From assembly GCA_002897935.1 (NCBI GenBank), contig BDTA01000058.1:5486-69485 (forward strand): a stretch of DNA of 64,000 bases, read 5' to 3'. A model generated the notes under the pieces. The model saw nothing but the letters and a program-made list of their open reading frames with translations, was not told the DNA's origin and searched no databases. Each line of letters begins with the position of its first letter. Position 1 is the first letter of the stretch. The translations under genes and the position numbers were made by a program. The stretch comes from a bacterium BMS3Abin08. Lineage in GTDB: Bacteria > Nitrospirota > Thermodesulfovibrionia > Thermodesulfovibrionales > JdFR-85. Positions 1 to 64,000 of this stretch are shown here, piece by piece.

Positions 1-1174
1 TCAGGGCTGACCTGAACTCCCCGGAGGCCTTCTCGAACTGTCCCCTCTTCATGAATATTCCACCCCTGATCTTTGTAATCTCCGGAAATGCTGACGGGTT
101 TTCTATTGCCCCGGTCATCTCAAGGGCATCATCGAGCATCTCAAGCCTGTAATAGAGTTTGGCAAGAAAAAACTTCAGGACATTATCTGAGGGGTTCTCG
201 GCTATACTCTTCTTGTAAAGATTTATCAGGCGCATCGGCTCTCCCACACCGAGTATCAGGTCTTCAAGCCTGGCGAGAACGATCATCGATTTCCGTTCAG
301 TATAAACCCTCTCAAGGTAATTGATGGCATCTTCGGTATTACCCTCCTGGATCATCACTTCCGCATAACCAAGGTGGGCGGGTATAAAGTCTTTTTTCAG
401 CTTGATTACAGCCCTGAATGTCTTTTTTGCTTTCTCGATATCCCCGCTCTCAAGGCTTTCACGCCCCGACTCGTATTTATAGCCGATCTGTAAAGACTGT
501 TCTTTCTGCCTTTCCTCTTCAGAGCCTGCATTCCTCAAAAGCCCCTTCTGCAGATAAACAAGATCATCCCACCTTCCAAGCTTTTCAAGGAGTTTCCTTT
601 TTTTGTACAATGCAGCGATATTCCTGGGATCACTTCCAAGTATATCATCGGCATAGGCGATAGCCTCCTCATATGCCTTCGTCATCTCCTTGATCCTGAC
701 AAGGCTGAGAAGTGTTTCCGTGTTTTCAGGATCAGAAGACAGAGCACGTTTGAGACAATCCATCGCCCTTTTGTAATCCCCTGCATCCATATGGACCTCT
801 CCGAGTCTGAGCAATGCCTGCACATTGCCGGGGTCTTCAGAAAGGATATCCTTGAGCGCATTCACGGCCACATCAGGCCTGCCCGAGTGTAATGCATTGA
901 GAGCCCGTGCATAGAGGTTCTGGATCTTCTCTTTCCGTTTCTGCATCTTCTGGGTCTGGATATTTCCAATAAGCCTCTTGGTATCTCTCATGGTATAAAC
1001 CACAAGCATGAGGAAGGCCCCTGCTGTAACAGAGATGAGGATCAATGCTATCTTCGGTATCTCATAAACGACGTCCTGGGTGATGGAAAGAGAGACCGGC
1101 TCCCTGTTAAGAAGTGCAAGATACGCAATAATGCCAAGAAAGACGATAAATATTAAAGTTATAACCTTTCCCAT
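1..1174 (-). CDS. TPR-repeat protein with N-terminal membrane anchor (LapA/LapB-YciM-like); 3' end lies outside the window
   Basis: Absent from the ORF track because it has no stop in the window. A reverse-strand ATG at 1174-1172 opens a frame that stays open to position 1. It begins MGKVITLIFIVFLGIIAYLALL and has two hydrophobic helices. Repeated TPR-like helices follow (GDYKRAMDCLKRAL, YEEAIAYADDIL, NTEDAINYLERVY). Confidence 0.6.
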   Translation of the reverse strand, partial: MGKVITLIFIVFLGIIAYLALLNREPVSLSITQDVVYEIPKIALILISVTAGAFLMLVVYTMRDTKRLIGNIQTQKMQKRKEKIQNLYARALNALHSGRPDVAVNALKDILSEDPGNVQALLRLGEVHMDAGDYKRAMDCLKRALSSDPENTETLLSLVRIKEMTKAYEEAIAYADDILGSDPRNIAALYKKRKLLEKLGRWDDLVYLQKGLLRNAGSEEERQKEQSLQIGYKYESGRESLESGDIEKAKKTFRAVIKLKKDFIPAHLGYAEVMIQEGNTEDAINYLERVYTERKSMIVLARLEDLILGVGEPMRLINLYKKSIAENPSDNVLKFFLAKLYYRLEMLDDALEMTGAIENPSAFPEITKIRGGIFMKRGQFEKASGEFRSAL

Positions 1175-1618
1175 CTAATGATGATACCTCATTCCTTTTA
1201 TTATTGTCATTCCCCTGAAAAGCTGCTCAAGAAAGATGAGCCTCACCATCTCATGAGTAAACGTCATTGGAGACAGAGAGATCACCTCGCTGGCTGCATT
1301 CTCCACCGCATGAGTTACACCATAAGCGCCGCCTATAACAAAGGTAGCAGCCTGTCTATTGTTTAAATATTCAGCAAACTCTATGGAATCCATCTTCGTG
1401 CCGCTTTCCTTGAACAAAATGAAACTTCCCGCGCTTCTCAGTATACGCTCCTCCTCCATCCGCATCCCCCTTGCCCTGTTCTTCATGCTCCCCTCCCTGA
1501 TCTGTACTACCTCGATCTCTGATAGGGGTTTGAGTTTCTTCAGATACCCTTCAATCCCCTCGGCTATATACCGCTCCTTAGTCCTGCCGACCCATAGAAC
1601 ACGAAACCGCCGCCTCAC
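1175..1618 (-). CDS. rlmH: 23S rRNA (pseudouridine1915-N3)-methyltransferase RlmH (SPOUT/YbeA family)
   Basis: 147 aa. Contains RERYIAEGIEGYLKKL, TFVIGGAYGV and LSLSPMTFTHEMVRLIFLEQLFR, typical of RlmH. The rsfS-rlmH synteny is conserved. Confidence 0.85.
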   Translation of the reverse strand: MRRRFRVLWVGRTKERYIAEGIEGYLKKLKPLSEIEVVQIREGSMKNRARGMRMEEERILRSAGSFILFKESGTKMDSIEFAEYLNNRQAATFVIGGAYGVTHAVENAASEVISLSPMTFTHEMVRLIFLEQLFRGMTIIKGMRYHH

Positions 1619-1629
1619 GTTATACCGCC

Positions 1630-2010
1630 CTAAATCTCAATACGCGGGGCATCCAGCCAGAGCTTCTCAATGGTATAGAACTTCCTCGTTTCATCCTCGA
1701 ATACATGTACAATCACATCACCGAAGTCCATCAGGATCCACTGACTGTTCCTGTATCCTTCCACACCCGCCGGACGAAACCCCTGAGAACGGAGCCGTTC
1801 CTCTATATGATCAACTATTGCCCTAACCTGAGTTGTGCTCTCACCGGAACATACGACAAAGTAATCGGTGATAATAGAGATCTCCTTCAGCTCAAGTACG
1901 GTAACATCCTTTGCCTTTTTGTCCCTAACAGTTGATGCAATTATACGGACCTTCTCCAGACTGTCTAAGTCAATCACCACCTTTCCACCCGGGCTTTCAG
2001 ACGGACCCAC
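1630..2010 (-). CDS. rsfS: ribosome silencing factor RsfS (iojap family)
   Basis: 126 aa. Contains KKAKDVTVLELKEISIITDYFVVCSGESTTQVRAI and WILMDFGDVIVHVF, the RsfS signature. It overlaps the nadD 3' end by 14 nt. Confidence 0.85.
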   Translation of the reverse strand: MGPSESPGGKVVIDLDSLEKVRIIASTVRDKKAKDVTVLELKEISIITDYFVVCSGESTTQVRAIVDHIEERLRSQGFRPAGVEGYRNSQWILMDFGDVIVHVFEDETRKFYTIEKLWLDAPRIEI

Positions 2011-2650
2011 TGTAAAGCCCTTTAGAAATTATATAAAATTCAACTGATTCAGGCAACAAATATTTTATGCTTCGCCCTGATTTCATTCTTCTCCTTATAT
2101 CCGATGCCGATATTTCAAGCTGTGAACACTGTACATAAACAGCAAGACTTCCACTTACAAGTTTAAATATACCTTCTCCTTCACTGCTCTCAAGGGTACC
2201 TCCAATGAAGGGAGATTGCAGGATATCCTTAACACTGTAACCAGGCCTGTTAACAATGACAAAATCCGTTAATGCAACAAGCCTTTCAGGTTCATGCCAG
2301 CCGGGGATATCAAGGAATGCATCAGCCCCGAGGATAAAAAGGGGCTTCCTCCCGGGGTCGAGGTTCCTGTACTCGTCAAGGGTATCCACGGTAAATGACC
2401 GCCCCTGCCTTCTGCATTCAAGATCGGAGACCTCAAAGTAAGTATTTCCCCTTATGGCCTCCTTCACCATACTGAACCTGTGGGTTGAGCCGGCAAGGTC
2501 TTCAGTCTTCAAAGGAGGAATGTTGGAAGGAAGAAAGATTACTCTCCTTAGGCCTAACCTCTCCCTGACTTCTTCAGCTACCCTGAGATGGCCAAAATGT
2601 ATCGGGTTAAAAGTCCCTCCAAACAGGGCGGTTCTTTCTTCCAGGACAAT
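1997..2650 (-). CDS. nadD: nicotinate-nucleotide adenylyltransferase NadD; start codon unresolved (no in-frame ATG/GTG/TTG upstream of the catalytic motif)
   Basis: The track ORF starts at TTG 2512. The in-frame upstream sequence (2513-2650) encodes LFGGTFNPIHFGHLRVAEEV, the essential nucleotidyltransferase (T/H)xGH motif. The upstream in-frame stop is at 2734-2732. Candidate starts are ATT 2650, CTG 2644 and CTG 2665. Confidence 0.7.
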   Translation of the reverse strand: MVLEERTALFGGTFNPIHFGHLRVAEEVRERLGLRRVIFLPSNIPPLKTEDLAGSTHRFSMVKEAIRGNTYFEVSDLECRRQGRSFTVDTLDEYRNLDPGRKPLFILGADAFLDIPGWHEPERLVALTDFVIVNRPGYSVKDILQSPFIGGTLESSEGEGIFKLVSGSLAVYVQCSQLEISASDIRRRMKSGRSIKYLLPESVEFYIISKGLYSGSV

Positions 2651-2730
2651 GGATAATCTCTTCAGTGTTCCTCTTTCCTGCGTTTTATATGCTCCTTGTA
2701 ATTGCAGTAACCCGGCAATAAATATAATTT

Positions 2731-3245
2731 GTCATGCCCCGAAAACTCTCGGGGTATCATTTCAGGGATGACAATTGTGACACCGTTTGTTCACGGGAAT
2801 AACGGTTATACAAGGTTTACAGTCTTTAATTACCGAACTAATAATTGCAATTATTATAACTAATTTCCGCCTTAAAACAAAAGATCCCGTAATACTTCAC
2901 ACTTTATTAAATTTGACTCTTTCGTGTTTTAGTTGAAGACAGGCTTAAAATTCAACTTAACATTAACCACAACGCACAATGTCATTCCCCGAAAGCGTTC
3001 GGGGAATCGTTCTTTAAGAAGGATTCCCGAGACCCGAATGCGTTCGGGATTGCGGGAATGACTAATAAACGTCAAGCTCTCCGACCAAAGGTCGGGGCTT
3101 TCGGCAAGGTGCATTGTAAACACGGGTAGAAAAGAGCAGCATGATTGAAGCTGAAGGGTTTTGAATTTTGCATCAGATTCACCGGGAAGGTGAATTGCAA
3201 AATTCCCTCGGAAGCGGGCGGAATGCCCGCTGAGAATGACTGAAG
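2731..3245. repeat. cluster of interspersed hairpin-module repeats (several families)
   Basis: 2731-2772 reads gtcatgccccgaaaactctcggggtatcatttcagggatgac. 2915-3062 is about 90 percent similar to 19026-19190. 3071-3120 (gtcaagctctccgaccaaaggtcggggctttcggcaaggtgcattgtaaa) recurs at 25926, 26271, 28976 (reverse complement), 52265 and 57101. Confidence 0.7.
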
Positions 3246-3309
3246 ATTCCATCATGTTGGTCCTTAACGTTACTTGCCGCTATACCCGGGGTCTTTTTAT
3301 AACGGGATT

Positions 3310-5058
3310 TTACCCGTCGATCAGGTCTTCATTTATGTTAAAACCGTACTTCTTAAGCTTACGCACTACGGTAGAATGATCAACTCCCAGTAAACGGGCA
3401 GCTTCCCTTGTAGTCTTTTTTATGGATAAGACATGGGCCAGGAGCTTTTTTTCAACCATGGCACGGGCCTGTTCTAAAGGCATTATGCCTTTAACCTGAA
3501 TCATGGAACTGTCACTTGTCTCCTGCTGATAGATATTGTGGGGTAAATGGTATGGCTGAAGCACCTCTTCATCACTTATGATAACCATCCGCTCAATTAC
3601 ATTTTGCAATTCCCGGACATTGCCCGGCCAGTGATAGGATTCCATAAACTGTATGATTTCGGGAGAAAAGGTCTTGGACTGATTAAACTTGTTATTATAA
3701 TTCCGCACAAAGTGCCAGGCCAGCGGAAAGATATCCTCCCTCCGGGTCCTGAGAGGAGGAATTTCAATAGGCACCACATAAAGACGGTAGAACAAGTCTT
3801 CACGGAAATCACCGTCTTTCACCATTTTCTTCAGGTTTTTGTTTGTGGCTGCCAGGATACGTACATTCAGCTTAACAGGGCTCACACCTCCGACCCGCAT
3901 GATTTCAAAATCTTCGATAACCTTAAGAAGTTTCACCTGACAACTGAGGGGTAACTCACCTATTTCATCGAGGAAAATCACGCCCTGATTGGCAAGTTCG
4001 AATAGTCCCGGCTTACCTTCCCTGGAGGCATTGGTAAACGCCCCTCTCACATAACCAAAAAGCTCGGTTTCAAACAGGTTCTCGGGAATTGCTCCACAAT
4101 TAACGGGAATAAACGGACCACATCTGCGGGCGCTCAGCCGGTGGATAAGCCGGGCCATCACCTCCTTGCCCGTACCGCTCTCCCCTTCCAACAATACCGT
4201 CGTATCAACCTGGGCCACCCTGGCGATAAGGTCTAAAACCCCCCGCATAATCCGGTTTTCAGCTATAATCTCACCTCCGGTAATCTGCAAAATACGTGCA
4301 TCCTCGGGAGTTGACAGGTACATGGCCATCAGGCGGGATACCTCATCCTTGAGTAGTTGCAGTTCCGTAATATCCCGGATATGAATAATAGTTTGTGCAA
4401 TGTTTCCCTGAGACATTACAGGTGTGCCTGTTACGTAAATTTCATTACCCTGTTTAAGTTTGCCCATACTGGTGATACTCTTCTTCAGCTGCTGTACCAA
4501 CCGGACAACCTCCTGGATGGTGTGCAAACAAACATGGGTTTCACCGTCGATCTCTTCCACTTTTCTGTTTAAAATGGATTCTCCTTTGAGCCCTGTTATC
4601 CTGCTGAAACTGCTGTTGACCTTGGCAATACGGCAATTTTCAAGAATAATGATACCGTCATAGAAGCTCTCCATTACCGATTCCAGTGTCTGGGGCATAT
4701 CTAAAGAAGAAGCCGGAGCTGTAATGTTTATCTGCGAATCGGTTGATTCGTCAAAAAGATACATTCTGCCGGCAAGTTTTCCATTACACTGAAAAGGCGC
4801 TTTGTATAAGATTAGCTCTTTATCCAGAAGTTTCTGTTTTGTGAAATTCGCACCATTGTTATTCCCGTTTAAAAAACAACCGACCTGTGAGTCGGCAGGT
4901 TTCCCAAGTGCACTCTTTGCTTTAATCCCGAGAATATCTTCAGCCTTCCCGTTAATGAACACAATCCTTCCCTCTACATCCGTGAGAACCAACCCGCAGG
5001 TTGCCCCTTCAACGATATCCGGAAGTACCGTCATATCAAATGATTTGAAAAATGCCAT
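3310..5058 (-). CDS. sigma-54-dependent transcriptional activator with N-terminal PAS domains and C-terminal Fis-type HTH
   Basis: 582 aa. Walker A GESGTGKE. GAFTGA-type loop present as GAFTNA. ESELFGY-like ETELFGY. The motifs FLDEIGELP and RVGG place it in the NtrC AAA+ family. C-terminal HTH TTREAARLLGVDHSTVVRKLKKYG. No receiver domain. Confidence 0.85.
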   Translation of the reverse strand: MAFFKSFDMTVLPDIVEGATCGLVLTDVEGRIVFINGKAEDILGIKAKSALGKPADSQVGCFLNGNNNGANFTKQKLLDKELILYKAPFQCNGKLAGRMYLFDESTDSQINITAPASSLDMPQTLESVMESFYDGIIILENCRIAKVNSSFSRITGLKGESILNRKVEEIDGETHVCLHTIQEVVRLVQQLKKSITSMGKLKQGNEIYVTGTPVMSQGNIAQTIIHIRDITELQLLKDEVSRLMAMYLSTPEDARILQITGGEIIAENRIMRGVLDLIARVAQVDTTVLLEGESGTGKEVMARLIHRLSARRCGPFIPVNCGAIPENLFETELFGYVRGAFTNASREGKPGLFELANQGVIFLDEIGELPLSCQVKLLKVIEDFEIMRVGGVSPVKLNVRILAATNKNLKKMVKDGDFREDLFYRLYVVPIEIPPLRTRREDIFPLAWHFVRNYNNKFNQSKTFSPEIIQFMESYHWPGNVRELQNVIERMVIISDEEVLQPYHLPHNIYQQETSDSSMIQVKGIMPLEQARAMVEKKLLAHVLSIKKTTREAARLLGVDHSTVVRKLKKYGFNINEDLIDG

Positions 5059-5332
5059 GGTCGTAATATTTAATACAAATCCATCGATTGATACCTGCTG
5101 CTACCTGCATGATCCTGTTGATCTTTTCATAAACAGGGAATAAGAGAAGTCACTGAGAGGTATACGGCATGTTAAGCTTAGATCATAAAAGTGAAAGCAG
5201 GGCTGTACCTGTAATTGCTGCATCACTATTGCCTCCTATTTAAACCATACCACAAAAACATACCGTGGTTCAAGAGAGTTGCCGGCCTATGCCTTCCTTA
5301 TCCGGCCATAATTCCACAATCCGGCAGGGGTT

Positions 5333-6043
5333 CTAATACATCAGCATAATGCCCATTATAATTAAAACTAAGAAAAGAGCCTTTTTATATCTTTCCTCGC
5401 TCAACCTTTTGATCCCGTAAATACCGCATAGCATCCCGGTTATCATTACGGGAATTAGTTTCAGGAAGGTCATAGCAATGGCAGACGTTATATTACCACT
5501 GACAAGATGAAACAAAAGCACCAGTATACTGGTGCTGAAAATGAAGAGGTTTAACGATGCTACAACCTCCATTTTGGGCCATTCCCTGTTTGACATATAA
5601 AGGACGGCAGGGGGACCCGTTGTATTATATGCACCCCCTAATGTTCCGGCAAGCACCCCTAATATGTACGCTGTCCAGGCCGGCATCCTGTAGGGAACCC
5701 TCATAATGAAGAGCGAGTACAGGGCGTAAACAATGAGGAACACGCCCAGTATCGACTTCATTAAATCATCACTGAATTCGTTAAGAAGAAAAATTCCTAT
5801 TGGAATCCCGAAGACGGCACCTGTAATAAGTGGAGCGATTTTCCTGAAGTCAAATCTTACCCTGAATCGAAATGTCAGGATCCCGGATATTAACGGCAGA
5901 AAAAGGGCTATCAGCGGCGCTACAAACTTTATATTCAGAAAAAGCAGGAGGAGCGGCATCCCGATCAAAACAAAGGCAAACCCAAACATCCCCTGTAACA
6001 GGGAGGCGATAAATATTACCCCTCCAATATAAATTATCTCCAT
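5333..6043 (-). CDS. TauE/SafE-family (DUF81) anion exporter-like membrane protein
   Basis: 236 aa and polytopic, with about 7-8 hydrophobic helices. Glycine-rich helices (GMFGFAF, GAVFGIPIG, GTLGGAYNTTGPP) are typical of the DUF81/TauE family. Confidence 0.7.
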   Translation of the reverse strand: MEIIYIGGVIFIASLLQGMFGFAFVLIGMPLLLLFLNIKFVAPLIALFLPLISGILTFRFRVRFDFRKIAPLITGAVFGIPIGIFLLNEFSDDLMKSILGVFLIVYALYSLFIMRVPYRMPAWTAYILGVLAGTLGGAYNTTGPPAVLYMSNREWPKMEVVASLNLFIFSTSILVLLFHLVSGNITSAIAMTFLKLIPVMITGMLCGIYGIKRLSEERYKKALFLVLIIMGIMLMY

Positions 6044-6172
6044 AGATAGTGGAAGAATAAAATGCCGTACACAGCTATGACTGCCTCGATGAGGACATCA
6101 AATCGAGCATTTATCCTTACAGTACACTAAAATTCAATTCAGAATGTAATCACTTACCACACTGTGACAGTT

Positions 6173-6589
6173 TTAGAAGGCGAGGAATCCATCGGAGTCC
6201 AGAGCTAAATCTATGAGTGTGGCAGCTCCCGTAATCTTTGCCTGCGGGATTAAATCATCCTCTTTCAGGCCCTTGTTGGCAAAACTCTGGGAACAGACCT
6301 GGAACTCGATCCCGGATTCAACAGCCTCCCGGAGTCTCTGTTTCAAGGTAGGTTTTCCCGGTTTGGTGTCAGGTTCTCTATCAACTGCACCTTTAACCAT
6401 TAGATCAACCCCATCCTGCACACAGTATAAAATCGTCCGGCTGTTGGCCGTTGCAGCAATCGTAGCAAACATGAGGGCTGAACGGGCTGTAGCAGGGGCA
6501 TTCAACCCGGATGTACAAACCACGAGAAACAGTGGTTCCACTTTTTTCTGTTCTCTATCATGAGGTAATGATACCAGTTCATTTTGCAT
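6173..6589 (-). CDS. DsrE/DsrF-like sulfur-relay family protein
   Basis: 138 aa. The beta-alpha-beta start FLVVCTSG and the later YCVQDGVDL and FQVCSQS resemble the DsrE/DsrF fold family. Assignment is by motif recall only. Confidence 0.55.
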   Translation of the reverse strand: MQNELVSLPHDREQKKVEPLFLVVCTSGLNAPATARSALMFATIAATANSRTILYCVQDGVDLMVKGAVDREPDTKPGKPTLKQRLREAVESGIEFQVCSQSFANKGLKEDDLIPQAKITGAATLIDLALDSDGFLAF

Positions 6590-6756
6590 ATTGTCCTCCT
6601 TATATTATTGCTAAGCAAGATGGACTCGTAAAAAGTCCATCTTACCGTTTCAGGATGGCTAAGTAAAAATTCGATATACAGGGAGTAGTGGTGTCGTCCA
6701 GGCGGAGGCATTGGGCGTACCCGCTACGACGCAGGAGATCGATTTTTTGCGAGCCA

Positions 6757-7302
6757 TCAAGCAAGTCTTCTCTTTGAAAACTCATTCGATAACTTAACCG
6801 GTTTAATCATTGTCTGTCCCACCGGAGAAATAGCTAACGCCTGTTCACATATCTCCTCAAGTTCTTCCAGCGCAGCTTTGCTCTTCACAAAAACCTTTGT
6901 TCTTATTTCGTTGAACCCGGGTGTTGAATCTGTACCGGAGGGTTTCTCTTTTGCAAGAAAGGCAGGAATATCAACGTCACCCTCAAGTTCAATTTCCAGT
7001 TTCTCTATCTGTATATCCTTCATTGTTGCAAGAAAAACAAATACTATACTCAGACACGCTCCATACGCACTGAGTAAAAGGGCCATAGGATTTGGAGCAC
7101 TATCAGAACCTCCAAGTGAACAAGGTTCGTCCGCCAGGACTTTAAAGTCCTTAACAGCCGTCTCTATTTTAAAACCACCCCTCCAAACTGATTTTGCCTT
7201 TGTTACTGTTACACCTAACTCCGGTGATGCCTTTAAAACATCCACCAGTTTTTTTATTTGCATCTCGTCTAAACTGTTTAACATGCTCTGTGGTCTCCTC
7301 AA
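6757..7302 (-). CDS. OsmC/Ohr-family protein
   Basis: 181 aa. Contains GGSDSAPNPMALLLSAYGACLS and a C-terminal ISPV motif characteristic of OsmC-like proteins. Confidence 0.7.
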   Translation of the reverse strand: MRRPQSMLNSLDEMQIKKLVDVLKASPELGVTVTKAKSVWRGGFKIETAVKDFKVLADEPCSLGGSDSAPNPMALLLSAYGACLSIVFVFLATMKDIQIEKLEIELEGDVDIPAFLAKEKPSGTDSTPGFNEIRTKVFVKSKAALEELEEICEQALAISPVGQTMIKPVKLSNEFSKRRLA

Positions 7303-7320
7303 CGTGTCTTTATTTTCTCA

Positions 7321-7367
7321 ATATATATATATATATAGTCTGTTTATGAACCAAATTATGAACCAAA
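7321..7367. repeat. (AT)8.5 microsatellite followed by a perfect tandem 12-mer duplication (ttatgaaccaaa x2)
   Basis: Read directly: atatatatatatatata at 7321-7337, then ttatgaaccaaa at 7344-7355 and again at 7356-7367. The region lies in the leader between the sigma-54 promoter and the OsmC start codon. Confidence 0.9.
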
Positions 7368-7369
7368 CT

Positions 7370-7715
7370 TACGGTGTCACCTCTGAAATAAATTCAGGAC
7401 AGACTCTGACATTATGCGCCCCGAAACCTCCCGGGGTAGTGTTTCAGGGAGTATCCGTACCGACCTCAATCCTACTAAGCAAAGTTTATGCCATACTACT
7501 ATTATTTTTTTAACACCCTTTATTGTAAACACTCTTTTATTTTGAACATAATCTAAACGGGCTGTTGCCCAAACCATAAATTGTTACTCCTGAAAAAAAT
7601 CAGGGTAGGCCCTGAACCCTGTGCCCCGAAGGCTCTCGGGGTATTGTTTCATGGTCTCTCAGCTCATTAGTTTTTATTAGATTTCCCGAACTTAATTCGG
7701 GATTCAGAATGACGG
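7370..7715. repeat. hairpin-module repeats (ccccgaa..cggggta and cctgaa..ttcagg modules; attcgggattcagaatgac module)
   Basis: 7418-7450 and 7620-7652 are copies of the 2735-2768 module. 7681-7712 (tttcccgaacttaattcgggattcagaatgac) matches 32711-32741 and the reverse complement of 52524-52552. Confidence 0.6.
7478..7493 (-). promoter_or_regulatory. sigma-54 (-24/-12) promoter for the OsmC/DsrE-like/TauE operon
   Basis: The reverse complement reads TGGCATAAACTTTGCT. GG and GC have exactly the consensus spacing of TGGCAC-N5-TTGCW. It lies about 175 nt upstream of the OsmC ATG (7302). Confidence 0.6.
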
Positions 7716-7921
7716 CAGGGACATTTTCCTGTTTGGGCAACAGACTGTAAAGTAAAAACAGGAGCGCATTGAGGCATCTTTTTCCAACTGATTACTCATT
7801 ATTTGGTGTGTTATTACACCATTACAATGATACTTAGGTGCTGATTTGCACCAACCTATAACCGGCGTTCCGGTTTCTACCGGCAAACTTTCCCTATTAA
7901 TTCAGGAACAATTAACCACAA

Positions 7922-7931
7922 CCCCCCCCCC
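7922..7931. repeat. C10 homopolymer tract
   Basis: Ten consecutive C residues read directly, about 135 nt upstream of the ABC substrate-binding gene. Confidence 0.9.
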
Positions 7932-8064
7932 TGGTATGAATGATGCATGTTTTACATACGCAACAAATACCTAATACAATAGAAACAAAGCTGGCAGCAA
8001 CAGTCCGAGGTTATTAAATTATAAACCAAGAAACAAGAAAAAAACTCATTAGGAGGTAACGAGG

Positions 8065-9180
8065 ATGAAAAAGTTAAGTTATTGTTTGGTTGCTCTCAGT
8101 TGTCTGGCTCTTATTTTGACTATGGGATTCGGGAGCCACTCCAAGGCTGAGGCAGCCGACGCTGTTCACATTAGTTATGGCTACCATCCTTACTGGACAG
8201 GGGGATGGTCGGGCGTTGTTATAAAACACCGGGGACTCTGGAAAAAGTACCTTCCAAAGGGAAGTACCGTAAAATTCGAGGCACACCTTACCGGACCCCC
8301 AATAGTAAACGCCCTTCTGGCCGATAAGATGCAAATCGGCACCATGGGAGACATGCCATCTCTTGTGGCAACAACCAAAAAACGACAGGGGGATATTCGT
8401 CTTGTCAGTGTTCCCATGTTCAGTAACGGTCAGAACTGTAACCTGTTGGTTGTACGGAAGGATGCCCCTGATTTTAAAAGTCCCATGGAGGCACTCAAGT
8501 GGTTGAATGGGAAAAAGGTCGCTGTACACAGAGGAACCTGTGCCAACAGATTCCTGGATTCTATTCTGGAAAAGACCGGGGTAAAGCCCGCCGAGCGTCT
8601 TGATATGACGATTGAGGTCATTGCCTCGAACTTTGAGGCCGGCAAGCTGGACGGAGCCGCAATGTGGGAACCCCATGCCCGCAGGATTGTGAATCAGGGG
8701 TTTGCCAAATATGCAGCCACGGGGGCTCCCTGGGGTGAAACAGATGCGGATTTCACATTAATGCGGCAGGACTTTATTGAAAAACATCCGGAAGCGGCCA
8801 AGGGCTGGATACTGGCTGAAATAGAAGCAGAAAGAATCATGATTAATGAACCTATGGCCGTGGCCAAGATGGTAATGGAAGAGACCCAGGGCTATTCGGA
8901 AAAAACGCTCTGGGAGGCCCTTTACGAGGTGCATCCGGCATCCATAGGAGGAGATCCGGTCAAGTATGTTGCAAAGATGGTCTTCGACAAAGATGTTCTC
9001 AAGCTTATGGACCTTGGTTATGCATTTCTCCACAGGATGAAGGTCATCAGGACCGGCTCAATCCCTGAGGGTGCTATTAATGACAAACCGCTGAGGGCAG
9101 CCCTTAAGGAGTTAGGGTTACCTTACCAGGCCGTTGGTGAGATCAAGGGGTTACCGGCATCTGCCTACAAAGGTAATTAG
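8065..9180 (+). CDS. ABC transporter substrate-binding protein (NMT1/SsuA/TauA-like, NitT/TauT family)
   Basis: 371 aa with signal peptide MKKLSYCLVALSCLALILTMGFGSHSKAEA. Strong RBS aggagg 8 nt upstream. Followed by NitT/TauT-type permease and ATPase genes. Confidence 0.8.
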   Translation: MKKLSYCLVALSCLALILTMGFGSHSKAEAADAVHISYGYHPYWTGGWSGVVIKHRGLWKKYLPKGSTVKFEAHLTGPPIVNALLADKMQIGTMGDMPSLVATTKKRQGDIRLVSVPMFSNGQNCNLLVVRKDAPDFKSPMEALKWLNGKKVAVHRGTCANRFLDSILEKTGVKPAERLDMTIEVIASNFEAGKLDGAAMWEPHARRIVNQGFAKYAATGAPWGETDADFTLMRQDFIEKHPEAAKGWILAEIEAERIMINEPMAVAKMVMEETQGYSEKTLWEALYEVHPASIGGDPVKYVAKMVFDKDVLKLMDLGYAFLHRMKVIRTGSIPEGAINDKPLRAALKELGLPYQAVGEIKGLPASAYKGN

Positions 9181-9199
9181 CAAGTAAAACTACACTACG

Positions 9200-9230
9200 G
9201 CACAAGGGGGCTTGACAAGCCCCCTTGTGC
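9200..9230 (+). other. intercistronic 14-bp-stem hairpin after the binding-protein gene
   Basis: gcacaagggggctt-gac-aagcccccttgtgc is a perfect inverted repeat with no following T-run. More likely an mRNA stabiliser or attenuator than a full terminator. Confidence 0.5.
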
Positions 9231-9275
9231 ATACATAACCTATTGAACAAAGGGGAGGTTTCTAAGTTATATATT

Positions 9276-10208
9276 ATGAGTATGAACTTTATCTTTCCAA
9301 TAGTCGTTATTTCGGCCTTCGCTATATGGATATTCTACTATCGCCAAAAGAAACTCGCATTCTTCTCAGGCATCTCTACCGGCGAACAGATTAGAAAAAC
9401 ACTGACCAGCCAAAGATTCTGGCTGCTTATATTAGGGTTTGTCCTGACCATAGGGTTCTGGTATGTTGCGGTCTACTGGCTGCCCTTTAAGGCCTTTCAC
9501 CGTTTACCGGGACCTGACGAAGTTATCACCGAATGGCTGAGCCGGGACCCCTATTACGGCATCTCCATCTACACGAAAGAGTACTATGTACACATTCTTT
9601 ACAGCACCTACCGGGCGACAACCGCTTTTGTATTGGCCACAGTCCTTGGCGTGCCTTTTGGATTGATTATGGGATGGAACAGGAGATTTTATGAATACTC
9701 CTTCCCACTGGTGGAGATGATCAGACCCATACCCCCTCTGGCCTGGGTCCCTCTCGCAATCCTTATGCTCCCCGGGTCTGAACCGGCCGTTATCTTTGTA
9801 ACGTTTCTGGTAGCATTCTTCGTTACGGCTCTTAACACGCTCCTGGGGGTTCAATCCATTGACGAGGCCTATTTCCGTGCAGCCCGATGCCTCGGTGCAA
9901 GTTCAAAAGAAATCCTTTACGATGTTGTGATTCCAGGCTCTCTTCCTTTTATCTTTACCGGTTTGCAGATTGCCATGGGAGCGGCCTGGTTTTCTCTTGT
10001 AGCAGGGGAAATGATTGCGGCACAATACGGGTTGGGATACCTTATCTGGCAGGGATATTCTCTCGTTAAGTACCCAACCATAATCATAGGGATGTTGACG
10101 TTAGGCATTATTGGATATATCAGCAGTGTAGCAATTCGTTATGTTGGCAAAAAGTTGATGGCATGGCGGGAACAGGACCTGAGCGGATCCGGCGCTACTT
10201 ATGAATAG
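9276..10208 (+). CDS. ABC transporter permease 1 (NitT/TauT family)
   Basis: The EAA-loop region SIDEAYFRAARCLGASSKEILYDVVIPGSLP is typical of SsuC/TauC-type permeases. Start chosen at MSMNF; the track start at 9225 lies within the hairpin. Confidence 0.8.
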   Translation: MSMNFIFPIVVISAFAIWIFYYRQKKLAFFSGISTGEQIRKTLTSQRFWLLILGFVLTIGFWYVAVYWLPFKAFHRLPGPDEVITEWLSRDPYYGISIYTKEYYVHILYSTYRATTAFVLATVLGVPFGLIMGWNRRFYEYSFPLVEMIRPIPPLAWVPLAILMLPGSEPAVIFVTFLVAFFVTALNTLLGVQSIDEAYFRAARCLGASSKEILYDVVIPGSLPFIFTGLQIAMGAAWFSLVAGEMIAAQYGLGYLIWQGYSLVKYPTIIIGMLTLGIIGYISSVAIRYVGKKLMAWREQDLSGSGATYE

Positions 10209-10241
10209 TTAATTCAGAGAAATGAGATAAGAGAGTTAAAA

Positions 10242-11099
10242 ATGTCGACTTTAAGTCTAAAGAACTATAACAATGGAGAAAAAAGAGGTGCACTCTCAAT
10301 CCGGAATGCAACTAAAATCTACGACCCGGAAGGGGTGCATGTGGTTGCACTGGAGGAGTGCTCTCTGGAGGTCAAGGCAGGTGAATTCGTGGCGGTAGTC
10401 GGACCATCAGGGTGTGGCAAAACGACCTTGCTCAATATCATGGCCGGCTTTGATTCTCTGACCCGTGGAGAAATACATCTTGACGGTGAATTGTTAGCTG
10501 CACCCGGCGTCAAGCCCAATCCCGGACCTGACAGGGTGGTTGTCTTTCAGCAGGGAGCCCTTTTCCCCTGGAAGACCGTCCTTGAAAATGTCATTTACGG
10601 CCCGGTAATACAAAAAAAGATGTCCAAAGACGAGGCAATGAAGACCGGCCGGGAGAGGCTTAGCCGGGTCGGGCTGGGACAGATAGAAAATGTATATCCC
10701 GGCCAACTCTCCTCCGGTATGCAGAGGAGAGTCGAGATTGTGAGGGCGCTTATAAACAATCCCCTCGTTCTCTTATTGGACGAACCATTCAGGGGCATGG
10801 ATTCGGTGACCAAAAGTGCCAGTCATGCATGCCTGCTGGAACTTTATGATATATTTCACAAAACGATTTACTTTATTACCCATGACCTGGAGGAGGCCAT
10901 CTTCCTGTCCGACACCGTTGCGGTTATGACTACACGGCCCGGCAAGATCCGATTGACAATAGATGTGGACCTGCCACGCCCGAGAAACTATCGCATGCTT
11001 TCTTCCGACAAGTTCCTGAAATTGAAGGCGATGGCCAAGGATGCGGTCCATGAGGAGGCCTTGAAGGCATTCCAACGTGGTGAAAGGGAGTTGGCATAA
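10242..11099 (+). CDS. ABC transporter ATP-binding protein 1
   Basis: Walker A GPSGCGKTT, signature LSSGMQRR, Walker B LLLDEPF. Confidence 0.85.
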   Translation: MSTLSLKNYNNGEKRGALSIRNATKIYDPEGVHVVALEECSLEVKAGEFVAVVGPSGCGKTTLLNIMAGFDSLTRGEIHLDGELLAAPGVKPNPGPDRVVVFQQGALFPWKTVLENVIYGPVIQKKMSKDEAMKTGRERLSRVGLGQIENVYPGQLSSGMQRRVEIVRALINNPLVLLLDEPFRGMDSVTKSASHACLLELYDIFHKTIYFITHDLEEAIFLSDTVAVMTTRPGKIRLTIDVDLPRPRNYRMLSSDKFLKLKAMAKDAVHEEALKAFQRGERELA

Positions 11100-11100
11100 T

Positions 11101-11946
11101 ATGGATGAGATGAACACCTCAAAAACAGACCAGGATACAGGATTGACCGTTAAAAGAGGTACGTCATTAAGCATGAAACTGAAGAAGAAGCTCCTGAACA
11201 GGACCAACATAAACGGTGCCGTCGCCATTTTGGGCTTTTTTGTATTATGGTACATCCTCGTAGTGATTCAGGCTCCGTTTATGAAACATATCCCCACACC
11301 TATAACAGTCTCAAAGACATTCCTTGTATTTCTTCAAAAGAAACTCTTCTGGATAAGCCTGTGGTTCAGTACAAAAAGGGTATTCTATGGGTTTGCCGTT
11401 GCCATGATCCTGGGTATCCCCCTGGGTCTTGCCATGGGATGGAGTCAAAAATTTAAAGACCTGGCCTTCCCGGTGTTCGAAGTCTTACGTCCAATCCCCC
11501 CCTTAGCCTGGGTTCCCGTCTCCATCCTTTTTTGGCCAACCAACGAACTCAGCATTATCTTCATAACATTCATCGGCGCTTTTTTTACCATTGTGCTGAA
11601 TGTGTTACGGGGGGTGGCATCTATCGACAAAGAACTGTACCGTTCCGCTATCTCTCTGGGAGCCAAACCACGGCATATATTCTGGAAGATCATTCTGCCT
11701 GCGAGTATCCCGTCCATTGCCACCGGTATGATGGTAGGCATAGGTATTACCTGGAACGTTGTGATAGCCGCCGAGATGATCGCCGGCAACAGGGGTATAG
11801 GACGGCTTACATGGGAAGGTTATCTTGCCGGCGATACACCAACGATCATAGTAGGCATGATCACCATAGGTTTTGCCGGGTGGCTTTCAAGCGCAATCGT
11901 CAAGATCGTTGCAGACAAAATGATGCCTTGGCGCAAACTATTTTAG
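11101..11946 (+). CDS. ABC transporter permease 2 (NitT/TauT family)
   Basis: Paralogue of 9276-10208 (shared LRPIPPLAWVP and SIDKELYRSAISLGAKPRHIFWKIILPASIP). Start taken at the ATG 2 nt after the preceding stop. Confidence 0.8.
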   Translation: MDEMNTSKTDQDTGLTVKRGTSLSMKLKKKLLNRTNINGAVAILGFFVLWYILVVIQAPFMKHIPTPITVSKTFLVFLQKKLFWISLWFSTKRVFYGFAVAMILGIPLGLAMGWSQKFKDLAFPVFEVLRPIPPLAWVPVSILFWPTNELSIIFITFIGAFFTIVLNVLRGVASIDKELYRSAISLGAKPRHIFWKIILPASIPSIATGMMVGIGITWNVVIAAEMIAGNRGIGRLTWEGYLAGDTPTIIVGMITIGFAGWLSSAIVKIVADKMMPWRKLF

Positions 11947-11965
11947 AATATATCGAGGTGTAAAA

Positions 11966-12829
11966 ATGGATACGGTTAAAGAAAAAAAGGGACATTTGAA
12001 GGCTGTTAAACTCATCAAACGCTTCCATCAGGCTGGAAGAGAGCCTCTGGTGGTCTTAAAGGATTGTTCCCTATCTGTTGAACCGGGAAAGCTGAATGTA
12101 TTGATCGGAACTTCCGGTTGTGGCAAATCCACTCTGGCAAACATTCTGGCCGGATACGATCGTCCAAATTCCGGACGGATAACGATGGATGGGACCCCGC
12201 TGAACGGCTCCGGCCCCGACAGGCTGATGGTTTTTCAGGAAACCGCCCTATGGCCCTGGATGACCGTCATTGACAACGTGATTTTCGGCCCTACTGTCCG
12301 TGGTGAAATGTCGAAAAAGAAGGCCAAGCTGGAAGCCACCCGGATTCTTGAACTGGTCGGACTTCAGGACTTCTGTGAAAAATACCCTGCTCAGCTCTCA
12401 GGCGGTATGCAACGCAGAGCCGAACTGGCACGGGCACTGATCAACAATCCCAAGGTCATGATAATGGATGAGCCCTTCAGGGGGCTTGATGATATGACGC
12501 GTGAGCTTATGCAGGAGTACTATCTCAAGATTTTTGATGAGAGCCATTGCACCACCCTCTTTATCACCGCTGAAATTGAGGAGGCCATCTTCCTTGCCGA
12601 TCGTATCCTCATAATGACCTATCTCCCTGGAAGTATCAAAACGGTTATCGAGGTAGACCTGCCCAGACCCCGTGACTATAGGGTCCTTACTTCAAAACGC
12701 TATCTGGAGATTAAAGGGGAAACACTTGAGTGTCTGCACGAGGAAGGACAAAAATCTTTCGGTGATGAATGTAATATAGCAAGCAGTATGGTGGCTGAAT
12801 TCAGACGGTTAGCCAAAGAGGTAGAGTGA
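11966..12829 (+). CDS. ABC transporter ATP-binding protein 2
   Basis: Walker A GTSGCGKST, signature LSGGMQRR, Walker B MIMDEPF. Confidence 0.85.
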   Translation: MDTVKEKKGHLKAVKLIKRFHQAGREPLVVLKDCSLSVEPGKLNVLIGTSGCGKSTLANILAGYDRPNSGRITMDGTPLNGSGPDRLMVFQETALWPWMTVIDNVIFGPTVRGEMSKKKAKLEATRILELVGLQDFCEKYPAQLSGGMQRRAELARALINNPKVMIMDEPFRGLDDMTRELMQEYYLKIFDESHCTTLFITAEIEEAIFLADRILIMTYLPGSIKTVIEVDLPRPRDYRVLTSKRYLEIKGETLECLHEEGQKSFGDECNIASSMVAEFRRLAKEVE

Positions 12830-12851
12830 AGGTTCAGGGATGTTTTGCTAT

Positions 12852-12936
12852 TGGTGCGAGAGAGGGGAGTTGAACCCCTACGGGAAATCCCACTGGATCC
12901 TAAGTCCAGCGCGTCTGCCGGTTCCGCCACTCTCGC
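12852..12936 (-). tRNA. tRNA-Leu (anticodon TAG), CCA encoded
   Basis: The reverse complement is GCGAGAGTGGCGGAACCGGCAGACGCGCTGGACTTAGGATCCAGTGGGATTTCCCGTAGGGGTTCAACTCCCCTCTCTCGCACCA. It has a 7-bp acceptor stem, an anticodon stem CTGGA/TCCAG with loop CTTAGGA, a long variable arm and a GGTTCAA T-loop. Confidence 0.9.
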
Positions 12937-13227
12937 TTAGGAGTGCTACCACAAATTTTAATGCATTTTACGGTATTCCGTCAATTATTCTGTTACAGGA
13001 GTTCCACAATTTGACTGGTTTTATCCCGCCCCTATCCCCTTCCCCCGGAGTGGCGGCTTAAAATCAAGGGACTGAAAGAAACCATAGTGATTTACCCATC
13101 GATCCTCCGATACCAATATAGACTCCTACAGAAAACGGCTTTCTCCTGAATCCCCTCTGAATTGCCTTTATTATCCTTGTTTTTCTCTGTTATAATTACT
13201 TATTGCTGGATTGGGGGGGATTATACT

Positions 13228-14190
13228 ATGAAGTTTTGGCTTGGGCTCATCCTCGGAGCCCTTATCCTCGGGGCCATCGTGTTTCTTTCCGGCTGCGACT
13301 CGGGTGGGGAGCGGAAGGAGATTGACTTGAGCGCCCGGATCAGCAATGCCGATTTACGGAAACTTGCTCAGGCCAAGAAAGATGTTGACGTGTTGTGGTT
13401 CGGCTTTGACCTGCGAGCCGGTCCGAAAGAGGATGCCCGGCAGTACATACCGTTTCTGAAATATCTGCAAAGATCAACCGGCTATCGATTTAATCTCCGA
13501 TTCACACCGAAAGGCGGCAGTATTGCAAATGAACTTGGCAGGGGTGTGGTGCAGTTCGCAGCCGTTGGAGCGGGCACCTACATCTTGGCACACGCCAAAT
13601 ACGGGGTCATCCCGGTCGTACGCGGACTCAACTCACAGGGAAAGGCACAATACCGCTCCGTGATCGTCGTACGGCCCGACAGTCCCATCCGGAAGATTGA
13701 AGACCTGCGGGGCAGGAACTTCGCCTTCGGGAGCATCACCTCCACGCAGGGGTATCTTATTCCAGGGATTATTCTGCTCAAGCACGGCATTACACTAAGA
13801 GATCTCGGATCTTACCGCTTTACGGGTTCACACCGCAACTGTGCCAAGGCAGTAATATCCCATCGATTCGATGCCTGCGGGATGCAGGACACAATGGGTA
13901 AGAAGCTGGCAAAGGAAGGGCTGCTCCGCATCATATACACATCGAAACCCTATCCATCCAGCGGCATTGCGGCCAACAGGGACGTCCCCTCCGTGGTTCT
14001 GTCCAGGGTCAAACAGGCCCTGCTTGATTTTCAGCCCAAGGGGCGCGATGCGGCGGGCCTCTACAATTGGGACAAGACAGAGATGCCACGGGGGTTTATA
14101 GAGGCCCATGACGGGGATTACGCGGAACTTCGCAAATGGGCAAAGAAACTCGGGTATATTCCCGACATCAACCCTGAGACGGTGCCGTGA
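13228..14190 (+). CDS. PhnD-like periplasmic binding lipoprotein (phosphonate/phosphite-type SBP fold)
   Basis: Start at MKFWLGLILGALILGAIVFLSGC (lipobox LSGC), with a G-rich RBS upstream. Contains FGSITSTQGYLIP and IYTSKPYPSSGIAA, typical of the PhnD family. No ABC permease or ATPase is adjacent. Confidence 0.7.
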   Translation: MKFWLGLILGALILGAIVFLSGCDSGGERKEIDLSARISNADLRKLAQAKKDVDVLWFGFDLRAGPKEDARQYIPFLKYLQRSTGYRFNLRFTPKGGSIANELGRGVVQFAAVGAGTYILAHAKYGVIPVVRGLNSQGKAQYRSVIVVRPDSPIRKIEDLRGRNFAFGSITSTQGYLIPGIILLKHGITLRDLGSYRFTGSHRNCAKAVISHRFDACGMQDTMGKKLAKEGLLRIIYTSKPYPSSGIAANRDVPSVVLSRVKQALLDFQPKGRDAAGLYNWDKTEMPRGFIEAHDGDYAELRKWAKKLGYIPDINPETVP

Positions 14191-16607
14191 GACTTCAAAC
14201 CAAAATCATCCTGCTGATCTTCTTCATTGCGGTAAGCATCGGTCTGTTGTCTTCACTGTTGGTCAGCCGCCTCATGTTCAAGGCATTGGAGAAGGAGATG
14301 GAACAGGAAGGTCTAATCCTTGCCCAGGCACTCGCGGAACATATCACTCTCGATGTAATCAACCACGATATTCTTTCCACCCGTGAAGCCCTCCGTAATA
14401 TTGTGAGGCGCACGGAGGACGTGGACTTTGCATACGTCATCGGATTCGACGGAAGTATATTCACATACTCATTCGAGGGTGGTTTTCCAAGGGCATTGCT
14501 GAAGAAAACGCATGAAGTGCTCCACGGGGAAGCCATTGACAGGTACACAACCGGGGAAGGCCCTATTGTGGAAATAGGCTACCCGCTCATCAACGGCATG
14601 CAAGCACGAATCTACGTAGGGGTGAATGAGAGGAATATATACAGCCAAATCGACAACATGCGTAATCGCATAATATACCTCACTTTCAGCATAGTGCTGC
14701 TTGGTATTTTGTTGGGCATTATTCTGAGCCGTCGTATTGTCAGGCCCCTCGAACGGTTGTCGGAATCCATGCGGGCCTTCGGTAAAGGGGAAGTTGAAGA
14801 TGAGATTGTTTTGAGCGGTAAAGGGCTGGAAGTGAATGAACTGATGCGCTCCTTCAATAATATGATATCCGGACGTAAACGGGTGGAGGAGGAATTACGC
14901 AGAGTCAACCGTGCGCTTAAGACGCTCAGTGGATGCAACCAGGCGGTATTGCGTGCCGGGGAGGAGGCGGACCTGCTGCGTGACATATGCCGGATCATAG
15001 TGGAATACGGCGGCTATCGCATGGCATGGGTCGGCTTCGCCGAGCAGGACGAAGACAAGACCGTACGTGTCGTGGCACAGGCAGGATACGATGATGGGTA
15101 TCTCGGTACGGTGAACATAACATGGGCGGATACGGAACAGGGGCGTGGTCCCACAGGCACGGCCATCCGGACCGGCAAACCCTGCATTGCAAAAAACATC
15201 CTGACCGATCCTGAATACACCCCCTGGCGGGCTGAAGCGACCAGACGCGGCTATGCATCATCGCTATCTCTCCCCCTGACCGCAAACGCACAGCCCTTTG
15301 GTGCGCTGAACATATATGCCGCGGAACCGGATGCCTTTGACACAGAGGAAGTGAAGCTGCTGACGGAACTGTCCGACGACCTGGTGTTCGGCATCAAGTC
15401 GCTGCGCGCGCGAATTAAGCACAAGCAAACGAGGGAGGAGAAAGAAGAGATACATGCCCAACTCCTCCACGCGCAGAAAATGGAAGCCGTTGGAACATTA
15501 ACCGCGGGGATAGCCCACGACTTCAATAATCTGCTGACAGCCATCATTGGTTACAGCGAGATCCTGTTGAACCGTCTTGAAGAACGCAACCCCCTGCGCA
15601 AGGACATTGAACAGATCAAGAAAGCCGGGGAACGGGCCGCCTCGCTGACCCGTCAGCTCCTGGCCTTCAGCCGCAGGCAGGTGCTCCAAACTAAGGTACT
15701 GAACCTCAATGCCCTGGTTGAGGGTATGGATAACATGCTTCGGCATCTTATCGGTGAGGACGTTGACCTAATTACCGTTTTAGGGCCGGGGCTGGCGTGT
15801 GTAAAAGCCGATCCGGGCCAGATCGAACATGTCATCATGAACCTCGCCATCAACGCCCGCGACGCCATGCCCGAAGGCAGAAAACTCACTATCATGACGG
15901 AAAACGTGACCCTGAACAAAGTCCATTGCTCTACCATCCCCGAGGCCCGACCCGGTGACTTTGTCTGTCTGTCCGTTGCGGACTCGGGTGTCGGCATGGA
16001 TAAAGAAATCCTCCAGCACATCTTTGAACCCTTCTTCAGCACAAAGGAAGCTGGAAAGGGGACCGGCCTCGGCCTGTCCGTTGTCTACGGCATTGTTAAA
16101 CAGCACGGCGGGTGGGTAAATGTTTACAGTGAGCCCGGACAAGGCTCGATATTCAAGGTCTACCTGCCGGCTTTTTTCGCGACTGCGGACGACAAAACCG
16201 AAGAGACAGTCCCGTTACAGGGGCTTCGGGGCAACGGCGAACGGATTCTCCTTGTTGAGGATGAAACAGAGGTCCTTGAATTTGCCGTGAGGGTGCTTGC
16301 TGAAAACAACTACTCCGTATTTAAGGCCGCAAATGCAAAAGAGGCGATGGATATCTTTGAGAGAGAAAAGGGGGATTTCCATGTTGTCTTCAGCGACGTG
16401 GTACTGCCTGATAAAAACGGTCTTCAGTTGGTTAACCAATTACTCTCTCACAAACCCGGACTCCGGGTCTTGCTGAGCAGCGGGTACGCGGACCGGAAAA
16501 CGCAATGGCCCCTTATACGCAAAATGGGATTCCGGTTTCTACAGAAACCTTACGCCTTGAGCGATCTGCTTCTGGCAGTCAGAGAGGTTTTAGGGCAGGC
16601 CGGATAA
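14187..16607 (+). CDS. hybrid sensor histidine kinase (2 TM sensor, HAMP, GAF, HisKA, HATPase_c, C-terminal receiver)
   Basis: 806 aa. The GTG start overlaps the upstream stop (GTGA). H-box [11 protein letters not shown]-boxes DSGVGM and GTGLGLS, receiver ILLVEDE...[11 protein letters not shown]. Confidence 0.85.
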
Positions 16608-16624
16608 AAACAGCGAAACAAAAG

Positions 16625-16648
16625 CCTGCATATCTCAGATGCAGGTTT
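16625..16648 (+). terminator. possible rho-independent terminator after the hybrid kinase
   Basis: cctgcat-atctcag-atgcagg followed by ttt. The stem is short (7 bp), so confidence is low. Confidence 0.35.
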
Positions 16649-16908
16649 AAATGATATACATTTACTCTGACTTGTCATTTCAAGCCTCTCTTGACACCTC
16701 CAAGGCCCTTCGTCCTTTTTATTTATAATCGAGTTATTGTAAACTTATATTAGATCAATATCCCCTGTGCCGTAGAGCACTGTTAAGGTTCTTCCGGGAA
16801 GTCCTGAAATCTCCCGAAGGGACAGGTTATGCATATTGTAATACCTCTACCCATATATTTACCGGAAGGATTCATAACTTCTTCACAGTCGGAATACTAT
16901 TATAGGAT

Positions 16909-17601
16909 ATGGATAATATGAAAATACTGATTGTAGAAGATGAGCAAAAGATAGCGGATATCGTAAAGGCCTATCTTGAAAAGGAAGGCTTTACGATATT
17001 TACTGCTGAAAACGGCCGGCGTGCCATTGAACTACTGAAAGAGGGTTTTGGTTTGATCATTCTCGATTTAATGCTTCCGGATATCTCAGGAGAAGAGATA
17101 TGCAGCACAATCCGTAACGACTCGGATATTCCGATTATAATGTTAACCGCAAAGAGTGAAGAAGATGAGAGAATCAAGGGCCTGGGCCTTGGAGCCGACG
17201 ACTACGTTGTCAAACCCTTCAGCCCAAGAGAACTCGTAGCACGTGTAAAGGCACTTTTAAGGAGGACAAAGGGGCAGAAGAAGGCTTACAGTTTCAACGG
17301 CAGCGATCTCACGATAGATGCTTCTTCTCTTGAGGTATACAAGGGAGGAGCCCTGGTAGTCCTTACACCTACCGAGTTTAAGCTGCTTCAATGCCTTGCG
17401 GAGAGGCCCGGGCAGGTCTTTACCCGTTTGCAGCTTGTCAACACTATCCTGGGATATGACTTTGAAGGGTATGACAGGACAATCGATGCACACATAAAAA
17501 ACATAAGGCAGAAGATAGAAGACAGCCCGAGGAACCCCGCCTATATAAAAACCGTCTATGGTGTAGGGTACAAATTCATCGGCAAGGCAGATGAGGACTA
17601 A
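16909..17601 (+). CDS. OmpR-family response regulator
   Basis: 230 aa. Receiver ILIVEDE...LDLMLPD...MLTAK and a winged-helix C-terminus (YIKTVYGVGYKF). Confidence 0.9.
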   Translation: MDNMKILIVEDEQKIADIVKAYLEKEGFTIFTAENGRRAIELLKEGFGLIILDLMLPDISGEEICSTIRNDSDIPIIMLTAKSEEDERIKGLGLGADDYVVKPFSPRELVARVKALLRRTKGQKKAYSFNGSDLTIDASSLEVYKGGALVVLTPTEFKLLQCLAERPGQVFTRLQLVNTILGYDFEGYDRTIDAHIKNIRQKIEDSPRNPAYIKTVYGVGYKFIGKADED

Positions 17602-18979
17602 GTTATTCCTTTCCTTCATACTCATAATACTTCTTGCTCTGCTGTCCAACACCGTCTTTGAAAGACTGATCAGGAACGATTTCAAGGAATACATCCAGAG
17701 CACACAGGAAGACAAGGTTTACTGGGTCCTGGCAACGGTCGAGGGGAGCTACAGGAACAAGAGATGGGAAATGCCCCTCCTTAAAGAGGCCCTTCACTGG
17801 AGCATAATGCTTGGCTTTGAGGCATATGTTGTTGACCCCTCGGGCAAAAAGCTCCTCTCATCGACAGACACTCTCTCTATGCTCAATACAACGATGCTTA
17901 AGAGGATGAGCGCCCTCTTTGAACTCCCTACAGGAGTTGGGGAATTCACATGGTATCCACTCTTTGTGGAAGGAAATGAAATAGGGAAACTCTACATCCG
18001 TCCTTTGAAGCGACTCGGGTTTGTACCCCGGAAAGAATCCATCTTTCTCAGGCGTGGCAGGGAATTCCTTCTTATCTCATTTTTAATTGCAGGTGCCGGA
18101 GCCCTTCTCCTTTCGGTCCTCTTCACCATCTTTCTTTCAATGCCGATCAGGAGATTGACAAAGGCTGCAGAAAAGATAGCAGCGGGTGATTTCACCGTCA
18201 AGATAAAGAGACAGCACAAACCGTTATACGGATTGCTCAGGACAGAGGACGAGATAGACAGACTGACAAGGGCCTTCAATTATATGGCTGAGGCCCTGAA
18301 GCGAGAGGATGCCCTGAGAAAGCACCTGACATCCAATATAGCCCATGAGCTGAGGACCCCCCTGACAATAATTAAAGGTAACCTTGAAGCGATCGAAGAC
18401 GGAGTTATTTCCGATGCACAATCCGTTCTTAAAAATATCAACTCTGAAATAGAGAGAATCATTTCCCTCATCGAAGGCATTGACGACATAACCCAGGCTG
18501 AAGCAAGTTTTTTTAAAAAGGGAAAAAAAGAACGGATACGCCTTGCGGAACTTATACGTTCAATTGTTGATGGCATGAGACAGCTCATTGAAGAAAAGGG
18601 GCTTTCAATAGAGATATCAGGACCTGATATTACTGTGGAAACTTACCCTGAAAAGCTCCACATCATCCTGAAGAACCTTATCACAAACGCCTGTAAATTT
18701 ACTGAAAGGGGCGGCATTGAGATATCATGGCAGGGTGAGCCGACCAATGATCCGGGAACTTTTTCTATTTCCGTAAGGGACTCCGGAAGAGGAATACAGA
18801 GGAAGGACCTTCATAGAATCTTTGACCGTTTTTACAAAGACAGGGAATCCCCGGGAAGAGGACTTGGTCTTGCTATTGTGAAGGAGTTGACAGAGACAAT
18901 GGATGGGACGATACAGGTGCGTAGCCGGCCACAGAAGGGAACAGAATTCTTAATCCAGTTCGAGGAGACCGAAGGATGA
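17591..18979 (+). CDS. sensor histidine kinase (2 TM, HAMP, HisKA, HATPase_c)
   Basis: 462 aa. H-box NIAHELRTPLT. ATP-binding motifs DSGRGI and GLGLAIV. Overlaps the regulator gene by 11 nt. Confidence 0.85.
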   Translation: MRTKLFLSFILIILLALLSNTVFERLIRNDFKEYIQSTQEDKVYWVLATVEGSYRNKRWEMPLLKEALHWSIMLGFEAYVVDPSGKKLLSSTDTLSMLNTTMLKRMSALFELPTGVGEFTWYPLFVEGNEIGKLYIRPLKRLGFVPRKESIFLRRGREFLLISFLIAGAGALLLSVLFTIFLSMPIRRLTKAAEKIAAGDFTVKIKRQHKPLYGLLRTEDEIDRLTRAFNYMAEALKREDALRKHLTSNIAHELRTPLTIIKGNLEAIEDGVISDAQSVLKNINSEIERIISLIEGIDDITQAEASFFKKGKKERIRLAELIRSIVDGMRQLIEEKGLSIEISGPDITVETYPEKLHIILKNLITNACKFTERGGIEISWQGEPTNDPGTFSISVRDSGRGIQRKDLHRIFDRFYKDRESPGRGLGLAIVKELTETMDGTIQVRSRPQKGTEFLIQFEETEG

Positions 18980-19025
18980 CCGGATTTTGCCTGCACACTC
19001 TATCAGGACAGCCTGCTTATATTTT

Positions 19026-19300
19026 GGCTCTTTCGTGTTTAGTTGAGGACAGGCTTGAAATTCAACTTAACATTAAGCACAACGCACGCAGAGGGCAGAG
19101 TTGTCGTTTTTCCGTCATTCCGTCATTCCGGCTTGTCCGGAATCGTTCTTTAAGAAGGATTCCCGACATGCTTCGCTTGCGGGAATGACAAATGACTATA
19201 ATTTATACACGGACCATAATTAGACAAAGCAATCCAACATTTAGTAATTTATACGAGAATATCGCAGAAACGATTCCGGACAAGCCGGAATGACAGGACA
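19026..19300. repeat. repeat cluster: copy of the 2915-2985 module plus an inverted, one-ended family-A MITE and an isolated ccggacaagccgg hairpin
   Basis: 19097-19222 is the reverse complement of the left 125 bp of 23004-23130. It ends in tttatacacggaccataattag. 19271-19293 reads gattccggacaagccggaatgac. Confidence 0.7.
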
Positions 19301-19330
19301 AAACAGTTCTTGTTTTTATGGAAAGACGCA

Positions 19331-19690
19331 ATGGCAAAGCATAAAAGTGCAGGATTACGGAGCAGTGAAATAAAGGCCGGCATTCCTTTGATGACTCTGC
19401 TACTGATTCTTGTTTTTTCCTCTGCCGCCCTTGCCTGGCACAGGGATCATCCTGTTACTCCCTATGGGGACTTCTGTCCTGAATGCAGCAGTTACGGTAT
19501 GTGCAAGGTAATGTTAAGTCCGGAAAAAGCGGAAAAGGCAATCAGAAATTACTATGAACATAAGGGGTTTAACGTCGAAATCGATGGGGTAAGGGGAAGG
19601 TTTATCAGGGCAACAATCAGGAATGACGACGAGGTTGTGGACAAAATCATATTTGACAGAAAGACAGGACGGATAAGGTCTATTTATTGA
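19331..19690 (+). CDS. small exported or membrane-anchored protein, PepSY-like C-terminus (tentative)
   Basis: Hydrophobic segment IPLMTLLLILVFSSAALA, then a compact domain ending IIFDRKTGRIRSIY. Its position downstream of an OmpR/HK pair is typical for PepSY-type proteins. The start codon is uncertain (TTG 19310 or ATG 19331). Confidence 0.45.
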   Translation: MAKHKSAGLRSSEIKAGIPLMTLLLILVFSSAALAWHRDHPVTPYGDFCPECSSYGMCKVMLSPEKAEKAIRNYYEHKGFNVEIDGVRGRFIRATIRNDDEVVDKIIFDRKTGRIRSIY

Positions 19691-19702
19691 TAGATAAATA
19701 TC

Positions 19703-20056
19703 TCATAGTCTATCATACTTCTTTGCGGTCCCTTTTGCCTTATCGGCAGGATACTTCTGCTCGTTTATTCTTATTTTATCCTCAACTGCCTTAATGATAT
19801 CCACCCCTGTTTCATGACACAGCAGAAGGAGATAAATCATGATATCAGCCACTTCTTCCCTGACCGATTCAAAGCCCTTGCCCTGCAGATACTCTCTTAC
19901 CTCCTTATCGTCCTTCCATTGGAACTCCTGGAGCAGCTCTGCCGTCTCAATGGCAATGGATATGGCAAGATCCTTAGGTGTATGAAACTGCTCCCAGTCT
20001 CTGCGGTTCCTGAAGTCAAGGAGTTGATTAACTATGTCCTTTAGTTCTTTGCTCAT
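19703..20056 (-). CDS. MazG-like nucleotide pyrophosphohydrolase
   Basis: 117 aa. Contains RDWEQFHTPKDLAISIAIETAELLQEFQW and EEVADIMIYLLLL, the EExxE/D metal-binding helices of the all-alpha NTP-PPase family. Confidence 0.75.
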   Translation of the reverse strand: MSKELKDIVNQLLDFRNRRDWEQFHTPKDLAISIAIETAELLQEFQWKDDKEVREYLQGKGFESVREEVADIMIYLLLLCHETGVDIIKAVEDKIRINEQKYPADKAKGTAKKYDRL

Positions 20057-20174
20057 TCAGTCTCTTCGTTAAAGCCGGTATAGCCGTCGACTCAAAGTAT
20101 ATCAGAAACATTTTTTTATAACAAGTTTATCGAGTATCCTTGATAACTCCTCATGCTTAAGGTTACATTATAGG

Positions 20175-21833
20175 ATGGTAAGCTGGAGGCTTATAGAAAA
20201 AACCGACGGATTGTTACAAAAAGAGAAGGGAACCATATTCAAAGACCCAGGCGGCAGGGTGAATATATGCCTCGTCTATCCCAATACCTACAGGGTGGGC
20301 ATGTCAAACCTCGGTTTCCAGGGAATTTACGGCATCCTCAACAGCAGGCACGATACAGTCTGCGAGAGGGCATTCCTCCCTGACGAGGAAGATCTGACAG
20401 AGTTTGAAAGGACGGGTTCGGAACTCTTCTCCATGGAATCCAGGAGACCCCTTAACCGGTTTGATATCATAGCCTTCTCCGTATCCTTTGAGAACGACTA
20501 TCCTGCCATACCATTTATTTTAGCGCTCTCAAACCTCAAGCCTCTCAGTTCAGAGAGGGATGAGCGCTCTCCCATTGTCATGCTTGGCGGAGTCTGCGCA
20601 AGTTTCAATCCCGAACCCATAGCAGATCTTTTTGACCTCATCTTCATAGGCGAAGCAGACCGGTCGATCCACTCCCTTATAGAGACATTCAAAAAGACCT
20701 CTGTAAGACAGGAGTTCTTAAACGCGATATCTTCATATGCGGGCTTCTATGTCCCGCAGTTCTACAGGTTGGCTTATTCTGAAACCGGGGAACTCAAGGA
20801 AAGAACCCATATCCCTCCCGCCCCTGAACGGATCAGAAAGGTAACCGAAAAAAAGATTGATACCACGATAAGACCTGCTATAGTAACCCCTGAGGCCGAG
20901 TTTTCCGGAATGTATCTCCTTGAGGCGATGAGGGGATGTGTGTGGAGCTGCAGGTTCTGTATTGCCGGGCATATCTATAACCCGCCGAGGTATAAAGAGA
21001 AAGACATCCTCCTTGAGGAGATAGGACAAGCCAGGGAAAAAACTGACAGGATAGGGCTTGTCGGCCCCTCTCTTACAGACTATAAATACTGCGCTGAAGC
21101 CTTAAAGGTTAAAGATGTGGACTTCTCAATAACATCGCTGAGGGCTTCACCCAGGTCGGCGGAAATCCTGTCTCTCATGAAGGGTAAGCGGAGCATATCC
21201 ATTGCTCCCGAGGCCGGCACGGAACACCTGAGAAGGATTATAAACAAAAAGGTCTCCGAAGAAGAGATAATCGAAACCTCCAGAGAAATCCTGGCCTGCG
21301 GCATCTCATCACTCAGACTGTACTTCATGATCGGGCTACCCTATGAAAGAGATGAGGATATCGAGGGTATTATATCTCTGGCAGGGAAGATCCGCTCCTT
21401 ATCTGCCAGGGGGAATATCGTTTTGAGTATCAGCACCTTTGTACCAAAGCCCTTCACCCCCTTTCAGTGGCATCCCATGAGAGATGAAAAGACCGTAAAG
21501 AGACGCCTGAAGATGATAAAATCACAGACCGGCAGGAACAAAGGGATCAGGGTGCTTCATGATGTGGTGAAATACGCATATTTACAGGGCGTATTTTCAA
21601 GGGGGGACAGGCGAATCAGCAAAGCAATTACCGAGATGAGGCAGGCAGGCAGATGGAGAGACATAATGAGAGGGAAAGGACTTAGGATAGAAGACTATCT
21701 CTTCAGACCCCGGCGTTATGATGAACTCCTTCCCTGGGACTTTATTGATATCGGCATTACAAAGGAATATCTCTGGAGCGAGTATGAAAAGGCCCGGTAC
21801 CTATCTCTCCCTGATGCCGGAAAAGAGAGATAA
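20175..21833 (+). CDS. B12-binding-domain radical SAM protein (uncharacterised housekeeping-type family)
   Basis: 552 aa. N-terminal VYPNTYRVGMSNLGFQGIY, radical SAM cluster motif CVWSCRFC, and EAGTEHLRRIINK. Confidence 0.75.
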   Translation: MVSWRLIEKTDGLLQKEKGTIFKDPGGRVNICLVYPNTYRVGMSNLGFQGIYGILNSRHDTVCERAFLPDEEDLTEFERTGSELFSMESRRPLNRFDIIAFSVSFENDYPAIPFILALSNLKPLSSERDERSPIVMLGGVCASFNPEPIADLFDLIFIGEADRSIHSLIETFKKTSVRQEFLNAISSYAGFYVPQFYRLAYSETGELKERTHIPPAPERIRKVTEKKIDTTIRPAIVTPEAEFSGMYLLEAMRGCVWSCRFCIAGHIYNPPRYKEKDILLEEIGQAREKTDRIGLVGPSLTDYKYCAEALKVKDVDFSITSLRASPRSAEILSLMKGKRSISIAPEAGTEHLRRIINKKVSEEEIIETSREILACGISSLRLYFMIGLPYERDEDIEGIISLAGKIRSLSARGNIVLSISTFVPKPFTPFQWHPMRDEKTVKRRLKMIKSQTGRNKGIRVLHDVVKYAYLQGVFSRGDRRISKAITEMRQAGRWRDIMRGKGLRIEDYLFRPRRYDELLPWDFIDIGITKEYLWSEYEKARYLSLPDAGKER

Positions 21834-23000
21834 CCCTATTATAAAGAAAAGCACTATAGAGAGAACCGCATACCTCTGGCTGCCTGTGACGGAAGAAATG
21901 CTCCCGAAGAGTATGGGACCGAGGATAGCCGATGTCTTCCCGGTCAGTGCATAAACTCCAAAGTACTTTCCCTCTTCCCCTTCCGTTATAAACCGGCTGT
22001 AGAACGCCCTTGAGGCTGCCTGAATAACACCCAGTCCCCCGCCTGCTGCTATGGCTATCCCCCAGAAGAGCCCCTTATCATGGATGAAATAGGCGGCGGC
22101 GGTTACAACAATCCAGAAGACCAACAGGCCCCGAATCATCTGCCGGGGTCCCAGTCGGTCGGTCATCCCTGCAAGCAGGAAGGAACCGGCCATGGCTGTA
22201 AACTGGACAAGGAGATAGAGGAAAACCAGTTCTTGCATTGAGAAGGACAGAGTAACCGAGGCATATATGCTTGAAAATATAATTATCGTATTTACCCCAT
22301 CCTTGTAAAAGAAGTAGGAAAGGAGAAACATCCTCGCATCCCTTCTTGCCAGGATCTCCCTCACTGCTGAACAGGTCTCCCTGAGGCCTTTCAGCAGGGC
22401 GATCTTCGGGGAGTATCCGCCACCGCCACCGGAGAGGCTTAAAAAGGCAGGCAGAGAGAAAAGGAAAAAAAAGAGGGATACCATAGGCCATATAAGAGTG
22501 ACCCTCCCTGCCTTCATCAAAAAGAGGGCAAGCAGAAGAGCAAGGATGGACCCTGCATATCCAAGACCGAAACCCCAACCGGAGATCCTTCCCCTGAACT
22601 GGTATGGGACGAGTTCGGGCAGATAAGAATTATAGAATACAAGGGCTCCCTCCATACCGACATTAGCAAGTACCACAAGAAGGACTGTCTCAAGAATCAT
22701 TCCCCTCTCAACAAAGGCAAGAAGGCCCACGGAAATAACGCAGAGAAGGGTATAGAAGAAGAGCATCGCCTTTCTCTTCCCTGCATTGTCTGCGAGCCCT
22801 CCCACAAAAGGAGAAGTTACCGCAACGAAAGCCATGCTCAGAGATATCGCCCTTCCCCACCAGAGGTCTCCCACTAAAGGATCGGGGGCAATACCCTTAA
22901 CAAAATAGACAGGGAATATGACAGCGGCTATTACGGAAGAATAAGAAGAGTTGGCAAAATCATAGAGGCACCAGCTGAGGATCTGTTTTCTGTTTTCCAT
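21801..23000 (-). CDS. MFS transporter (UMF1-like)
   Basis: 399 aa with about 12 hydrophobic helices. Begins SWCLYDFANSSYSSVI, which is typical of the UMF1 subfamily. Its 3' end overlaps the convergent radical SAM gene by 33 nt. Confidence 0.75.
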   Translation of the reverse strand: MENRKQILSWCLYDFANSSYSSVIAAVIFPVYFVKGIAPDPLVGDLWWGRAISLSMAFVAVTSPFVGGLADNAGKRKAMLFFYTLLCVISVGLLAFVERGMILETVLLVVLANVGMEGALVFYNSYLPELVPYQFRGRISGWGFGLGYAGSILALLLALFLMKAGRVTLIWPMVSLFFFLFSLPAFLSLSGGGGGYSPKIALLKGLRETCSAVREILARRDARMFLLSYFFYKDGVNTIIIFSSIYASVTLSFSMQELVFLYLLVQFTAMAGSFLLAGMTDRLGPRQMIRGLLVFWIVVTAAAYFIHDKGLFWGIAIAAGGGLGVIQAASRAFYSRFITEGEEGKYFGVYALTGKTSAILGPILFGSISSVTGSQRYAVLSIVLFFIIGLSLFSGIRER

Positions 23001-23003
23001 TAG

Positions 23004-23180
23004 TTAGTGTCTGTGTATAAATTACAGTCATTTGTCATTCCCGCAAGCGAAGCATGTCGGGAATCCTTCTTAAAGAACGATTCCGGACAAGCCGGAATGA
23101 CGGAAAAACGACAACTGAAAACTCCGGATTTCTGCTTAAGGACTGCTGGAATGACAGATATGGAATTTGAGTTTATACAC
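23004..23180. mobile_element. chimeric MITE-like element (left half family-A type 1, right half type 2)
   Basis: Left end ttagtgtctgtgtataaattacagtc and right end gagtttatacac. The interior combines the cccgcaagcgaagcatgtcggg and ccggacaagccgg hairpins with ctgcttaaggactgctggaatgac. Confidence 0.6.
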
Positions 23181-23274
23181 TACAGCGTCATACCTGAAAT
23201 GAATTCAGGGCAGGCTCCGGCCCACACTCGATGTGGGGATAGAACAACACCAGTACAGGCTCATGGTCTCCTGT

Positions 23275-24303
23275 TTATCTCCTGCTCTGGTCATGGACCA
23301 AATTCACAAGGGTCTTTGCCATCTCCGGTGATGTCTGTGGCAGTATACCATGACCGAGGTTAAAGATGTGACCACGGGCACGGCTTCCTTTTTTCAGAAT
23401 ATCCCCAACCTTGCTTTTCAGTGTATCTCTGTCCGAAAAGAGTGCACAGGGGTCAAGGTTTCCCTGAATGGACACACCCTTCCCCAGCCTGGTAATCGCC
23501 TTTCCAATATCAACCCTCCAGTCAATGCCGATGACATCCGCCCCGGAAGTCCCGGCCATCTCAAGCAGGCCGCCACAGTTATTGACGAAGTATATTACAG
23601 GGACACCAAGTGGTTTTAATGCACTGATGGTCCTCTTCACATAGGGAAGGGAAAACAGCCTGTAGTCATCCGGGGCAAGTGCACCTGCCCAGGAGTCAAA
23701 GACCTGAATCGCCTGGGCGCCGGCCTTTATCTGGGCGGCAAGATAGTTGATTGTCGTCTCGGTAATCCTCTCCATAAGGGAATGAAACATCCCGGGAGTG
23801 CTGAACATCACGGTCTTTGTATTCAGAAAGTTCTTTGAACTACCACCCTCGATCATGTATGTGGCAAGGGTAAACGGCGCCCCGGAGAAACCAATGAGCG
23901 GGATCTTCCTTCTGAGTTTCCTTCTCAGGATCCTTATTGTTTCAAGTACAAAGGGGACGTCTTTTTTCGGATCTATTACCACCAGATGGTCAAGATCTCT
24001 CTGTTTCCTTACAGGCTTGCTCAGGACCGGCCCCTTTTTTTCGAGAAAACGGAGCTTCATACCCATCGCCTCAACAGGGATCAGGATGTCGGAAAAGAGT
24101 ATAGCCGCATCAACACCGAGGATATCCACCGGCTGAAGTGTCACCTCAGCAGCAAGCTCAGGGGTCTTACACAGGGTAAGAAAGTCCACCCTCCGCCTCA
24201 CCTCCCGGTATTCAGGCAGGTACCTGCCTGCCTGACGCATTATCCATACAGGGGTGTACTCCACGGCTTCACCTCTGCATGCCCTGAGAAAAGTATCGTT
24301 CAT
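23275..24303 (-). CDS. hemE: uroporphyrinogen decarboxylase HemE
   Basis: Contains FLRACRGEAVEYTPVWIMRQAGRYLPEYR and later NLGHGILP. Start moved to the ATG at 24303, which has a strong RBS (taaggagg, 5 nt spacing). Confidence 0.85.
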   Translation of the reverse strand: MNDTFLRACRGEAVEYTPVWIMRQAGRYLPEYREVRRRVDFLTLCKTPELAAEVTLQPVDILGVDAAILFSDILIPVEAMGMKLRFLEKKGPVLSKPVRKQRDLDHLVVIDPKKDVPFVLETIRILRRKLRRKIPLIGFSGAPFTLATYMIEGGSSKNFLNTKTVMFSTPGMFHSLMERITETTINYLAAQIKAGAQAIQVFDSWAGALAPDDYRLFSLPYVKRTISALKPLGVPVIYFVNNCGGLLEMAGTSGADVIGIDWRVDIGKAITRLGKGVSIQGNLDPCALFSDRDTLKSKVGDILKKGSRARGHIFNLGHGILPQTSPEMAKTLVNLVHDQSRR

Positions 24304-24319
24304 AAAAACCTCCTTACTA

Positions 24320-24391
24320 AACACAGATGATCACTGATACAAGCGCAGATGACCGCAGATACTGTGCTAATCTGTATTTTTTCTATCTGTG
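24320..24391. repeat. heptamer array, left flank of the GxxExxY cassette (CRCAGAT x3, then ATCTGTG-type x2)
   Basis: CACAGAT 24322, CGCAGAT 24344, CGCAGAT 24354, ATCTGT 24370, ATCTGTG 24385; all read directly. Confidence 0.8.
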
Positions 24392-24808
24392 TTATTTATC
24401 AGTGTAAATAAGCCTTTTTACCCCAAGTTTACTTGTTCCAAAATTAGCCAGCAATACAAGTTTATACTTTGTGCCTTTCACATAATAATAGACTTGGTCT
24501 CTCATAGCTTTTGTAATAGCCGGTGCCACTTTAACTTCTAATATAACTTTTTCATCTATAATGAAATCAGGTCTGTATACCCCCACTTTCTTTCCCTTGT
24601 ATTTAACATCTATGGTTTTTTCTTCTACAAAAGGAATTCCTTTTTCAATTAATTCTATAGTAATTGCCTTATGATAAATAATTTCTTTATGTACACTACC
24701 CAATTCTTTATGAATTTCATAAAGAACCCCTATGATTTTGTAGGTTAAATCTTTATAAATATATTCTGTTTCTTTATATGTGCCCATCTGTGTCTTTTCT
24801 GCGATCAT
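24392..24808 (-). CDS. GxxExxY-family protein (PD-(D/E)XK nuclease-fold superfamily)
   Basis: 138 aa (131 aa if the start is M8 at 24787). Contains IIGVLYEIHKELGSVHKEIIYHKAITIEL and RPDFIIDEKVILEVKV. Visibly AT-rich compared with its neighbours. Confidence 0.7.
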   Translation of the reverse strand: MIAEKTQMGTYKETEYIYKDLTYKIIGVLYEIHKELGSVHKEIIYHKAITIELIEKGIPFVEEKTIDVKYKGKKVGVYRPDFIIDEKVILEVKVAPAITKAMRDQVYYYVKGTKYKLVLLANFGTSKLGVKRLIYTDK

Positions 24809-24862
24809 TTGCGTTTCTCATCTGCGATCATCTGTGCTTTTCTCCATCTGTGCCAATCTGTG
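24785..24862. repeat. heptamer array, right flank of the GxxExxY cassette (ATCTGYG x5)
   Basis: catctgtg 24785, catctgcg 24819, catctgtg 24829, catctgtg 24845, aatctgtg 24855. The array overlaps the last 16 codons of the radical SAM gene. Confidence 0.8.
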
Positions 24863-25912
24863 TTTCTTAGGCATATAGCCGCAGAAAGGCTCCTCATCCA
24901 GGAAGTCTCCGGTAACTGCATACGCCCTTGCCCGACAGCCGCCACAGACATTTATGTACTCACAGGAGCCGCAGCGTCCCTTGTAACTCTTGAAGTCACG
25001 GAGTTCCCTGAAGAGCTCCGAGTTCTCCCATATGTCCTTGAAGGGCTGCTCAAAGACGTTCCCCGCCGACTTTGGAAAGTAACTGCAGGGAAGCACATCC
25101 CCGTCAACATCAATAAGACATATCAACTGTCCGGCAATACAACCCTTTGCACCACCTGTGGAGAACTTAAGAGATCTCCTCTCAAACGCCTCACCCTCAT
25201 GCCTCGATTGCTGAAGCACTATTCTGTAGTAGTGAGGGGCGCAGGTAGGTCTTACAAGCATCTCCTTTTCGAGTTTTTCCATCTGATAGTGCCACTCGAG
25301 GATCTCCTCATAATCCTCCTTTGAGATAAGTTCGTTCATAATCTCCTCACCCCTGCCTGTAGGAACAATCATGAACATATACCATGCAGTGGCGCCAAGT
25401 TCCTTTGCCAGACGGTAGACCCGCGGGATCTCCTCCTGGTTCCTCTTCGTAAAGGAAGAATTTATAATAAACTCTATCCCATGTTTTCTGAAGAGCCCGG
25501 CAGCCCTGATGGTACCCTCAAAGGCACCCCTCTGCTTACGGAAGTCATCATGAACATCTGCGGTTGATCCGTCAAGGCTCAAGGAGACTATCTTTATGCC
25601 CGATTCCTTTATCCTCTCACATCTTTCGTCATCAACAAGCAGACCGTTCGTCGCCATACACATCCTGAGCCCCTTATCAGTGCCGTATCCGGCAATATCA
25701 AAGACGTCTTTTCTCATCAACGGCTCTCCACCTGAAAGCACAACTACAGGCTTTGCGTAACTTGCAATGTCATCAATGACCCGGTATGCATCCTCTGTCG
25801 GAAAATCAGGGTGCCCCTTCACCACGGCCTCGGATGCAGATCGGCAGTGAACGCACCTGAGGTTACATCTTCTTGTAATTTCCCATGCTATCCACTTAGG
25901 TCTGAATTCCAT
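24818..25912 (-). CDS. radical SAM/SPASM protein, AhbD/NirJ-like (haem-biosynthesis type)
   Basis: 364 aa. Contains [16 protein letters not shown] (CxxxCxxC) and the C-terminal SPASM cysteines CSYFP...[18 protein letters not shown]. Confidence 0.7.
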
Positions 25913-25925
25913 GTCTTACTCCTGC

Positions 25926-26065
25926 GTCAAGCTCTCCGGCCGAAGGCCGGAGCTTGCCGATGGCATGCCTTACAGCATAGCAATGTAAGGTTTTGATATT
26001 TTATCTTTATATTTGCCTCCGGCACTTCGGTGCTTTCGGCAAAGAACATTGTAAGGAAATTTGAT
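25926..26065 (+). repeat. 140-bp repeat 'C-long' (left copy of an inverted pair)
   Basis: gtcaagctctccggccgaaggccggagcttgcc...cattgtaaggaaatttgat. The reverse complement of 29040-29179 is about 93 percent identical by eye. Confidence 0.8.
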
Positions 26066-26270
26066 TAATTAGAGTCCGTGTATAAACTCGAACAGTTGCC
26101 GTTACTCCGTCATTCCCCGAAAGCATTCGGGAAATTATTCAAAGCGCAAAGCGCATAGCATTAGTTTTTCTGTCATTCCGGCTTGTCCGGAATCTGTCTT
26201 TAAGAAGGATTCCCGACGCGCTTCACTTGCGGGAATGACAAATAACCGTAGTTTACACAGACTCTGCTTA
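26066..26270. mobile_element. family-A MITE-like element inserted into the C repeat
   Basis: Ends TAATTAGAGTCCGTGTATAAAC and GTTTACACAGACTCTGCTTA. The interior carries cccgaaagcattcggg, ccggcttgtccgg and cccgacgcgcttcacttgcggg hairpins. Confidence 0.7.
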
Positions 26271-26328
26271 CATTCCTTGCCTTCATCCCCGACCAAAGAT
26301 CGGGGCTTTCGGTAAGGTGCATTGTAAA
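26271..26328 (+). repeat. repeat 'C-short'
   Basis: cattccttgccttcatccccgaccaaagatcggggctttcggtaaggtgcattgtaaa. Copies at 3071-3120 (partial), 28976-29033 (reverse complement) and 57456-57511. Confidence 0.8.
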
Positions 26329-26577
26329 TTTTAAAACCTCAAATACTCCGGCACATTGAGCAAATACCGGTTGTTTTGCCTGAACTAAGCGATTCTTCAG
26401 AAAAAATGAGAGGATTGCGGAATTAGCGGTTATGTCACCCCTGCCCTCCTCCATCAAGGTGGAGAGGGAATTTTTGAGAAGTCCCCATCCCCTAATGGGA
26501 GAGCATTGGGGAGAGGTGTTCAAAATCATTTAATTCAGGTTTTATCAAAACTCAGTGTCTCTGTGGTTCGGTCTTTA

Positions 26578-28221
26578 TTATACAACCATTCCGGCCGGTT
26601 TTTCACTCCAGAGCCTCTCTTCTATAGCGCTCAGCAGTGGTGGAAAGGTATTCCTGTCAAGCGCGGAGATGGATACAGCACTGTAAAGCACGGCTATATG
26701 CCCTGCCTCCTCGGGCGGCAGTTTGTCTATCTTGTTAAATACAAGGAGCCTTTCCTTGTCGGAGAGGCCAAGCTCCCTAAGGGTCCGCTCAACCGATTGA
26801 ATATGCAGTTCAAACCCTGGATTGGATGCATCCACCAGTTGAATTAAAAGATCTGCATCATCAAGTTCTTCAAGGGTTGATTTAAAGGCGGACATCAGGT
26901 CTTTCGGCAGGTCCCTGATGAAACCAACCGTGTCTGTTATGATAATCTCCCTCTCCCTCGGGAAACGGAGCCTTCTGCTTGCAGTATCAAGGGTAGCAAA
27001 CATCCTCTTCTCCGTAAAGGTACCGCTTTCCGTGAGGTTGTTAAGCAGGGTGGACTTGCCCGCATTGGTGTATCCTACAATAGAAACAATGGGTATCCCC
27101 CTCTGCACCCTTCTTCTTTTTCTCTGATACCTTGCCTTGGAGAGTTTCTTCAACTCCCGTTCAAGGAGGTGGATCCTGTCACGGACACGCCTTCTGTCTA
27201 TCTCCAGCTTCATCTCACCAGGCCCCCTGCCACCTATTCCACCTGTAAGACGGCTCATTGCCGTTCCCTTTCCCGTGAGCCTCGGGAGCCTGTATTTCAA
27301 CTGTGCCAGCTCAACCTGAACCTTACCATCCCCTGTATGTGCCCTCTTTGCAAATATATCCAGTATCAGTTGTGTCCTGTCTATAACCTTAAGTTCCGTC
27401 AGTTCGGCTATCGCCTTCATCTGTGATGGTGTAAGGTTCTGGTTAAAAATCAGGAGGGTTGCGCCCTTTGAAAGGGCCTCTATTATCAGTTCCCTGAGCC
27501 TTCCCATCCCCATCAGCAGCCTGGGATTCACCACCTTAATTCTCTGAACAACACTACCGAGAACCACCACATCAGCGGACCCGGCAAGCTCGTTCAGCTC
27601 TGCAATTGATTCCTCCTGTTCATGCCTGGGTTTGTTTGAAACACTAATCAGGATCGCCCTCTCCCTCTTGTCATCGGGAGAGATATACCTTAAACGGTCC
27701 ATCTCCTCCTCGACTGATCTGATAAAGGCCTGAAAGTCGAGATGGAAACTGTATACCCTGGCCGGCTCCATTATCTCGTAAGGTCTCTCACTGCTCTCGG
27801 GAAGGAGATAAGCCGCATAAACAGTGTGCGGTAAAGAATCCTTAATCCCCACGGCTATGATGATATCGAACCTCAACAGGGCAAGGTCTGTCATATCATC
27901 AAGATTCAGGGGCTCATTGGAAAGATGGGTATGGATCAGTCTCAGCCCCCTCAATGCCTTTTTGCCGAGGGGAAAGGCCGACAGATCAGGGATAAAGATC
28001 CCCCTGGAGTCACCGATTATTACATGGGTAACCACGCCGGCACGGTTCACAAGGATTGCCACTTGACGGTTAATATGGAGAGACAAATCAGATATGAATC
28101 TTACAATCTCCTGGGTAAAGACTTTTTCAGGCGGGATACGGCGTCTGTATAGCCTTTCGAGGGTTTTGATATCCTGTTTTTTAAGACCTGCTGTATTTCC
28201 AAAAACTGAAGCGATTTCCAT
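26578..28221 (-). CDS. hflX: GTPase HflX (long form)
   Basis: 547 aa. Contains GGIGGRGPGE, the G1 motif GYTNAGKSTLLN, DTVGF, and NKID. Confidence 0.9.
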   Translation of the reverse strand: MEIASVFGNTAGLKKQDIKTLERLYRRRIPPEKVFTQEIVRFISDLSLHINRQVAILVNRAGVVTHVIIGDSRGIFIPDLSAFPLGKKALRGLRLIHTHLSNEPLNLDDMTDLALLRFDIIIAVGIKDSLPHTVYAAYLLPESSERPYEIMEPARVYSFHLDFQAFIRSVEEEMDRLRYISPDDKRERAILISVSNKPRHEQEESIAELNELAGSADVVVLGSVVQRIKVVNPRLLMGMGRLRELIIEALSKGATLLIFNQNLTPSQMKAIAELTELKVIDRTQLILDIFAKRAHTGDGKVQVELAQLKYRLPRLTGKGTAMSRLTGGIGGRGPGEMKLEIDRRRVRDRIHLLERELKKLSKARYQRKRRRVQRGIPIVSIVGYTNAGKSTLLNNLTESGTFTEKRMFATLDTASRRLRFPREREIIITDTVGFIRDLPKDLMSAFKSTLEELDDADLLIQLVDASNPGFELHIQSVERTLRELGLSDKERLLVFNKIDKLPPEEAGHIAVLYSAVSISALDRNTFPPLLSAIEERLWSEKPAGMVV

Positions 28222-28371
28222 TTCCTCCTATATTTATATCTCCTATATTTATATTCTATCACAATACGGAAGATATTTCAGCACATTTATGAAAAAACAC
28301 GGGAGAGCCTCAGATTCGGGAGAATGGAGGGGAGGAACTTGATTCGGGATTCAGGATGACAAAAACGACCG

Positions 28372-28505
28372 TAATTAGAGTCTGTGTATAAACTGTGTTG
28401 TTGTCATTCCCGTGAAAACGGGAATCCAGTAAAATCAAGCGGTTCTGGATTCCGCATCAAGTGCGGAATGACGGAATAGATGAGTTTATACACAGACACT
28501 AATTA
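28372..28505. mobile_element. family-A MITE-like element, copy 1 of a tandem triple
   Basis: TAATTAGAGTCTGTGTATAAACT ... AGTTTATACACAGACACTAATTA. Internal hairpins are cccgtgaaaacggg and ccgcatcaagtgcgg. Confidence 0.75.
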
Positions 28506-28653
28506 GAGTCTGTGTATAAACTGCCGTTTTTTATTTCTGTCATGTCCCGAACGCTTTCGGGATATCCAGAACTTATTGAAAAGACTGGATTCCGGCTTAA
28601 TGACTGCCGGAATGACAGATAGAAGAATTGAGTTTATACACAGTCTCTACTTA
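28500..28653. mobile_element. family-A MITE-like element, copy 2 (shares the TAATTA junction with copy 1)
   Basis: TAATTAGAGTCTGTGTATAAACT ... GAGTTTATACACAGTCTCTACTTA. Internal hairpins are cccgaacgctttcggg and ccggcttaatgactgccgg. Confidence 0.75.
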
Positions 28654-28798
28654 GTGTCTGTGTAAATTACAGTCACTTGTCATTCCCGCAATCCCGAACG
28701 CATTCGGGAGTCGGGAATCCTTCTCAAAGAACGATTCCGGACAAGCCGGAATGACAGAATAACGACAACTGTTCGACTTTATACACAGACTCTAATTA
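28648..28798. mobile_element. family-A MITE-like element, copy 3
   Basis: TACTTAGTGTCTGTGTAAATTAC ... GACTTTATACACAGACTCTAATTA. The interior matches 45899-46039 and 23004-23110. Confidence 0.75.
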
Positions 28799-28927
28799 GT
28801 TCCTGTTGCTGAAGTTTTAATTGTCACCCTGAATTTATTTCAGGGTCTCGCAACTCTTGTTATTATTAGATTCTGAAACAAATTCAGAATGACAGTTTTT
28901 GGATTTTCGTTTTTCCGCAACAGGAAC
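28799..28927. repeat. 129-bp element with 11-bp perfect terminal inverted repeat gttcctgttgc / gcaacaggaac
   Basis: Termini read directly. The interior contains the gtcaccctgaatttatttcagggtctc and attcagaatgac modules shared with family B. Confidence 0.65.
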
Positions 28928-28975
28928 TATTTAAGGGAAAACAATGCAGGTAAGAGGCTATCTCTTGAGCGGAGA

Positions 28976-29179
28976 TTACAATTGAACCTTGCCGAAAGCC
29001 CGACCTTTGGTCCGGGGATGAAGGCAAGGAATGTAATTAATAAATTTTCCTTACAATGTTCTTTGCCGAAAGCACCGAAGTGCTGGAGGCAAATATAAAG
29101 ATAAAACATCAAAACCTTACATTGCTAAGCTGTAAGGTATGCCATTGGCAAGCTCCGGCCTTTGGTCGGAGAGCTTGAC
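28976..29179 (-). repeat. uninterrupted C-short + TAATTA + C-long repeat (reverse orientation); the empty-site allele
   Basis: The reverse complement reads ...cattgtaaggaaaatttatTAATTAcattccttgccttcatcc..., so the two C halves are contiguous with a single TAATTA at 29034-29039. Confidence 0.8.
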
Positions 29180-29265
29180 AAAATTCCCGGCGCCCTTAGA
29201 AAAAGAGGAAGGGGAAACCGGACGTTTCCCCTTCCTCTCCTATGTTATATTTCACCGGTTACGTT

Positions 29266-31317
29266 TTACAGTAAAGCGATCAGAGGAGCAATAACGAGAG
29301 ATACAACACTCATAAGTTTGATAAGTATATTCATTGAAGGACCGGAAGTGTCCTTGAATGGATCTCCAACAGTGTCCCCAACAACCGCAGCCTTATGGGC
29401 ATCCGATCCCTTACCTCCGAGATTCCCCTTCTCAATATACTTCTTGGCGTTGTCCCATGCGCCACCACCATTGGACATCATCAGGGCAAGCATCACACCT
29501 GTCGCTGTAGCTCCGGCAAGCATACCTCCAAGGGCTGCCGGCCCTAGGACAAAACCTATCACGACAGGGCTTATAACTGCAGTCAGCCCAGGCACTATCA
29601 TCTCTTTAAGGGCGGCTGTTGTGCTGATATCAACACATTTCTTGGAGTCCGGCTTCACGCCGGGCTTTCCTTCGAGAAGCCCCGGGATCTCTTTAAACTG
29701 ACGTCTTATCTCATTCACCATCTTGAAGGCTGCCCTTCCCACAGCAGTCATGGTGAGGGCGGCAATAAAGAACGGTAAGACCGCACCTATGAGTAGCCCT
29801 ATCACAACCAGTGGGTCTGTAAGGATAATGGTCAGGTGTTGCATCCCCTCGGCCGCTCTTTTTGCATTTACACTCTGTGTATAAGCTGAGAAAAGGGCAA
29901 GGGCGGTGAGGGCTGCAGAACCTATAGCAAAACCCTTTCCGATAGCTGCAGTAGTGTTACCAAGTGCATCAAGGCTATCGGTTATCTCTCTTGTATCCTC
30001 GCCAAGCCCGGCCATCTCGGAGATACCACCGGCATTATCTGCAATAGGACCATAGGCATCAACACTCATGGTGATACCTATGGTACCCAGCATGCCGACT
30101 GCAGCGATACCGATACCATAGAGTCCTGCAACCAGGTCAGCCACATAGATCGCAGCACAGATACCAAGCACAGGAAGTGCCGTACTCCCAAACCCGACAG
30201 CAAGACCTGTGATAATATTTGTTCCAGCCCCTGTCAGACTTGCTTCTGCTATTCTCCTGATAGGCTTGCCGGAGGTATAATATTCGGTGAGAAGACCGAT
30301 AACTATTCCACCGAAACAACCTGCCACGACTGCCCAGAAGACACCATTATTTACATCCATGGACGAGACTGCAAAATATGAGATGACAAGGAATATAGCG
30401 GCAGCTATAAATGTTGAGTATCTGAGGGCTGCTGCAGGGTCCATCTTCTCAAGTATCCTCATTGCGACGATACCGAGCACAGAGGCGACAATACCCACCA
30501 CTGCAAGGAGTACGGGAAGGGCCATCAGATGTAGTGCAGACCCGAGACCGGCAACCTTTGAACCTGCTACCAATCCCGCGGTAGCCCCTATAGCAATGGT
30601 TGCAATTATGGAATTCACATAAGATTCAAAGAGGTCGGCACCCATACCTGCAACATCACCCACATTGTCACCCACATTGTCCGCAATAACACCGGGGTTA
30701 CGGGGGTCGTCCTCCGGAATACCCGCCTCAAGCTTACCAACAAGGTCGGCACCAACATCAGCAGCCTTTGTATAGATACCACCACCGACACGCATAAACA
30801 GCGCTATAGATGATGCACCCATACCAAAGGCATTAATGACAAATGCAGTCTGGGGGTTGCGGGCATACAGATAATAAAATATACCCACTCCAATGAGACC
30901 GACTCCAGCCACTGAAAGTCCCATAACTGCGCCACCATTGAAGGCGACAGAGAGTGCCTTTGCCGTATCAGGCTTATATCTGTTGGCAGCCTCAGCAGTT
31001 CTGGTATTCGCCCTTGTGGCGGCGTTCATACCAAGGTATCCGGCTGCTATTGAGCATAGAGCGCCTGATAGGAATGCAACGGCTGAAGGAAGCCCGAGAT
31101 AAAGATACATGGCAATGAAGACGATGACCACAAAGATAGAAAGGATCGAATACTGCCTCTTGAGGTAGGTCATTGCACCTTCGTGTATCATTGCCCCTAT
31201 CTCCCGCATGACCTCGTTACCGGCAGGCTTCTTGGCAACTGCTGCAAGCAGGAACAGTGCTATAATCACTCCAGCGGCACCGAACAGGGGAGCAAAATTA
31301 GTTAAACCTTCCATCAA
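29266..31317 (-). CDS. hppA: membrane-integral pyrophosphate-energised ion pump (K+-dependent-type signature)
   Basis: 683 aa. Contains the DNVGDNVGD motif (present as [23 protein letters not shown]), [21 protein letters not shown] and [12 protein letters not shown]. The GNTTAA form (Ala rather than Lys) is the K+-dependent signature. Confidence 0.9.
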
Positions 31318-31479
31318 TCATACCTCCTTAGAGATTTTTAATATATTAAGGATTTTAATATATTCCGGCAAAATGCCTTAACTTTTTATCTGAACAACTA
31401 TCTCTATTAATCTCTTATGTATCCTGACTGAATATACCCGTCGGAAATGTACTCCTTCAGGATATCCTGTGCCTGCATA

Positions 31480-32592
31480 CTATTGCACGTCCCAGTTTCT
31501 CATTTTGGCGAATGTTATGGCAAGTGTCCTGTATCCCATGTGAGCAAGCTTGGAATAGGGAAAGTACACTATGATATAGAAAACAAAAGTCAGGTGAATG
31601 AGGTACATTGGATACGCAAGTGATGCCATATCAGCGAGTCTTATCAGCTCTGTCAGCAGCCCTGTAATGGCAATCAACAGCACCATGACTATAAAGGTCC
31701 AGTCGAATGAGGATGTCTTGGAGTTGATACCCTTGTCCTTCAATCTGTTGGCTACAATCAAGAGAATCCCGACAAGAAGCGATAAGGCGCTGAGATTCCC
31801 GAGCCACTTCATGGGATCGGCAAGTGATATAGGTGAATGACGATTGAAGGCATAGTAGTAAACCGTTATCCAGAGAGTGGTGATAAAGAGTCCCACAAAA
31901 CCATAAAACACAAGCATATGGCCATTTTTCCTGTCGGCATTTGCCTCACATTTCTCGAATTTCTTGTGGAACAGGAATTCCTTGACGGTATCTATAAATG
32001 CGGGACCGAATGTCTTCAGATAGGGGGTTTCGGTTCCCTCATTGAGGTTTTGCCAAAACCTGTTGAGACTCACCGCATAGCCGATACTTGCAAGTCCCAC
32101 GGCCGCCAAAAAAAGGATCTCAATATAGGGGATGGGAAAAAAATGGGAATAGACTATCCTCCCCTCAGGGATTTGGAGATGGCCGGTCAGACCAAGAATC
32201 ACAAGGAAAAACACAAAGGGGATCACAAGAGACAGGATGGTCAACCCGGGATTCGTCACCAGATTCCCCATAACCCTGGGGAATGCATTATCCTTGATAA
32301 CACCCTGCCTCAAGGCACCCAGGACATCACCGGGGCTTGCTCCTCTCGGGCAGTATTTCGAGCAGTCATTACAGTTATGACATGTCCATATGTCGGGGCT
32401 GGAAAACAGTTCATCCTTCAGACCCCACTGGGCCATAATCATCTGCTTTCTCGGAAAGGGGTTATCATCGGGCGAAATCGGGCAAACCACGGAACATGTG
32501 GCGCACTGATAACACTTCTTCAGAGACTCGCCTCCTGAATTCATTATTTTCTTAACAAATTCTAAATCAGGTTTAATAATCTTTTCCGTCAT
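31480..32592 (-). CDS. qmoC: QmoC, membrane subunit of the quinone-interacting membrane-bound oxidoreductase (HdrC-like ferredoxin domain + cytochrome b domain)
   Basis: 370 aa. Two 4Fe-4S motifs (CYQCATCSVVCP and CHNCNDCSKYCP) are followed by about 6 TM helices. Synteny with qmoA and qmoB. Confidence 0.85.
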   Translation of the reverse strand: MTEKIIKPDLEFVKKIMNSGGESLKKCYQCATCSVVCPISPDDNPFPRKQMIMAQWGLKDELFSSPDIWTCHNCNDCSKYCPRGASPGDVLGALRQGVIKDNAFPRVMGNLVTNPGLTILSLVIPFVFFLVILGLTGHLQIPEGRIVYSHFFPIPYIEILFLAAVGLASIGYAVSLNRFWQNLNEGTETPYLKTFGPAFIDTVKEFLFHKKFEKCEANADRKNGHMLVFYGFVGLFITTLWITVYYYAFNRHSPISLADPMKWLGNLSALSLLVGILLIVANRLKDKGINSKTSSFDWTFIVMVLLIAITGLLTELIRLADMASLAYPMYLIHLTFVFYIIVYFPYSKLAHMGYRTLAITFAKMRNWDVQ

Positions 32593-32628
32593 TTACTCCT
32601 CCTCATTTAAAATTCAAATATCAAAATG

Positions 32629-32782
32629 CAAAATTGATGCACTCGTAAAAAGTCCTGATTGTCACCCTGAACTTGTTTCAGGGTCTCATAACTTCTTGAT
32701 TTATATAGCTTTCCCGAAGTTAATTCGGGATTCAGAATGACAGAATAGGGTATTTCTGATTTTTTACGAGACTGTCAAAATT
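32629..32782. mobile_element. family-B MITE-like element inside the qmoB-qmoC spacer
   Basis: CAAAATT-gatgcactcgtaaaaag ... ttttttacgagactgt-CAAAATT. Near-identical (in reverse orientation, apart from a roughly 50-bp insertion) to 52482-52684. Confidence 0.7.
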
Positions 32783-32837
32783 ATGGAATTTATTTTAATT
32801 AAAAAATTTCCTCAATTCTAATTTTTGAATTTTTTAT

Positions 32838-35042
32838 TTAGAATCCCTTATACGGGTTAGGGCCGAACCCCTCCAATCTTTCCAAAAACTCATCTAATAT
32901 CCGCGGTATTTTGTAATATTCGGAGATAGATACCTGTTCCATCTGGACCCTTCCAGACTCGAGCTTTAGTCTGTCAAGTGTTTCTGAAACCTTTGACAAT
33001 CTGATTTTCGCCAGGTGGCTTCCTGTAGCCATATGGCACTGGTAATCATCGCCATATTGACATCCCAGAATGAGTATACCGTCAATACCCTTTGAAAGGG
33101 CATCAGCCACCCATACCAGGTTCATTGAGCCTGCACATCTCAGAGGTATTACCCTAACGAAAGAATTATACTGGAGTCTGTTAAGTCCAACCATGTCCAG
33201 CGCCGGATAGGCATCATTTTCACAGGCAAAAACTATTATCCTCGGCTTTTCCTCCTCTTCTTCAGGAACCTCTATATTTTTTACCATATTTCCGATCATA
33301 TCAACTGAATAATTCTTAAAGGACATGATTCTCTCAGGACATGCACCCATACAGATCCCGCATCTCCTGCATCGCGTCGGGTTATAAAGCGGGTTTGCCT
33401 TTTCATCCTCATTGATTGCCCCGAAGGGACATTCCTCCGTGCATCTTTTGCACTGAGTGCATTTTTGCAGAAAGATATCTATATAGGATGTATCTCCGAC
33501 CCTCGGATGCACTGCCTCTCCCCTTGATGTTAATTCAACACACTGGATTGCCTTAAGTGCTGCGCCTGTGGCGTCTGTTACGGTTGAAGGAATATCCATA
33601 GGAGCCCTTACAGAACCGGCAGCGTAAACACCTGTTCTTCGGGTTTCATATGGGAAACAGATGAAGTTGGAATCAGGATAACCATTAATGAGAACCGGCA
33701 CCTCTCCTCCCTGTCTGTATTCGAGATTTAAGATGTCTGTTTCAATCATAACATATGGAATGAACTCATCCCCTGGTTTTACTCCTGGTGGAAGTACTTC
33801 CTCTCCCAATGCGGTTACAGGAACCATACCCGTGGCAAGAACAACAAGGTCAGCATTCACACTGATTTTTTCACCAAGGAGGGTATTTTCTACTTCTACC
33901 ACAAGGTCCTTATTTTCATCCTCTGTAATGCCTATAACATCTCCTTTTGTCAGGAATACCCCTGGGTCATTCTGCATACTCTTATAAAAATATTCATAAT
34001 GACCGGGTGTCCTCATGTCTTTATAAAATATGTAAGCCTTTGAATCAGGGTCCTGAAGCCTTATGTATTTTGCCTGCTTGAGAGACTCGACACAGCAGGT
34101 TGCTGAACAATAAGGCAGATGATTCTCATCCCTTTGCCCGGCGCACTGGATGAAGGCAACGCTTTTGACAGGCTTGCCATCAGAGGGACGCACCATTTTC
34201 CCTTTTGCAGCCATATCCTCCATCATATAGTTCGTTATTACATTGGGATATTTCCCAAAACCGAGATTGGTAATTTTTGTTGCATCATAAGGCACTGTAC
34301 CGGCAGCCTCAACTATAGCGCCAACTCTAAATGTCTCAGCGCCTCCATTTCGTTTGACAGTGACATCATACAAACCCGGGGCGCCATCTATCTTCTCAAT
34401 TAATGAAGATGTATAAATCTTAACCTTTGGATTCTGTTGAATCTCTTTGATTAGGTTATTAATTACCGGCTCTTCCATCTCTGCATAAGGAGGCTTCGTA
34501 GGAGGTTGTTTGTAAATTTTGGACATCCATCCGCCGAGGGATTCGTTCTTTTCTACTAAGAAGACATCATAACCTGCCTTAGCTGCCTCATTGGCAGCAG
34601 TGATTCCAGCCAGTCCGCCGCCAACAATCAGAACATTCTTAGAGGGCTCCTCTACCTTATAGGGTTCTGGTGCCTCCATCTTCTGCATCTTAAGAATGCC
34701 CATTCTAATATAGTCTTCAGCCATCATCTGTGTATCTTCATCATTAGGTGGGTGAGACCAGACAACCCCTTCCCTTAAATTTACCCTTTCCACAAGCGGG
34801 ATACCGAGATCAAAGACATCATAATTTACGCGTAGCGAACAGGCGGCAATTATAACTGCATTAACGCCTTCTTGAGCCATATCTTTTTTTATGAATTCCA
34901 CACCTTCCTTCTGACACAGCGATGGATGGGTCTTGACAAGAGGGACCTTCATTTCGGCAGCAACCTTTGCTAATTCGTCTAGGTTGATGGCATTCCCTAT
35001 TTCACAATCTGTACAGATATATAGTCCTATCTTTTTCTCCAT
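32838..35042 (-). CDS. qmoB: QmoB (HdrA-like flavoprotein with ferredoxin and MvhD-like domains)
   Basis: 734 aa. FAD motif VGGGLAGITAA, CxxCxxCxxxCP pairs (CTQCKRCTEECP and CRRCGICMGACP), and a C-terminal MvhD-like region (FACENDAY...LRCAGS). Confidence 0.9.
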   Translation of the reverse strand: MEKKIGLYICTDCEIGNAINLDELAKVAAEMKVPLVKTHPSLCQKEGVEFIKKDMAQEGVNAVIIAACSLRVNYDVFDLGIPLVERVNLREGVVWSHPPNDEDTQMMAEDYIRMGILKMQKMEAPEPYKVEEPSKNVLIVGGGLAGITAANEAAKAGYDVFLVEKNESLGGWMSKIYKQPPTKPPYAEMEEPVINNLIKEIQQNPKVKIYTSSLIEKIDGAPGLYDVTVKRNGGAETFRVGAIVEAAGTVPYDATKITNLGFGKYPNVITNYMMEDMAAKGKMVRPSDGKPVKSVAFIQCAGQRDENHLPYCSATCCVESLKQAKYIRLQDPDSKAYIFYKDMRTPGHYEYFYKSMQNDPGVFLTKGDVIGITEDENKDLVVEVENTLLGEKISVNADLVVLATGMVPVTALGEEVLPPGVKPGDEFIPYVMIETDILNLEYRQGGEVPVLINGYPDSNFICFPYETRRTGVYAAGSVRAPMDIPSTVTDATGAALKAIQCVELTSRGEAVHPRVGDTSYIDIFLQKCTQCKRCTEECPFGAINEDEKANPLYNPTRCRRCGICMGACPERIMSFKNYSVDMIGNMVKNIEVPEEEEEKPRIIVFACENDAYPALDMVGLNRLQYNSFVRVIPLRCAGSMNLVWVADALSKGIDGILILGCQYGDDYQCHMATGSHLAKIRLSKVSETLDRLKLESGRVQMEQVSISEYYKIPRILDEFLERLEGFGPNPYKGF

Positions 35043-35045
35043 GAT

Positions 35046-36311
35046 TTACCTCCTCACCAAAGATTGAATTGACTTAAGGGCTGCTGCTGCAGCAGTCTGG
35101 GCAGATGAGTAGACATCAATCGGCTTTATAGCGCAACCAGCAGCATACACTCCGGGCATACCGGTATTTGATAGGACAAAACCATCAGTATCACAAGATA
35201 CGCTTGAGGGGATTTTGCATTCTTGCGTGCTTGGAGCCATACCGGTGGCAAGTACAACAAGGTTAACCTTTTCACAAATCTTATCCCCTATAAGCGTATC
35301 TTCTGCGGTAACTGTAAGATCCTTTGTAGCAGGGTCTTCCTCAATCTTTGCAACCTTACCTTTAATAAAGTTTATATTTTCATCCTGCTGAATCTTTTTA
35401 TAAAACCTTTCATATCTCGTTCCAGGCGAACGAATGTCAATATAAAATACAAATATCTGTGCCTTAGGATATTGCTCCCGCACATAGGTCGCCTCCTTCA
35501 TAGAGGCCAGGCAGCAAATGTAAGAACAGTAAGGAAGATGGTTCTCATCGCGGGAACCGGCGCACTGGACAAAGGCCACCCTTAAGGGCTCCTTTCCATC
35601 GGAGGGTCGAAGGATTTTACCATTAGTAGGGCCATTTTGAGAGGCCAGTCTCTCCATCATCATATTTGTTACGACGTTTTGATATTTCCCGAATCCAAGA
35701 TTATCAATCTTCGCGGCATCATAAGGCTTCCAACCGGTGGCCCAGACAATAGAGCCTGTTTTTAAAGAAATACTCTCAGGCTTCATATTCAGGTCAATAG
35801 CGTTATATGTGCAAGCATCTAAACATTTGGTACATTTCTCTTTAGTGCAATATTTGTCATCAATAACATATCTCAATGGAAAGGCAAACTCATGAGGGAG
35901 ATAGATAGCCTTTGTCTTATTCATACCAAAATTGAAATCATTTGGTCTTTCTACAGGACATGCCTTAACACACTCCCCGCAGGCAGTACACCTTTCATTC
36001 ACAAAGCGAGGATTAAGCTTCACTGTTACATCAAAGTTTCCTTCTGAACCAGAGAGCTTTTCTACTTCTGCTAAGGTGTAAATTTTAACCCTCGGATTGT
36101 TCTTGATTCTTCTATAATTTATCTCAAGTCCGCAATTAGGCGGGCATAATTTCGGGAAATACTTATTAAGCTGTGTTACCCTGCCACCAAGATAGGGATT
36201 CTTCTCAATAAGCGTGACCTCATACCCAACCTCGGCTGCTTCCACCGCGGTGGTTATTCCACTTATTCCTCCACCTACAACCATTATGTTTTTTGTCTTT
36301 TCCAATGCCAT
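35046..36311 (-). CDS. qmoA: QmoA (HdrA-like flavoprotein)
   Basis: Contains VVGGGISGITTAVEAAEVGYEVTLIEK and CTACGECVKACP. Start moved to the ATG at 36311, which has the RBS tggaggaaataac; the track ATG at 36344 has no RBS. Confidence 0.9.
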   Translation of the reverse strand: MALEKTKNIMVVGGGISGITTAVEAAEVGYEVTLIEKNPYLGGRVTQLNKYFPKLCPPNCGLEINYRRIKNNPRVKIYTLAEVEKLSGSEGNFDVTVKLNPRFVNERCTACGECVKACPVERPNDFNFGMNKTKAIYLPHEFAFPLRYVIDDKYCTKEKCTKCLDACTYNAIDLNMKPESISLKTGSIVWATGWKPYDAAKIDNLGFGKYQNVVTNMMMERLASQNGPTNGKILRPSDGKEPLRVAFVQCAGSRDENHLPYCSYICCLASMKEATYVREQYPKAQIFVFYIDIRSPGTRYERFYKKIQQDENINFIKGKVAKIEEDPATKDLTVTAEDTLIGDKICEKVNLVVLATGMAPSTQECKIPSSVSCDTDGFVLSNTGMPGVYAAGCAIKPIDVYSSAQTAAAAALKSIQSLVRR

Positions 36312-36483
36312 GTTATTTCCTCCATAAATATTATTATTCCCCATAAACTTTAAACTTTAAAGTTTATCAATATACGATATATATGTATCAACCTAAACTT
36401 TTAAATAAACTAATAAATTTAATAAATCCAACCTCCTTGACCACAGGGTATTCCCCGACACTTCTCGGAAGTGCGGGGTATTC

Positions 36484-37023
36484 TCAGGGTGCTGGACGAA
36501 AACCACATTCTTCTGATTTGATTGATTCAAATGCCAGGAATACCCTCTTTTCCTTCTCTCTTTTATCATCGGGGAGTTCTTTAAATTCAATCCTCTTGAT
36601 AGCCTCAAGGGCCTCATGCCTTGAAGGTATCTCCACTAAACCGTAACCGATTGCTTTACCAGTTACCGGGTCCAGAATCTCCGCATCCTCTCCATCAGTT
36701 ATAACAGCAACGGGGATTACATAAATATCAAAGATTCTTGCACAGGATAAGACCTCCCTTTCCCATGAAGACAATGAACCACGAGAACATTTTATAATCA
36801 TGAATCTCTTTCCTTCAACACTTATAACAAGGTCAACCTTTGCCCTGTTTATTTTTTCGTCTATAACGATGTCAAATCCCCTGTCAACCTCTATATCATC
36901 TTTTGAATAACCCTTCTCTTCAATTAGAAACCGCTCTATCCCCTGCCTTACCCTTTCATCAGTTGTGTCAACAACCTTCTGCCCTGTTATAAAGTCGATA
37001 AGTTTTTTTTCAACACCATTCAT
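36484..37023 (-). CDS. HsdR_N-like (type I restriction enzyme R-protein N-terminal, PD-(D/E)XK-fold) single-domain protein
   Basis: 179 aa. Contains ERVRQGIERFLIEEKGYSKDDIEV and KVDLVISVEGKRFMIIKC, resembling the stand-alone HSDR_N_2 family. Its ATG is 2 nt after the upstream stop. No helicase, HsdM or HsdS gene is nearby. Confidence 0.55.
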   Translation of the reverse strand: MNGVEKKLIDFITGQKVVDTTDERVRQGIERFLIEEKGYSKDDIEVDRGFDIVIDEKINRAKVDLVISVEGKRFMIIKCSRGSLSSWEREVLSCARIFDIYVIPVAVITDGEDAEILDPVTGKAIGYGLVEIPSRHEALEAIKRIEFKELPDDKREKEKRVFLAFESIKSEECGFRPAP

Positions 37024-37025
37024 AC

Positions 37026-37811
37026 TTATACTGCCTTCTTTTTATACCCTTCCTTCACCTTTAATGTCTCTTCAAGCATCAGGATATATTTCAGGTATTT
37101 GAATCCGAATTTCATCAGCGCTATCTCGTCAGTCTTCATCTTCTCGACCTCTTCTTTATCAATATCAAAGAGATCAAAAAAATTGCTCTCAAAGATAAAT
37201 TTCTTGAACCTATCTATATCATAACTTGCCATGTAAAGCATGCCCTGCTTCTTCGAGTCGAGCTGGGGCTGCCCGGAGACATTTCTCCTTAACTGAATAT
37301 CTTTCCACTCCTTGTTCATCTCATCATAAAGGTCAACCCCCTGGTCAATCCTCCATGTCTCTATCGTCCACTCCTTTTCCTCCTGATAACCGAGGCAATT
37401 GGGGTCTTTTATAAAAAAGTAGAACTCTTCATTTACCGCCCCTTTCTCTGAGCCCATTATCATGAGACCCTGGCCAATGGGATAATATCTACAGTTGGAA
37501 GGACGGTCTTCATAGATACTACAGCCTTCATCTGTAACAAAGGGACATTCCCCTCCATCATCTATCATCTTAAGCGCTGCGTAAGGATGTGAGGACTTTT
37601 CATCAATATGGGTGTATGTGTATCTATCAAGTAACTCTCCTGAAGTAATTCCCAATCTATTTTTCATCCTTACGATGTCATAAGGTGTAAGAAGCACATC
37701 TGCACGACTACAGCATTTACTAAAACAGACGATACCCTTATAACACCCGAATTTGAATTTGGAATTCAGTGTGCGCTTAATAGGTTCAACAAGCCTTCTA
37801 CTCAGAAACAT
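37026..37811 (-). CDS. YkgJ/UPF0153-type cysteine-cluster protein (CxxCxxCC family), paralogue A
   Basis: 261 aa. Contains FKFGCYKGIVCFSKCC and CPFVTDEGCSIYEDRPSNCRYYP. Overlaps paralogue B by 14 nt. Confidence 0.65.
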   Translation of the reverse strand: MFLSRRLVEPIKRTLNSKFKFGCYKGIVCFSKCCSRADVLLTPYDIVRMKNRLGITSGELLDRYTYTHIDEKSSHPYAALKMIDDGGECPFVTDEGCSIYEDRPSNCRYYPIGQGLMIMGSEKGAVNEEFYFFIKDPNCLGYQEEKEWTIETWRIDQGVDLYDEMNKEWKDIQLRRNVSGQPQLDSKKQGMLYMASYDIDRFKKFIFESNFFDLFDIDKEEVEKMKTDEIALMKFGFKYLKYILMLEETLKVKEGYKKKAV

Positions 37812-38616
37812 GGGGTAACCCTTTCCCTCCCGACTGCAGGAGCTTATCCATTGCCTTATCTTTTAGTTTAAAGGTATCCTCGTTAAATAGATTGAATCTC
37901 ACCCATCTATAGCCAAAACTTAAAAGTTCTTCTTCGTCTTTCTTTATCTTTTCTATAACCTCATTGTCCACATCATAGATATCAAAAAAATTAGTTTCAA
38001 AAAGAAATCTCTTAAACTCATTCAGGTCGTAACAAGCCTTATAGAGCAACTTCGCCCTTCCAGAATCAAGCTTATTCCCCTTCTGAAAATAATCATGGAA
38101 GGTGATCTCCTTATATAATTCATTCATTTTATCATAGATATCGATCCCCTGATCTTTCTTCCACTCCGGTGTTGTCCATTGTCTTCCATCTTTTCCTCCA
38201 GAGGCGGATCTGCCTTCGGCAGAAAATCCAAGGCATGAAAGATCCTTCTTTATCAGAAATTCTTCCTCCTTCGAGGAAGCCGGGAATATGGGATACATCC
38301 TGCATGACCATGGCCTGTGCTTATATATGCTGCATCCATCCGGGGAGACAAAAGGGCAGCTTTTATTTTCATCCTCCATCATCTTAAGCACTACCAGAGG
38401 TATTCCCTCATCTCCTAAAAGCGCTACGGTATATCTTTTTAAGAACTCTCCAGAAGGCATCCATGTAGTTTTTCTCATTCTCAGGACATCATAAGGTGTG
38501 AGAAAGATGTTTACATCATTACAGCATGTATTAAAACAGGAAAGCCCTTTATGACATGAGAATTTGAATCTGTCATTTAGAGAGATTTGTTGTTCTTCGG
38601 TATATTCTTCATTCAT
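37798..38616 (-). CDS. YkgJ/UPF0153-type cysteine-cluster protein (CxxCxxCC family), paralogue B
   Basis: Contains FKFSCHKGLSCFNTCC and CPFVSPDGCSIYKHRPWSCRMYP. Start set at MNEEY (ATG 38616, RBS ggaaaggaa), because the track's 56-codon N-terminal extension is encoded by an interspersed repeat. Confidence 0.65.
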   Translation of the reverse strand: MNEEYTEEQQISLNDRFKFSCHKGLSCFNTCCNDVNIFLTPYDVLRMRKTTWMPSGEFLKRYTVALLGDEGIPLVVLKMMEDENKSCPFVSPDGCSIYKHRPWSCRMYPIFPASSKEEEFLIKKDLSCLGFSAEGRSASGGKDGRQWTTPEWKKDQGIDIYDKMNELYKEITFHDYFQKGNKLDSGRAKLLYKACYDLNEFKRFLFETNFFDIYDVDNEVIEKIKKDEEELLSFGYRWVRFNLFNEDTFKLKDKAMDKLLQSGGKGLPHVSE

Positions 38617-38636
38617 AGCGAATTCCTTTCCAATGG

Positions 38637-38720
38637 TCTTCATTCCCGCTTGTCTTGTCATTCCAGCTTGTCTGGAATCGTTCCTTGTTTTAAGAAGGAT
38701 CCCGAACGAGTCGGAATGAC
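38637..38720. repeat. hairpin-module repeat between aprA and the cysteine-cluster genes
   Basis: gtcttcattcccgcttgtcttgtcattccagcttgtctggaatcgttccttgttttaagaaggatcccgaacgagtcggaatgac is a degenerate copy of the family-A core. Confidence 0.65.
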
Positions 38721-38748
38721 ACTTGTTAGGTCTATCTAATAAATCTAT

Positions 38749-38773
38749 GGGGGTGACCTGAAAGGTCACCCCC
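38749..38773 (-). terminator. hairpin 30 nt downstream of aprA (terminator or attenuator)
   Basis: gggggtgacc-tgaaa-ggtcaccccc has a 10-bp GC-rich stem. On the minus strand it is followed by atagatttatt. Confidence 0.5.
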
Positions 38774-38803
38774 TCATACATCATCTCATGACCTACTATC
38801 TTA

Positions 38804-40729
38804 TTAAACGATAGGAATCATCGGCCTTTCAATCGTCTTCCATTCCTTTTTATCCGCATCATACTTGATATTTATGAAGTGTTTGTTGCCTTCATCCAGA
38901 TCCGGGTAATCTAACTTGTGGTAATATCCAGGCCATCTTGACTCTTTTCTCGCGAGTCTTGTCCTTACACATGCCATGCCGACCCACATCCTGTGAACAG
39001 CCTCCCAGGCCCTCATCAGCTCATGATTGTTCTTCTCAAGATTAACACCGAGCTTCTCTACATCCTCTTCTAGTAAACCCAATTTCCAGAGAGCTGTCTC
39101 AAGCATCTTGTCGGTTGTCTCATAATTTGTCTCCCAACTGCCTGCATATTCACCCATTATCTTCTGCAGCCTGAATAGGAAATTATGCGCTGAGATATAG
39201 TTAGGATTTACATCCGGGCTTGTTGTATATGTCTTCTTTTCCTCATAGAGGGCAACAGGTTTAAAAACTATCTCAGTGAGTTTCTTTATCGTATCATCAG
39301 ATACAGTCGGCGTGTAGCCCTTGTGATCATAGGCATACTTCACTGCTGCCTTTGCTGCAATCCTTCCCGATACATGTGAGCCACTTGAGAACTTATGCGC
39401 GCTTGCACCTATGCCGCAACCTGCTGTAAATAGACCATTGACAGTGGTCATAAAGTTATACTGCTCAGGGAATGCATCAGCATATTCTTTTGGCATAAGG
39501 TCAGGAGCACCACAGGCCCATGCACCGCAGGATGCAGCATGTGAACCTATAAAGCAAGGATCTCCTAACTGAAGCTCCGAAGGTTTTTCCAATGGGTCAA
39601 TATTCAGTGAAGCCCAGAGCGTTGCACCCGCAATAGTCATATCAAGGAAGTCCTCCCATGATTCGCTCTCATACTTCTTAAGCGCTTTTTTCTGCTCCTT
39701 TGGGTCTGTTACCTCCTTCTTTATCCTCTCTGTCACCTTCTCTGTATGCATTAACAGTGGTGACTTACCAGCCTTTGTTGCGAGTATCATCTCGTAGTTT
39801 CTCACAGGTGTTGGACAGGGCTTTATCTTTGAATACGGCGCCCACTTATCTGTCTCGGATGTATATGCAAATACATAGGGATCCCCATAAACATCCGTTG
39901 CAGGTGTCTTAAAGAGAAGGAAGAATGTCCCGACAGGTCCGTATGCGTCCTTAAACCTCGGAGGGACGAATGGCACATCCATCTGTGTAAGCTCGCCACC
40001 TGCCTGGAGAATGGTGGCATAAGTCGAGCCTCCAAGGAATGGAGGCATCCATGACCTTCCAAAGCCCTCACCCTGAGACCTTGGCCTGAATACATGGACA
40101 GCGCCGCCCAGACCATCGTAAACCGCATTTGCCTTAAACACATAGAATTTATCTTCCCTTACGCTGAAGCCTACTGCACCACATACCCTATTTGACTCCT
40201 TCTCATCCTTCAGAAGGTGCGTGATATAAACCCTCTCAATGAGCTGGCCCTTATCACCGAGGGTAGCAATGGCATTCTTTGCCGCCTCTGCCACGATAAT
40301 CTTGTAGCTCTCGCCTGATATCGCCACCTGCCATGCGCCTGATTTGGCATAATTCCCATTCTCGTCCTTCCATATAGGAAGCCCCCATTTATCGAAAGTC
40401 TTGACAGAGGAATCCACATGCCTTGCGATATCATAGATGATGTCCTGTCTTGTAAGACCCATCTGGTCATTTGTCACATACTTTACAAAATCCTCAGGCT
40501 GATGGGAATCATGTGTTACCTTTCCATCTAACCCCATATAGGTATTAATAGCAGAAAGCCCCATTGCAACAGGACCACTCCTGTCAACAGCAGCCTTGTC
40601 TACCCAGGTTACCTTTAAACCCAGTGGCTTTGTCCAGTATGAAGCCTCAACTACAGCGCCGCAGCCACCCATACCTCCACCGAGTATCAATACATCGGTT
40701 TCAATAACCTCTGTTGTAAATTCTTTCAT
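38804..40729 (-). CDS. aprA: adenylylsulfate (APS) reductase alpha subunit
   Basis: 641 aa. FAD motif DVLILGGGMGGCGA. Adjacent to aprB and sat. Confidence 0.9.
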   Translation of the reverse strand: MKEFTTEVIETDVLILGGGMGGCGAVVEASYWTKPLGLKVTWVDKAAVDRSGPVAMGLSAINTYMGLDGKVTHDSHQPEDFVKYVTNDQMGLTRQDIIYDIARHVDSSVKTFDKWGLPIWKDENGNYAKSGAWQVAISGESYKIIVAEAAKNAIATLGDKGQLIERVYITHLLKDEKESNRVCGAVGFSVREDKFYVFKANAVYDGLGGAVHVFRPRSQGEGFGRSWMPPFLGGSTYATILQAGGELTQMDVPFVPPRFKDAYGPVGTFFLLFKTPATDVYGDPYVFAYTSETDKWAPYSKIKPCPTPVRNYEMILATKAGKSPLLMHTEKVTERIKKEVTDPKEQKKALKKYESESWEDFLDMTIAGATLWASLNIDPLEKPSELQLGDPCFIGSHAASCGAWACGAPDLMPKEYADAFPEQYNFMTTVNGLFTAGCGIGASAHKFSSGSHVSGRIAAKAAVKYAYDHKGYTPTVSDDTIKKLTEIVFKPVALYEEKKTYTTSPDVNPNYISAHNFLFRLQKIMGEYAGSWETNYETTDKMLETALWKLGLLEEDVEKLGVNLEKNNHELMRAWEAVHRMWVGMACVRTRLARKESRWPGYYHKLDYPDLDEGNKHFINIKYDADKKEWKTIERPMIPIV

Positions 40730-40756
40730 TTCTTCTCTCCTTTCTTATTTCCTTTC

Positions 40757-41200
40757 TTATTTTTTTGTCGGGAGTTCTTTTACTCCCAGCATATCCGGCT
40801 CTGAAAACAGCAATTGATTGTTTAAATCTTCTACCTTTGCCTCAGGAAATCCCTCAAGCGCCTTTATAGAACCCTCTGGAGTAGTCCTCGTTGCATACTT
40901 AAACCTCTTGATCCTTCCATCCCTGTAAGTGATGGTCCACATGATGTCCTCTGTCCCTCTCAAGGGAGTTGATGCAGCGCCGAGGGGCATAAAGTCCTGG
41001 TATCCCCTCACATCCATAGCCTGCTGTGGACATATCTTTACACAACAGTAGCACTCCCAGCAATAAGTAGGCTCCTGATTGTAAGCCTTCATCCTCTCCT
41101 TGTCCAGCATCATCAGGTCATTGGGGCATATGTACATGCAAGCAGTTTTATCCTGCCCCTTGCAGCCGTCACATTTTTCTGTCATTACAAAACTTGGCAT
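40757..41200 (-). CDS. aprB: adenylylsulfate (APS) reductase beta subunit
   Basis: 147 aa. Begins MPSFVMTEKCDGCKG...CMYICPNDLM and continues CWECYCCVKICPQQA, giving two 4Fe-4S clusters. Confidence 0.9.
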   Translation of the reverse strand: MPSFVMTEKCDGCKGQDKTACMYICPNDLMMLDKERMKAYNQEPTYCWECYCCVKICPQQAMDVRGYQDFMPLGAASTPLRGTEDIMWTITYRDGRIKRFKYATRTTPEGSIKALEGFPEAKVEDLNNQLLFSEPDMLGVKELPTKK

Positions 41201-41349
41201 TTTAATACCTCCTTACTTTAGTTGAGTTAATAATTGACCTTAACGCTTAAAGCCTGAATTTAACGATTCTAAACTTTCACCCCCTCTCCTTAAATTATAA
41301 GGGATTGGTTGTTAGGGTCTGAGGATTGGTATTTACCAACCCCTGATCT

Positions 41350-42567
41350 TTACTTCATTCCCTCTGCATATTTATGCATCTTGATCTCGACCTTTTCCGT
41401 CAACCCCTCGTAGTAAGCGCGAAGTATCTCCAGCACCTCGGTCCGGCTGAACTTATCCGAGACAGCCTCACCCTCGGAGAGCATCTTACGCAGCTTGGTC
41501 CCGCTCAGGATAAGCCTGTCCTCCTTGCTATGGGGGCATGTCTTCATCGATGCCATCTGGTCACACTTGTTACACCAGAAGGTCCAGTCAATCTTGAGGG
41601 GCTGTGTCTCAAGGGCATCCTTGGGGATCTCGTCAAAGATACGGTGGGCATCAAAAGGACCATAGTAGTCACCAACACCTGCATGGTCACGACCGACAAT
41701 AAGATGACTGCATCCAAAATTCTGTCTGAATAGGGCATGCAGAAGCGCCTCTCTCGGACCTGCGTATCTCATGTCAAGGGGATAACCACCAACCATGATG
41801 GTGTCCTTCACGAAATAGTTTTCAATAAGGGTTTCGATGGCCTTGCCCCTTACATCTGCCGGTATGTCCCCGGGCTTGAGTTTTCCAAGAAGCATGTGGA
41901 TAAAGACACCGTCACATATCTCGATTGCGATCTTGGCGAGGTATTCATGGGAGCGGTGCATGGGGTTACGGGTCTGAAATGCTGCAACTGTGGTCCAGCC
42001 CTTCTCCTCAAAGACCCTCCTTGTCTCATCGGGCCTCATATAGACCCCCTTGAACTCTTTGGGGAAGATACCCTCACTCAGGACCTTTACCGGACCGGCA
42101 AGATTTACATCTGCCTGGGCCATAACCTTTGCAACACCCGGATGTTCGGTATCTGTGGTCTTGAATACCTGTCGACACTCATGCTCCTTGTCGATTGTAT
42201 ATTTTTCGGTAATCTTCATCGTTCCCATGATCTCACCACTGTCTTCATCTACAAGGGTTACCTCTTCGCCTTCCTTGATGCTGTTTGCCTGCCCCTTTGT
42301 GGTGGAGAGCGTTATAGGAATGGGCCAGAATGTCCCATCAGCCATCTTGTACTCATCACAAACACCCTTCCAGTCATCATGTCCCATAAAACCTTCAAGG
42401 GGAGTAAACCCGCCGATACCCATCATTATAAGGTCTCCGGTCTCCCTCGAGGTCATCCTTATGTGTGTCAGGTCCTTTGCCTTTCCCATCTCCTCCTTCA
42501 GTTCATCGCCTTCAAGAAGGAGCGGGTTCAGTTTTTTCTCTTTTCCATGAGGATTAACTAACGCCAT
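41350..42567 (-). CDS. sat: sulfate adenylyltransferase (ATP sulfurylase)
   Basis: 405 aa. Contains [13 protein letters not shown] and [12 protein letters not shown]. Confidence 0.9.
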
Positions 42568-42642
42568 CTCAAGCCTCCTTAATTTATTAATGTTGAATGC
42601 TTAATTAATAATTATCGAGCGTTTCACTCTTAACATTCAGCG

Positions 42643-43293
42643 CTACTTTATGCTGTCGAGAATAGCACAGACATTTGCAAAAATCTCCTCTATATTACCC
42701 ACTCCATTGACGCTCTTAAGAATACCCTTGTTTTTATAGTACTCTATCAGAGGTGCTGTCTGGTTCTCATAAACCTCGAGTCTTTTCCTGATCGTCTCCT
42801 CCTTGTCGTCATCCCTGTGATAGAGTTCCCCACCGCATTTATCGCAGATCCCCTCTTTTGCCGGAGGACTGAAATAGATGTTGTACATCTGACCGCACTG
42901 CCTGCAGGTACGCCTGCCGGTGAGCCTCTTCATAAGGACATCAGGATCCACATCCACACTAAGCGCTATCTGAAGAGGAACGCCCATCTCACCCAAAACA
43001 CGGTCAAGTGTCTCAGCCTGAGCTGTATTTCTGGGAAAACCATCAAGTATAAACCCCTTCTTGCAGTCATCCTGCTGCAGCCTCTCCTTAACAAGCCCGA
43101 TTACAACTGAATCGGGAACAAGTTCTCCCTTATTCATATAGGACTTTGCCTCTGTGCCAAGGGGGGTACCGTCTGCTACGGCCTTTCTGAGGATGTCTCC
43201 GGTAGATATCTGTGGAATGCCATACTTGTCGATAAGTTTCTTAGCCTGGGTCCCCTTGCCTGCTCCTGGTGCACCAAGAAGAACGATTCTCAT
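42643..43293 (-). CDS. adk: adenylate kinase (Zn-finger lid type)
   Basis: 216 aa. P-loop GAPGAGKGTQ. Lid cysteines CRQCGQMY...CDKCGG. Confidence 0.9.
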   Translation of the reverse strand: MRIVLLGAPGAGKGTQAKKLIDKYGIPQISTGDILRKAVADGTPLGTEAKSYMNKGELVPDSVVIGLVKERLQQDDCKKGFILDGFPRNTAQAETLDRVLGEMGVPLQIALSVDVDPDVLMKRLTGRRTCRQCGQMYNIYFSPPAKEGICDKCGGELYHRDDDKEETIRKRLEVYENQTAPLIEYYKNKGILKSVNGVGNIEEIFANVCAILDSIK

Positions 43294-43508
43294 TTATTTA
43301 CCTCCATGTTAGGATTTATTTAACGCGCAATTCCACCAAGAAGACGGAAGACGCAATATACTACATAAAGTCAAATTTTATTTCAAGACAAAAATTAAAA
43401 TCGTTTTATAAGATTTTCTTATATTTTTCCGCCCTTTCTTTAACAAAGGGGGGAAAACGGGAAAAAAACACTGAAAAGACGGTCGATTAATAAGGTAACC
43501 TGCTGTTG

Positions 43509-44213
43509 TTAAAATAAATTCCTTAACAATACGATGAAGGCAACCCCCTTTGCAACCTCGATCCATCCGGTAACCTTCAGAGGCACCCTGTAAAGGGTAA
43601 GGCTATGGAGGAGGTTTTCAGAAAGGGGAAGGATAATCAGAACCGGAAGGCCACAGACATAATAAACAATGAGAGAAAAAAAGACGTATGCTACCATCAT
43701 AAACCGCTCCCTCACGCCCTTTCTCAGCTGAACCCTGACCTTAAAGACCCCGGCGGCAAAGAAAACCGCCACCGCAACATACAATCTGATATCCAGTTCC
43801 CCGGCAGTCAGAAACCTTGCGATAAGAGAGGAAAGGGAGAGGGTGGCAAAACCAATGACCTCCGTATAGAGCTTATGCCCTCTTCCGGAGATAAAGAAAA
43901 GGGCATAGAGCAATGGAACGAGAGCAAAGGGGGCAAGTGTCACAAAAGAGCCGAGGGTAAGATAAATGATAATTAAGGAAGCAACAACCACCTGCACAAT
44001 AAATATAAAAAGATGGGGGCCATGGCCCTTCTTTTTCAACCATAAAGCAAGACATTGCTTGGAGTTCACATATAAAGAAAGGGCAACAAGACCTAAAACG
44101 GCACTTAAGGCGGCCTCCCCGGACATTTTCAGACCGGCGATATAGGACAACAGCAGTACAGTCCATGAACCATACTCCTTCAAGATATATGGCCTTAGTG
44201 ACCTCAACAACAC
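43509..44213 (-). CDS. polytopic membrane protein, possibly YwiC-like
   Basis: 234 aa with about 8 hydrophobic helices. The N-terminal PYILKEYGSWTVLL resembles the P-x-EHGAW start of YwiC-like proteins. Weak, recall-based call. Confidence 0.4.
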   Translation of the reverse strand: MLLRSLRPYILKEYGSWTVLLLSYIAGLKMSGEAALSAVLGLVALSLYVNSKQCLALWLKKKGHGPHLFIFIVQVVVASLIIIYLTLGSFVTLAPFALVPLLYALFFISGRGHKLYTEVIGFATLSLSSLIARFLTAGELDIRLYVAVAVFFAAGVFKVRVQLRKGVRERFMMVAYVFFSLIVYYVCGLPVLIILPLSENLLHSLTLYRVPLKVTGWIEVAKGVAFIVLLRNLF

Positions 44214-44391
44214 AAAATCTCCTCCGGTCTGTTAAATAAAACGCTCAGGCACCTCCGCCCTGACAATAACCCCCGGACAGCATGTTTTCATTTAATCCCG
44301 CATCCGGCGGTAAGTTAACTCCATGGCTTTGAAGCAACCGGATTCAGGTTTAAATTGCTTGATTCAGGGTATATTATACATGCTCGATCTG

Positions 44392-45492
44392 ATGAAAAAA
44401 ATGAGATATATCATACTACTTATAGTCCTCACGTTGATAACTATCCTCTCCCTGTTCCTTACAGGAACGGTCAACGGAGGTGAATCACATTCCTATCTCT
44501 TACTAATAACAGGCCTGGGGATCGGGATCATTATAATCCTCGGGGGATGTGAACTCTTTGCGAACGGTGTGGAATGTTTCGGAGACAGGTTTAATATGTC
44601 CCATGCAACCGTAGGCAGTCTGCTCGCAGCCATTGGGACCGCCATGCCCGAAACCCTGATTCCCATACTTGCGCTCCTCTTTGCCGGTAAAGGACACAGG
44701 GAGGGGATAGCCGTAGGCGCTATTCTCGGTGCCCCTTTTATGCTCGGCACCCTTGCTATGTTCCTTCTCGGGATAACGGTCTTTATCCGTAAACTCATCA
44801 AGAAACGACCCAGAGCAGAAATGGACGTTAACTTATCAGCATTCACCTTCGAGATGAAGTACTTCCTCGTTATCATGTCTTTTTTGCTTCTGATTTCCGT
44901 CATTAAAAATCCTCTGATCAATCATATAACGGGAGGACTTCTGATAGTTGTCTACGGCATATTCTTTTTTTACTCACTGAAACATGAAGCTGAAGAGGGA
45001 GAGGAATATACGGATAACTTTCACTTCGGCCTCTTTTTAGGCTGTCCGAGGAGGGTCCGATGGATCTCATTGCAGATACTTGTCGGCCTCTTTTTTATCA
45101 TTACAGGGGCAAATCTTTTCATCGGGTACCTGACGGCATTCTCTCTTAAGACAGGGATACCCTCTCTGATTCTCTCCCTTCTCATAACTCCCATAGCTAC
45201 GGAGCTGCCTGAGAAATTCAACTCGATAACCTGGACCTTAAAGGGCAAGGACACAATAGCATTGGGGAATCTCTCCGGTGCAATGGTCTTTCAGGCTACA
45301 ATACCTGCATCAATCGGCCTTCTCTTTACTGACTGGATATTGGGAACACGTGAGCTGTTCACTATCGGCTCCGCTCTTTTCATGGGGGGGATTATTTTAT
45401 GCTATGTATCATATAAGAAGAGACTGCCTGCAACAGTTCTCCTTATAGGTGGGGTGTTTTACTTCATTTATGTACTAACCGTATTTATATAA
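44392..45492 (+). CDS. Ca2+/cation antiporter (CaCA/YrbG-like)
   Basis: Two alpha-repeat regions (GTAMPETLIPILA and GNLSGAMVFQATIPASIG) and about 10 TM helices. The start among M20, M24 and M27 is uncertain. Confidence 0.7.
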   Translation: MKKMRYIILLIVLTLITILSLFLTGTVNGGESHSYLLLITGLGIGIIIILGGCELFANGVECFGDRFNMSHATVGSLLAAIGTAMPETLIPILALLFAGKGHREGIAVGAILGAPFMLGTLAMFLLGITVFIRKLIKKRPRAEMDVNLSAFTFEMKYFLVIMSFLLLISVIKNPLINHITGGLLIVVYGIFFFYSLKHEAEEGEEYTDNFHFGLFLGCPRRVRWISLQILVGLFFIITGANLFIGYLTAFSLKTGIPSLILSLLITPIATELPEKFNSITWTLKGKDTIALGNLSGAMVFQATIPASIGLLFTDWILGTRELFTIGSALFMGGIILCYVSYKKRLPATVLLIGGVFYFIYVLTVFI

Positions 45493-45514
45493 AAACGCTC
45501 CCTGAAACGCAAGC

Positions 45515-45877
45515 CTACGTATCATCCTCATCATCATCGGGCACAATAAAGGGATTCTTCTTTTTCCGGTTTCTGAAGATAAACTTGGGATAATAATAGA
45601 AAGAAAGGAATCCGTCAAGTTTTATTATCTCGTTGACATCGGGGTTACCTCTCAGAACACCTATTATCCTCCGGATATACAGGAAGAATATAAATGAAAA
45701 GACCTCCATTGCAAGTGCAAAAAGAAATATCACCCTCTCGCTGTCACGGTCAGGATAGAACCTTATCAGTAACAGAAAAAAGATAACCACGGAAAAGAGA
45801 CTAACATAGCTAAGGAACCCGGCCTTTATTATGAGTTCCTTTACGGCCTTCTCTTTTGCCTTTTTATTCAAACTCAT
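45515..45877 (-). CDS. hypothetical small membrane protein
   Basis: 120 aa with two hydrophobic helices and an acidic C-terminal tail (DDDEDDT). No recognisable family. Confidence 0.4.
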   Translation of the reverse strand: MSLNKKAKEKAVKELIIKAGFLSYVSLFSVVIFFLLLIRFYPDRDSERVIFLFALAMEVFSFIFFLYIRRIIGVLRGNPDVNEIIKLDGFLSFYYYPKFIFRNRKKKNPFIVPDDDEDDT

Positions 45878-45898
45878 ATTTTAAAATACCGCCTATTG

Positions 45899-46039
45899 TT
45901 AGAGTCCGTGCATAAATAACAGTCATTTGTCATTCCCGCAAGCGAAGCGAGTCGGGAATCCTTCTTAAAGACAGATTCCGGACAAGCCGGAATGACAAAA
46001 TAACGACAACTGTTCGACTTTATACACAGACTCTAATTA
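45899..46039. mobile_element. family-A MITE-like element
   Basis: ttagagtccgtgcataaataacagtc ... gactttatacacagactctaatta. The interior is near-identical to 28648-28798. Confidence 0.75.
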
Positions 46040-46146
46040 CAGAGGGTTTTTGTGGCGTAAGCCCGTCAATCAGGGTATCTCATTCAGAACTCTCTGACCG
46101 GCTTGATTCAGTATTGATTCAGAATACATATATCCAGAGGAAAATA

Positions 46147-46182
46147 GACACCCTGACGGAATAATAAAGCCGTCAGGGTGTC
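46147..46182 (-). terminator. rho-independent terminator (13-bp stem)
   Basis: gacaccctgacgg-aataataaag-ccgtcagggtgtc. On the minus strand it is followed by ctattttcc. It lies 10 nt after the stop of the 58-aa ORF. Confidence 0.65.
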
Positions 46183-46191
46183 CTGGCCCGG

Positions 46192-46368
46192 CTACATCTC
46201 CTTACCTGCCTCCTCAACATTCTCATAGCATCTCTTCTTCTCTTCCTCGGTCAGGCTGGAAGGATCTCTCAGATCTGACAGCCTGCATATGAACTCCTTC
46301 CCTGATTTGTCCTTTACAACTATAAACTGGGTTGCTGTTGATTCTGTTACCTCGGGTTTCTTCTCCAT
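46192..46368 (-). CDS. 58-aa hypothetical protein (below the ORF-track length cutoff)
   Basis: Strong RBS ggagggtgat before the ATG at 46368. Sequence: MEKKPEVTESTATQFIVVKDKSGKEFICRLSDLRDPSSLTEEEKKRCYENVEEAGKEM. A strong terminator follows. Confidence 0.5.
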   Translation of the reverse strand: MEKKPEVTESTATQFIVVKDKSGKEFICRLSDLRDPSSLTEEEKKRCYENVEEAGKEM

Positions 46369-46443
46369 ATCACCCTCCTTACATATAGCATAAATTTGAA
46401 TAACAAACCCTGATATTTTACCTTACACAAACAAAAATGTTTC

Positions 46444-46469
46444 AGGCAAGGCCCGTACGGGCCTTGCCT
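46444..46469 (-). terminator. rho-independent terminator after the UPF0324-like transporter gene
   Basis: aggcaaggccc-gtac-gggccttgcct has an 11-bp stem. On the minus strand it is followed by gaaacatttttgtttg. Confidence 0.6.
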
Positions 46470-46488
46470 TTATAATACAATATTCGAT

Positions 46489-48090
46489 CTATTGGACAAA
46501 CCCTGCTATATTCGGCAACTGCATCCCGTGGTGGAAGAGGTACGCAATAATCATGGCAATCGGGATTATGAAGAAGAAAAGGGAAATAAAATAGACCCAG
46601 ACCATCTTGCCGAATTTTGCTTCTGCGAGCTTCCTGAAGTCCGTAATGATACCGAGACTCATGAATGTCAGCATGAAGAAGAGCTTCCTCATAGGTCCTT
46701 CAACCGGTACTGCACCAGCCTTTACCGTCTTAAGGTAAGGCATGGCTTCAGGTGCGCCACCCTGCCCCGGGCCGAAGTACAGGGCAAGCAGGAAGAACCA
46801 GCAGAAGAAGTACCCAAGGACGAATTTAGGGAATCTGTGCCAGACCTCCGAGGCAGGCACTTTCTCCCCCGGCCGTCGTTCTATCTTGTAAACCCAGACC
46901 AACGCCAGCACAAAGGCCCAGATCCCGATGAACATGTCAATCCAAACCTTGGTCATAACAGCACTTGCAGTGATAATACCGGCTGGCCATTTGATTGCGC
47001 CGTTTGATTCGACCTCGATCTTATTACGCATAAATTCATCCAGCAACTCTCCGGCGGCAGCGTCGGCACCATCCGTCTTGACCGACATACCCATGGCAGC
47101 TCCGGCGACAATCGGATCAGCCGTTCCGGGCCATACATGGGTGAAGAACGCGGGAAGGATAACAAGCTCTATAACCGCCCATACCACAACAAGAGCGGAT
47201 ACCATGATGGAGACAACCGGTTTAGCACGCACTGCACCACCTGTGGCCACAGCAGCAGAGACACCGCAGATGGAGATTCCGGAGCCAAGAACAGCGGCCG
47301 TCTTACGTGGAAGTTTGAACAACTTTCTTGATATCAGGTATACAATCGGCCAAAATATCATATAGGCCACTATGGTTGCCGCAGCGCCTGCAACAAAGAG
47401 GTCAAACGTCAGCCCTGCAGCCTCTTTACCCAGCTTGTGAGAAAAACCGGCAAGTTTGATAGGCAGGTAACCAAGCTTGACACCCAGTGTAACGATCGCC
47501 GTCTTGATATACCATTCCGGTTTTGCCGCCTCGCTCAGGTAATTCGCAAAGGGTTTGAAGAAGTTGCCGATTATCAGGCCGACAATCAACGCAAGGATAA
47601 ATGAGCCACCTCCACCGAGGGAGAGGGCAAATTTCAGCCCGTACTTATTCATGTTGATCTTGTTGGCTGCGATGAAGGCATGATGACCAACAAACCACGT
47701 GGCGATCGTCATAAAATAAATGATTGTCCAGCCGACAAAAAACCTCTTCAGATTCCACTTCATGAATGCCGCGCCAATGCAGGTAGCAATGGTAAATGCA
47801 ACATATGTCCAAATTATACTCCACCATCCAAGACCCGAATAAAAACCCTTGGCTGTAATACTGGTTTTCTTACCGATTGCGTAAAAGGCATGGCCAATAG
47901 CACCTTTGCCTCCTTCAGGAACGTTAGCAACCCATTTTGTAGGATAAGTAAGAAAACCAACAACATCAATCCCCGCTAAATTTAGAAGCCCCAGGAAGAA
48001 GAAGCCGACACCGAGCCAGACGGCCCACCAGTCCTCCTGAGTCAGCATTCCTGTGTACCATTTCCTGTTTGTTAGGTCAGCCATTAACAC
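46489..48090 (-). CDS. enlarged UPF0324/YeiH-like ('putative sulfate exporter family') membrane transporter
   Basis: 533 aa with at least 12 hydrophobic helices. GSGISICGVSAAVATGGAV resembles the G-x-SICG-x-SA motif of the UPF0324 family. It is about 180 aa longer than typical YeiH. Confidence 0.5.
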   Translation of the reverse strand: MLMADLTNRKWYTGMLTQEDWWAVWLGVGFFFLGLLNLAGIDVVGFLTYPTKWVANVPEGGKGAIGHAFYAIGKKTSITAKGFYSGLGWWSIIWTYVAFTIATCIGAAFMKWNLKRFFVGWTIIYFMTIATWFVGHHAFIAANKINMNKYGLKFALSLGGGGSFILALIVGLIIGNFFKPFANYLSEAAKPEWYIKTAIVTLGVKLGYLPIKLAGFSHKLGKEAAGLTFDLFVAGAAATIVAYMIFWPIVYLISRKLFKLPRKTAAVLGSGISICGVSAAVATGGAVRAKPVVSIMVSALVVVWAVIELVILPAFFTHVWPGTADPIVAGAAMGMSVKTDGADAAAGELLDEFMRNKIEVESNGAIKWPAGIITASAVMTKVWIDMFIGIWAFVLALVWVYKIERRPGEKVPASEVWHRFPKFVLGYFFCWFFLLALYFGPGQGGAPEAMPYLKTVKAGAVPVEGPMRKLFFMLTFMSLGIITDFRKLAEAKFGKMVWVYFISLFFFIIPIAMIIAYLFHHGMQLPNIAGFVQ

Positions 48091-48149
48091 CTCCCTTGTT
48101 AAGGTTAAACGTTAAATTTTAAAGAGTTATGTCGGTTCCGGCATCCTCA

Positions 48150-48395
48150 TCACCCCTCCACCACCAGTACTCTGTTAAAATAATGCTGGGCGTACTGGCG
48201 GATCCACTGGGGGATGGTAGAGTTATCAAAAAGCATCCGCACCTCGGTCTTCTGACCATTTTTAACGAGACCTTCCCTCCTCACGAATTCCCTGACCTCG
48301 GCATCTATACCATCCAGCGTTGGAGATGCAAGCCTCAGGTCCCCCTTCTCCACTACCCAGTTCCTGCCGTCATGTCTTATCACCATATCTATCAT
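48150..48395 (-). CDS. 81-aa soluble hypothetical protein (DUF1902/HicB-like N-terminal fold suspected)
   Basis: MVIRHDGRNWVVEKGDLRLASPTLDGIDAEVREFV resembles the beta-strand-rich HicB/DUF1902 N-terminus. No HicA-like partner is present. Confidence 0.35.
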   Translation of the reverse strand: MIDMVIRHDGRNWVVEKGDLRLASPTLDGIDAEVREFVRREGLVKNGQKTEVRMLFDNSTIPQWIRQYAQHYFNRVLVVEG

Positions 48396-48401
48396 AACGG
48401 T

Positions 48402-48602
48402 TCAATGTAAGACTGAGGTTGGAACAAGAAACAGACCGATTATCAGGGCAACGACAGCAATAACCAAGGACCACGCAACAAGTTTGGTCTCGATAGGATC
48501 CCAGGGCTCAGCACCTGCAAGGACATCATCTACTTCAAGTGCAGCTCCTGTTAATGACCCTGTTCCTGAAACCTCTTTTTTTTCCTCATTTGCATCAGCC
48601 AT
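48402..48602 (-). CDS. 66-aa single-pass membrane protein, acidic N-terminus
   Basis: MADANEEKKEVSGTGS...WDPIETKLVAWSLVIAVVALIIGLFLV. First gene downstream of the sigma-54 promoter. The RBS is aaggaggtaagaatg. Confidence 0.5.
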   Translation of the reverse strand: MADANEEKKEVSGTGSLTGAALEVDDVLAGAEPWDPIETKLVAWSLVIAVVALIIGLFLVPTSVLH

Positions 48603-48686
48603 TCTTACCTCCTTTCAGGATTGTTTTAAAAAAAACAAACTTCAAACATCACCCCCTTTCTTTAATTTTAGTCCGGGATAAATAAG

Positions 48687-48702
48687 AGCAATAGACATGC
48701 CA
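48687..48702 (-). promoter_or_regulatory. sigma-54 (-24/-12) promoter
   Basis: The reverse complement reads TGGCATGTCTATTGCT, matching TGGCAC-N5-TTGCW with correct GG/GC spacing. It lies about 85 nt upstream of the ATG at 48602. Confidence 0.7.
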
Positions 48703-48749
48703 GGAAAGGGGTATTGAAAGGATTATTAAATTTAATCACGAAGTGGCTA

Positions 48750-48770
48750 ATCTAAAAGGAAATTTTAGAT
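48750..48770. promoter_or_regulatory. palindrome ATCTAAAA-N5-TTTTAGAT upstream of the sigma-54 promoter (candidate activator or IHF site)
   Basis: 8-bp perfect arms read directly. A second dyad, TGCA-N10-TGCA, is at 48809-48826. Confidence 0.3.
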
Positions 48771-48848
48771 CAACAGGATTTTGCTATACGATCGGTTGGC
48801 CAGTAATGTGCAAAAACAGTATTGCAGTCTGTTTAAAGCCTCTTGCAC

Positions 48849-50240
48849 TCACCGGAAGTCTTTCGAATCTATCCCGTACTTTCTCATCAGGTGCTGAATT
48901 GACTGCCGTTCAAGTTCAGCCATCCGTGCGGCATGAGTCACATTGCCTGAGGTCTTCTTGAGAAGATGCCTGATATAGTTCACGGTAAAATGCTCAAGGA
49001 CCCTGTTTCGAGCCGTCTTATAATCCATCGACATGGTTTCACAGGAGACACCACCGGTGAAATGCCCAAACTGAGTTGTATCCTCAAAGGCATCCCTGTC
49101 TATAATGGACCCTTTTGAAAAGATAACGGCCCTCTTTATTGTATTCTGAAGCTCCCGGACATTTCCCCTCCACTCTCTGACCTTAAGATAATCCAGGGCG
49201 TCCCGGGAAAAACCCGTTATACTCTTGCCGTACTCAAGGGCGTACTCTATAAGGAAATGCTCTGCAAGGAGAGGAATATCATCAACCCGATCATTTAAAG
49301 AGGGCATCCTTACGGTAATCACATTCAACCTGTAATAGAGATCGTCTCTGAACTGGCCATCTTCAATCTTCCTCTCAATCTCCTGGTTCGTTGAAGCGAT
49401 GACCCTTACATTCACCTTCACACTCGCTGTATCCCCAAGGGGTTTGAACTCCTTTTCCTGAAGAACCCTGAGGAGTTTACTCTGAACGGAGAGAGGGATA
49501 TCTCCGATCTCATCGAGGAAGAGCGTTCCGCCATCGGCCGCCTCAAAGAGGCCCTTTCTGTCGCTGACGGCAGAGGTAAAGGCCCCCTTCCTGTAGCCGA
49601 AGAGTTCACTTTCGAGGATGGACTCGGGGATGGCAGGGCAGTTCACAGCGATAAAGGGTCCCTTCGATCGTCTGCTGAAACGGTGGGTCGTTCGGGCAGC
49701 CAGTTCCTTGCCGGTCCCGGTCTCTCCTGTAATCAGGACGGTCTCACCCGTCTCTGCAATGGTCCTGATCCTGTCAAGAAGGTTGGCCATCACATCACTC
49801 TCACCAATCAACTCCCTCTTCAGGGAGGCATACTTCACGCGTTCTTCGAGAAAACGCTTCTCTTTAAGAACCCTCCTGTACTCCAGCGCCCTCTTTAACG
49901 TATGGATTAACCTCTCGTTATCTACCGGTTTGGTCAGGAAATCATAGGCACCCTTCTTTAGTGCCTCAACAGCAAGATCCACCGTCCCGTATCCTGTCAG
50001 TATGATCACGATGAGGTCGCTGTCAATCTTCCTGAGATCCTCGAGCAGGGCGATCCCGTCTTTCCCCGGCATCTTCACGTCGGTGATCACCACATCAACC
50101 CCATCACCGGATATAGCGCCAACGGCATCCCTCCCCCTCGTCACCCCCACCACCTGTACATTCAGTTCAGTTGAAAGAAGTCTTTCAAGGAATACAAGCA
50201 TATCCTTTTTATCATCCACAACAAGGACTTTTTCAGACAT
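48849..50240 (-). CDS. NtrC-family sigma-54-dependent response regulator
   Basis: 463 aa. Receiver (VLVVDDKKD...ITDVKMPGKDG), AAA+ domain (GETGTGKE, GAFTSA, FLDEIGDIP) and HTH (GNVTHAARMAELERQSIQHLMRKYG). Confidence 0.9.
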   Translation of the reverse strand: MSEKVLVVDDKKDMLVFLERLLSTELNVQVVGVTRGRDAVGAISGDGVDVVITDVKMPGKDGIALLEDLRKIDSDLIVIILTGYGTVDLAVEALKKGAYDFLTKPVDNERLIHTLKRALEYRRVLKEKRFLEERVKYASLKRELIGESDVMANLLDRIRTIAETGETVLITGETGTGKELAARTTHRFSRRSKGPFIAVNCPAIPESILESELFGYRKGAFTSAVSDRKGLFEAADGGTLFLDEIGDIPLSVQSKLLRVLQEKEFKPLGDTASVKVNVRVIASTNQEIERKIEDGQFRDDLYYRLNVITVRMPSLNDRVDDIPLLAEHFLIEYALEYGKSITGFSRDALDYLKVREWRGNVRELQNTIKRAVIFSKGSIIDRDAFEDTTQFGHFTGGVSCETMSMDYKTARNRVLEHFTVNYIRHLLKKTSGNVTHAARMAELERQSIQHLMRKYGIDSKDFR

Positions 50241-52197
50241 GACCGCTCCTCACGCCCCTTTCCATAGGCAGAGAGACCGTAAAGGTGCTGCCTCTGCCGA
50301 CCTCGGATTCAACAATAATATCGCCATGGTGTTCCTTTACTATACCATAGCTTACTGAAAGACCGAGCCCCGTCCCTTCCCCGGGCTCCTTCGTTGTAAA
50401 GAAGGGTTCAAATATCCTTCCCCTGATCTCCTCCGGGATACCCACGCCGTTGTCCCGCACAGAAATGAAAATCCGGGACGGAGACTTATTGCAGTTGCTT
50501 TCTATCATTATCTCCCCACCGGGAGAGACTGCCTGTATGGCGTTCACTATAATATTCATAAAGACCTGTCTCATCTTTTCCCGGTCAAGCATCACCTCAG
50601 GCACAGAGGATGAGTACTTTCTTGCTATATCAACCCCCTTCGCCTCAACTTGATAGGAAAGCATCTCTACAACCCCGTCAACCAGCCTGTGAATATCGAG
50701 CAATTCAGGACGTGTTTCAGTGCGGCGTGAAAACTTCAGCAGGTCCTCAACTATCCGTTTACATGTCTCCGCGTTCCGGCTGATCACCCCTATATCCGAT
50801 CTTACGCCGTCTTTTTCTCTTAGTTCTTTCATCAGTATCCCGGAGTACCCGAGGATAATCCCCAAGGGGTTGTTAAGCTCATGAGCAAGCCCGGCAGCAA
50901 GCTGGCCTATGGATGCTAAACGGTCTGCCTCCTTTAGCCGGTCCTGTACCCTCTTCCACTCACTGATATCCTTTACGATCGCCTCGAACCCACATATCTC
51001 TCCATCATCACTCCTCCGGAAATTTGCTGTAATAAGTACGTCTATCAACCCGCCGTCAATACCCCTCAGTTGTGTCTCGTAGTCTTTAACAAAGCCTACA
51101 TTCTTCATCCTGTCGAGGAAGTCGGTATAATCATCCTTATTGATAAAGATGTCATAGAACGTCTTATGCCGGATCAGGTTTGACTTGTCTTCACATCCAA
51201 AGAGTTCGAGCCCTGCAGGATTAACGTCCTGGATAAATCCTTCACAGTCGGCAATCAGTATCGTGTCCTTCGAGCCTTCAAAAATACGCCTGTATTTCAA
51301 CTCGGAACCCTTCATTTTATCCTGTGAGTTCTTCAGATAAGCCATCATTCGGTTGAATGCCTCGGCCAGTTCACCGATCTCGTCTTTACTCGCGACCTCA
51401 ACCCTCGTATCGAGGTCTTTCTCGCCCTTGACGACAGACTTGAAAAACCTGCTTACATCCTTTATCGGTTTTACAGCAACGATATTTATGTAGTAGTTCA
51501 CCGAAAGAAAGAGGAATACAACTCCCACAATCCCGGTCAGAAAAATAGAGAAGACCAGTCCCTTGATCTGCAGAAAGGCCTCGTCTATGGGGATTGCAAT
51601 GGACTCGACTCCGATGATTTCTCCGGCGGTTCTGTAAAACCCCCCTTTTTTGCCATACAACCTGACAAGGGATACCGGCGCATTAGCAGGATCCCCGTGG
51701 CATAAAAGACATTCCTTCTCTATAACTATCGGGCGGGCCTGTATAAAGTATCTCTTTCCATTCTGCTTTACCACTTCCCGTATTTTCTCAATTTTTTTAT
51801 TCCTGAAGAGCCCTATGTATCGCAAATCGAGCTTATTCGGGCTGTTCCGGGGGTTCATCGGGTTGATTGCCACCCTCCGGTATTCAAAATCGGGGAAGGA
51901 CTTCTTGAACTCCGACATAATTCCCTTGTTCATGAACGAAACCGACATGGCTTCGGGGATAAAAGAATCTTCCGGCAGGATATGAAACAGCTTGGGACGC
52001 ACCTGTTTTCTAATATATTGAACCGTTGCCTGTATATGAGAAAAGAGGATATCTGTCTTTTCATAAGTCTGGTTGATGCTTGTATCCTTTAGATTGAAAT
52101 AAATGAGGACGTTGAAGAGGCACCAGAAAAAGATAACGATAAAACCGATTCCAAGAAAGAACTTGGTGGTGAGGCTCATGTCTCTGAGGGGTTTCAT
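50233..52197 (-). CDS. sensor histidine kinase with extracytoplasmic c-type haem-binding (CxxCH, DUF3365/Tll0287-like) sensor domain, HAMP, PAS, HisKA, HATPase_c
   Basis: 654 aa. TM1 [22 protein letters not shown], then about 190 aa containing [13 protein letters not shown], then TM2 [19 protein letters not shown]-box [11 protein letters not shown]-box GTGLGLS. Confidence 0.8.
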
Positions 52198-52481
52198 GAC
52201 AAAGTTACACGTCAGGGATTTTGCGTTATTTGCGTTACCGGATAACCTGCTAAGAATACCATAGAGTGAAGCTCCCCGGCCAAAGACCGGGGCATTCAGT
52301 CGGCATCCTCGTAAAAAGACATCCAGTGTCTGTTTATCTCATTGCGGGCTCGACCCGGAATCAGGTCTTGTCGCTCCGGGTCCCCGCTCCCGGATCAAAA
52401 TCGTCGCGAGGCATAGCAATAATGACGAATGGGATCTGCAACAACGAACAAGCAGACTTAACTTGTGAATTTATCAGTAGT

Positions 52482-52684
52482 CAAAATTGATACACTCGTA
52501 ATAAATCAGAAATACCCTATTCTGTCATTCTGAATCCCGAATTAACTTCGGGAAATCTATATAAATCAAGAAGTTATGAGACCCTGAAACAATACTGAAT
52601 CAAGTTCAGCACATGGTTCAGAGCCTGCCCTGAATTTATTTCAGGGGTGACAATCAGGACTTTTTACGAGTGCATCAAAATTGA
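52482..52684. mobile_element. family-B MITE-like element (long variant)
   Basis: CAAAATT-gatacactcgtaataaa ... ctttttacgagtgcat-CAAAATT. It is the reverse complement of the qmoB-qmoC copy plus an extra cctgaa..ttcagg module of about 50 bp. Confidence 0.7.
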
Positions 52685-52687
52685 TAT

Positions 52688-52827
52688 TCCGGTAAAAAGT
52701 CGTCATTCCCGAGAAAGCGGGAACCCGGAAAGCGTGTAACTATTTGAAATAACTGGATTCCCGTTTCCACGGGAATGACAAAAAACACTTTTTCAGATTT
52801 TTCCGACTTTTTATGAGAATATCAAAA
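52688..52827. mobile_element. family-B-related element abutting the previous one and the pheS stop codon
   Basis: Starts right after the shared CAAAATT (gatattccggtaaaaagtcg) and ends cgactttttatgagaatat-CAAAACT. The interior has cccgagaaagcggg and cccgtttccacggg hairpins. Confidence 0.55.
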
Positions 52828-53886
52828 CTGTTTTAAGAACCGAAGGCCATTTTCAAAGAAGAGCCTTATATCATCTATGCCGTATTTGAGCATTGTGAGC
52901 CTTTCAACTCCCATGCCAAAGGCAAACCCCGTATATTTCTCGGTATCGTAGTTCACGGCTTCAAATACCCTGGGGTGAACCATACCTGACCCGAGGACTT
53001 CAAGCCACCCGGTTCCTTTACAGACCCTGCACCCCTGTCCTCCGCAAAGGATACATCCAATATCCACCTCAGCCGACGGTTCCGTGAAGGGGAAATAACT
53101 GGGCCTGAATCTCACAGGAGTATCAGGGCCAAAGAGGTTGTGGATAAAAACCTCAAGAATTCCCTTCAGGTGGGCAAAGGTGATATCCTCTCCAACCATC
53201 AGGCCCTCAACCTGATGGAACATCGGTGTGTGAGAAACATCGGCATCACACCTGTAGACCTTACCGGGGGCAATAACACGGAATGGGGGATTTCTCCGCT
53301 CCATTACCCTGATCTGGACAGGTGAGGTATGGGTCCTCAGCACCACATCGCTTTCAAATGTATACTCCATACCGGGGGTGCTGTCCCCGACCCCTGTCTC
53401 TACATAGAAGGTATCCTGCATGTCCCTGGCAGGATGATCCTTTGGTATGTTCAGCGCCTCAAAATTATAGTAATCAAGTTCAACCTCGGGACCTTCTTCA
53501 ACTGTAAATCCCATGAAGGTAAAAATATCGATAATTTCTTCAAGAACCTGATTAACCGGATGGATTGTGCCTGGTTGAATATATTTACCGGGAAGGGTTA
53601 TATCGAGGGATTCCGAGGCGACCTTTTCCACCATATCCCTCTCGGATAATGCTGCCTCCAGCCTTTCGATCTCTTCTTCAACAAACCTCTTCAGTTCATT
53701 GATCTCTTTCCCGGCCTCCGGACGTTCCTCCTTCGGCAGCAACGAAAGGGACCTGAGTTGTTGGGTCAGCAATCCCTTCTTACCCAGATACCTGACCTTT
53801 AAGTCCCTTAGTTGCCGGAGTGTATTTAAACCTTTCAAATCAGACAGGAAGCCGTCCCTGAGCCCCTTTATATCTTCCATTACCAT
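52822..53886 (-). CDS. pheS: phenylalanine--tRNA ligase alpha subunit
   Basis: 354 aa. Contains [16 protein letters not shown] and [18 protein letters not shown]. Confidence 0.9.
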
Positions 53887-53889
53887 AGA

Positions 53890-54249
53890 TTATGCAGCAA
53901 GTGCCTGCTTTGCCTTTTCAACGAGTTCACCAAATGTATTGGGATCACTGTAGGCAATTTCAGCGAGAACCTTCCTGTCAAGGCCGATTTCAGCCTTCTT
54001 TAGGCCACAGATAAACTCACCATAGGTCATACCGGCCTGCCTTGCTGCAGCATTAATCCTTATTATCCAGAGACGCCTGAAATCACGCTTCTTTGCCCTT
54101 CTGTCCCTGTAGGCATCCTGCAGTGCATGTTCAACGGCCTGTTTTGCAACCTTGTAACATCTGCTTCTGGCCCCGTAAAAACCGCTGGCCATCTTGAGGA
54201 CTTTCTTCCTCCTTCTTCTTGTCTTGAAACCACCCTTTGCCCTTGGCAT
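53890..54249 (-). CDS. rplT: 50S ribosomal protein L20
   Basis: 119 aa. Contains [26 protein letters not shown]. Confidence 0.95.
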
Positions 54250-54364
54250 TTTATAAAACCTCCTTATATCTCCATCTCTGTATCTCTGTGTTAAGCATTA
54301 CACATCGAGGGTCGAACATCCGGCATCTAAATCTAAGACAACATCAGGCATCAAACTTTAAACA

Positions 54365-54562
54365 CTATCCATACGGCATCATCTTCTTAATGGACTTCTC
54401 CTGGGTCTTATCCACTGTATCGCCCTGTCTGAGCCTCCTTGTCCTCTTTGCGGGCTTCCCTGTGAGGAGATGGCTCTTGTTTGCCTTCCATCTCTTAACC
54501 TTACCTGTTCCGGTTATCTTGAATCTCTTTGCTGCACCTCTATGGGTCTTCATCTTCGGCAT
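54365..54562 (-). CDS. rpmI: 50S ribosomal protein L35
   Basis: 65 aa. Contains [21 protein letters not shown]. Confidence 0.95.
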
Positions 54563-54583
54563 CTTTCCTCCTTCCTCCCTAAA

Positions 54584-55078
54584 CTACTTTGGTGATACAA
54601 CCATTATTATGCTTTTACCCTGAAGTTTTGGTTTAGCCTCTATATTATACTGGTCACCAAGCCGTTCGATAATCTTCTCAAACACCTGCATGCCAAGTTC
54701 AGGCCTCACAATCTCCCTTCCCCTGAAAAAGAGAGAGACCTTTACCTTGTGCCCGCTATCCAGAAACCGGATGGTATTCCTGATCTTCAGTTCAAGGTCA
54801 TGATCACCTATACGTGGCCTGACCTTTATCTCTTTGACGTCAACCGTCTTCCGGTGGGAGTGTTTCTTGTTCTGCTGGTACTTGAACTTACCGTAATCAA
54901 GGATTTTACAGACCGGGGGCTTTGCCTGTGGAGCTACTTCCACCAGGTCAAGCTCTCGTTCCTCAGCCTTCTTGAGGGCTTCTGAAATTGGAACAACCCC
55001 GACCTGTTGGCCATCTACATCGACAAGCCTCACCTCTCTTGCTCGAATAAACCTGTTTACCCGGTATTTCTGTGCTAT
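54584..55078 (-). CDS. infC: translation initiation factor IF-3, non-canonical ATA start
   Basis: The track ORF starts at an internal GTG (55033). The in-frame upstream codons encode IAQKYRVNRFIRAREV, the conserved IF-3 N-terminus. The ATA at 55078-55076 is 7 nt after GGAGG. Confidence 0.8.
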   Translation of the reverse strand: MAQKYRVNRFIRAREVRLVDVDGQQVGVVPISEALKKAEERELDLVEVAPQAKPPVCKILDYGKFKYQQNKKHSHRKTVDVKEIKVRPRIGDHDLELKIRNTIRFLDSGHKVKVSLFFRGREIVRPELGMQVFEKIIERLGDQYNIEAKPKLQGKSIIMVVSPK

Positions 55079-55138
55079 AACACCACCTCCTGAACAGTTA
55101 TTAATTGTCTTCTTTTCATTATGAAGACTGCTTCGGAT

Positions 55139-57010
55139 TCAGAGCTTAAGTTTAAGCCTCCTGTCGCCAATCTCCTCAGCAAGACCTGAAACCAGATCCT
55201 CCGGCAAGTAGGGACCGCTCTGTTCTCCGCCCCTTTTTCTCACCGGCAACAGTCCCGACTCTATCTCCTTGTCACCTATTATAACTGAATAGGGAACCTT
55301 TCTAACAGATACCTGTCGGATTTTGTAGCCCACTTTCTCATTTTCAAAGTAAGGCTCTGCCCGTATCCCTGAGCGTTTAAAACCACTGAGCACCTCCCCG
55401 GCAAACTCAATATGCCGCTCCGCTACCGTTATAACCGCCATCTGGACGGGTGCAAGCCACAGTGGAAAGGCCCCGGCATAGTGTTCTATCAGGATACCGA
55501 AAAACCGCTCCAGGGACCCCATAAGTGCCCGATGTATCATTATTGGTTTGTGTTCTTTTCCGTCAGCCCCCCGGTAGGTCACGTCAAACCGCTCCGGGTT
55601 GTTGAAATCCACCTGGATTGTGCTGCACTGCCACTGCCTCATGAGGGAATCCTTCACCTTGATATCTATCTTTGGTCCATAAAACACCCCCTCTCCGGGG
55701 TCTATTTCATAGGCAAGGCCCTTGTTATCAAGTGCCGTTTTTAAGGCATTTGTTGCTCTCTCCCAGCTATCAAGGGATCCTACGTACTTCTCAGGACGCG
55801 TGGAGAGATATATATCATACCGGTCGAACCCGAAGGTCCTCAGCACAAAGAGAGTAAAGTCGAGAACATTCAATATCTCTTCCTCTATCTGGTCTTCCCT
55901 GCAGAAGATGTGTGCGTCATCCTGGGTAAACCCCCTGACGCGCAAAAGACCATGCAGGACCCCTGAACGCTCGAAACGGTAGACCGTTCCAAGCTCTGCA
56001 TACCGGATGGGTAATTCCCTGTAACTCTTCAGACCGCTGTTGAATATGGCGATATGAAAGGGACAGTTCATGGGCTTTAACTCATAGTTGATACCCTCAA
56101 CCTCCATCGGGGAGTACATGTTCTCCCGGTAGAAGTCCAGGTGGCCGCTCTTCTCCCAGAGATTAAGTTTCGCAATATGGGGGGTATAGAGAAGCTTGTA
56201 GTCCGCCTTCAGATGCTCGTCCCTCCAGAAGTCCTCGATCGTCTTTCTGATGAGTGCGCCGTCAGGATGCCAGAGTATAAGTCCCGGGCCTATCTCCTCG
56301 TTGATACTGAAGAGGTCCAACGCCTTACCCAGCCTCCGGTGATCACGCTTCTTTACCTCCTCAAGGAAATCAAGATACTCCCTCAGTTGAGCCTTGTCAG
56401 TGAAAGCGGTACCGTAAATCCTCTGGAGCATCTTCTTCCGTTCATCCCCTCTCCAGTAGGCACCTGCGATACTGAGAAGCTTGAAGGCCTTGATATAACC
56501 GGTTGAAGGCAGATGCGGCCCCCTGCAGAGGTCAACAAAACCGTCCTCCTCGTAAACTGAAACATGATCGTCCTCAATCTCCTCAACGATCTCCACCTTG
56601 TAATCCTCGCCCGTTCTCCTGAAAAACTCATTGGCCTCATCCCTCCTGATATCTTTTCTCAGGAAGGGGGAGTTCTTTTTTATAATATCCTTCATCCTTT
56701 TTTCTATCTTCTCAAGGTCCTCGGGAGTAAGCGCCCTCTCCATATCAAAGTCATAGTAAAAACCCTCGTCGGTTGCAGGCCCTATCGCTACCATGGTTCC
56801 CGGAAAGAGATCCTTTACGGCATGGGCCATTACATGGGAGGTGCTGTGCCGGTAAATCTCAAGCCCCTCCGGCGAATCAAGAGGTACAGGCTCGATGACG
56901 GATTCATCAGAGAGGTCATTCACCGACGCCAGATCCCGCAATTGCCCCTCCACCTTCACGGCCACGGCCCTGATCTTACGCAAGAACTTCCGGAGTTCCT
57001 CTCCGGACAA
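55139..57010 (-). CDS. thrS: threonine--tRNA ligase
   Basis: 623 aa. Contains HRDHRRLGK, FRRE-like YRFERSG, and HRA..GS..R (present as HRALMGSLERF). Confidence 0.9.
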   Translation of the reverse strand: MSGEELRKFLRKIRAVAVKVEGQLRDLASVNDLSDESVIEPVPLDSPEGLEIYRHSTSHVMAHAVKDLFPGTMVAIGPATDEGFYYDFDMERALTPEDLEKIEKRMKDIIKKNSPFLRKDIRRDEANEFFRRTGEDYKVEIVEEIEDDHVSVYEEDGFVDLCRGPHLPSTGYIKAFKLLSIAGAYWRGDERKKMLQRIYGTAFTDKAQLREYLDFLEEVKKRDHRRLGKALDLFSINEEIGPGLILWHPDGALIRKTIEDFWRDEHLKADYKLLYTPHIAKLNLWEKSGHLDFYRENMYSPMEVEGINYELKPMNCPFHIAIFNSGLKSYRELPIRYAELGTVYRFERSGVLHGLLRVRGFTQDDAHIFCREDQIEEEILNVLDFTLFVLRTFGFDRYDIYLSTRPEKYVGSLDSWERATNALKTALDNKGLAYEIDPGEGVFYGPKIDIKVKDSLMRQWQCSTIQVDFNNPERFDVTYRGADGKEHKPIMIHRALMGSLERFFGILIEHYAGAFPLWLAPVQMAVITVAERHIEFAGEVLSGFKRSGIRAEPYFENEKVGYKIRQVSVRKVPYSVIIGDKEIESGLLPVRKRGGEQSGPYLPEDLVSGLAEEIGDRRLKLKL

Positions 57011-57100
57011 CTCCTTTGTTTCACCACCGTATAAGATCTTGATAGTAACCTCCCGTCATTATCAACCAAACTCCTAAAATGCCAATAACGCACTTAACAA

Positions 57101-57152
57101 GTCAAGCTCTCCGGCCAAAGGTCGGGGCTTGACAATGTAAGGAAAATTTGAT
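57101..57152 (+). repeat. truncated C-long repeat
   Basis: gtcaagctctccggccaaaggtcggggcttgac|aatgtaaggaaaatttgat. The internal roughly 90 bp of the 25926 copy are absent. Confidence 0.7.
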
Positions 57153-57306
57153 TAAATAGAGTCTGTGTATAAAGTCAACAATAGAGCCGTCATTCCCGCG
57201 GTCTGTTGGGCGGGAATCCAGTCTTTTCAGTAACTTCCGGATACCCGACTACAAACTTCGGGCATGACAAAAATAAAAAATGGCAGTTTGTACACAGACT
57301 CTAATT
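57153..57306. mobile_element. family-A MITE-like element (tandem pair, copy 1)
   Basis: TAAATAGAGTCTGTGTATAAAG ... GTTTGTACACAGACTCTAATTA. Hairpins are cccgcggtctgttgggcggg and cccgactacaaacttcggg. Confidence 0.75.
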
Positions 57307-57455
57307 AGAGACTGAGTATAAAGTCAGTCCCTCTGTCTGTCATTCCGGCAGTCCTTAAGCCGGAATCCAGTCTTTTCAATAAGTTCCGGATATCCCGAAA
57401 GCGTTCGGGGCATGACAAAAATAAAAAATGGCAATTTATACACAGACTCTAATTA
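57301..57455. mobile_element. family-A MITE-like element (tandem pair, copy 2; shares the TAATTA junction)
   Basis: TAATTAGAGACTGAGTATAAAG ... ATTTATACACAGACTCTAATTA. It is the reverse complement of the 28500-28653 type. Confidence 0.75.
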
Positions 57456-57511
57456 CATTCCTTGCCTTCATCCCGACCAGAGATCGGGGCTTTCGGCAAG
57501 GTGCATTGTAA
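57456..57511 (+). repeat. C-short repeat
   Basis: cattccttgccttcatcccgaccagagatcggggctttcggcaaggtgcattgtaa. Confidence 0.8.
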
Positions 57512-57774
57512 CAGACTTATAGTACCCTGATGCTGAAGTTGGTTTCTGTAAAGAAGAACAAAAATAAGAGAAATTATACACGATTCACTATATACTTTTC
57601 AAACAGAAGACCTGGTCCCGTCGTTGGAAACAACATAAATTATAAATAATACGGCAAGGAAGGGGCTTTCTTACTATGTGTGTATACCTAAGGATACTTC
57701 TTTTTCAGGTACAAACCTGGGGGAGCAGGAAGTCTTTAAACTCAAGCAAACCCCTCCTCAGCTCCTTATTTTGA

Positions 57775-57897
57775 TAATTCGAGTCTGTGTATAAATTGCC
57801 ATTTTTTATTTTTGTCATACCCGAAGTCTGAAGTCGGGTATCCGGAACTTATTGAAAAGACTGGATTCCGGCTTAAGGACTGCCGGAATGACAGATA
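57775..57897. mobile_element. family-A MITE-like element, right end truncated
   Basis: TAATTCGAGTCTGTGTATAAATTGCC ... ccggcttaaggactgccggaatgacagatagg. No right terminal repeat. Confidence 0.6.
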
Positions 57898-58172
57898 GGA
57901 AACCGCACTGGACGACATTAATCGGGAAGAACTCCATGGATATGATAATTTGGAGGACATCACCGGCGGCGGGGAGTCGTGGCTAACCGTCCCCGGAAAC
58001 AATGGACGTATCCGGACTTTAGAATCTGGATGAGAATGAAAACTCCCCGCTGCAGAGACGGCGGAGTATCGTTAGGTAGAGTTTATTAGATTTAAAAATC
58101 CCCCCTCGCCCCCCTTTGCTAAAGGGGATTATAGGGCTGAGTAGTTACGAAAATTGTATCTTTATTTTCGGT

Positions 58173-58398
58173 GTCATTCCGGCTTGTCCGGAATCCTTCT
58201 ACATTGTTTGGGACCACAAGAAAGATTCCGGACAAGCCGGAATGACGGAAAAACGACTACTGCTCGACTTTATATAGTCGTTTGTCATTCCCGCAAGCGA
58301 AGCACGTCGGGAATCCTTCTACATTGTTCGGGACCACAAGAAAGATTCCGGACAAGCCGGAATGACGGAAAAACGACTACTGCTCGACTTTATACACA
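58173..58398 (+). repeat. about 120-bp tandem duplication (2 units) of a family-A-derived sequence
   Basis: 58189-58276 and 58309-58396 differ at 2 of 88 positions. The first unit carries a ccggcttgtccgg hairpin where the second carries cccgcaagcgaagcacgtcggg. Confidence 0.85.
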
Positions 58399-58566
58399 GG
58401 TAACTACTCAGGTCTCCCCATTTGAAAGGGGGGGTTATAAGGAAACCCCACAGCAGAGACCTATGGCGATGCAAGCTATGATTATGCCGACTCCATCCGT
58501 TAGAAACCGGATGAGAATAAAATCACACCTGTCATAATCTGCAGTATTAATGATATAATTTTCACC

Positions 58567-59328
58567 ATGTTGGAAGCCATAATCCTCGGTATAGTCCAGG
58601 GGCTTACGGAGTTTATCCCTGTGAGCAGCACTGCACATCTGATTTTGATCCCGAAACTCCTTGGCTGGGGAGGCACCGTCAATTCCCTGAGTTTTGATAT
58701 CGCCCTCCACGGGGGCACATTACTTGCCCTCCTCATCTATTTCCGGAAGGACATTATCAGTTTTTTAACGAAAGAACACTATATGCTCGTCACATTACTG
58801 TTAGCCACAATCCCGGCCGGGGTGGCCGGGGTCCTGCTTAAGGACATAGTGGCCACCAACCTGAGAAAACCCTATCTGATAGCAGTAAGTCTTGTAATCT
58901 TCGGTCTTTACATGCTTGCTTCAGAGAGAAAGCGGGGACAGGGTACGATGAAGGACATAAAGATAAAGGATGCCCTCCTTGTGGGAATTGCACAGGCCGT
59001 TGCGCTCTTCCCCGGTGTATCGAGGTCGGGTATAACAATATCCACAGCCCTCTTTCTTGGGATCGACAGGAGTGATTCCGCAAGATTTTCATTTCTTCTC
59101 TCTATACCCGTTGTTGCAGGGGCGTCACTCCTCGAATTAACCCATATCATCAAGGCAGGTTCAGACTATAATCTTCCGGTGTTCCTATCCGGATTTATAG
59201 CCTCAGCCGTTACAGGATTTCTTACTATAAAATTTCTCCTGTGGTTCTTCAGAAGGTTCTCTCTCAGGGCCTTTGTTTACTACAGATTCACCCTTGCTGT
59301 TATAATACTATTGACGTACCTGATGTGA
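58567..59328 (+). CDS. uppP: undecaprenyl-diphosphate phosphatase (BacA/UppP)
   Basis: 253 aa. Contains GIVQGLTEFIPVSSTAHL and FPGVSRSGITIS. Confidence 0.9.
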   Translation: MLEAIILGIVQGLTEFIPVSSTAHLILIPKLLGWGGTVNSLSFDIALHGGTLLALLIYFRKDIISFLTKEHYMLVTLLLATIPAGVAGVLLKDIVATNLRKPYLIAVSLVIFGLYMLASERKRGQGTMKDIKIKDALLVGIAQAVALFPGVSRSGITISTALFLGIDRSDSARFSFLLSIPVVAGASLLELTHIIKAGSDYNLPVFLSGFIASAVTGFLTIKFLLWFFRRFSLRAFVYYRFTLAVIILLTYLM

Positions 59329-59333
59329 TTACC

Positions 59334-61385
59334 ATGGCACAGAACATAAAGAGGATCAAGGAAGAGGTCCTGGGAATTCTGCTTGTGCTTTTCAGTATTT
59401 ATGTTGCCCTCAGCCTCTTCAGTTACACAAAGTGGGATCCGTCCTTCTTTACCGCCGGCAGCAGCACCACCAGGAATTATGGTGGGTTAGTCGGTTCATA
59501 TATGGCAGACACCATAATCAGCCTTGTCGGACTGACATCCTACCTCCTCCCTTTCTGCCTGATAATATATGGTATCAAACGCCTCCTCGGCAAGGACAAG
59601 AGAAGAGAAATCTTAATCGGAACAATACTGCTTTTAATCGCAACCCCCATTCTTATGTCCCTCATCGTTAAGACCTTCGGGCTCAGATCACCGTTCCATC
59701 CGGGCGGGCTGTTGGGCTATGAAACATCGAATCTCCTGGTGAGGTTTCTTTCTCTCCCGGGAGCCTATATATTCTCACTCTCTATTTTCTTCTCCTCCCT
59801 GATAATAATGAGCCCGGTCCCCACATCGGATTTCATTGGAAAGATCCTGAGCAGGAAGCCCGGGGGTTCTCCACCGAAAAGAAAGATCAAGGTCGTTGAA
59901 GAGCATCACACATCCCTCAAGGATGAGGACACCTTCCGTGAGCCCCTTGCAACCCCATTGTTCAAATCACAGCCTTCCGGACACAAAGAAACGAACCGGT
60001 CGAAGGCATACAGGATCCCGCCTGTCGAACTGCTCTTACATTACGAAAAGTCCAAAAAACCCCCCAGGGATGAAATATTTGAACGGGCAGGCCTTCTCGA
60101 AGATAAATTCAAGGATTTCAATATCACAGGGAAGGTAACGCAGGTCCATCCGGGCCCTGTAGTGACAATGTATGAGTTCGAACCATCCCCCGGCATAAAG
60201 ATCAGCAAAATCGTCTCCCTTGCGGATGACCTCGGCAGGGCACTTGGCGGGCTTAGTATACGTATCTCGTCAATCCCCGGCAAGACACCCCTGGGGATCG
60301 AGGTCCCCAACAAGCACAGGGGAGTGGTAGCACTGCGGGAGATCATCGATTCGAAAAACTTCCTGAAAAGCCAGGCCAGGCTTACACTGGCAATCGGGAA
60401 GGATATCTATGGAAGACCCATTGTTTCCGACCTTACCCGTATGCCCCACCTCCTCGTTGCCGGGACAACAGGTTCCGGTAAAAGCGTTGCCATCAGTTCA
60501 ATGATCATGAGCATAATCTACAAGGCCACACCTGAAGAGGTGAAGATGCTGATGATCGATCCCAAACTGCTTGAACTCTCCACGTTCGACGGCATTCCAC
60601 ACCTTGTAAGCCCCGTTGTCACCAATCCAAAGGAGGCAACGCTGGCACTTAAGAAAATGGTAATGGAAATGGAGCAGAGATACAGACTGATTGCCGGAAA
60701 GGGCGCAAGGAATATAGAAAACTTCAACAAAAATGTCCCCGACGAGGAGCGTATACCCTACATCGTCGTAATAATCGACGAACTCGCCGACCTCATGTTT
60801 ACAGCTTCCAAGGATGTGGAAGACTCCATTGTCAGACTCGCACAGATGGCCAGGGCATCGGGAATCCATCTCATCGTTGCAACCCAAAGGCCCTCTGTCG
60901 ATGTAATAACCGGCATCATCAAGGCAAACTTTCCCACCCGAATGGCCTTCCAGGTATCTTCAAAAGTGGACTCGAGGACAATCCTCGACAGCCACGGTGC
61001 AGAACATCTTATAGGAAAAGGAGACATGCTTTTGATGACACCCGGGGCAAGGATAACAAGGCTCCACGGTGCTTATGTATCGGAGGAGGAGGTCAGAAAT
61101 GTAACCAACTTCATAAAATCCCAGGCAGAGCCGGACTTTACGATGTTTGAAGCAATAGAAATCGAGAGTGCCGAGTCCCGGGCAGATCATTCAGGTGAAA
61201 AGGACGAACTCTACGACCAGGTGATAGAGTATGCAGCATCCGTAGGAGAGATATCAATTTCATCGATTCAAAGAAGGTTCAAAATAGGATATAATAGGGC
61301 CGCCCGTATGATGCAGCTGTTCGAGGAAGCCGGCCTCGTGGGTCCGCCTAAAGGCGCAGGCAAGCCGAGGGATTTCATAAGATGA
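59334..61385 (+). CDS. ftsK: DNA translocase FtsK
   Basis: Start at MAQNIKRIKEE (ATG 59334, just after the uppP stop). Four N-terminal TM helices, Walker A GTTGSGKSV, and a gamma-domain winged helix (ISISSIQRRFKIGYNRAARMM). Confidence 0.9.
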   Translation: MAQNIKRIKEEVLGILLVLFSIYVALSLFSYTKWDPSFFTAGSSTTRNYGGLVGSYMADTIISLVGLTSYLLPFCLIIYGIKRLLGKDKRREILIGTILLLIATPILMSLIVKTFGLRSPFHPGGLLGYETSNLLVRFLSLPGAYIFSLSIFFSSLIIMSPVPTSDFIGKILSRKPGGSPPKRKIKVVEEHHTSLKDEDTFREPLATPLFKSQPSGHKETNRSKAYRIPPVELLLHYEKSKKPPRDEIFERAGLLEDKFKDFNITGKVTQVHPGPVVTMYEFEPSPGIKISKIVSLADDLGRALGGLSIRISSIPGKTPLGIEVPNKHRGVVALREIIDSKNFLKSQARLTLAIGKDIYGRPIVSDLTRMPHLLVAGTTGSGKSVAISSMIMSIIYKATPEEVKMLMIDPKLLELSTFDGIPHLVSPVVTNPKEATLALKKMVMEMEQRYRLIAGKGARNIENFNKNVPDEERIPYIVVIIDELADLMFTASKDVEDSIVRLAQMARASGIHLIVATQRPSVDVITGIIKANFPTRMAFQVSSKVDSRTILDSHGAEHLIGKGDMLLMTPGARITRLHGAYVSEEEVRNVTNFIKSQAEPDFTMFEAIEIESAESRADHSGEKDELYDQVIEYAASVGEISISSIQRRFKIGYNRAARMMQLFEEAGLVGPPKGAGKPRDFIR

Positions 61386-61441
61386 GGTAGAACCGAAGAG
61401 GTTGGAGAAGCTTAAAATTTATACTAAAGGAAGTAGAGCTT

Positions 61442-62176
61442 ATGGATAAGAAAAGGTATATACTTATAGTACTTGTAGCGATTGTGTCAATTATCTATTC
61501 AGCAAACGCAGACGCGGCAGGGCAGACCCCTAATGCCTGTATAACATGTCACGAATCACTTGGAGGTAAACTTGCAAAGCCCGTTTCAGAGTGGAAAGGC
61601 TCAATTCATCAACAGAATGGAATTACATGTGATTATTGTCACGGAGGAAATGCGGATGTCGATCTCGGGAATATAAAACAACTGTCCCAACAGCAATTTG
61701 CAGCCAAGCGCGCACTCGCAATGTCAAAAGCCGGCGGCTTCATCGGCATACCTTCAGGAAAGGCAATGTTTGATACCTGCAGACAGTGTCACAGCGATTC
61801 CGTTGACAGATACGAAAACAGTATTATGGGCAAGGCGTATCTCGATAACAAGGGCGGGCCTTCGTGTGTCACCTGCCATAAAGCTCATCATAATTCCATG
61901 CCGGTTGTTCCAAAGGTATGTGAGAGCTGCCATAAAGATACGGCCGGGTTTGATCAGATAGACCCGATGAGTGTTAATAAAACGACTATTACCACACTTT
62001 CAAGGATAAGGATAGAACTCGCCGAGCAAAAGGCAAAAGGCAATAAACCTCCTCTGATCCCCGAGTTCCCGGAAGAACTCGGTGCTTTCCAGATAGGGTT
62101 TGTTGCATTTGGTGCTGTTCTTGTTCTATTCATCATTGGTTATATCACTTACATTCTACTGGAGAAGAGGAGGTAA
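61442..62176 (+). CDS. pentahaem c-type cytochrome with signal peptide and C-terminal membrane anchor
   Basis: 244 aa. Five CxxCH motifs (CITCH, CDYCH, CRQCH, CVTCH, CESCH). N-terminal signal ending ANADA. C-terminal helix FVAFGAVLVLFIIGYITYILL. Confidence 0.8.
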   Translation: MDKKRYILIVLVAIVSIIYSANADAAGQTPNACITCHESLGGKLAKPVSEWKGSIHQQNGITCDYCHGGNADVDLGNIKQLSQQQFAAKRALAMSKAGGFIGIPSGKAMFDTCRQCHSDSVDRYENSIMGKAYLDNKGGPSCVTCHKAHHNSMPVVPKVCESCHKDTAGFDQIDPMSVNKTTITTLSRIRIELAEQKAKGNKPPLIPEFPEELGAFQIGFVAFGAVLVLFIIGYITYILLEKRR

Positions 62177-62177
62177 C

Positions 62178-62441
62178 ATGGGCTTCGAGGTTATACAGGA
62201 AAAGAAACCCACATATTCAGGGGGCGCCATGATTGCAATTGTGCTCCTTTCCATTATACTGCTTGGTATTGGTGTTGTCTTTGCCTATCTCCTTATATCA
62301 GGCAGGGGTAATGATTACATAATGGGCACACTGCTATCTTTTGAATTCCTGATTGCAGGCATTGAGGTCGTTATCTTTGCAAGATACTTTATCGCATTCA
62401 GAGAGGTATCGGAGGACCGTGAGGAGGAGTTATTATGGTAG
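62178..62441 (+). CDS. 87-aa two-helix membrane protein (putative small subunit of the bc-type complex)
   Basis: ATG at 62178 preceded by aggagg. The sequence MGFEVIQEKK...AMIAIVLLSIILLGIGVVFAYLLI...FLIAGIEVVIFARYF follows. The track's longer ORF (62100) overlaps the cytochrome gene. Confidence 0.5.
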   Translation: MGFEVIQEKKPTYSGGAMIAIVLLSIILLGIGVVFAYLLISGRGNDYIMGTLLSFEFLIAGIEVVIFARYFIAFREVSEDREEELLW

Positions 62442-63049
62442 CTGGAAACACTGAAAATAAAGAGGATAAAACAGGGATAACACGCAGGAGGTTTACTCTT
62501 GGTGCAATCATTGTGTCTATTGCAGGTGCATTCGCTTCTCTCCTGTCGCTCCTTAAAGTTTTATCACCGGAAAAGAAAGGCAGCGGTTATGTATCAACCA
62601 TTAAACCTGGAGACAGGCTTGTTTATGCAAAGGGCGCCAACACAGGAGATTTCATAAAGCTTTCATCACTGAATGTTGGTGATGCCGTGCTTGCTTACCC
62701 GACAGGTAAAACGTCAAATCCTGCAAACCTTGTTCAGCTGATTAAATTAGATGAAGAAGTATATAAAGCACCTACCAAGATTAAACTTACGGATCAGGGC
62801 CTTGTAGCTTACAGCGCAATATGTACGCATCTCGGATGTACTGTTTCCTGGGTAGAAAATCAGAAATCACCCGACACCTCGTACACGGAATGCTTCTGTC
62901 ATAACAGCATATTCGATCCCACAAGAGGTGCAAAGGTTTTAGGTGGCCCGGCACCAATTCCTCTCGCTCAGATCGGTATTAAAGTAAGAGACGACGGAAC
63001 ACTTGTCTTTACAAGCGATTTTACGGGGCCTATCGGGCCACAAGTATAA
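62435..63049 (+). CDS. Rieske 2Fe-2S subunit (Tat signal)
   Basis: 204 aa. Twin-arginine TRRRFTLGA. Cluster ligands CTHLGCTV and CFCHNSIF. Confidence 0.85.
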   Translation: MVAGNTENKEDKTGITRRRFTLGAIIVSIAGAFASLLSLLKVLSPEKKGSGYVSTIKPGDRLVYAKGANTGDFIKLSSLNVGDAVLAYPTGKTSNPANLVQLIKLDEEVYKAPTKIKLTDQGLVAYSAICTHLGCTVSWVENQKSPDTSYTECFCHNSIFDPTRGAKVLGGPAPIPLAQIGIKVRDDGTLVFTSDFTGPIGPQV

Positions 63050-63068
63050 GGAGGCGAGGTTAAATAAG

Positions 63069-64000
63069 ATGATCTTTAAATGGTTTGATGAACGACTGGA
63101 ACTCGGAAAATTCAAGGATAAATTTCTAAGCAAGACATTCCCGACTCATCCCACATTTTTAATCGGGGAGATAGCTTTGTTTTCTTTCATTACACTTGTT
63201 GTCACGGGAATCTTCCTCGGATTTCTTTATGAGCCTTCAACCAAGCTGGTCTCCCTGTTCGGTGCAATGGTTCCGTCAGCCTATGCGAGCGTTGTAAGGA
63301 TAGACCTCCTCCCCATGGGCATGATTATAAGACGGATACACCACTGGTCGGCAATGATAATGATAGCCGCTGTTCTTGCCCATCTTATGAGGGTTTATTT
63401 TACTTCGTCATACAGGAAGCCGAGGGAGATTAACTGGCTTATCGGACTCAGTCTCTGGAGTATATCAATGGGTGCGGCATTTACCGGTTATTTACTGCCG
63501 TACAGTAAATTCTCAGTGACGGCTACATCCATAGCCTATTACATGGCAAAGTCGGTGCCATGGATGGGAGACTGGATTTCAAGCCTGTTGTTTGCAGGCA
63601 ATTTCCCTTCAACCGGTACTGTACCGCGGTTTTTCTTTATGCATGTCATGTTAATCCCTACAATGCTTATAGGCCTCATCGCCCTGCATATGATAATACT
63701 GGTTAAACAGAAGCACACTGAACCGATGTCAAATAAAAACAAAAAGGCGGCAGCGGGAGGCAAGAGGCTTATCGGCATTCCAATCTGGCCGGAGCAGGCG
63801 GTCATCAGTATCTCCTTCTATTTCTTTCTATTGTTCATAATTACCCTGATCGCCACATATATCCCTTTGAACCCGATAGAAACCTATGGCCCGCCTTCGC
63901 CGGGAACGCCTGTCATGCGGCCCGACTGGTATTTTCTTATCGTATACGGTATCCTGAAGTTAATACCGGGCGACCTGTCATTTTCTATCCTTGGAGGTAA
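63069..64000 (+). CDS. cytochrome b subunit of a bc-type complex; 3' end outside the window
   Basis: Absent from the track because it has no stop. ATG at 63069. The sequence MIFKWFDERLELGKF...RRIHHWSAMIMIAAVLAHLMRVYF...GYLLPY...FFMHVMLIPTMLIGLIALHM contains the conserved bis-His haem b ligand pattern. Confidence 0.85.
   Translation, partial: MIFKWFDERLELGKFKDKFLSKTFPTHPTFLIGEIALFSFITLVVTGIFLGFLYEPSTKLVSLFGAMVPSAYASVVRIDLLPMGMIIRRIHHWSAMIMIAAVLAHLMRVYFTSSYRKPREINWLIGLSLWSISMGAAFTGYLLPYSKFSVTATSIAYYMAKSVPWMGDWISSLLFAGNFPSTGTVPRFFFMHVMLIPTMLIGLIALHMIILVKQKHTEPMSNKNKKAAAGGKRLIGIPIWPEQAVISISFYFFLLFIITLIATYIPLNPIETYGPPSPGTPVMRPDWYFLIVYGILKLIPGDLSFSILGG

Follow-up and report, generated by a model that had tools for sequence, protein, structure and literature searches.

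A candidate bidirectional sigma-54 regulon joining an OsmC-like/DsrE-like gene pair, TauE and a TauA/SsuA-like importer in a Thermodesulfovibrionia-type Nitrospirota

The 64,000-nt stretch of DNA analyzed here (the window) appears, with a slightly better than even chance in our judgement, to hold a bidirectional sigma-54 regulon in which a PAS-domain activator controls two divergent operons for the handling of sulfonate-type sulfur, one encoding a TauA/SsuA-like ABC importer and the other OsmC-like, DsrE-like and TauE proteins (Table 1). The host is a Thermodesulfovibrionia-type Nitrospirota of the sulfate-reducing type which carries sat, aprA-like and qmoABC genes nearby. A first-pass annotation had already grouped the OsmC-like, DsrE-like, TauE-like and activator genes into one sigma-54 unit. 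All of these genes are present, however the proposed unit is larger, with a second, divergent promoter and the importer operon. About 90 related loci (given L numbers) were compared, and neighbourhood counts were made on 80 of them.

Table 1. Features of the locus in window coordinates
Feature	Position	Strand	Basis or remark
Receiver-less bEBP (sigma-54 activator), PAS-PAS-AAA+(sigma-54)-HTH	3310..5058	-	Pfam and motifs
Candidate sigma-70-type promoter, activator gene	5244..5273	-	TTGAAC-N18-TATGGT, TG extension
TauE/SafE-family membrane protein, 236 aa	5333..6043	-	Pfam PF01925, E=3.1e-30, full length
Deletion scar	6139..6153	-	GTGATTACATTCTGA, last 15 nt (stop included) of lost second DsrE gene
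DsrE-like protein, 138 aa	6173..6589	-	Pfam PF02635, E=1.6e-16
Long structured spacer, OsmC-like to DsrE-like gene	6590..6756	-	14-bp hairpin; RNA fold -47 kcal/mol, z=-3.09
OsmC-like protein, 175 aa from ATG 7284	6757..7284	-	Pfam PF02566, E=4.5e-20
REP-like hairpin repeat, within 5' leader of OsmC-like gene	7418..7445	-	Family CCCCGA-N6-TCGGGG
Sigma-54 (-24/-12) promoter, OsmC-like/DsrE-like/TauE operon	7478..7493	-	TGGCATAAACTTTGCT; exact TGGCAYN5TTGCW match
Second REP-like hairpin, between enhancer and OsmC promoter	7623..7650	-	
Predicted enhancer (UAS) site A, PAS activator	7803..7822	.	TTGGTGTGTTATTACACCAT
Predicted enhancer (UAS) site B, PAS activator	7835..7854	.	TAGGTGCTGATTTGCACCAA; 32 bp from site A
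Candidate sigma-54 promoter, divergent ABC importer operon	7932..7947	+	TGGTATGAATGATGCA
ABC importer operon, TauA/SsuA-like	8065..12829	+	Pfam NMT1_2, BPD_transp_1, ABC_tran
Periplasmic binding protein, TauA/SsuA-like	8065-9180	+	
Importer permease	9276-10208	+	
Importer ATPase	10242-11099	+	
Second importer permease	11101-11946	+	
Second importer ATPase	11966-12829	+	

The -24/-12 motif noticed earlier upstream of the OsmC-like gene is indeed an exact consensus match. Two such matches occur in the window versus 0.12 expected (a count of two was reached in 1 of 100 shuffles), and both are intergenic and adjoin a sigma-54 activator gene. The distance of about 175 nt given for this promoter is correct for the longest OsmC-like reading frame (6757-7302), which begins at TTG 7302; from ATG 7284, the likelier start with its GAGGAG ribosome-binding site and the one chosen by gene callers, it is 193 nt. 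Of 49 related loci, orthologues and paralogues together, 37 have a sigma-54-type promoter 40-116 nt 5' of the OsmC-like gene (chance expectation 0.035 per 300 nt), which supports the suggested sigma-54 control of the OsmC-like and DsrE-like genes. The equivalent promoter reads TGGCACAAACTTTGCT in L009 and L018 and is also found in L019. Both archaeal loci scanned (L049 and L092) have no sigma-54 promoter at this place, as expected for organisms without sigma-54.

The activator was correctly described as a receiver-less PAS-PAS-AAA+-HTH protein. The Pfam scan detected two PAS regions, Sigma54_activat (E=2.8e-65), AAA_lid_14 and HTH_50/HTH_8 but no receiver domain, and the protein contains the reported GAFTNA loop (residues 339-344; GAFTSA in L018), Walker A GESGTGKE and Walker B FLDEI. 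In the second PAS domain a His175-x-Cys177 motif is present, of which the His is kept in nine and the Cys in eight of ten orthologues. The predicted enhancer of the activator lies at 7803-7854, outside the region 7494-7700 that had been proposed for a binding test. It consists of TGGTG-N8-CACCA palindromes 31-32 bp apart, and GGTG-N8-CACC has only these two matches in the window (single-site background of the palindrome 0.057 per kb). The pair is kept in L009, L019 and L011. Of the 80 loci, 11 have a pair with a spacing of exactly 31 bp; all are of the PAS-activator/importer type, and in all the pair adjoins the binding-protein gene (as in L019 and L021). In the nine loci with both genes on the contig it lies between the activator and binding-protein genes.

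The candidate importer promoter has three mismatches to the consensus, and its assignment therefore rests on conservation and geometry. The same sequence is found in L018 and L021 and a similar one in L019, and in all 12 cases examined, including the window, a sigma-54 promoter follows the enhancer pair by 52-80 nt (TGGCAYAYAARATGCT at 52-74 nt in eight co-directional loci versus 80 nt in the window). In L009 and L019 the pair is placed midway between two divergent sigma-54 promoters. The importer is syntenic with the OsmC-like, DsrE-like and TauE genes in L007, L009 and L011, and its binding-protein gene is a neighbour in 14 of the 80 loci; in L007 all of these genes form a single co-directional run. 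Across all relatives, the PAS activator goes together with its enhancer, the importer and TauE.

The importer also bears on another reading, which we regard as unlikely, namely that the locus serves organosulfonates such as taurine, isethionate or alkanesulfonates: the ABC system would import a C-sulfonate, an enzyme encoded elsewhere would free sulfite, TauE would export it, and the OsmC-like and DsrE-like proteins would buffer sulfite or persulfide by-products. The solved structures nearest to the binding protein are TauA (6ssy, 4.5e-15) and SsuA, and TauE was defined as a sulfite exporter of C2-sulfonate metabolism (reference 78 in PMC7315123). The binding protein, however, scores 112 bits with the NCBIfam SsuA_fam model and stays under the cut-offs of both the SsuA and TauA families, and neither the window locus nor the annotated neighbours of the inspected syntenic relatives include a desulfonating enzyme. 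In addition, related operons have DsrE-like genes inserted between those for the binding protein and a permease, one product having an N-terminal signal-like sequence, which suggests inorganic or sulfane sulfur and not a carbon-bound sulfonate.

HMM searches recovered all three named families (Table 1). For the 138-aa protein the DsrE fold proposed earlier was confirmed by an AlphaFold2 model (pLDDT 90.5), whose top Foldseek matches were 3mc3 (TM 0.78/0.88), DsrEFH (2hy5), YchN (1jx7) and TusBCD (2d1p). The closest of these, 3mc3 from Sulfolobus, is without assigned function. Cys99 is the only invariant cysteine among 23 homologues and sits at the TusD/DsrE active-site position. Fold and cysteine position are thus shared with the DsrEFH/TusBCD and DsrE3-TusA relays, and TusA is a frequent neighbour here too (21 of 80 loci). 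DsrEFH and TusBCD, however, are hetero-hexamers of three paralogues, whereas here one DsrE-like gene accompanies an OsmC-like gene.

Judged by gene order, OsmC-like and DsrE-like form a conserved, tightly coupled and widely distributed pair. The OsmC-like gene lies directly 5' of the DsrE-like gene in 53 of the 80 loci, a sigma-54 activator is found within 3 kb in 49 and TauE is a neighbour in 11. In 52 related loci the median gap between the two genes is 0.5 nt, with 47 loci at 30 nt or below, versus 167 nt in the window, where the hairpin-bearing spacer lacks a terminator-type T-run. In the literature library searched there was no paper on OsmC+DsrE+TusA, OsmC+DsrE+TauE or the OsmC-like/DsrE-like pair, in line with the previous remark that this combination is outside the named sulfur-trafficking clusters.

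The OsmC-like protein shares with the OsmC/Ohr thiol peroxidases the Pfam family and the first, peroxidatic-position cysteine (Cys77, invariant in a 49-sequence alignment). The second, resolving cysteine is replaced by serine in all 49 sequences (Ser153 in the window), and a different, loop cysteine is present instead, which is Cys58 in most members but Cys55 in the window clade. The alignment thus identifies a one-Cys OsmC subfamily and, because the resolving cysteine is missing, not a canonical peroxidase. The nearest solved structure, 2opl, was deposited only as 'Hypothetical protein'; at the Cys77 position this homologue reads CLTT, which fits the reported UxxT motif of OsmC-like selenoproteins.

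A defence against peroxide or thiol-oxidative stress is in our view as improbable as organosulfonate uptake. In this reading the OsmC-like protein would reduce hydroperoxides with the DsrE-like protein as redox partner, and the PAS activator would sense redox state or oxygen. It would agree with the OsmC family membership, with weak matches to the Ohr and peroxiredoxin NCBIfam models, and with the name 'predicted peroxiredoxin' given to DsrE homologues by JGI/COG, which to our knowledge is a legacy COG label that no experiment supports. A precedent is PexR, an enhancer-binding protein controlling peroxide defence genes (PMC12754779). The invariant serine speaks against this reading, as do the best NCBIfam match, the non-peroxidase model NF041052 'OsmC-related (seleno)protein' (under model cut-off), and the neighbours: in place of thioredoxin/AhpD systems there are TusA, additional DsrE paralogues, TauE and a sulfonate-type importer.

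The same NCBIfam model would suit selenium trafficking, where selenide or selenopersulfide, instead of sulfur, would be the substrate of the OsmC-like, DsrE-like and TusA/YedF-like proteins. OsmC-like and DsrE-like are both known selenoprotein families (PMC1088965), and neighbouring TusA proteins also score on YedF selenium-metabolism models. This possibility is very remote, as all members here have Cys and not Sec, no selD, yedE or SECIS context was seen in the window and inspected loci, and the host has dissimilatory sulfur genes.

The history of the locus may explain its unusual spacing. In relatives the OsmC-like/DsrE-like pair is usually accompanied by a GAF-type sigma-54 activator of its own, often together with TusA, and 25 of 33 GAF-type loci are marked by a TTGCA-N3-TGCAA palindrome, which is absent from the window spacer. 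From these comparisons, the pair was ancestrally served by a GAF-type activator and the window copy, a paralogue, came under the PAS regulon and was fused to the PAS/ABC/TauE module; the window TauE is 52-58% identical to the TauE closing the importer operon in related loci. The sister-strain contig L001 has 3,209 extra bp at the scar, with flanks 99% identical. These hold three genes, for a secreted protein of 507 aa, a membrane protein of 250 aa and a DsrE paralogue of 126 aa, and the window operon is a derivative from which this cassette was deleted. Inserted repeat DNA, by the same kind of comparison, stretched the window spacers. The CCCCGA-N6-TCGGGG family is dispersed (copies at 2737, 2987, 7419, 7624, 26115, 28545 and 57393), the leader copy is absent from the orthologous spacer of L009, and the second hairpin together with neighbouring inserted DNA accounts for an enhancer-to-OsmC-promoter distance of about 310 bp versus about 115 bp in L009 and 75 bp in L019.

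These insertions raise the possibility that the four genes are not one unit: the displaced sigma-54 motif would be dead, internal sigma-70 promoters would be used and the PAS activator would drive the importer only. We consider this slightly less probable than peroxide defence. Besides the enhancer distance, it would account for the long internal gaps (167, 129 and 274 nt, long for an operon), for the strain variant L004, in which the DsrE-like gene has no OsmC-like gene and promoter upstream, and for the enhancer serving the importer operon only in most lineages. In addition, the candidate sigma-70-type promoter is the sole conserved block in a TauE-activator spacer otherwise diverged between the window and L009; evidence for it is moderate because it scores under the threshold of a generic sigma-70 scan. 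The four genes of the first-pass unit are syntenic in the closest lineages, but with this promoter of its own the activator gene is unlikely to be just the final member of the operon. On the other side, the OsmC promoter sequence is intact and near-consensus, and enhancer-binding proteins work across several hundred bp. The midway position of the enhancer in L009 and L019 and the missing GAF-type enhancer also argue against separate units, sigma-70-like matches in the region are at chance level (11 versus 10.8), and the three gaps from the OsmC-like to the activator gene contain no terminator-like site. Within the proposed regulon, the activator effect at the OsmC promoter could be weak because of the distance and of GAFTNA instead of GAFTGA, and, given the ancestral GAF-type control of the pair, its true regulator could be a paralogue of the activator from another place in the genome. 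It also counts against the proposed regulon that neither the window locus nor the annotated neighbours in the inspected relatives showed a sulfur-converting enzyme (rhodanese, persulfide dioxygenase, sulfide:quinone oxidoreductase, SQR, or desulfonating lyase).

Among known systems, a PDO-SQR-TauE operon for sulfide detoxification is under the control of the sigma-54 activator FisR, which induces it (PMC7315123). In Cupriavidus pinatubonensis and Acinetobacter baumannii, as here, a receiver-less enhancer-binding protein switches on an adjacent reactive-sulfur operon with a TauE-family putative sulfite/thiosulfate exporter (PMC7315123). The FisR operon, however, encodes persulfide dioxygenase (PDO) and SQR for aerobic chemistry, whereas the window locus has an OsmC-like/DsrE-like pair and an ABC importer in a host with the sat/apr/qmo pathway, and its sensor is PAS-PAS. 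The S. aureus cst (cstAB-sqr and tauE) and B. subtilis yrk (yrkDEFHIJ) operons likewise combine DsrE-type domains, TusA and TauE for sulfane-sulfur handling; they differ in their CsoR-family repressors (CstR/YrkD), sigma-70 promoters, rhodanese and persulfide dioxygenase, and we know of none that includes OsmC-like or sulfonate-type ABC importer genes. Two papers cover these Firmicutes clusters (PMC9918477, PMC5480029), and the one on the B. licheniformis yrkD cluster (yrkDEFHIJ) names DsrE, TusA and TauE together (PMC9918477). Sulfur disproportionators have the YTD cluster or DsrEFH type II (yedE-tusA-dsrE-like plus conserved hypotheticals), with DsrE-like and TusA sulfur transfer common in Nitrospirota and Desulfobacterota (PMC13490349, PMC13293266). 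The window locus has neither the YedE/YeeE transporter nor the two extra DsrF/H-like hypotheticals of that cluster, which in turn is without OsmC-like, TauE, ABC importer and sigma-54 control.

From the gene content, folds, conserved cysteines, promoters, enhancer sites and synteny described above we infer activator binding, co-regulation, substrate and chemistry as follows. The enhancer-binding protein would be made from its own weak sigma-70-type promoter, bind the two palindromes in the divergent intergenic region and, on a signal sensed by its PAS domains, remodel sigma-54 polymerase at the two outward-facing promoters, one for the importer and the other for the OsmC-like, DsrE-like and TauE genes. 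The importer would bring in a sulfonate-type sulfur anion, e.g. thiosulfate, a polythionate, an S-sulfonated thiol or an organosulfonate. In the cytoplasm, the DsrE-like protein (Cys99) and the one-Cys OsmC-like protein (Cys77, loop Cys55) may act as a coupled thiol pair which would bind, transfer or reduce sulfane or thiosulfonate sulfur, and TauE would transport the resulting sulfite or thiosulfate through the membrane. The protein families and the genes nearby suggest that the locus may serve its host in the handling of sulfur intermediates.

The four genes on the minus strand are best described as one half of a bidirectional sigma-54 regulon for importing a sulfur compound and handling it through thiols, facing a divergent TauA/SsuA-like ABC importer operon. 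The regulon is built around a conserved and unstudied pair of genes encoding an OsmC-like and a DsrE-like protein. Each domain assignment of the first-pass annotation (OsmC, DsrE, TauE and the activator) was confirmed by Pfam. The sigma-54 part of the sulfur or thiol module proposed there is backed by conservation, and the predicted architecture of a PAS activator, paired palindromes and two divergent sigma-54 promoters is well supported; the suggested biochemical role in thiol-based sulfur handling is drawn from family knowledge and gene neighbours.

Features of the locus and of the divergent importer operon
Feature	Position	Strand	Evidence or description
PAS activator, 582 aa	3310-5058	-	Pfam: two PAS regions, sigma-54 AAA+, AAA lid, HTH_50/HTH_8
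Sigma-70-like promoter	5244-5273	-	TTGAAC-N18-TATGGT; sole block conserved between window and L009 in the spacer ahead of the activator gene
TauE gene	5333-6043	-	PF01925, E=3.1e-30
DsrE-like gene	6173-6589	-	PF02635, E=1.6e-16
OsmC-like gene	6757-7302	-	Pfam OsmC, E=4.5e-20
OsmC-side sigma-54 promoter	7478-7493	-	Reverse complement TGGCATAAACTTTGCT; GG at -24, GC at -12, fixed spacing
Predicted enhancer palindromes	7803-7822, 7835-7854		
Candidate importer-side sigma-54 promoter	7932-7947	+	80 nt from enhancer pair, 118 nt ahead of importer start codon
ABC importer operon	8065-12829	+	First gene (binding protein) 8065-9180

Relatives were located from DsrE-like homologues on their contigs, and a scan at one genome per species gave 80 loci, in which genes were assigned by tblastn searches with the window proteins. 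Copies about 99% identical to the locus are present in marine metagenome assemblies, and the related loci belong mostly to Nitrospirota of the Thermodesulfovibrionia. In 53 of the 80 loci the OsmC-like gene is the immediate same-strand upstream neighbour of the DsrE-like gene, and the distance from its stop to the DsrE-like start (median 0.5 nt; at most 30 nt in 47 of 52 loci) indicates translational coupling. A sigma-54 AAA+ activator is found within 3 kb in 49/80 loci and, among the 61 loci whose flank is long enough, immediately upstream in 33; of the 80 loci, 21 have TusA, 14 the binding protein, 11 TauE and 10-11 a PAS-type activator. The gene neighbourhood first noted is kept in the contigs L009 and L010 (DsrE-like proteins 75% identical), but the conserved unit proved to be larger, as it includes the divergent ABC importer. 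In L007 a single co-directional run contains the importer, OsmC-like, DsrE-like and TauE genes, and L011 has TusA, the OsmC-like and DsrE-like genes, the PAS activator, an importer with two extra DsrE-like genes and TauE side by side. In L013 OsmC-like, DsrE-like and TusA genes come after a GAF-type sigma-54 activator, and in an archaeal locus the same three genes follow a GAF-PAS regulator.

Two modules can be distinguished among these loci. Module A consists of a GAF-AAA+-HTH_8 activator (Pfam, five activators) followed by the OsmC-like and DsrE-like genes and sometimes TusA. In module B a PAS activator faces an operon of binding protein, in some cases a DsrE-like protein, permease, ATPase, permease, ATPase and TauE. 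Window parts show 52-58% (TauE), 40-46% (binding protein) and 63-67% (AAA+ domain of the activator) identity to their module B orthologues, and its OsmC-like protein only 41-44% to the module A copies. Given these identities, and since three MAGs hold both a window-type and a separate module A locus (L018 and L071, L021 and L074, L020 and L062), we conclude that the window carries a paralogous OsmC-like/DsrE-like copy joined to module B. Genes for URO-D/MtaA-like methyltransferase, corrinoid (B12-binding) protein, RACo activase, MtrH and CobW flank the OsmC-like/DsrE-like(/TusA) genes in L017, L048, L011 and L099; such neighbours, in bacteria as well as archaea, hint at a link to methylated-sulfur or corrinoid metabolism.

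The sigma-54 promoter that had been proposed upstream of the OsmC-like gene has exactly the expected spacing. The strict pattern TGGCAYN5TTGCW has two matches in the 64 kb window versus 0.12 expected. Using a rule of correctly spaced GG and GC with at most two mismatches to TGGCACN5TTGCW in the 300 nt upstream of OsmC-like genes, an element was found in 37 of 49 regions, versus a background of 0.035 per 300 nt, and in these 37 it lies mostly 40-70 nt ahead of the start. This conservation constitutes strong phylogenetic footprinting for the predicted promoter. Neither of the two archaeal loci scanned has the element upstream of its OsmC-like gene, and rpoN was not identified among the annotated ORFs of the window. 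The other strict match, at 48687-48702 (-) within 46489-52197, has an NtrC-type response regulator with a Tll0287/PAS histidine kinase on one side and, on the other, the ORF of a YeiH-family 'putative sulfate exporter', whose first possible start is about 600 nt downstream.

On the importer side, a sigma-54 promoter of the form TGGCAYAYAARATGCT is present 52-74 nt past the enhancer pair in all eight co-directional loci, and the equivalent element in four window-type loci reads TGGTATGAATGATGCA or TGGTATAAAATGTGCA. A C10 homopolymer (7922-7931), the only G/C run of at least 9 in the window, abuts the -24 element of the candidate promoter; in L001, L002 and L003, three further assemblies of this species, the tract is shorter (C8), and the difference could be a phase-variable enhancer-promoter spacing or an assembly error.

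The gene at 3310-5058 had been read as a receiver-less PAS-PAS-AAA+-HTH activator with a GAFTNA loop, and Pfam and motif reading confirmed this: the 582 residues contain no receiver domain by Pfam, and the sigma-54 AAA+ domain (PF00158, E=2.8e-65) has the Walker A motif GESGTGKE and the Walker B motif FLDEI. GAFTNA is a variant of GAFTGA in which F and T are kept; orthologues have GAFTSA, GSFTGA or GSFSGA. Judged by its AAA+ domain, its HTH and the predicted upstream sites nearby, the product would fit the bacterial enhancer-binding proteins of the NtrC/PspF class. The second PAS region contains His175-x-Cys177, with His175 present in 9 and Cys177 in 8 of 10 orthologues, and we speculate that it may serve as a ligand or thiol-sensor site.

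Two palindromes with the consensus wTGGTG-N6-TGCACCA are conserved in an alignment of the divergent spacers from L009, L019 and the window. Their core, GGTG-N8-CACC, has only two copies in the window (7805-7820 and 7837-7852), and single sites occur at 0.057 per kb across the 80 loci (1.08 Mb). Pairs at exactly 31 bp spacing were found in 11 of the 80 loci, always beside a PAS-type activator or its importer operon. In the nine that have both genes on the contig the pair sits between the PAS-activator and binding-protein genes; L019 and L021 have the pair, and the activator gene is not on the contig. Between the predicted enhancer and the OsmC-side promoter there are about 115 bp in L009 and about 75 bp in L019; in the window, REP-like hairpins and other inserted DNA intervene and the distance is about 310 bp. 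The best reading is one predicted enhancer common to both divergent sigma-54 promoters. Loci with the GAF activator of module A have a site of another type, TTGCA-N3-TGCAA (25/33 versus 0.019 expected), which was not found in the window's spacer. A single TTGGTGCTTTTCTGCACCA-like palindrome also occurs at the 3' end of the activator gene in five contigs (L023 at 3620, L036 at 1677, L039 at 10435, L073 at 3172 and L084 at 10401); these third copies face the DsrE-like gene of module A and might act as an additional operator or as a bidirectional terminator hairpin.

The REP-like hairpins flanking the OsmC-side promoter (7418-7445 and 7623-7650) were considered as activator sites and rejected, because further copies occur at 2737, 2987, 26115, 28545 and 57393 and the orthologous spacer of L009 has none. 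They are members of a dispersed family of short palindromes, CCCCGA-N6-TCGGGG, listed at 2737, 2987, 7419, 7624, 26115, 28545 and 57393, and three copies have a longer 5' flank in common. A stretch of about 190 bp is also bounded by 28-nt inverted repeats (7557-7584 and 7721-7748), in the manner of a miniature transposable element.

Between the window and L009, the 274-nt spacer ahead of the activator gene is conserved only in the sigma-70-like block; a general sigma-70 promoter scan gave 11 matches versus 10.8 by chance. No intrinsic terminator was found in the three internal gaps between the four genes, so that read-through from the sigma-54 promoter into the activator gene is possible, though not required, and would give positive feedback. 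Outside coding regions, minus-strand hairpins with a T-run occur only upstream of the sigma-54 promoter (7600-7615 and a weaker one with a 5-bp stem at 7558-7571). In the long leader no riboswitch was detected by Rfam, which found only a tRNA-Leu in the window, and its predicted fold is not significant (z=-0.5).

Translation of the OsmC-like protein likely starts at ATG 7284, with GAGGAG as its ribosome-binding site; the resulting product of 175 aa is the one that gene callers report, and the protein is identical to proteins of 'bacterium BMS3Abin08/BMS3Bbin06'. The two-cysteine peroxidases of the OsmC/Ohr family have a peroxidatic cysteine on helix 1 and a resolving cysteine in a C-terminal CP(V/Y)S motif. 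Among 49 aligned sequences Cys77 is invariant, a second cysteine occupies position 58 in 43 of them and position 55 in the window clade, and the resolving position is Ser153 (SPVG) in all 49. As the resolving cysteine is replaced by an invariant serine, the protein falls outside the canonical two-Cys OsmC/Ohr peroxidases. Among family models it is matched best by 'OsmC-related (seleno)protein' (NCBIfam), and the UxxT motif reported for OsmC-like selenoproteins (PMC1088965) fits CLTT at the Cys77 position of the homologue 2opl, a match which supports Cys77 as the redox-active residue.

The first-pass annotation had left room for the 138-aa product of the neighbouring gene not being of the DsrE fold. 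The fold is borne out by an AlphaFold2 model (pLDDT 90.5) whose strong Foldseek matches are all DsrE, TusD or YchN (3mc3, 3pnx, 2qs7, 2hy5, 1jx7, 2d1p). Cys99 (FQVCSQS), the only invariant cysteine across 23 homologues, aligns with that of VCVQS in the active-site region of 3mc3 and is, we presume from the E. coli TusD sequence, equivalent to TusD Cys78 (NICVAA). By modelled fold and predicted active-site cysteine the protein thus fits the DsrE/TusD sulfurtransferase family. It differs from the DsrEFH/TusBCD hetero-hexamer in that DsrF/TusC and DsrH/TusB paralogues are not adjacent, the window having a single DsrE-like gene between the OsmC-like and TauE genes. The TauE product (106 bits versus the PF01925 gathering cut-off of 32.6, profile positions 3-237 of 237) fits the TauE/SafE (DUF81) family of putative anion transporters.

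The binding protein of the importer scores 112 bits against SsuA_fam (cut-off 163.5) and 49-60 bits against the TauA models (cut-offs 304-490) in NCBIfam. It is related, and nearest, to the TauA/SsuA families but is no equivalog, which sets the operon apart from the TauABC/SsuABC sulfonate importers. Its N-terminus resembles a signal peptide by eye. Beyond the operon and separated from it by the tRNA-Leu (12852-12936), 13162-16607 encodes a Phosphonate-bd-type periplasmic protein and then a hybrid HAMP-GAF histidine kinase; L007 has a comparable pair after the module, so that the window pair may be part of the same sensory neighbourhood.

The locus varies between strains. The sister strain L001 has 3,209 extra bp (10439-13647) between the DsrE-like and TauE genes, encoding a secreted 507-aa protein, a 250-aa membrane protein and a second DsrE. 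As window positions 6139-6153 retain the last 15 nt of this second DsrE gene, the window form is a deletion. The cassette recurs in the unrelated contig L099 (7001-10163; 535 aa, 253 aa, DsrE, DsrE), where it lies beside genes for a histidine kinase/response regulator pair, TusA and a corrinoid methyltransferase. Neither the 507-aa nor the 250-aa protein had a match in Pfam, NCBIfam or PDB, and the former has about 16 homologues, all without a name. The 167-nt OsmC-DsrE spacer of the window (6590-6756) is strongly structured (z=-3.09, 14-bp hairpin), whereas in relatives the two genes overlap or abut. In L004 (1-1200), a low-coverage strain contig, the DsrE-like gene is preceded by a PLD/cardiolipin-synthase-like gene in place of the OsmC-like gene and its promoter; homology to the window starts within a few nt of the OsmC-like stop codon, and part of the 6590-6756 spacer joins the alternative upstream gene. 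This arrangement reflects either a true rearrangement or a chimera of the assembly.

DsrE and TusA relays are carriers of sulfur in persulfide or thiosulfonate form, TauE proteins have been linked to the export of sulfite or thiosulfate, and the binding protein is a member of the sulfonate-binding family. The closest precedent in gene content are the CstR/YrkD clusters (DsrE, TusA, TauE), whose enzymes and regulators differ from those found here. Such cst/yrk sulfide-stress operons comprise the CsoR-family repressor CstR, a persulfide dioxygenase and a rhodanese/TusA multidomain sulfurtransferase, none of which was found in 3310-12829 by domain search. The closest functional precedent is the system of FisR, a sigma-54 activator inducing a PDO-SQR-TauE operon (PMC7315123); here too enzymes and regulator differ. 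The YTD cluster combines a YedE/YeeE-like transporter with TusA, a DsrE-like protein and 2-3 conserved hypotheticals (PMC13490349); YedE and TusA were not found in the window locus, which is thus distinct from this DsrEFH type II cluster. Within the library searched, no paper combined OsmC and DsrE with either TusA or TauE, and those naming OsmC and DsrE were mostly on selenoprotein or trace-element bioinformatics, none of them on the gene pair.

The window also contains a dissimilatory sulfur block (29266-42567) with sat, adenylate kinase, an aprA-like flavoprotein, two CxxCxxCC proteins, qmoA/B/C-like genes and a membrane H+-pyrophosphatase; from sat, aprA-like and qmoABC genes it follows that the host has the dissimilatory APS pathway. 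In Nitrospirota sulfate reducers and disproportionators the uptake and cytoplasmic routing of thiosulfate, polythionates, polysulfide and sulfite are poorly resolved. Our analysis defines a conserved uncharacterised gene set, consisting of the coupled OsmC-like/DsrE-like pair, a sulfonate-type ABC importer with TauE, and two dedicated sigma-54 activators with one predicted DNA site type each. As a tentative joint reading, which we consider rather doubtful as a whole, the one-Cys OsmC-like and single-Cys DsrE-like proteins might form an unrecognised sulfur relay or reductase, coupled translationally in most genomes, often accompanied by TusA and guarded by GAF- or PAS-type enhancer-binding proteins. 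Under the same reading the system would be widespread in Nitrospirota and occur also in Desulfobacterota, Anaerolineae and Hydrothermarchaeota, and in the lineage of the window it would operate alongside a new class of ABC importer for an inorganic sulfonate-type anion (thiosulfate or a polythionate). If true, this would supply a missing step of sulfur entry in the cytoplasm for dissimilatory sulfur metabolism or disproportionation. Should the pair indeed be a sulfur relay, the OsmC-fold protein would be a new partner in the DsrE/TusA trafficking network, and the widespread annotation of both families as 'peroxiredoxin' would be corrected.

Follow-up and report, generated by a model that had tools for sequence, protein, structure and literature searches.

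Two probably unrelated families of non-autonomous mobile elements nested within one another in a Thermodesulfovibrionales-type Nitrospirota genome

The repeats found in the 64,000-nucleotide stretch of DNA analysed here (the window) are best explained by two unrelated families of non-autonomous element that are nested in a Nitrospirota genome of the Thermodesulfovibrionales type, a reading to which we give a probability of about 0.8. The first family consists of MITEs that target the hexamer TAWWTA, and the second is a hairpin repeat, the C element, that targets TTAC. Each family is nested in the other: C elements hold MITEs at their TAATTA, and one MITE holds a C unit directly after its TTAC. 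The spacer TAATTA of the C repeat is a MITE target, empty at one locus (B), filled once at a second (A) and filled twice at a third (C).

The C repeat is present at 25926-26328 (locus A), 28976-29179 (locus B) and 57101-57511 (locus C), the coordinates given in an earlier note on this DNA, which had described one and the same junction holding no MITE at B, one at A and two at C. Nucleotide alignment of the three loci bears out these counts and shows homology continuing from one flank through the junction into the other. Without its MITE and one hexamer, locus A is 94% identical to B (203/216); this alignment runs unbroken across the junction from GTCAAGC to ATTGTAA, and beyond these bounds the flanks are unrelated. 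Locus C without both of its MITEs is 92% identical to B (122/133) and 88% identical to A, and its left half carries an 89-nt internal deletion between two A[AT]TGTAAGG direct repeats. The sequence CATTCCTTGCCTTCATCCC occurs exactly three times, against an expectation of 0.05.

In copy B (28976..29179, plus strand) the TTAC at 28976-28979 is followed by a 200-nt element with three hairpins, and the junction reads tat-TAATTA-cattcc, with the hexamer at 29034-29039 unoccupied. The junction at locus A reads gat-TAATTA-[193-nt MITE]-TGCTTA-cattcc. The part of the C element that adjoins the MITE comprises hairpin units U2 and U1 (25926..26065, minus strand, 94% identical to copy B); it is the right-end side when the copy is read TTAC-first on the minus strand. 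It is followed by the left TAATTA (26066..26071), MITE A (26072..26264, plus strand), whose terminal inverted repeats (TIRs) are GAGTCCGTGTATAAA and TTTACACAGACTC, the hexamer TGCTTA (26265..26270), the left-end hairpin unit U3 (26271..26323, minus strand) and GTAA (26324..26327, TTAC on the minus strand). The single MITE reported for this junction stands, and its right flank needs correction, the right hexamer being the degenerate TGCTTA with four of six bases matching; it is identical in the strain variants L002 and L004. The junction at locus C reads gat-TAAATA-[143]-TAATTA-[142]-TAATTA-cattcc. The right-end side of a short, two-hairpin C element (57101..57152, minus strand) is followed by TAAATA, a target copy with one mismatch (57153..57158), MITE C1 (57159..57301, 143 nt, plus strand), a TAATTA common to the tandem MITEs (57302..57307), MITE C2 (57308..57449, 142 nt, plus strand), another TAATTA (57450..57455) and the left-end hairpin unit with its target GTAA (57456..57511, minus strand, GTAA at 57508-57511).

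The three loci do not exhaust the C repeats in the window, which also contains a fourth copy of one 45-nt unit with its GTAA (3071..3119, minus strand). The true end of the repeat is ...CATT, after which the target GTAA follows. A second empty copy of the short form is found in L009 (gatttATTAcattcc). It is conceivable that B and L009 were formerly filled, the filled state being ancestral, and lost their MITEs, either through precise excision or through recombination of the two 6-bp repeats. One clean hexamer is the expected remnant of such recombination, and small junction deletions do occur in the family (5 nt lost at MITE E, 17 nt at the L042 locus). Cut-and-paste excision normally leaves footprints, though, and none was seen at B or L009, a 6-bp repeat offers very little homology for precise deletion to recur, and the filled copies differ in the subfamily and number of their MITEs. 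Together with orthologous gains in both the window and its relatives, this makes loss improbable as the origin of the empty copies.

The TAWWTA hexamer is a true 6-bp target-site duplication (TSD). Among 87 canonical intact MITE copies from about 50 metagenomes the two flanking hexamers are identical in 47, differ by one mismatch in 22 and by two in 12; a permutation control gave 12 on average and at most 21, and outer control hexamers are identical in no copy. TAAATA (17), TATTTA (16) and TAATTA (11) lead the spectrum and the remainder fit TANNTA, so that the TAATTA which the earlier note took for the duplicated target is one instance of the consensus TAWWTA, often within Y-TAWWTA-R. The non-palindromic hexamers TAAATA, TATTTA, TAACTA, TACTTA, TAAGTA and TACATA are duplicated directly around intact copies, and over all non-palindromic flanks there are 37 direct repeats to 2 inverted ones. 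This direct recurrence excludes the hexamer as an extension of the TIR. A 3-bp duplication was also rejected, because it needs asymmetric element ends and leaves six-base matches such as TACATA/TACATA unexplained. The duplication suggests that the MITEs are mobilised in trans by a cut-and-paste transposase, probably of the DDE type, that would make a 6-bp staggered cut.

Tandem arrays are explained by the same duplication. Abutting MITEs are spaced by exactly 6 nt, one common hexamer, in 20/20 pairs; each insertion recreates the target on both sides and later insertions land there, which gives head-to-tail arrays. One such array (28372..28798) has the order TAATTA, T1 (28378-28499), TAATTA, T2 (28506-28647), TACTTA, T3 (28654-28792), TAATTA; its T2 is 92% identical to MITE C2 in the opposite orientation. 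A reading without transposition would see a mosaic of intergenic hairpin modules, rearranged by recombination, illegitimate or homologous, as in clusters of REP or BIME, in which TAATTA is a mere linker. The intergenic DNA is indeed full of modular hairpin repeats, the interiors of the MITEs are mosaic, one MITE (F) is a chimera of two, and the one-unit C forms resemble recombinants of the left and right hairpins. A linker does not predict matching non-palindromic hexamers in direct orientation, nor exact one-hexamer spacing in every array, nor precise presence and absence at single orthologous hexamers in unrelated contexts. The TSD statistics already contradict a model without transposition, which we consider highly implausible.

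The MITEs are 121-193 bp long and have 15-bp TIRs (GAGTCTGTGTATAAA / TTTATACACAGACTC) whose ends pair in folds; the 15-mer, allowing up to three mismatches, matches 23 times against 1.4 expected. Their interiors are mosaics of GC-rich hairpin modules (GTCATTCC...GGAATGAC) that fold strongly (z -4.2 to -7.5), and within them there is no ORF and no Rfam or Pfam match. Since the interiors are mosaic, recombination or gene conversion also reshapes these loci. In the window there are at least 12 copies, full or partial. In addition to those described above they include the solitary MITE E (45899..46039, plus strand, element 45902-46033, right TSD TAATTA at 46034-46039), the chimeric or truncated MITE F (23007..23188, plus strand), with TAGTTA before its left TIR and an incomplete right TIR, a truncated copy with its left TIR after TAATTC and no right end (57781..57900, plus strand), and a copy truncated at its left end whose right TIR is followed by TAATTA (19100..19222, minus strand). 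Imperfect TSDs occur at A, where the right copy is TGCTTA, and at E, where the left copy is reduced to TTA.

Small size, lack of coding sequence, multiple copies, TIRs, a TSD of fixed length and the existence of filled and empty sites together identify the family as TIR-type MITEs. It is present on at least 120 contigs from about 50 datasets, and the named hosts, where a host is given, are Nitrospirota or Thermodesulfovibrionales. Nitrospirota of sediments and the subsurface carry the family widely, and over 1 Mb of host DNA yielded no parent element. The Correia elements of Neisseria and the Nezha elements of cyanobacteria are alike in their size of 100-200 bp, lack of an ORF, perfect TIRs, many intergenic copies, strong fold-back, TSD and filled and empty sites. 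Correia and IS630-type elements duplicate the dinucleotide TA, whereas the family described here duplicates six base pairs, TA-W-W-TA; it further differs from Correia and Nezha in its mosaic of hairpin modules and in that its parent IS was not found.

Known transposase families were compared on the same grounds. An origin from IS630/Tc1-mariner elements was rejected, as the whole hexamer is duplicated, including the variable central dinucleotide, and not TA only. IS5 (IS1031/ISL2) or PIF-Harbinger-type elements, which duplicate 2-4 bp (TNA, TWA or CTAG), were likewise rejected. The IS481 family makes a 6-bp duplication of the palindromic NCTAGN and thus shares with these MITEs the duplication of a short palindromic hexamer, although the hexamer is a different one. 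The ends of IS481 and IS3-type elements begin with TGT, unlike those of the MITEs, which begin with GAG or GTG.

What had been called a host repeat is itself a second inserted element and not host sequence. Copy A (25926-26323) is precisely missing at the orthologous site of L046, where the GTAA is kept and not duplicated (ctcctgcGTAAgttttaaaacc). All 18 of 18 C copies lie directly 3' of TTAC without any duplication and with both flanks unrelated, a 45-nt unit lies inside a MITE in L107 directly after the TTAC of that MITE, and a variant unit in L170 is missing from the window. The element has two-hairpin, three-hairpin and one-hairpin forms, the last being a 45-nt hybrid and the commonest; where an element has two or three hairpins, those of its left and right ends are similar. 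The hairpins reach significance at z of about -3 to -5. The units stand in direct orientation and can stack in arrays after internal TTACs.

Among known systems the C repeat is close to the IS200/IS605 family with its non-autonomous derivatives (PATEs), and its behaviour resembles that of IS608, a member of this family. In IS608 the cleavage site CL is TTAC and the guide GL is AAAG with a spacing of 19 nt, and its TnpA uses a hairpin at each end, with TCAA at the right end 10 nt from the stem (PMC3201880, PMC5934647). Both elements lie exactly 3' of TTAC, which is kept in the left flank and in the empty site with no duplication, and both have subterminal hairpins instead of inverted repeats. 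At the left end of C, AAAG immediately precedes the inner stem on its 5' side, at 18-19 nt from the junction with TTAC, compared with 19 nt in IS608; in the 45-nt form this AAAG can pair into an extended stem. The right end CAAG/TGAC fits the guide code, a fit largely explained by ordinary stem pairing, and it stops about 3-4 nt past the stem (TGAC), whereas the TCAA of IS608 is 10 nt away. C also differs in having neither tnpA nor tnpB, in that its commonest form is one hybrid 45-nt hairpin and not a hairpin at each end, and in being stackable in direct arrays after internal TTACs. From these likenesses we infer that C may move, or may have moved, by the single-strand 'peel and paste' of the IS200/IS605 type, with a Y1 HUH TnpA encoded elsewhere.

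REP, BIME and REPIN sequences associated with RAYT are likewise short hairpins outside genes, occur in many clustered copies and are presumably handled by a Y1 HUH enzyme. An alternative is that C is REP-like and owes its spread to a RAYT, a domesticated Y1 transposase, instead of deriving from an IS200/IS605 insertion sequence. Its 45-nt GC-rich extragenic hairpins with a conserved tetranucleotide would suit such an origin, as would their clustering in many copies and the finding that neither tnpA nor tnpB lies between any left-end/right-end pair. C units stand in direct arrays, though, and not in the inverted pairs of REPIN or BIME, they have no GTAG-type head, and the conserved TTAC is part of the target and lies outside the element. 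Insertion is precise, without TSD and 3' of TTAC as in IS608, and in contrast to REP, BIME and REPIN its target tetranucleotide can be demonstrated and its filled and empty sites are precise. A RAYT-associated REP or BIME was rejected on these grounds as the class of C, and spread by a RAYT is an unlikely but not negligible alternative to an IS200/IS605 derivative.

Since the C repeat is itself inserted, some filled copies may have spread as a composite of C and MITE. The three paralogous states would in that case overstate the number of MITE insertions, the copying, by C transposition or by gene conversion, having started from a C element with its MITE in place. Two observations point this way. 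A MITE that occupies the corresponding TAATTA of a different C copy, at another locus in a relative (L042 1-205, the MITE at 1-139), shares 96% identity over 123 nt with MITE A, which is 91% identical to other copies of its subfamily. The whole of copy A, C and MITE together, is missing from the L046 ortholog, which allows more than one order of events at A. The MITEs at loci A and C belong to different subfamilies (identity at most 0.59), the subfamily of MITE A is found outside C repeats too, and solitary MITEs have orthologous empty sites of their own. Locus C has no MITE in L175, where only a 45-nt unit is present, one in L042 and two in the window. Composite copying is a minority possibility, although a serious one, beside independent MITE insertions into C.

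Relatives with about 95-96.5% identity to the window were compared over about 38 kb of regions. Orthologous presence and absence in these regions joins the paralogous filled and empty sites in establishing that the MITEs are or were mobile, as had been proposed. MITE E is missing in L175 and L176, where a single TAATTA is present (cctattgatTAATTAcagaagg), and the tandem array at 28372..28798 is missing from the L046 ortholog. In the other direction, TACATA at 9232..9237 and TATTTA at 28928..28933 are unoccupied in the window and hold a MITE in L170 (TAAATA-[MITE]-TACATA) and in L046 (TATTTA-[MITE]-TATTCA), respectively. The ortholog of copy B in L046 has only the 45-nt one-unit form. Strains at 99.8% identity showed no insertion polymorphism over 21 kb. 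The activity is dated to roughly the scale of 4-5% divergence, and these strains give no sign that it continues.

A search of the window, of 1.09 Mb of related DNA and of viral contigs gave neither an autonomous copy nor a transposase for either family, and no cognate autonomous IS sharing the MITE ends was found in the window or the related DNA. Positions 7642-7748 of L172 are a possible lead for such an IS. A tblastn search of the fetched related DNA with an approximate IS608 TnpA sequence gave no match. For both enzymes the catalytic class is therefore read from footprints only. A bolder joint reading is that the MITE transposase belongs to a lineage of no described IS family, with a 6-bp stagger at a palindromic hexamer, that the 45-nt single-hairpin TTAC unit is a minimal autonomous HUH substrate, and that the two systems supply each other with target sites and so build nests of repeats; we consider this combination speculative and rather unlikely.

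Nested non-autonomous transposons are ordinary, well-known transposon biology, but for an uncultured Nitrospirota genome from the deep sea the documentation here is unusually good. Two mobile-element families are now defined at the sequence level, by their ends, target, duplication and arrays, in an uncultured and genetically intractable deep-sea lineage of the Thermodesulfovibrionales type. MITE and C repeats break the lineage's metagenome assemblies, several contigs ending exactly at their boundaries. Most large indels between the window and its relatives over the 38 kb are MITE or C elements, the remainder being other repeats or a small gene, which makes these elements useful markers for tracking strains. 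The strict 6-bp TAWWTA duplication and the TTAC rule provide search keys for the missing transposase and the missing TnpA, respectively.

The C repeat lies at three loci in the window, A (25926-26328), B (28976-29179) and C (57101-57511), all of which read as an earlier note had described them. At locus B the junction is uninterrupted (tat-TAATTA-cattcc), at A it holds one MITE (gat-TAATTA-[MITE]-TGCTTA-cattcc) and at C it holds two (gat-TAAATA-[MITE]-TAATTA-[MITE]-TAATTA-cattcc). The raw loci and the T-array region were compared by anchored and manual alignment, as large nested indels make automatic (MAFFT) alignment unreliable. The description of filled and empty sites depended on homology of the flanks across the junction, and with the MITEs removed both A and C do align with B. 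Locus A, minus its 193-nt element and one hexamer, is identical to the reverse strand of B at 203/216 positions; this alignment runs from GTCAAGC to ATTGTAA, uninterrupted at the junction, and beyond these bounds the sequences are unrelated. Locus C, minus both elements, is identical to B at 122/133 positions and 88% identical to A, and has lost 89 nt internally, between two direct repeats of A[AT]TGTAAGG. The junction 19-mer occurs three times in the window (0.05 expected) and the TIR 15-mer 23 times (1.4 expected). A fourth copy of the C repeat, consisting of one unit, is found at 3071-3119. Searching a genome collection with the C right-half 19-mer gave a single relevant contig (L009), the remaining 20 matches being due to chance.

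There are seven intact MITEs of 122-193 nt in the window: A at locus A, the array T1-T3, the solitary copy E, and C1 and C2 at locus C. Truncated or chimeric copies are present at 19100-19216, 23007-23188, 57781-57900, 2981-3070 and 58157-58400, the last being two tandem 120-nt copies of a MITE interior that are 98% identical, with partial ends and without complete TIRs. All MITEs have the same 15-bp ends (GAGTCTGTGTATAAA / TTTATACACAGACTC). Their interiors are made up of GC-rich hairpin modules of the type GTCATTCC...GGAATGAC, in combinations that differ from copy to copy, and the copies fold much more stably than shuffled sequence (z -4.2 to -7.5). The window has 22 TAATTA hexamers, about half of them next to MITEs. 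Rfam identifies one tRNA and no other family in the window. MITE A and T1 are inverted around hflX with TAATTA at both outer ends (26066-28505, 2428 bp), an arrangement that looks like a composite transposon; this likeness is probably coincidental, since TAATTA is the commonest target.

The same note had taken TAATTA to be the target or duplicated site. This hexamer is palindromic, so the window cannot separate a duplication from a part of the TIR, and metagenome contigs were therefore scanned for intact TIR pairs with the flanks left free, which gave matches in at least 120 contigs from about 50 datasets. The flanking hexamers of 87 canonical non-redundant copies among the matches listed are identical in 47 cases, with a one-base difference in 22 and a two-base difference in 12. 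Permuted pairings gave a mean of 12 identical pairs and a maximum of 21, and the next-outer hexamers of these 87 copies gave none. Where the left hexamer is non-palindromic, the right one is a direct copy in 37 of the copies among the matches listed and a reverse complement in two. Perfect duplications among the matches listed are mainly TAAATA (17), TATTTA (16) and TAATTA (11); TAACTA, TACTTA, TAGTTA, TAAGTA, TATATA, TACATA and TTATTA are also found. A TIR extension, symmetric cuts of 0, 2 or 4 bp and a 3-bp TTA duplication were each considered as explanations, and all are ruled out by the non-palindromic hexamers. The identity counts, the direct non-palindromic copies and the spectrum of perfect duplications establish a genuine 6-bp target-site duplication (TSD), and refine the target to TAWWTA, next to which Y is weakly favoured on the left side and R on the right side.

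About eight loci were left out of this count, as they belong to a different family with longer ends containing the same 13-mer. These elements (L037, L060, L061, L074, L081, L093, L122 and L128) have inverted ends (T)CGTCTGATAATCC + GTCTGTGTATAAA, in which the same 13-mer is subterminal; this points to a putative related transposase-binding site in a different element. A repeat starting (aat)cgtctcaaaa(a)atagtgtagacatattattt lies at a TATTAA/TATTTA hexamer beside a MITE in a relative (L046 8575-8730, L175 560-640); a second contig also carries it, and it may represent one more family with the same target.

Wherever a left end lies no more than 30 nt after a right end, in the window and all related loci, the spacing is exactly 6 nt (20/20), and the hexamer shared between abutting MITEs is TANNTA in every case. 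A new MITE inserting in the duplicated target of a resident copy would give an array spaced by one hexamer. The exact spacing is the product expected of such insertion, which explains T1-T2-T3 and C1-C2; the MITE arrays are self-propagating.

Mobility of the MITEs, previously read from copies within the window, is borne out by presence and absence at orthologous single hexamers in relatives about 95-96.5% identical, namely GCA_006240875.1 (L046, L170, L173, L175), Logan SRR6439362 (L171, L176) and Ga0114931 (L042, L172). L175 and L176 have no MITE E (45902-46033) and read cctattgat-TAATTA-cagaagg; of the two TSD copies of this MITE in the window, the right one is intact and the left one has lost 5 nt. 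Conversely, two hexamers that are single in the window are occupied in relatives: TACATA (9232-9237) corresponds to TAAATA-[MITE]-TACATA in L170, and TATTTA (28928-28933) to TATTTA-[MITE]-TATTCA in L046. L046 also lacks the T1-T3 array of the window. The number of MITEs at locus C is zero in L175, which has a 45-nt C unit alone, one in L042 and two in the window. In the single L042 MITE the modules on the left resemble those of C2 and the modules on the right those of C1, an order that contradicts its origin by simple unequal crossing-over between C1 and C2.

Contigs of strains 99.8-100% identical to the window (BMS3Bbin06, two TPA MAGs and DRR093003/5) are collinear with 14818-35912 and show no indels at the repeats. 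Several of them stop exactly at MITE or C boundaries. A strain-level contig (L005 1-90) differs in its MITE sequence at T2, close to the contig end; this difference probably stems from a chimeric assembly of repeat copies and not from real variation. The site-by-site differences in orthologs thus show that MITEs have moved or been lost within about 4-5% divergence, with no movement detectable within 0.2%. The window proteins match those of bacterium BMS3Abin08, a Nitrospirota metagenome bin, with sulfate-reduction genes present. In the sister species BMS3Abin07, with 77% DNA identity in ahbD, the hflX-ahbD gap is 46 bp, compared with 666 bp in the window, and the TIR was not found in 21 kb.

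The slot between ahbD and hemE also differs by lineage (window 24314-24868, L046 5320-5471, L029 11080-11740). The window has a PD-(D/E)XK_3 gene there, BMS3Abin07 a GIY-YIG gene and the 95% relative just 152 nt, and in each the slot is edged by opposed short RCAGAT/ATCTGYG repeat arrays; small mobile nuclease genes seem to have a hot spot here. Further intergenic repeats occur at 28812-28855 and 32650-32693; at 7678-7713, 28325-28360 and 32706-32741; at 2928-2977 and 19038-19087; and at 52490-52790. These families include GTCACCCTGAA...TTCAGGGTGAC and CCCGAA...TTCGGGATTCAGAATGAC hairpins. A 50-nt repeat twice precedes a truncated MITE, one family is shared with the sister species (L029 19622-19781), and the T1-T3 array is nested in one such element, itself absent in L046.

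No autonomous element was found from TIR pairs 400-4000 bp apart in the window and fetched related DNA, from solo TIRs beside ORFs in the fetched related DNA, or in a de novo screen for TANNTA duplications with inverted ends (600-3500 bp), whose sole non-MITE match, in L060, is without a transposase ORF. Small window ORFs scanned against Pfam include no transposase, multi-copy ORF clusters from 120 loci are housekeeping genes only, viral contigs gave chance matches in coding DNA or nothing, and the TIR string had no match in the literature. The best lead to a parent is in Ga0114931_10018940 (L172 7636-7748), where the TAATTA of MITE E (window 45896-45901) holds an element with the same TIR, starting GAGTCTGTGTATAAACTGCTGTTT. 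After 24 nt, the next 83 nt match nothing else among the fetched DNA, and the contig stops 107 nt in; these 107 nt may be one end of a longer element, possibly an autonomous one. The TIRs and the fixed-length duplication point to a putative class for the MITE transposase. Duplications of 6 bp are made by IS481 (NCTAGN) and a few ISfinder groups (IS1634, ISDol1).

The C repeat also has an empty site. At locus A the window sequence ctcctgc-[GTCAAGC...CATT]-GTAA-attttaaaacc corresponds to ctcctgc-GTAA-gttttaaaacc in the L046 ortholog. On the other strand TTAC is immediately followed by the 398-nt block of C repeat and MITE, with no base gained or lost and TTAC kept at the empty site. TTAC precedes all 18 real C copies in the window and fetched loci, and unrelated sequence follows ...CTTGAC, giving the boundaries TTAC|AATGCACC...CTTGAC. 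Nine of the 18 have a 45-nt form (AATGCACCTTGCCGAAAGCCCCGACCTTTGGTCGGAGAGCTTGAC), which a relative carries at loci B and C in place of the three-hairpin and two-hairpin forms of the window. Long forms are series of hairpin units, each starting after an internal TTAC. The 45-nt form joins the 5' half of the left hairpin to the 3' half of the right one, as if the two similar inner stem-loops had recombined. A variant C unit is present in L170, the window site being empty, and in L107 a 45-nt unit lies within a MITE, directly after a TTAC that uninterrupted MITE copies also have. At another orthologous TTAC the window carries a C-like element of one diverged unit (GTGAAGCTCC...CCTCGTAA, 52266-52315), and L042 (1-205) the right half of a canonical C element with TAATTA and a MITE before it; this indicates that one was replaced by the other or that the same target was occupied independently.

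IS608 inserts 3' of TTAC, keeps TTAC in its left flank and restores it on excision; it recognises this site by a guide tetranucleotide, AAAG, placed 19 nt from the cleavage site and 5' of the foot of the left hairpin, whereas at the right end the guide is GAAT and TCAA lies 10 nt 3' of the hairpin (PMC3201880, PMC5934647). The C element likewise has a TTAC target without duplication and, in its long forms, hairpin ends; its AAAG adjoins the inner stem on the 5' side, at 18-19 nt from the junction. It differs in its right end, and in that AAAG of the 45-nt form can pair into a longer stem. Weighing these likenesses and differences, we put the probability that the C element works like IS200/IS605 elements at roughly 60%. 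No Y1 transposase was found in the window or fetched DNA, which leaves the C element a putative member of that family.

The C repeat had been regarded as a host repeat, and the MITEs do sit in its TAATTA; its precise absence in L046 shows that it is not host sequence but a second mobile element. The two elements are therefore nested reciprocally, and some of the filled copies may go back to the spread of a C element together with its MITE as one composite.

Follow-up and report, generated by a model that had tools for sequence, protein, structure and literature searches.

MITEs can be moved in trans by a cognate insertion sequence (IS), as with RUP and IS630-Spn1 in Streptococcus pneumoniae or with the Correia elements of Neisseria. 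Elements of the IS200/IS605 and RAYT type have no terminal inverted repeats (TIRs) and make no target-site duplication (TSD); they possess a subterminal hairpin with a cleavage tetranucleotide and are moved by a Y1 transposase. REP/BIME and REPIN elements are mobilized by RAYT enzymes. Among the IS themselves, the ISNCY group is a poorly characterized holding class, and for its ISDol1 group ISfinder lists duplications of 6–7 bp; our literature search on ISDol1 properties found nothing. The Correia elements of Neisseria carry a 26-bp TIR and a TA duplication, and the NIMEs of Neisseria consist of RS units flanked by 20-bp dRS3 repeats of the form ATTCCC(N8)GGGAAT (PMC3898611).

The array described here lies in a 64-kb stretch of DNA, which was analyzed as a whole and is called the window below. 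Its host is a deep-sea sulfate-reducing Nitrospirota. Genes in the neighborhood of the array code for HflX, an H+/Na+-pyrophosphatase, QmoC, a QmoB/HdrA-like protein, the haem b synthase AhbD, and HemE. An identical HflX has been deposited under the metagenome-assembled genomes (MAGs) bacterium BMS3Bbin06 and BMS3Abin08, and its closest homologs are labelled Nitrospirota or Thermodesulfovibrionales. We consider it very probable (roughly 90%) that the array is made of MITEs of ~120–145 bp with ISNCY-type ends, which are mobilized in trans at TAWWTA sites and build arrays by inserting into the duplications of resident copies. As far as sequence can tell, the elements have every feature by which a MITE is recognized, and their partner conforms to the ISNCY model.

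Positions 28372–28798 read TAATTA-[122 bp]-TAATTA-[142 bp]-TACTTA-[139 bp]-TAATTA (Table 1). Each of the three units starts with GAGTCTGTGTATAAA and ends in the reverse complement of this sequence, which constitutes a 15-bp TIR. The arms carry 0–1 mismatches, except for the left arm of element 3, which has a 2-nt deletion. The TIRs lie at 28378–28392 and 28485–28499 in element 1 (1 mismatch) and at 28506–28520 and 28633–28647 in element 2, and the right TIR of element 3 (28778–28792) is exact. When up to two mismatches are allowed, GAGTCTGTGTATAAA has 14 matches in the window compared with 0.16 expected, and none of 100 shuffles reached 14. The original prediction of three consecutive elements with a 15-bp TIR, adjacent copies having a hexamer in common, is confirmed for all three units (122–142 bp) and for all four hexamers (TAATTA at 28372, 28500, and 28793, and TACTTA at 28648). 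The two internal hairpins predicted for each element are also real, and to these can be added a central 4-bp stem and a closing 3-bp stem. The hairpins of element 1 are ATTCCCG..CGGGAAT and ATTCCGCA..TGCGGAAT. In element 2, hairpin 1 occupies 28542–28565 and hairpin 2 occupies 28589–28613, with the central stem formed by 28566–28569 and 28585–28588 and the GTC/GAC closing stem by 28539–28541 and 28614–28616.

The array does not stop where it was first delimited, but runs on directly into a fourth MITE-like element that had been overlooked. This element is bordered by TAATTA on its left and by TATTTA (28928–28933) on its right, and its interior is of the same design as those of elements 1–3 (GTCACCCTGAA..TTCAGGGTC and GATTCTGAA..TTCAGAATGAC). 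It has only one copy in the window.

Table 1. Coordinates of the array, of other copies in the window, and of the empty site
Feature	Positions	Strand	Details
Interior hairpin pair without TIRs	2980..3069	+	nhmmer census
5'-truncated MITE	19106..19219	+	Interior hairpin pair and degenerate right TIR
Composite/truncated MITE	23007..23180	+	Between hemE and MFS transporter gene
Composite MITE, 193 bp	26072..26264	+	In TAATTA of host repeat; flanks TAATTA / TGCTTA
Left TSD copy of element 1	28372..28377	.	TAATTA, 6 bp
MITE element 1, 122 bp	28378..28499	+	nhmmer E=1.7e-20
Hexamer common to elements 1 and 2	28500..28505	.	TAATTA, one copy of duplication
MITE element 2, 142 bp	28506..28647	+	nhmmer E=8.8e-40
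Hexamer common to elements 2 and 3	28648..28653	.	TACTTA, degenerate duplication
MITE element 3, 139 bp	28654..28792	+	nhmmer profile match
Right TSD of element 3, left flank of fourth element	28793..28798	.	TAATTA
Fourth MITE-like element, 129 bp	28799..28927	+	Other 15-bp TIR GTTCCTGTTGCKGAA; array runs on directly
Paralogous empty site	29034..29039	.	Lone TAATTA in 146-bp host repeat
Lone full MITE, 132 bp	45902..46033	+	TAATTA at right flank
Tandem MITE pair, 57159–57301 and 57308–57449	57159..57449	-	Common TAATTA 57302–57307
3'-truncated MITE	57781..57905	+	Left TIR and interior hairpin pair
Two partial MITE copies (internal duplication)	58151..58399	+	Right TIR truncated

A census of the window was made with BLAST and with an nhmmer profile of 27 aligned copies. 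At 11 loci, the profile returned seven full copies together with ~10 pieces that are partial or composite. All 11 copies listed in the original prediction were recovered, those at 19097, 57775, and 58277 being partial and those at 23004 and 26066 composite. Copies in the window have diverged from one another by 8–33%. Across all copies, in the window and in other genomes, the elements measure 105–193 bp and have no coding capacity for a transposase. In the copy between hemE and the MFS transporter gene, the left flank (TAGTTA) adjoins the start codon called for the latter.

The family extends well beyond this locus. A scan of GTDB, with one genome per species, for exact matches to the 15-mer GAGTCTGTGTATAAA gave at least 120 stretches. 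Among the matches listed, single chance matches to the 15-mer were scattered over many phyla. Copies with paired TIRs, in which an inverted arm lies 80–200 bp away, were present in at least 22 species representatives, and among the matches listed these genomes were only Nitrospirota-labelled or unclassified ('Bacterium BMS3...') MAGs. The possibility raised at the outset, that the copy number might be low and confined to this region, finds no support in this distribution, the family being widespread, with copies at different positions in no fewer than 22 Nitrospirota genomes at species level.

To what extent the flanking hexamer is a product of insertion was assessed with 57 paired-TIR copies, taken from the window and from at least 22 Nitrospirota genomes, whose right flanks were shuffled 2000 times. 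Identical 6-mers are found at both ends of 36 of the 57 copies, whereas the shuffles averaged 8.5 and never exceeded 17. The hexamer varies from copy to copy, with at least 10 different hexamers represented. The most common are TAAATA (14), TAATTA (12), and TATTTA (9), and others include TAAGTA, TAACTA, TGAATA, TATATA, and TTATTA. Over all 114 flanks, the six positions are occupied by T (110), A (100), A or T (106), A or T (104), T (108), and A (111), which yields the degenerate palindrome TAWWTA as the consensus. Because the hexamers differ among copies yet match within a copy, TAATTA is neither a part of the element nor its sole target, and the hexamer is a genuine 6-bp target-site duplication. 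Of the preference for TAATTA that had been proposed, it holds that this hexamer is used, but a strict TAATTA target has to be replaced by the degenerate TAWWTA. The other option offered, a duplication of TA, can be discarded since all six positions are duplicated, the variable inner two included.

The window also contains an empty counterpart of occupied sites. A 146-bp host repeat is found at 25926–26071 and, inverted, at 29034–29179, and a related copy lies at ~57085–57510. The empty copy at 29034–29179 reads ..GGAAAATTTAT-TAATTA-CATTCCTTGCC. The filled paralogue at 26066 reads ..TTTGAT-TAATTA-[MITE]-TGCTTA-CATTCCTTGCC, and the one at 57153, where the tandem pair occupies the same site in another copy of the host repeat, reads ..TAAATA-[MITE]-TAATTA-[MITE]-TAATTA-CATTCCTTGCC. 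Set against 26066 and 57153, position 29034 provides a classical filled-versus-empty comparison, made here between paralogues. A comparison of strains for presence/absence differences, which had been proposed as a check, could be made with ten further assemblies from this population that carry an identical HflX and come from several samples. It revealed no polymorphism at the locus: all ten assemblies are collinear, with 99.3–100% identity and no indels. Taken together, the two refuting conditions named at the outset gave a mixed outcome, with a widespread family but no strain polymorphism here. For this reason, the evidence for insertion is drawn from the duplications and from the paralogous empty site. 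Six of the ten assemblies end inside or beside the array, three of them at the TAATTA of 28500–28505, and repeats of this kind explain such intergenic breaks in assembly.

The partner IS came to light through an open reading frame (ORF) beside an unpaired TIR. In a Dissulfurispiraceae MAG (L056), an unpaired exact TIR is located 68 bp upstream of an ORF of 451 aa, which scores 360.6 bits against the NCBIfam model NF033593 ('ISNCY family transposase'; cut-off 325). The same ORF reaches 123 bits with the IS5 model, whose cut-off is 275, and falls below the cut-offs of the IS5, IS1182, IS1634, and IS982 models; it also matches Pfam DDE_Tnp_1 (PF01609) with E = 2.3e-12. Homologs of this transposase with 74–94% identity are abundant, mostly on contigs of ~1.6–2 kb. 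The contigs around seven homologs provided 19 full-length IS copies of 1614–1625 bp that have both TIRs, and the transposase of the partner IS is of the DDE type and 448–453 aa long. TAWWTA-like hexamers stand at both ends of 18 of the 19 copies. The two hexamers are identical in seven copies and the flanks unequal in 12, some of the unequal pairs probably being due to chimeric assembly of a multi-copy IS; this is demonstrable for the copy in L147, which combines the left flank from L146 with the right flank from L145.

Two variants of the TIR exist, GTGTAT and GTCCAT, each with a separate IS lineage, and in some MITEs the two arms are of different variants. The match between MITE and IS covers 15–18 nt per end, and up to 27 nt at 92.6% identity in one lineage. 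On the strength of these matches, the 15–17-bp ends of the MITEs can be read as the ends of an ISNCY-family IS. A shortened form is also present in L028, where an IS of 732 bp has lost its middle part but kept the TIRs at both ends; of the transposase, the first 43 codons and the last 75 are left. It is a natural deletion intermediate. Long-range TIR pairs were also tried as a route to autonomous copies in the at least 120 loci, but returned only arrays and this 732-bp deletion derivative.

The absence of a transposase gene from the window, as originally reported, holds true by both approaches used. No homolog of the partner transposase was detected in the window by tblastn, and no transposase domain of any kind was detected by Pfam searches of called genes (1–57642) and of ORFs (58567 onward). 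In the interval 57643–58566, which lies outside the Pfam scans, the largest ORF is 127 aa and overlaps fragments of the elements. The families initially suggested as a source of the transposase (IS630/Tc1, IS5, and RAYT/IS200-605) all give way to the ISNCY-family IS defined by NF033593.

The nearest named relatives of the partner are ISRm17 and ISRle10, which are of the ISNCY type, reside on rhizobial plasmids, and bear these names in the RefSeq annotation of the plasmids. Their transposases are 35–37% identical to that of the Nitrospirota IS over 92–95% of the length, and the IS are similarly long (~1.6 kb). The TIRs of ISRle10 and ISRm17 read ..GTGCCCGTCCATAAACG, and thus have the GTCCATAAA motif in common with the GAGTCTGTCCATAAA variant of the Nitrospirota TIR. 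However, these relatives occur in Rhizobiaceae, which belong to another phylum, and the identity is low. MITE derivatives and a TAWWTA target are described here for the Nitrospirota IS and not for ISRm17 or ISRle10.

Compared with RUP and Correia-type MITEs, the Nitrospirota elements are alike in being non-coding sequences of 100–155 bp with TIRs and a TSD, in being dispersed in intergenic copies, in having strong predicted secondary structure, and in having ends in common with a transposase-bearing IS. They differ in having a partner from the ISNCY family in place of IS630 or IS5, and in that only 15–27 nt per end come from the IS whereas the interior is an unrelated pair of hairpins. Identity with Correia elements is excluded by the TIR, a different sequence of 15 bp, and by the 6-bp TAWWTA duplication. 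MITEs of the IS630/Tc1-mariner type can likewise be set aside, because they duplicate TA and six positions are duplicated here. The presence of TIRs and TSDs speaks against REP or REPIN elements mobilized by IS200/IS605 or RAYT enzymes, and the Pfam searches detected no Y1_Tnp gene in the window.

A literature search found nothing on the TIR sequence, or on MITEs in Nitrospirae or Thermodesulfovibrio, and the family therefore appears to be undescribed, although the kind of element is ordinary and well known. For annotation, the uncultured sulfate-reducing Nitrospirota represented by Thermodesulfovibrionia-type MAGs gain a defined MITE/IS pair, specified by the TIR, the 6-bp TAWWTA target, and the ISNCY-family transposase. 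A clean target consensus and natural deletion derivatives are likewise useful for the biology of ISNCY elements. The general picture of how MITEs work is left unchanged. The sole feature out of the ordinary is the interior, which covaries, is not derived from the IS, and recurs in several contexts.

We infer that the MITEs move when an ISNCY-family DDE transposase, supplied in trans, binds their TIRs. The element would be inserted at TAWWTA through a staggered cut of 6 bp, and repair of this cut would double the hexamer. Each insertion would thereby create fresh TAWWTA sequences at both of its ends. Because neutral intergenic TAWWTA sites are few, later members of the family would often land in the duplication of a resident, and head-to-tail arrays with one hexamer at each junction would result. 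The window contains 99 TAWWTA sites, of which 47 are intergenic, and ~9 of these 47 already flank elements. With about one-fifth of the intergenic sites in this position, no dedicated mechanism for adjacent insertion is necessary.

Such a mechanism is nonetheless possible, if not required. Transposase bound to a resident element, or a target motif reaching into the TIR, might actively steer new copies to adjacent positions. This idea draws on the fact that tandem junctions with a single hexamer recur in several genomes. Three copies with a common TATTTA are found in L094 and two with a common TATATA in L128, further one-hexamer arrays occur in L013 and L111, and in L132 and L139 a MITE and an IS are joined in the same manner. 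Also in keeping with steering, members of different subfamilies occupy the same TAATTA in two of the three host-repeat copies that were aligned. However, inspection by eye reveals no evident consensus in the 6 bases that border each hexamer on its outer side where an insertion is solitary. Moreover, by our own estimate one or two tandem insertions of ~10 would arise by chance, and the excess of the three observed is not significant. We therefore regard active self-targeting as unlikely, and favor passive insertion into the TAWWTA duplications of residents.

The interior of the elements follows a fixed plan. A linker is followed by GTC (the 5' half of the closing stem), hairpin 1, a central CCAG/CTGG stem, hairpin 2, and GAC (the 3' half). 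Hairpin 1 has the form AT-NNN-CCG...CGG-N'N'N'-AT and hairpin 2 the form ATTCC-SGC...GCS-GGAAT. Together with the central 4-bp stem and the 3-bp closing stem, the two hairpins form a cloverleaf, which is the predicted minimum-energy fold of elements 1 and 2 as single-stranded DNA. The predicted folds of elements 1–3 are highly stable (z = -7.4 to -10.2), and element 3 folds differently.

Covariation was examined in an alignment of 27 copies from the window and from 12 other Nitrospirota genomes. In these copies, 92.3% of cells pair, and pairing in the columns of the TIRs amounts to 91%. Both members of a pair have changed in 58 cells, compared with 21.6 in shuffles, in copies that are related by descent and with the structure read from one of the aligned copies. 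None of 500 shuffles reached 58, and the value is at most 8 when the pairing partners are slid. Covarying pairs make up 6 of 10 in hairpin 1 and 3 of 8 in hairpin 2, with no variation in GTCAT or ATGAC. Hairpin 1, and hairpin 2 when read from the complementary strand, both have the form GTCAT-stem-loop-stem-ATCC. The interior is thus an inverted pair of REP-like units, whose stems have probably been kept by compensatory substitutions.

Structured units of this kind are not restricted to the elements of the array. Hairpin pairs without TIRs occur in the window at 2980–3069 and 38657–38720, and also in L073, L088, and L110. At 52683–52823, a pair of the same design lies in an element whose TIR is of a further type. 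Together with the element at 28799–28927, the design is present inside at least two other TIR types. The compensated stems span 12 Nitrospirota genomes as well as the window. Searches for known RNA families, with Rfam at the gathering threshold for the whole window and at E≤1 for 28300–29000, and with ARAGORN, identified none of relevance, and the hairpin gave only sub-threshold plant miRNA-precursor models. A role of the elements as terminators or promoters was considered and dropped; there is one weak terminator-like match inside, and the count is within shuffle expectation.

The autonomous IS has no interior hairpin pair, which implies that the interior is unnecessary for transposition, and the interior of the MITEs is not derived from the IS. 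It may be, and we advance this only tentatively, that the interior is a structured module that has been selected or propagated separately from the ends, in the form of a REP/dRS3-like hairpin pair that makes a cloverleaf with the ends. If so, different transposon ends would have repeatedly captured one module that is useful to the host or depends on a second enzyme. Alternatively, the module itself could give persistence to whichever MITE holds it. In either case the system would be a chimera of MITE and REPIN, and the covarying interior in any case raises a small question about selection on the cargo of MITEs.

The resemblance of the interior hairpins to REP, BIME, and REPIN elements is one of design only. 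Two imperfect palindromes of ~22–40 nt, inverted relative to each other, make up the interior, with invariant flanking bases and compensatory changes in the stems. GTCAT hairpin units are also strongly over-represented, with ~33 in the 64 kb compared with 4 expected, and fall into some eight sequence types. The flank, however, is GTCAT rather than GTAG, each pair is made up of two dissimilar units, and the complete Nitrospirota element has TIRs and a duplication. In the case of the NIMEs, the likeness lies in intergenic modular repeat arrays and in hairpins built on ATTCC(C/G)G...C(G/C)GGAAT. In contrast to NIMEs, the Nitrospirota arrays are bounded by transposon TIRs and duplications and belong to an unrelated organism, and nothing was seen to connect them with a filamentous phage or an IS110-like integrase. 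Only two exact matches to the dRS3 pattern exist in the 64 kb, and most hairpins are spaced differently. An assignment to Neisseria dRS3/NIME repeats, suggested by ATTCCCG..CGGGAAT, was dropped because the host is the BMS3Bbin06/BMS3Abin08 sulfate reducer, with QmoBC, AhbD, and H+-PPase as neighbors, and not Neisseria. A RAYT connection was pursued to a Y1_Tnp fragment that adjoins an IS copy in L148, but its vicinity is free of GTCAT hairpins.

These likenesses could be taken to mean that the whole array is a set of fixed REP/BIME, REPIN, or dRS3/NIME palindromes spread by RAYT, by an IS110-like recombinase, or by recombination, and that the TIRs are incidental. The REP-like inverted pair with its invariant GTCAT/ATGAC flanks and covarying stems agrees with this, as do the hairpin pairs that lack TIRs, the identical positions in all ten assemblies, and the two units that fit the dRS3 pattern (PMC3898611). 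The complete elements, however, have TIRs identical to those of a transposase-bearing IS. Such TIRs, 6-bp duplications that vary by copy, and an empty site are characteristic of DDE transposition and absent from REP, REPIN, and NIME repeats, and no RAYT gene was seen in the 64-kb window. As an account of complete elements, fixed palindromes are thus quite improbable, although for the interior module alone the description can still hold.

Trans-mobilized MITEs remain the preferred reading, and their insertion one by one is reflected in the relationships among neighbors. Elements 1, 2, and 3 are only 67–70% identical to one another and differ in the types of their hairpin units. Element 2 is 91.6% identical to 57302–57455, which lies in the opposite orientation, and element 3 is 86% identical both to 45899–46039 and to 23001–23117. 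Low identity between neighbors, closer relatives elsewhere, and different hairpin types indicate separate insertions rather than local duplication. Tandem duplication or unequal recombination of a single element would fit the head-to-tail order and the regular period of 128–148 bp, but is most improbable given these same three observations. With the TSDs, the empty site, and the independence of neighbors in hand, the original prediction of a non-autonomous family that repeatedly inserts beside resident copies has stood up.

The setting of the array is that of a neutral gap, since it lies between the terminator of the pyrophosphatase gene (29204–29238) and a promoter-like site for hflX (28281–28253), both of which are outside the array. 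The divergence of 8–33% among copies, together with several degenerate duplications, suggests that the insertions in the window are old. They appear to be specific to the lineage, but not demonstrably recent. The nearest relatives, whose HflX is 72–75% identical, are separated from this genome at the level of genus, and since their intergenic DNA cannot be aligned, the comparison is one of gap sizes only. By this measure, the hflX-ahbD gap is 666 bp here versus 40–289 bp in the nearest relatives, and the hemE-MFS gap is 275 bp versus 12–15 bp. The additional DNA in both gaps includes MITEs, which explain the widening of these two otherwise compact operon junctions.

The MITE triple is directly followed by a fourth MITE-like element, whose 15-bp terminal inverted repeat (TIR), GTTCCTGTTGCKGAA, differs from that of the triple. 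Its interior follows the design of the triple, with a hairpin pair reading GTCACCCTGAA.. and ..TTCAGAATGAC, and the element is flanked by TAATTA and TATTTA. It occurs once in the window, and among the fetched loci its only further copies are those at the corresponding position of other assemblies. One lone hairpin unit of this type lies at 32661-32684.

Another TIR, GATATTCCGGTAAAAA / GATATTCTCATAAAAA, bounds a 141-bp element that also encloses a GTCAT..ATGAC hairpin pair, and this may represent a second MITE family with the interior module in common. An exact copy of GATATTCTCGTATAAA is present in the window at 19248-19263. At two fetched loci, elements carrying the TIRs and duplications of the MITE family contain a G/C-rich palindrome, CCCTCTCCCCTCAAGGGAGAGGG, that is wholly unlike the usual hairpin pair. 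Thus, more than one kind of cargo is possible between the same ends.

Two copies of a 28-bp repeat, ATTCAACTTAACATTAASCACAACGCAC, are present in the window (2950-2977 and 19060-19087; expected 0), each immediately preceding a hairpin pair with no left TIR of its own. The repeat may represent the terminus of a different element that took the place of this TIR.

Features associated with the MITE family and its interior module
Feature	Position	Strand
Fourth MITE-like element	28799-28927	
Lone hairpin unit, type as in fourth element	32661-32684	
Element with TIR GATATTCCGGTAAAAA / GATATTCTCATAAAAA	52683-52823	
MITE TIRs, different interior	L110 (fetched locus) 4156-4287	
MITE TIRs, different interior	L117 (fetched locus) 5573-5704	
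MFS transporter gene	21801-23000	minus
Host intergenic repeat, ~150-200 bp	25926-26071; 29034-29179 (inverted); ~57085-57152 with 57456-57510; 3075-3120	

The host intergenic repeat, which contains the motifs AAGCTCTCCGGCCRAAGGYCGGRGCTTG and CATTGTAAGG, includes a TAATTA that is a recurrent MITE target, being filled in two of the three aligned copies. At another site (22998-23012), the TAGTTA duplication of the element at 23007 adjoins the called ATG of the MFS gene, so that a ribosome-binding site could not fit without overlapping the element. The spacing between hemE and the MFS gene in relatives is 12-15 bp. The insertion may affect the true start codon of the MFS gene or its expression.

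Some matches to the TIR 15-mer in the genome scan sit in tandem repeats and are chance or unrelated hits. On a Bacteroidales MAG chromosome (L060, 50-3190), the TIR-like 15-mer recurs with a period of 185 bp and seems to belong to a tandem repeat of unrelated origin, and short-period tandem repeats containing it are also present in L019 (Methanosarcinaceae) and L098.

The 117.7-kb contig ERZ1742238 NODE_43 is collinear with window positions 16578-57642. Divergence is complete after ..CATAAATTA, at 57642/57643 in the window versus position 2596 of fetched locus L144. Past this breakpoint, PIN, MazE, and GAF-GGDEF genes follow in NODE_43, and MITE fragments, bacA, and ftsK follow in the window. 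Either the DNA is genuinely rearranged, or one of the assemblies contains a chimeric join. A second contig with bacA ends at ~58352, within the MITE fragments.
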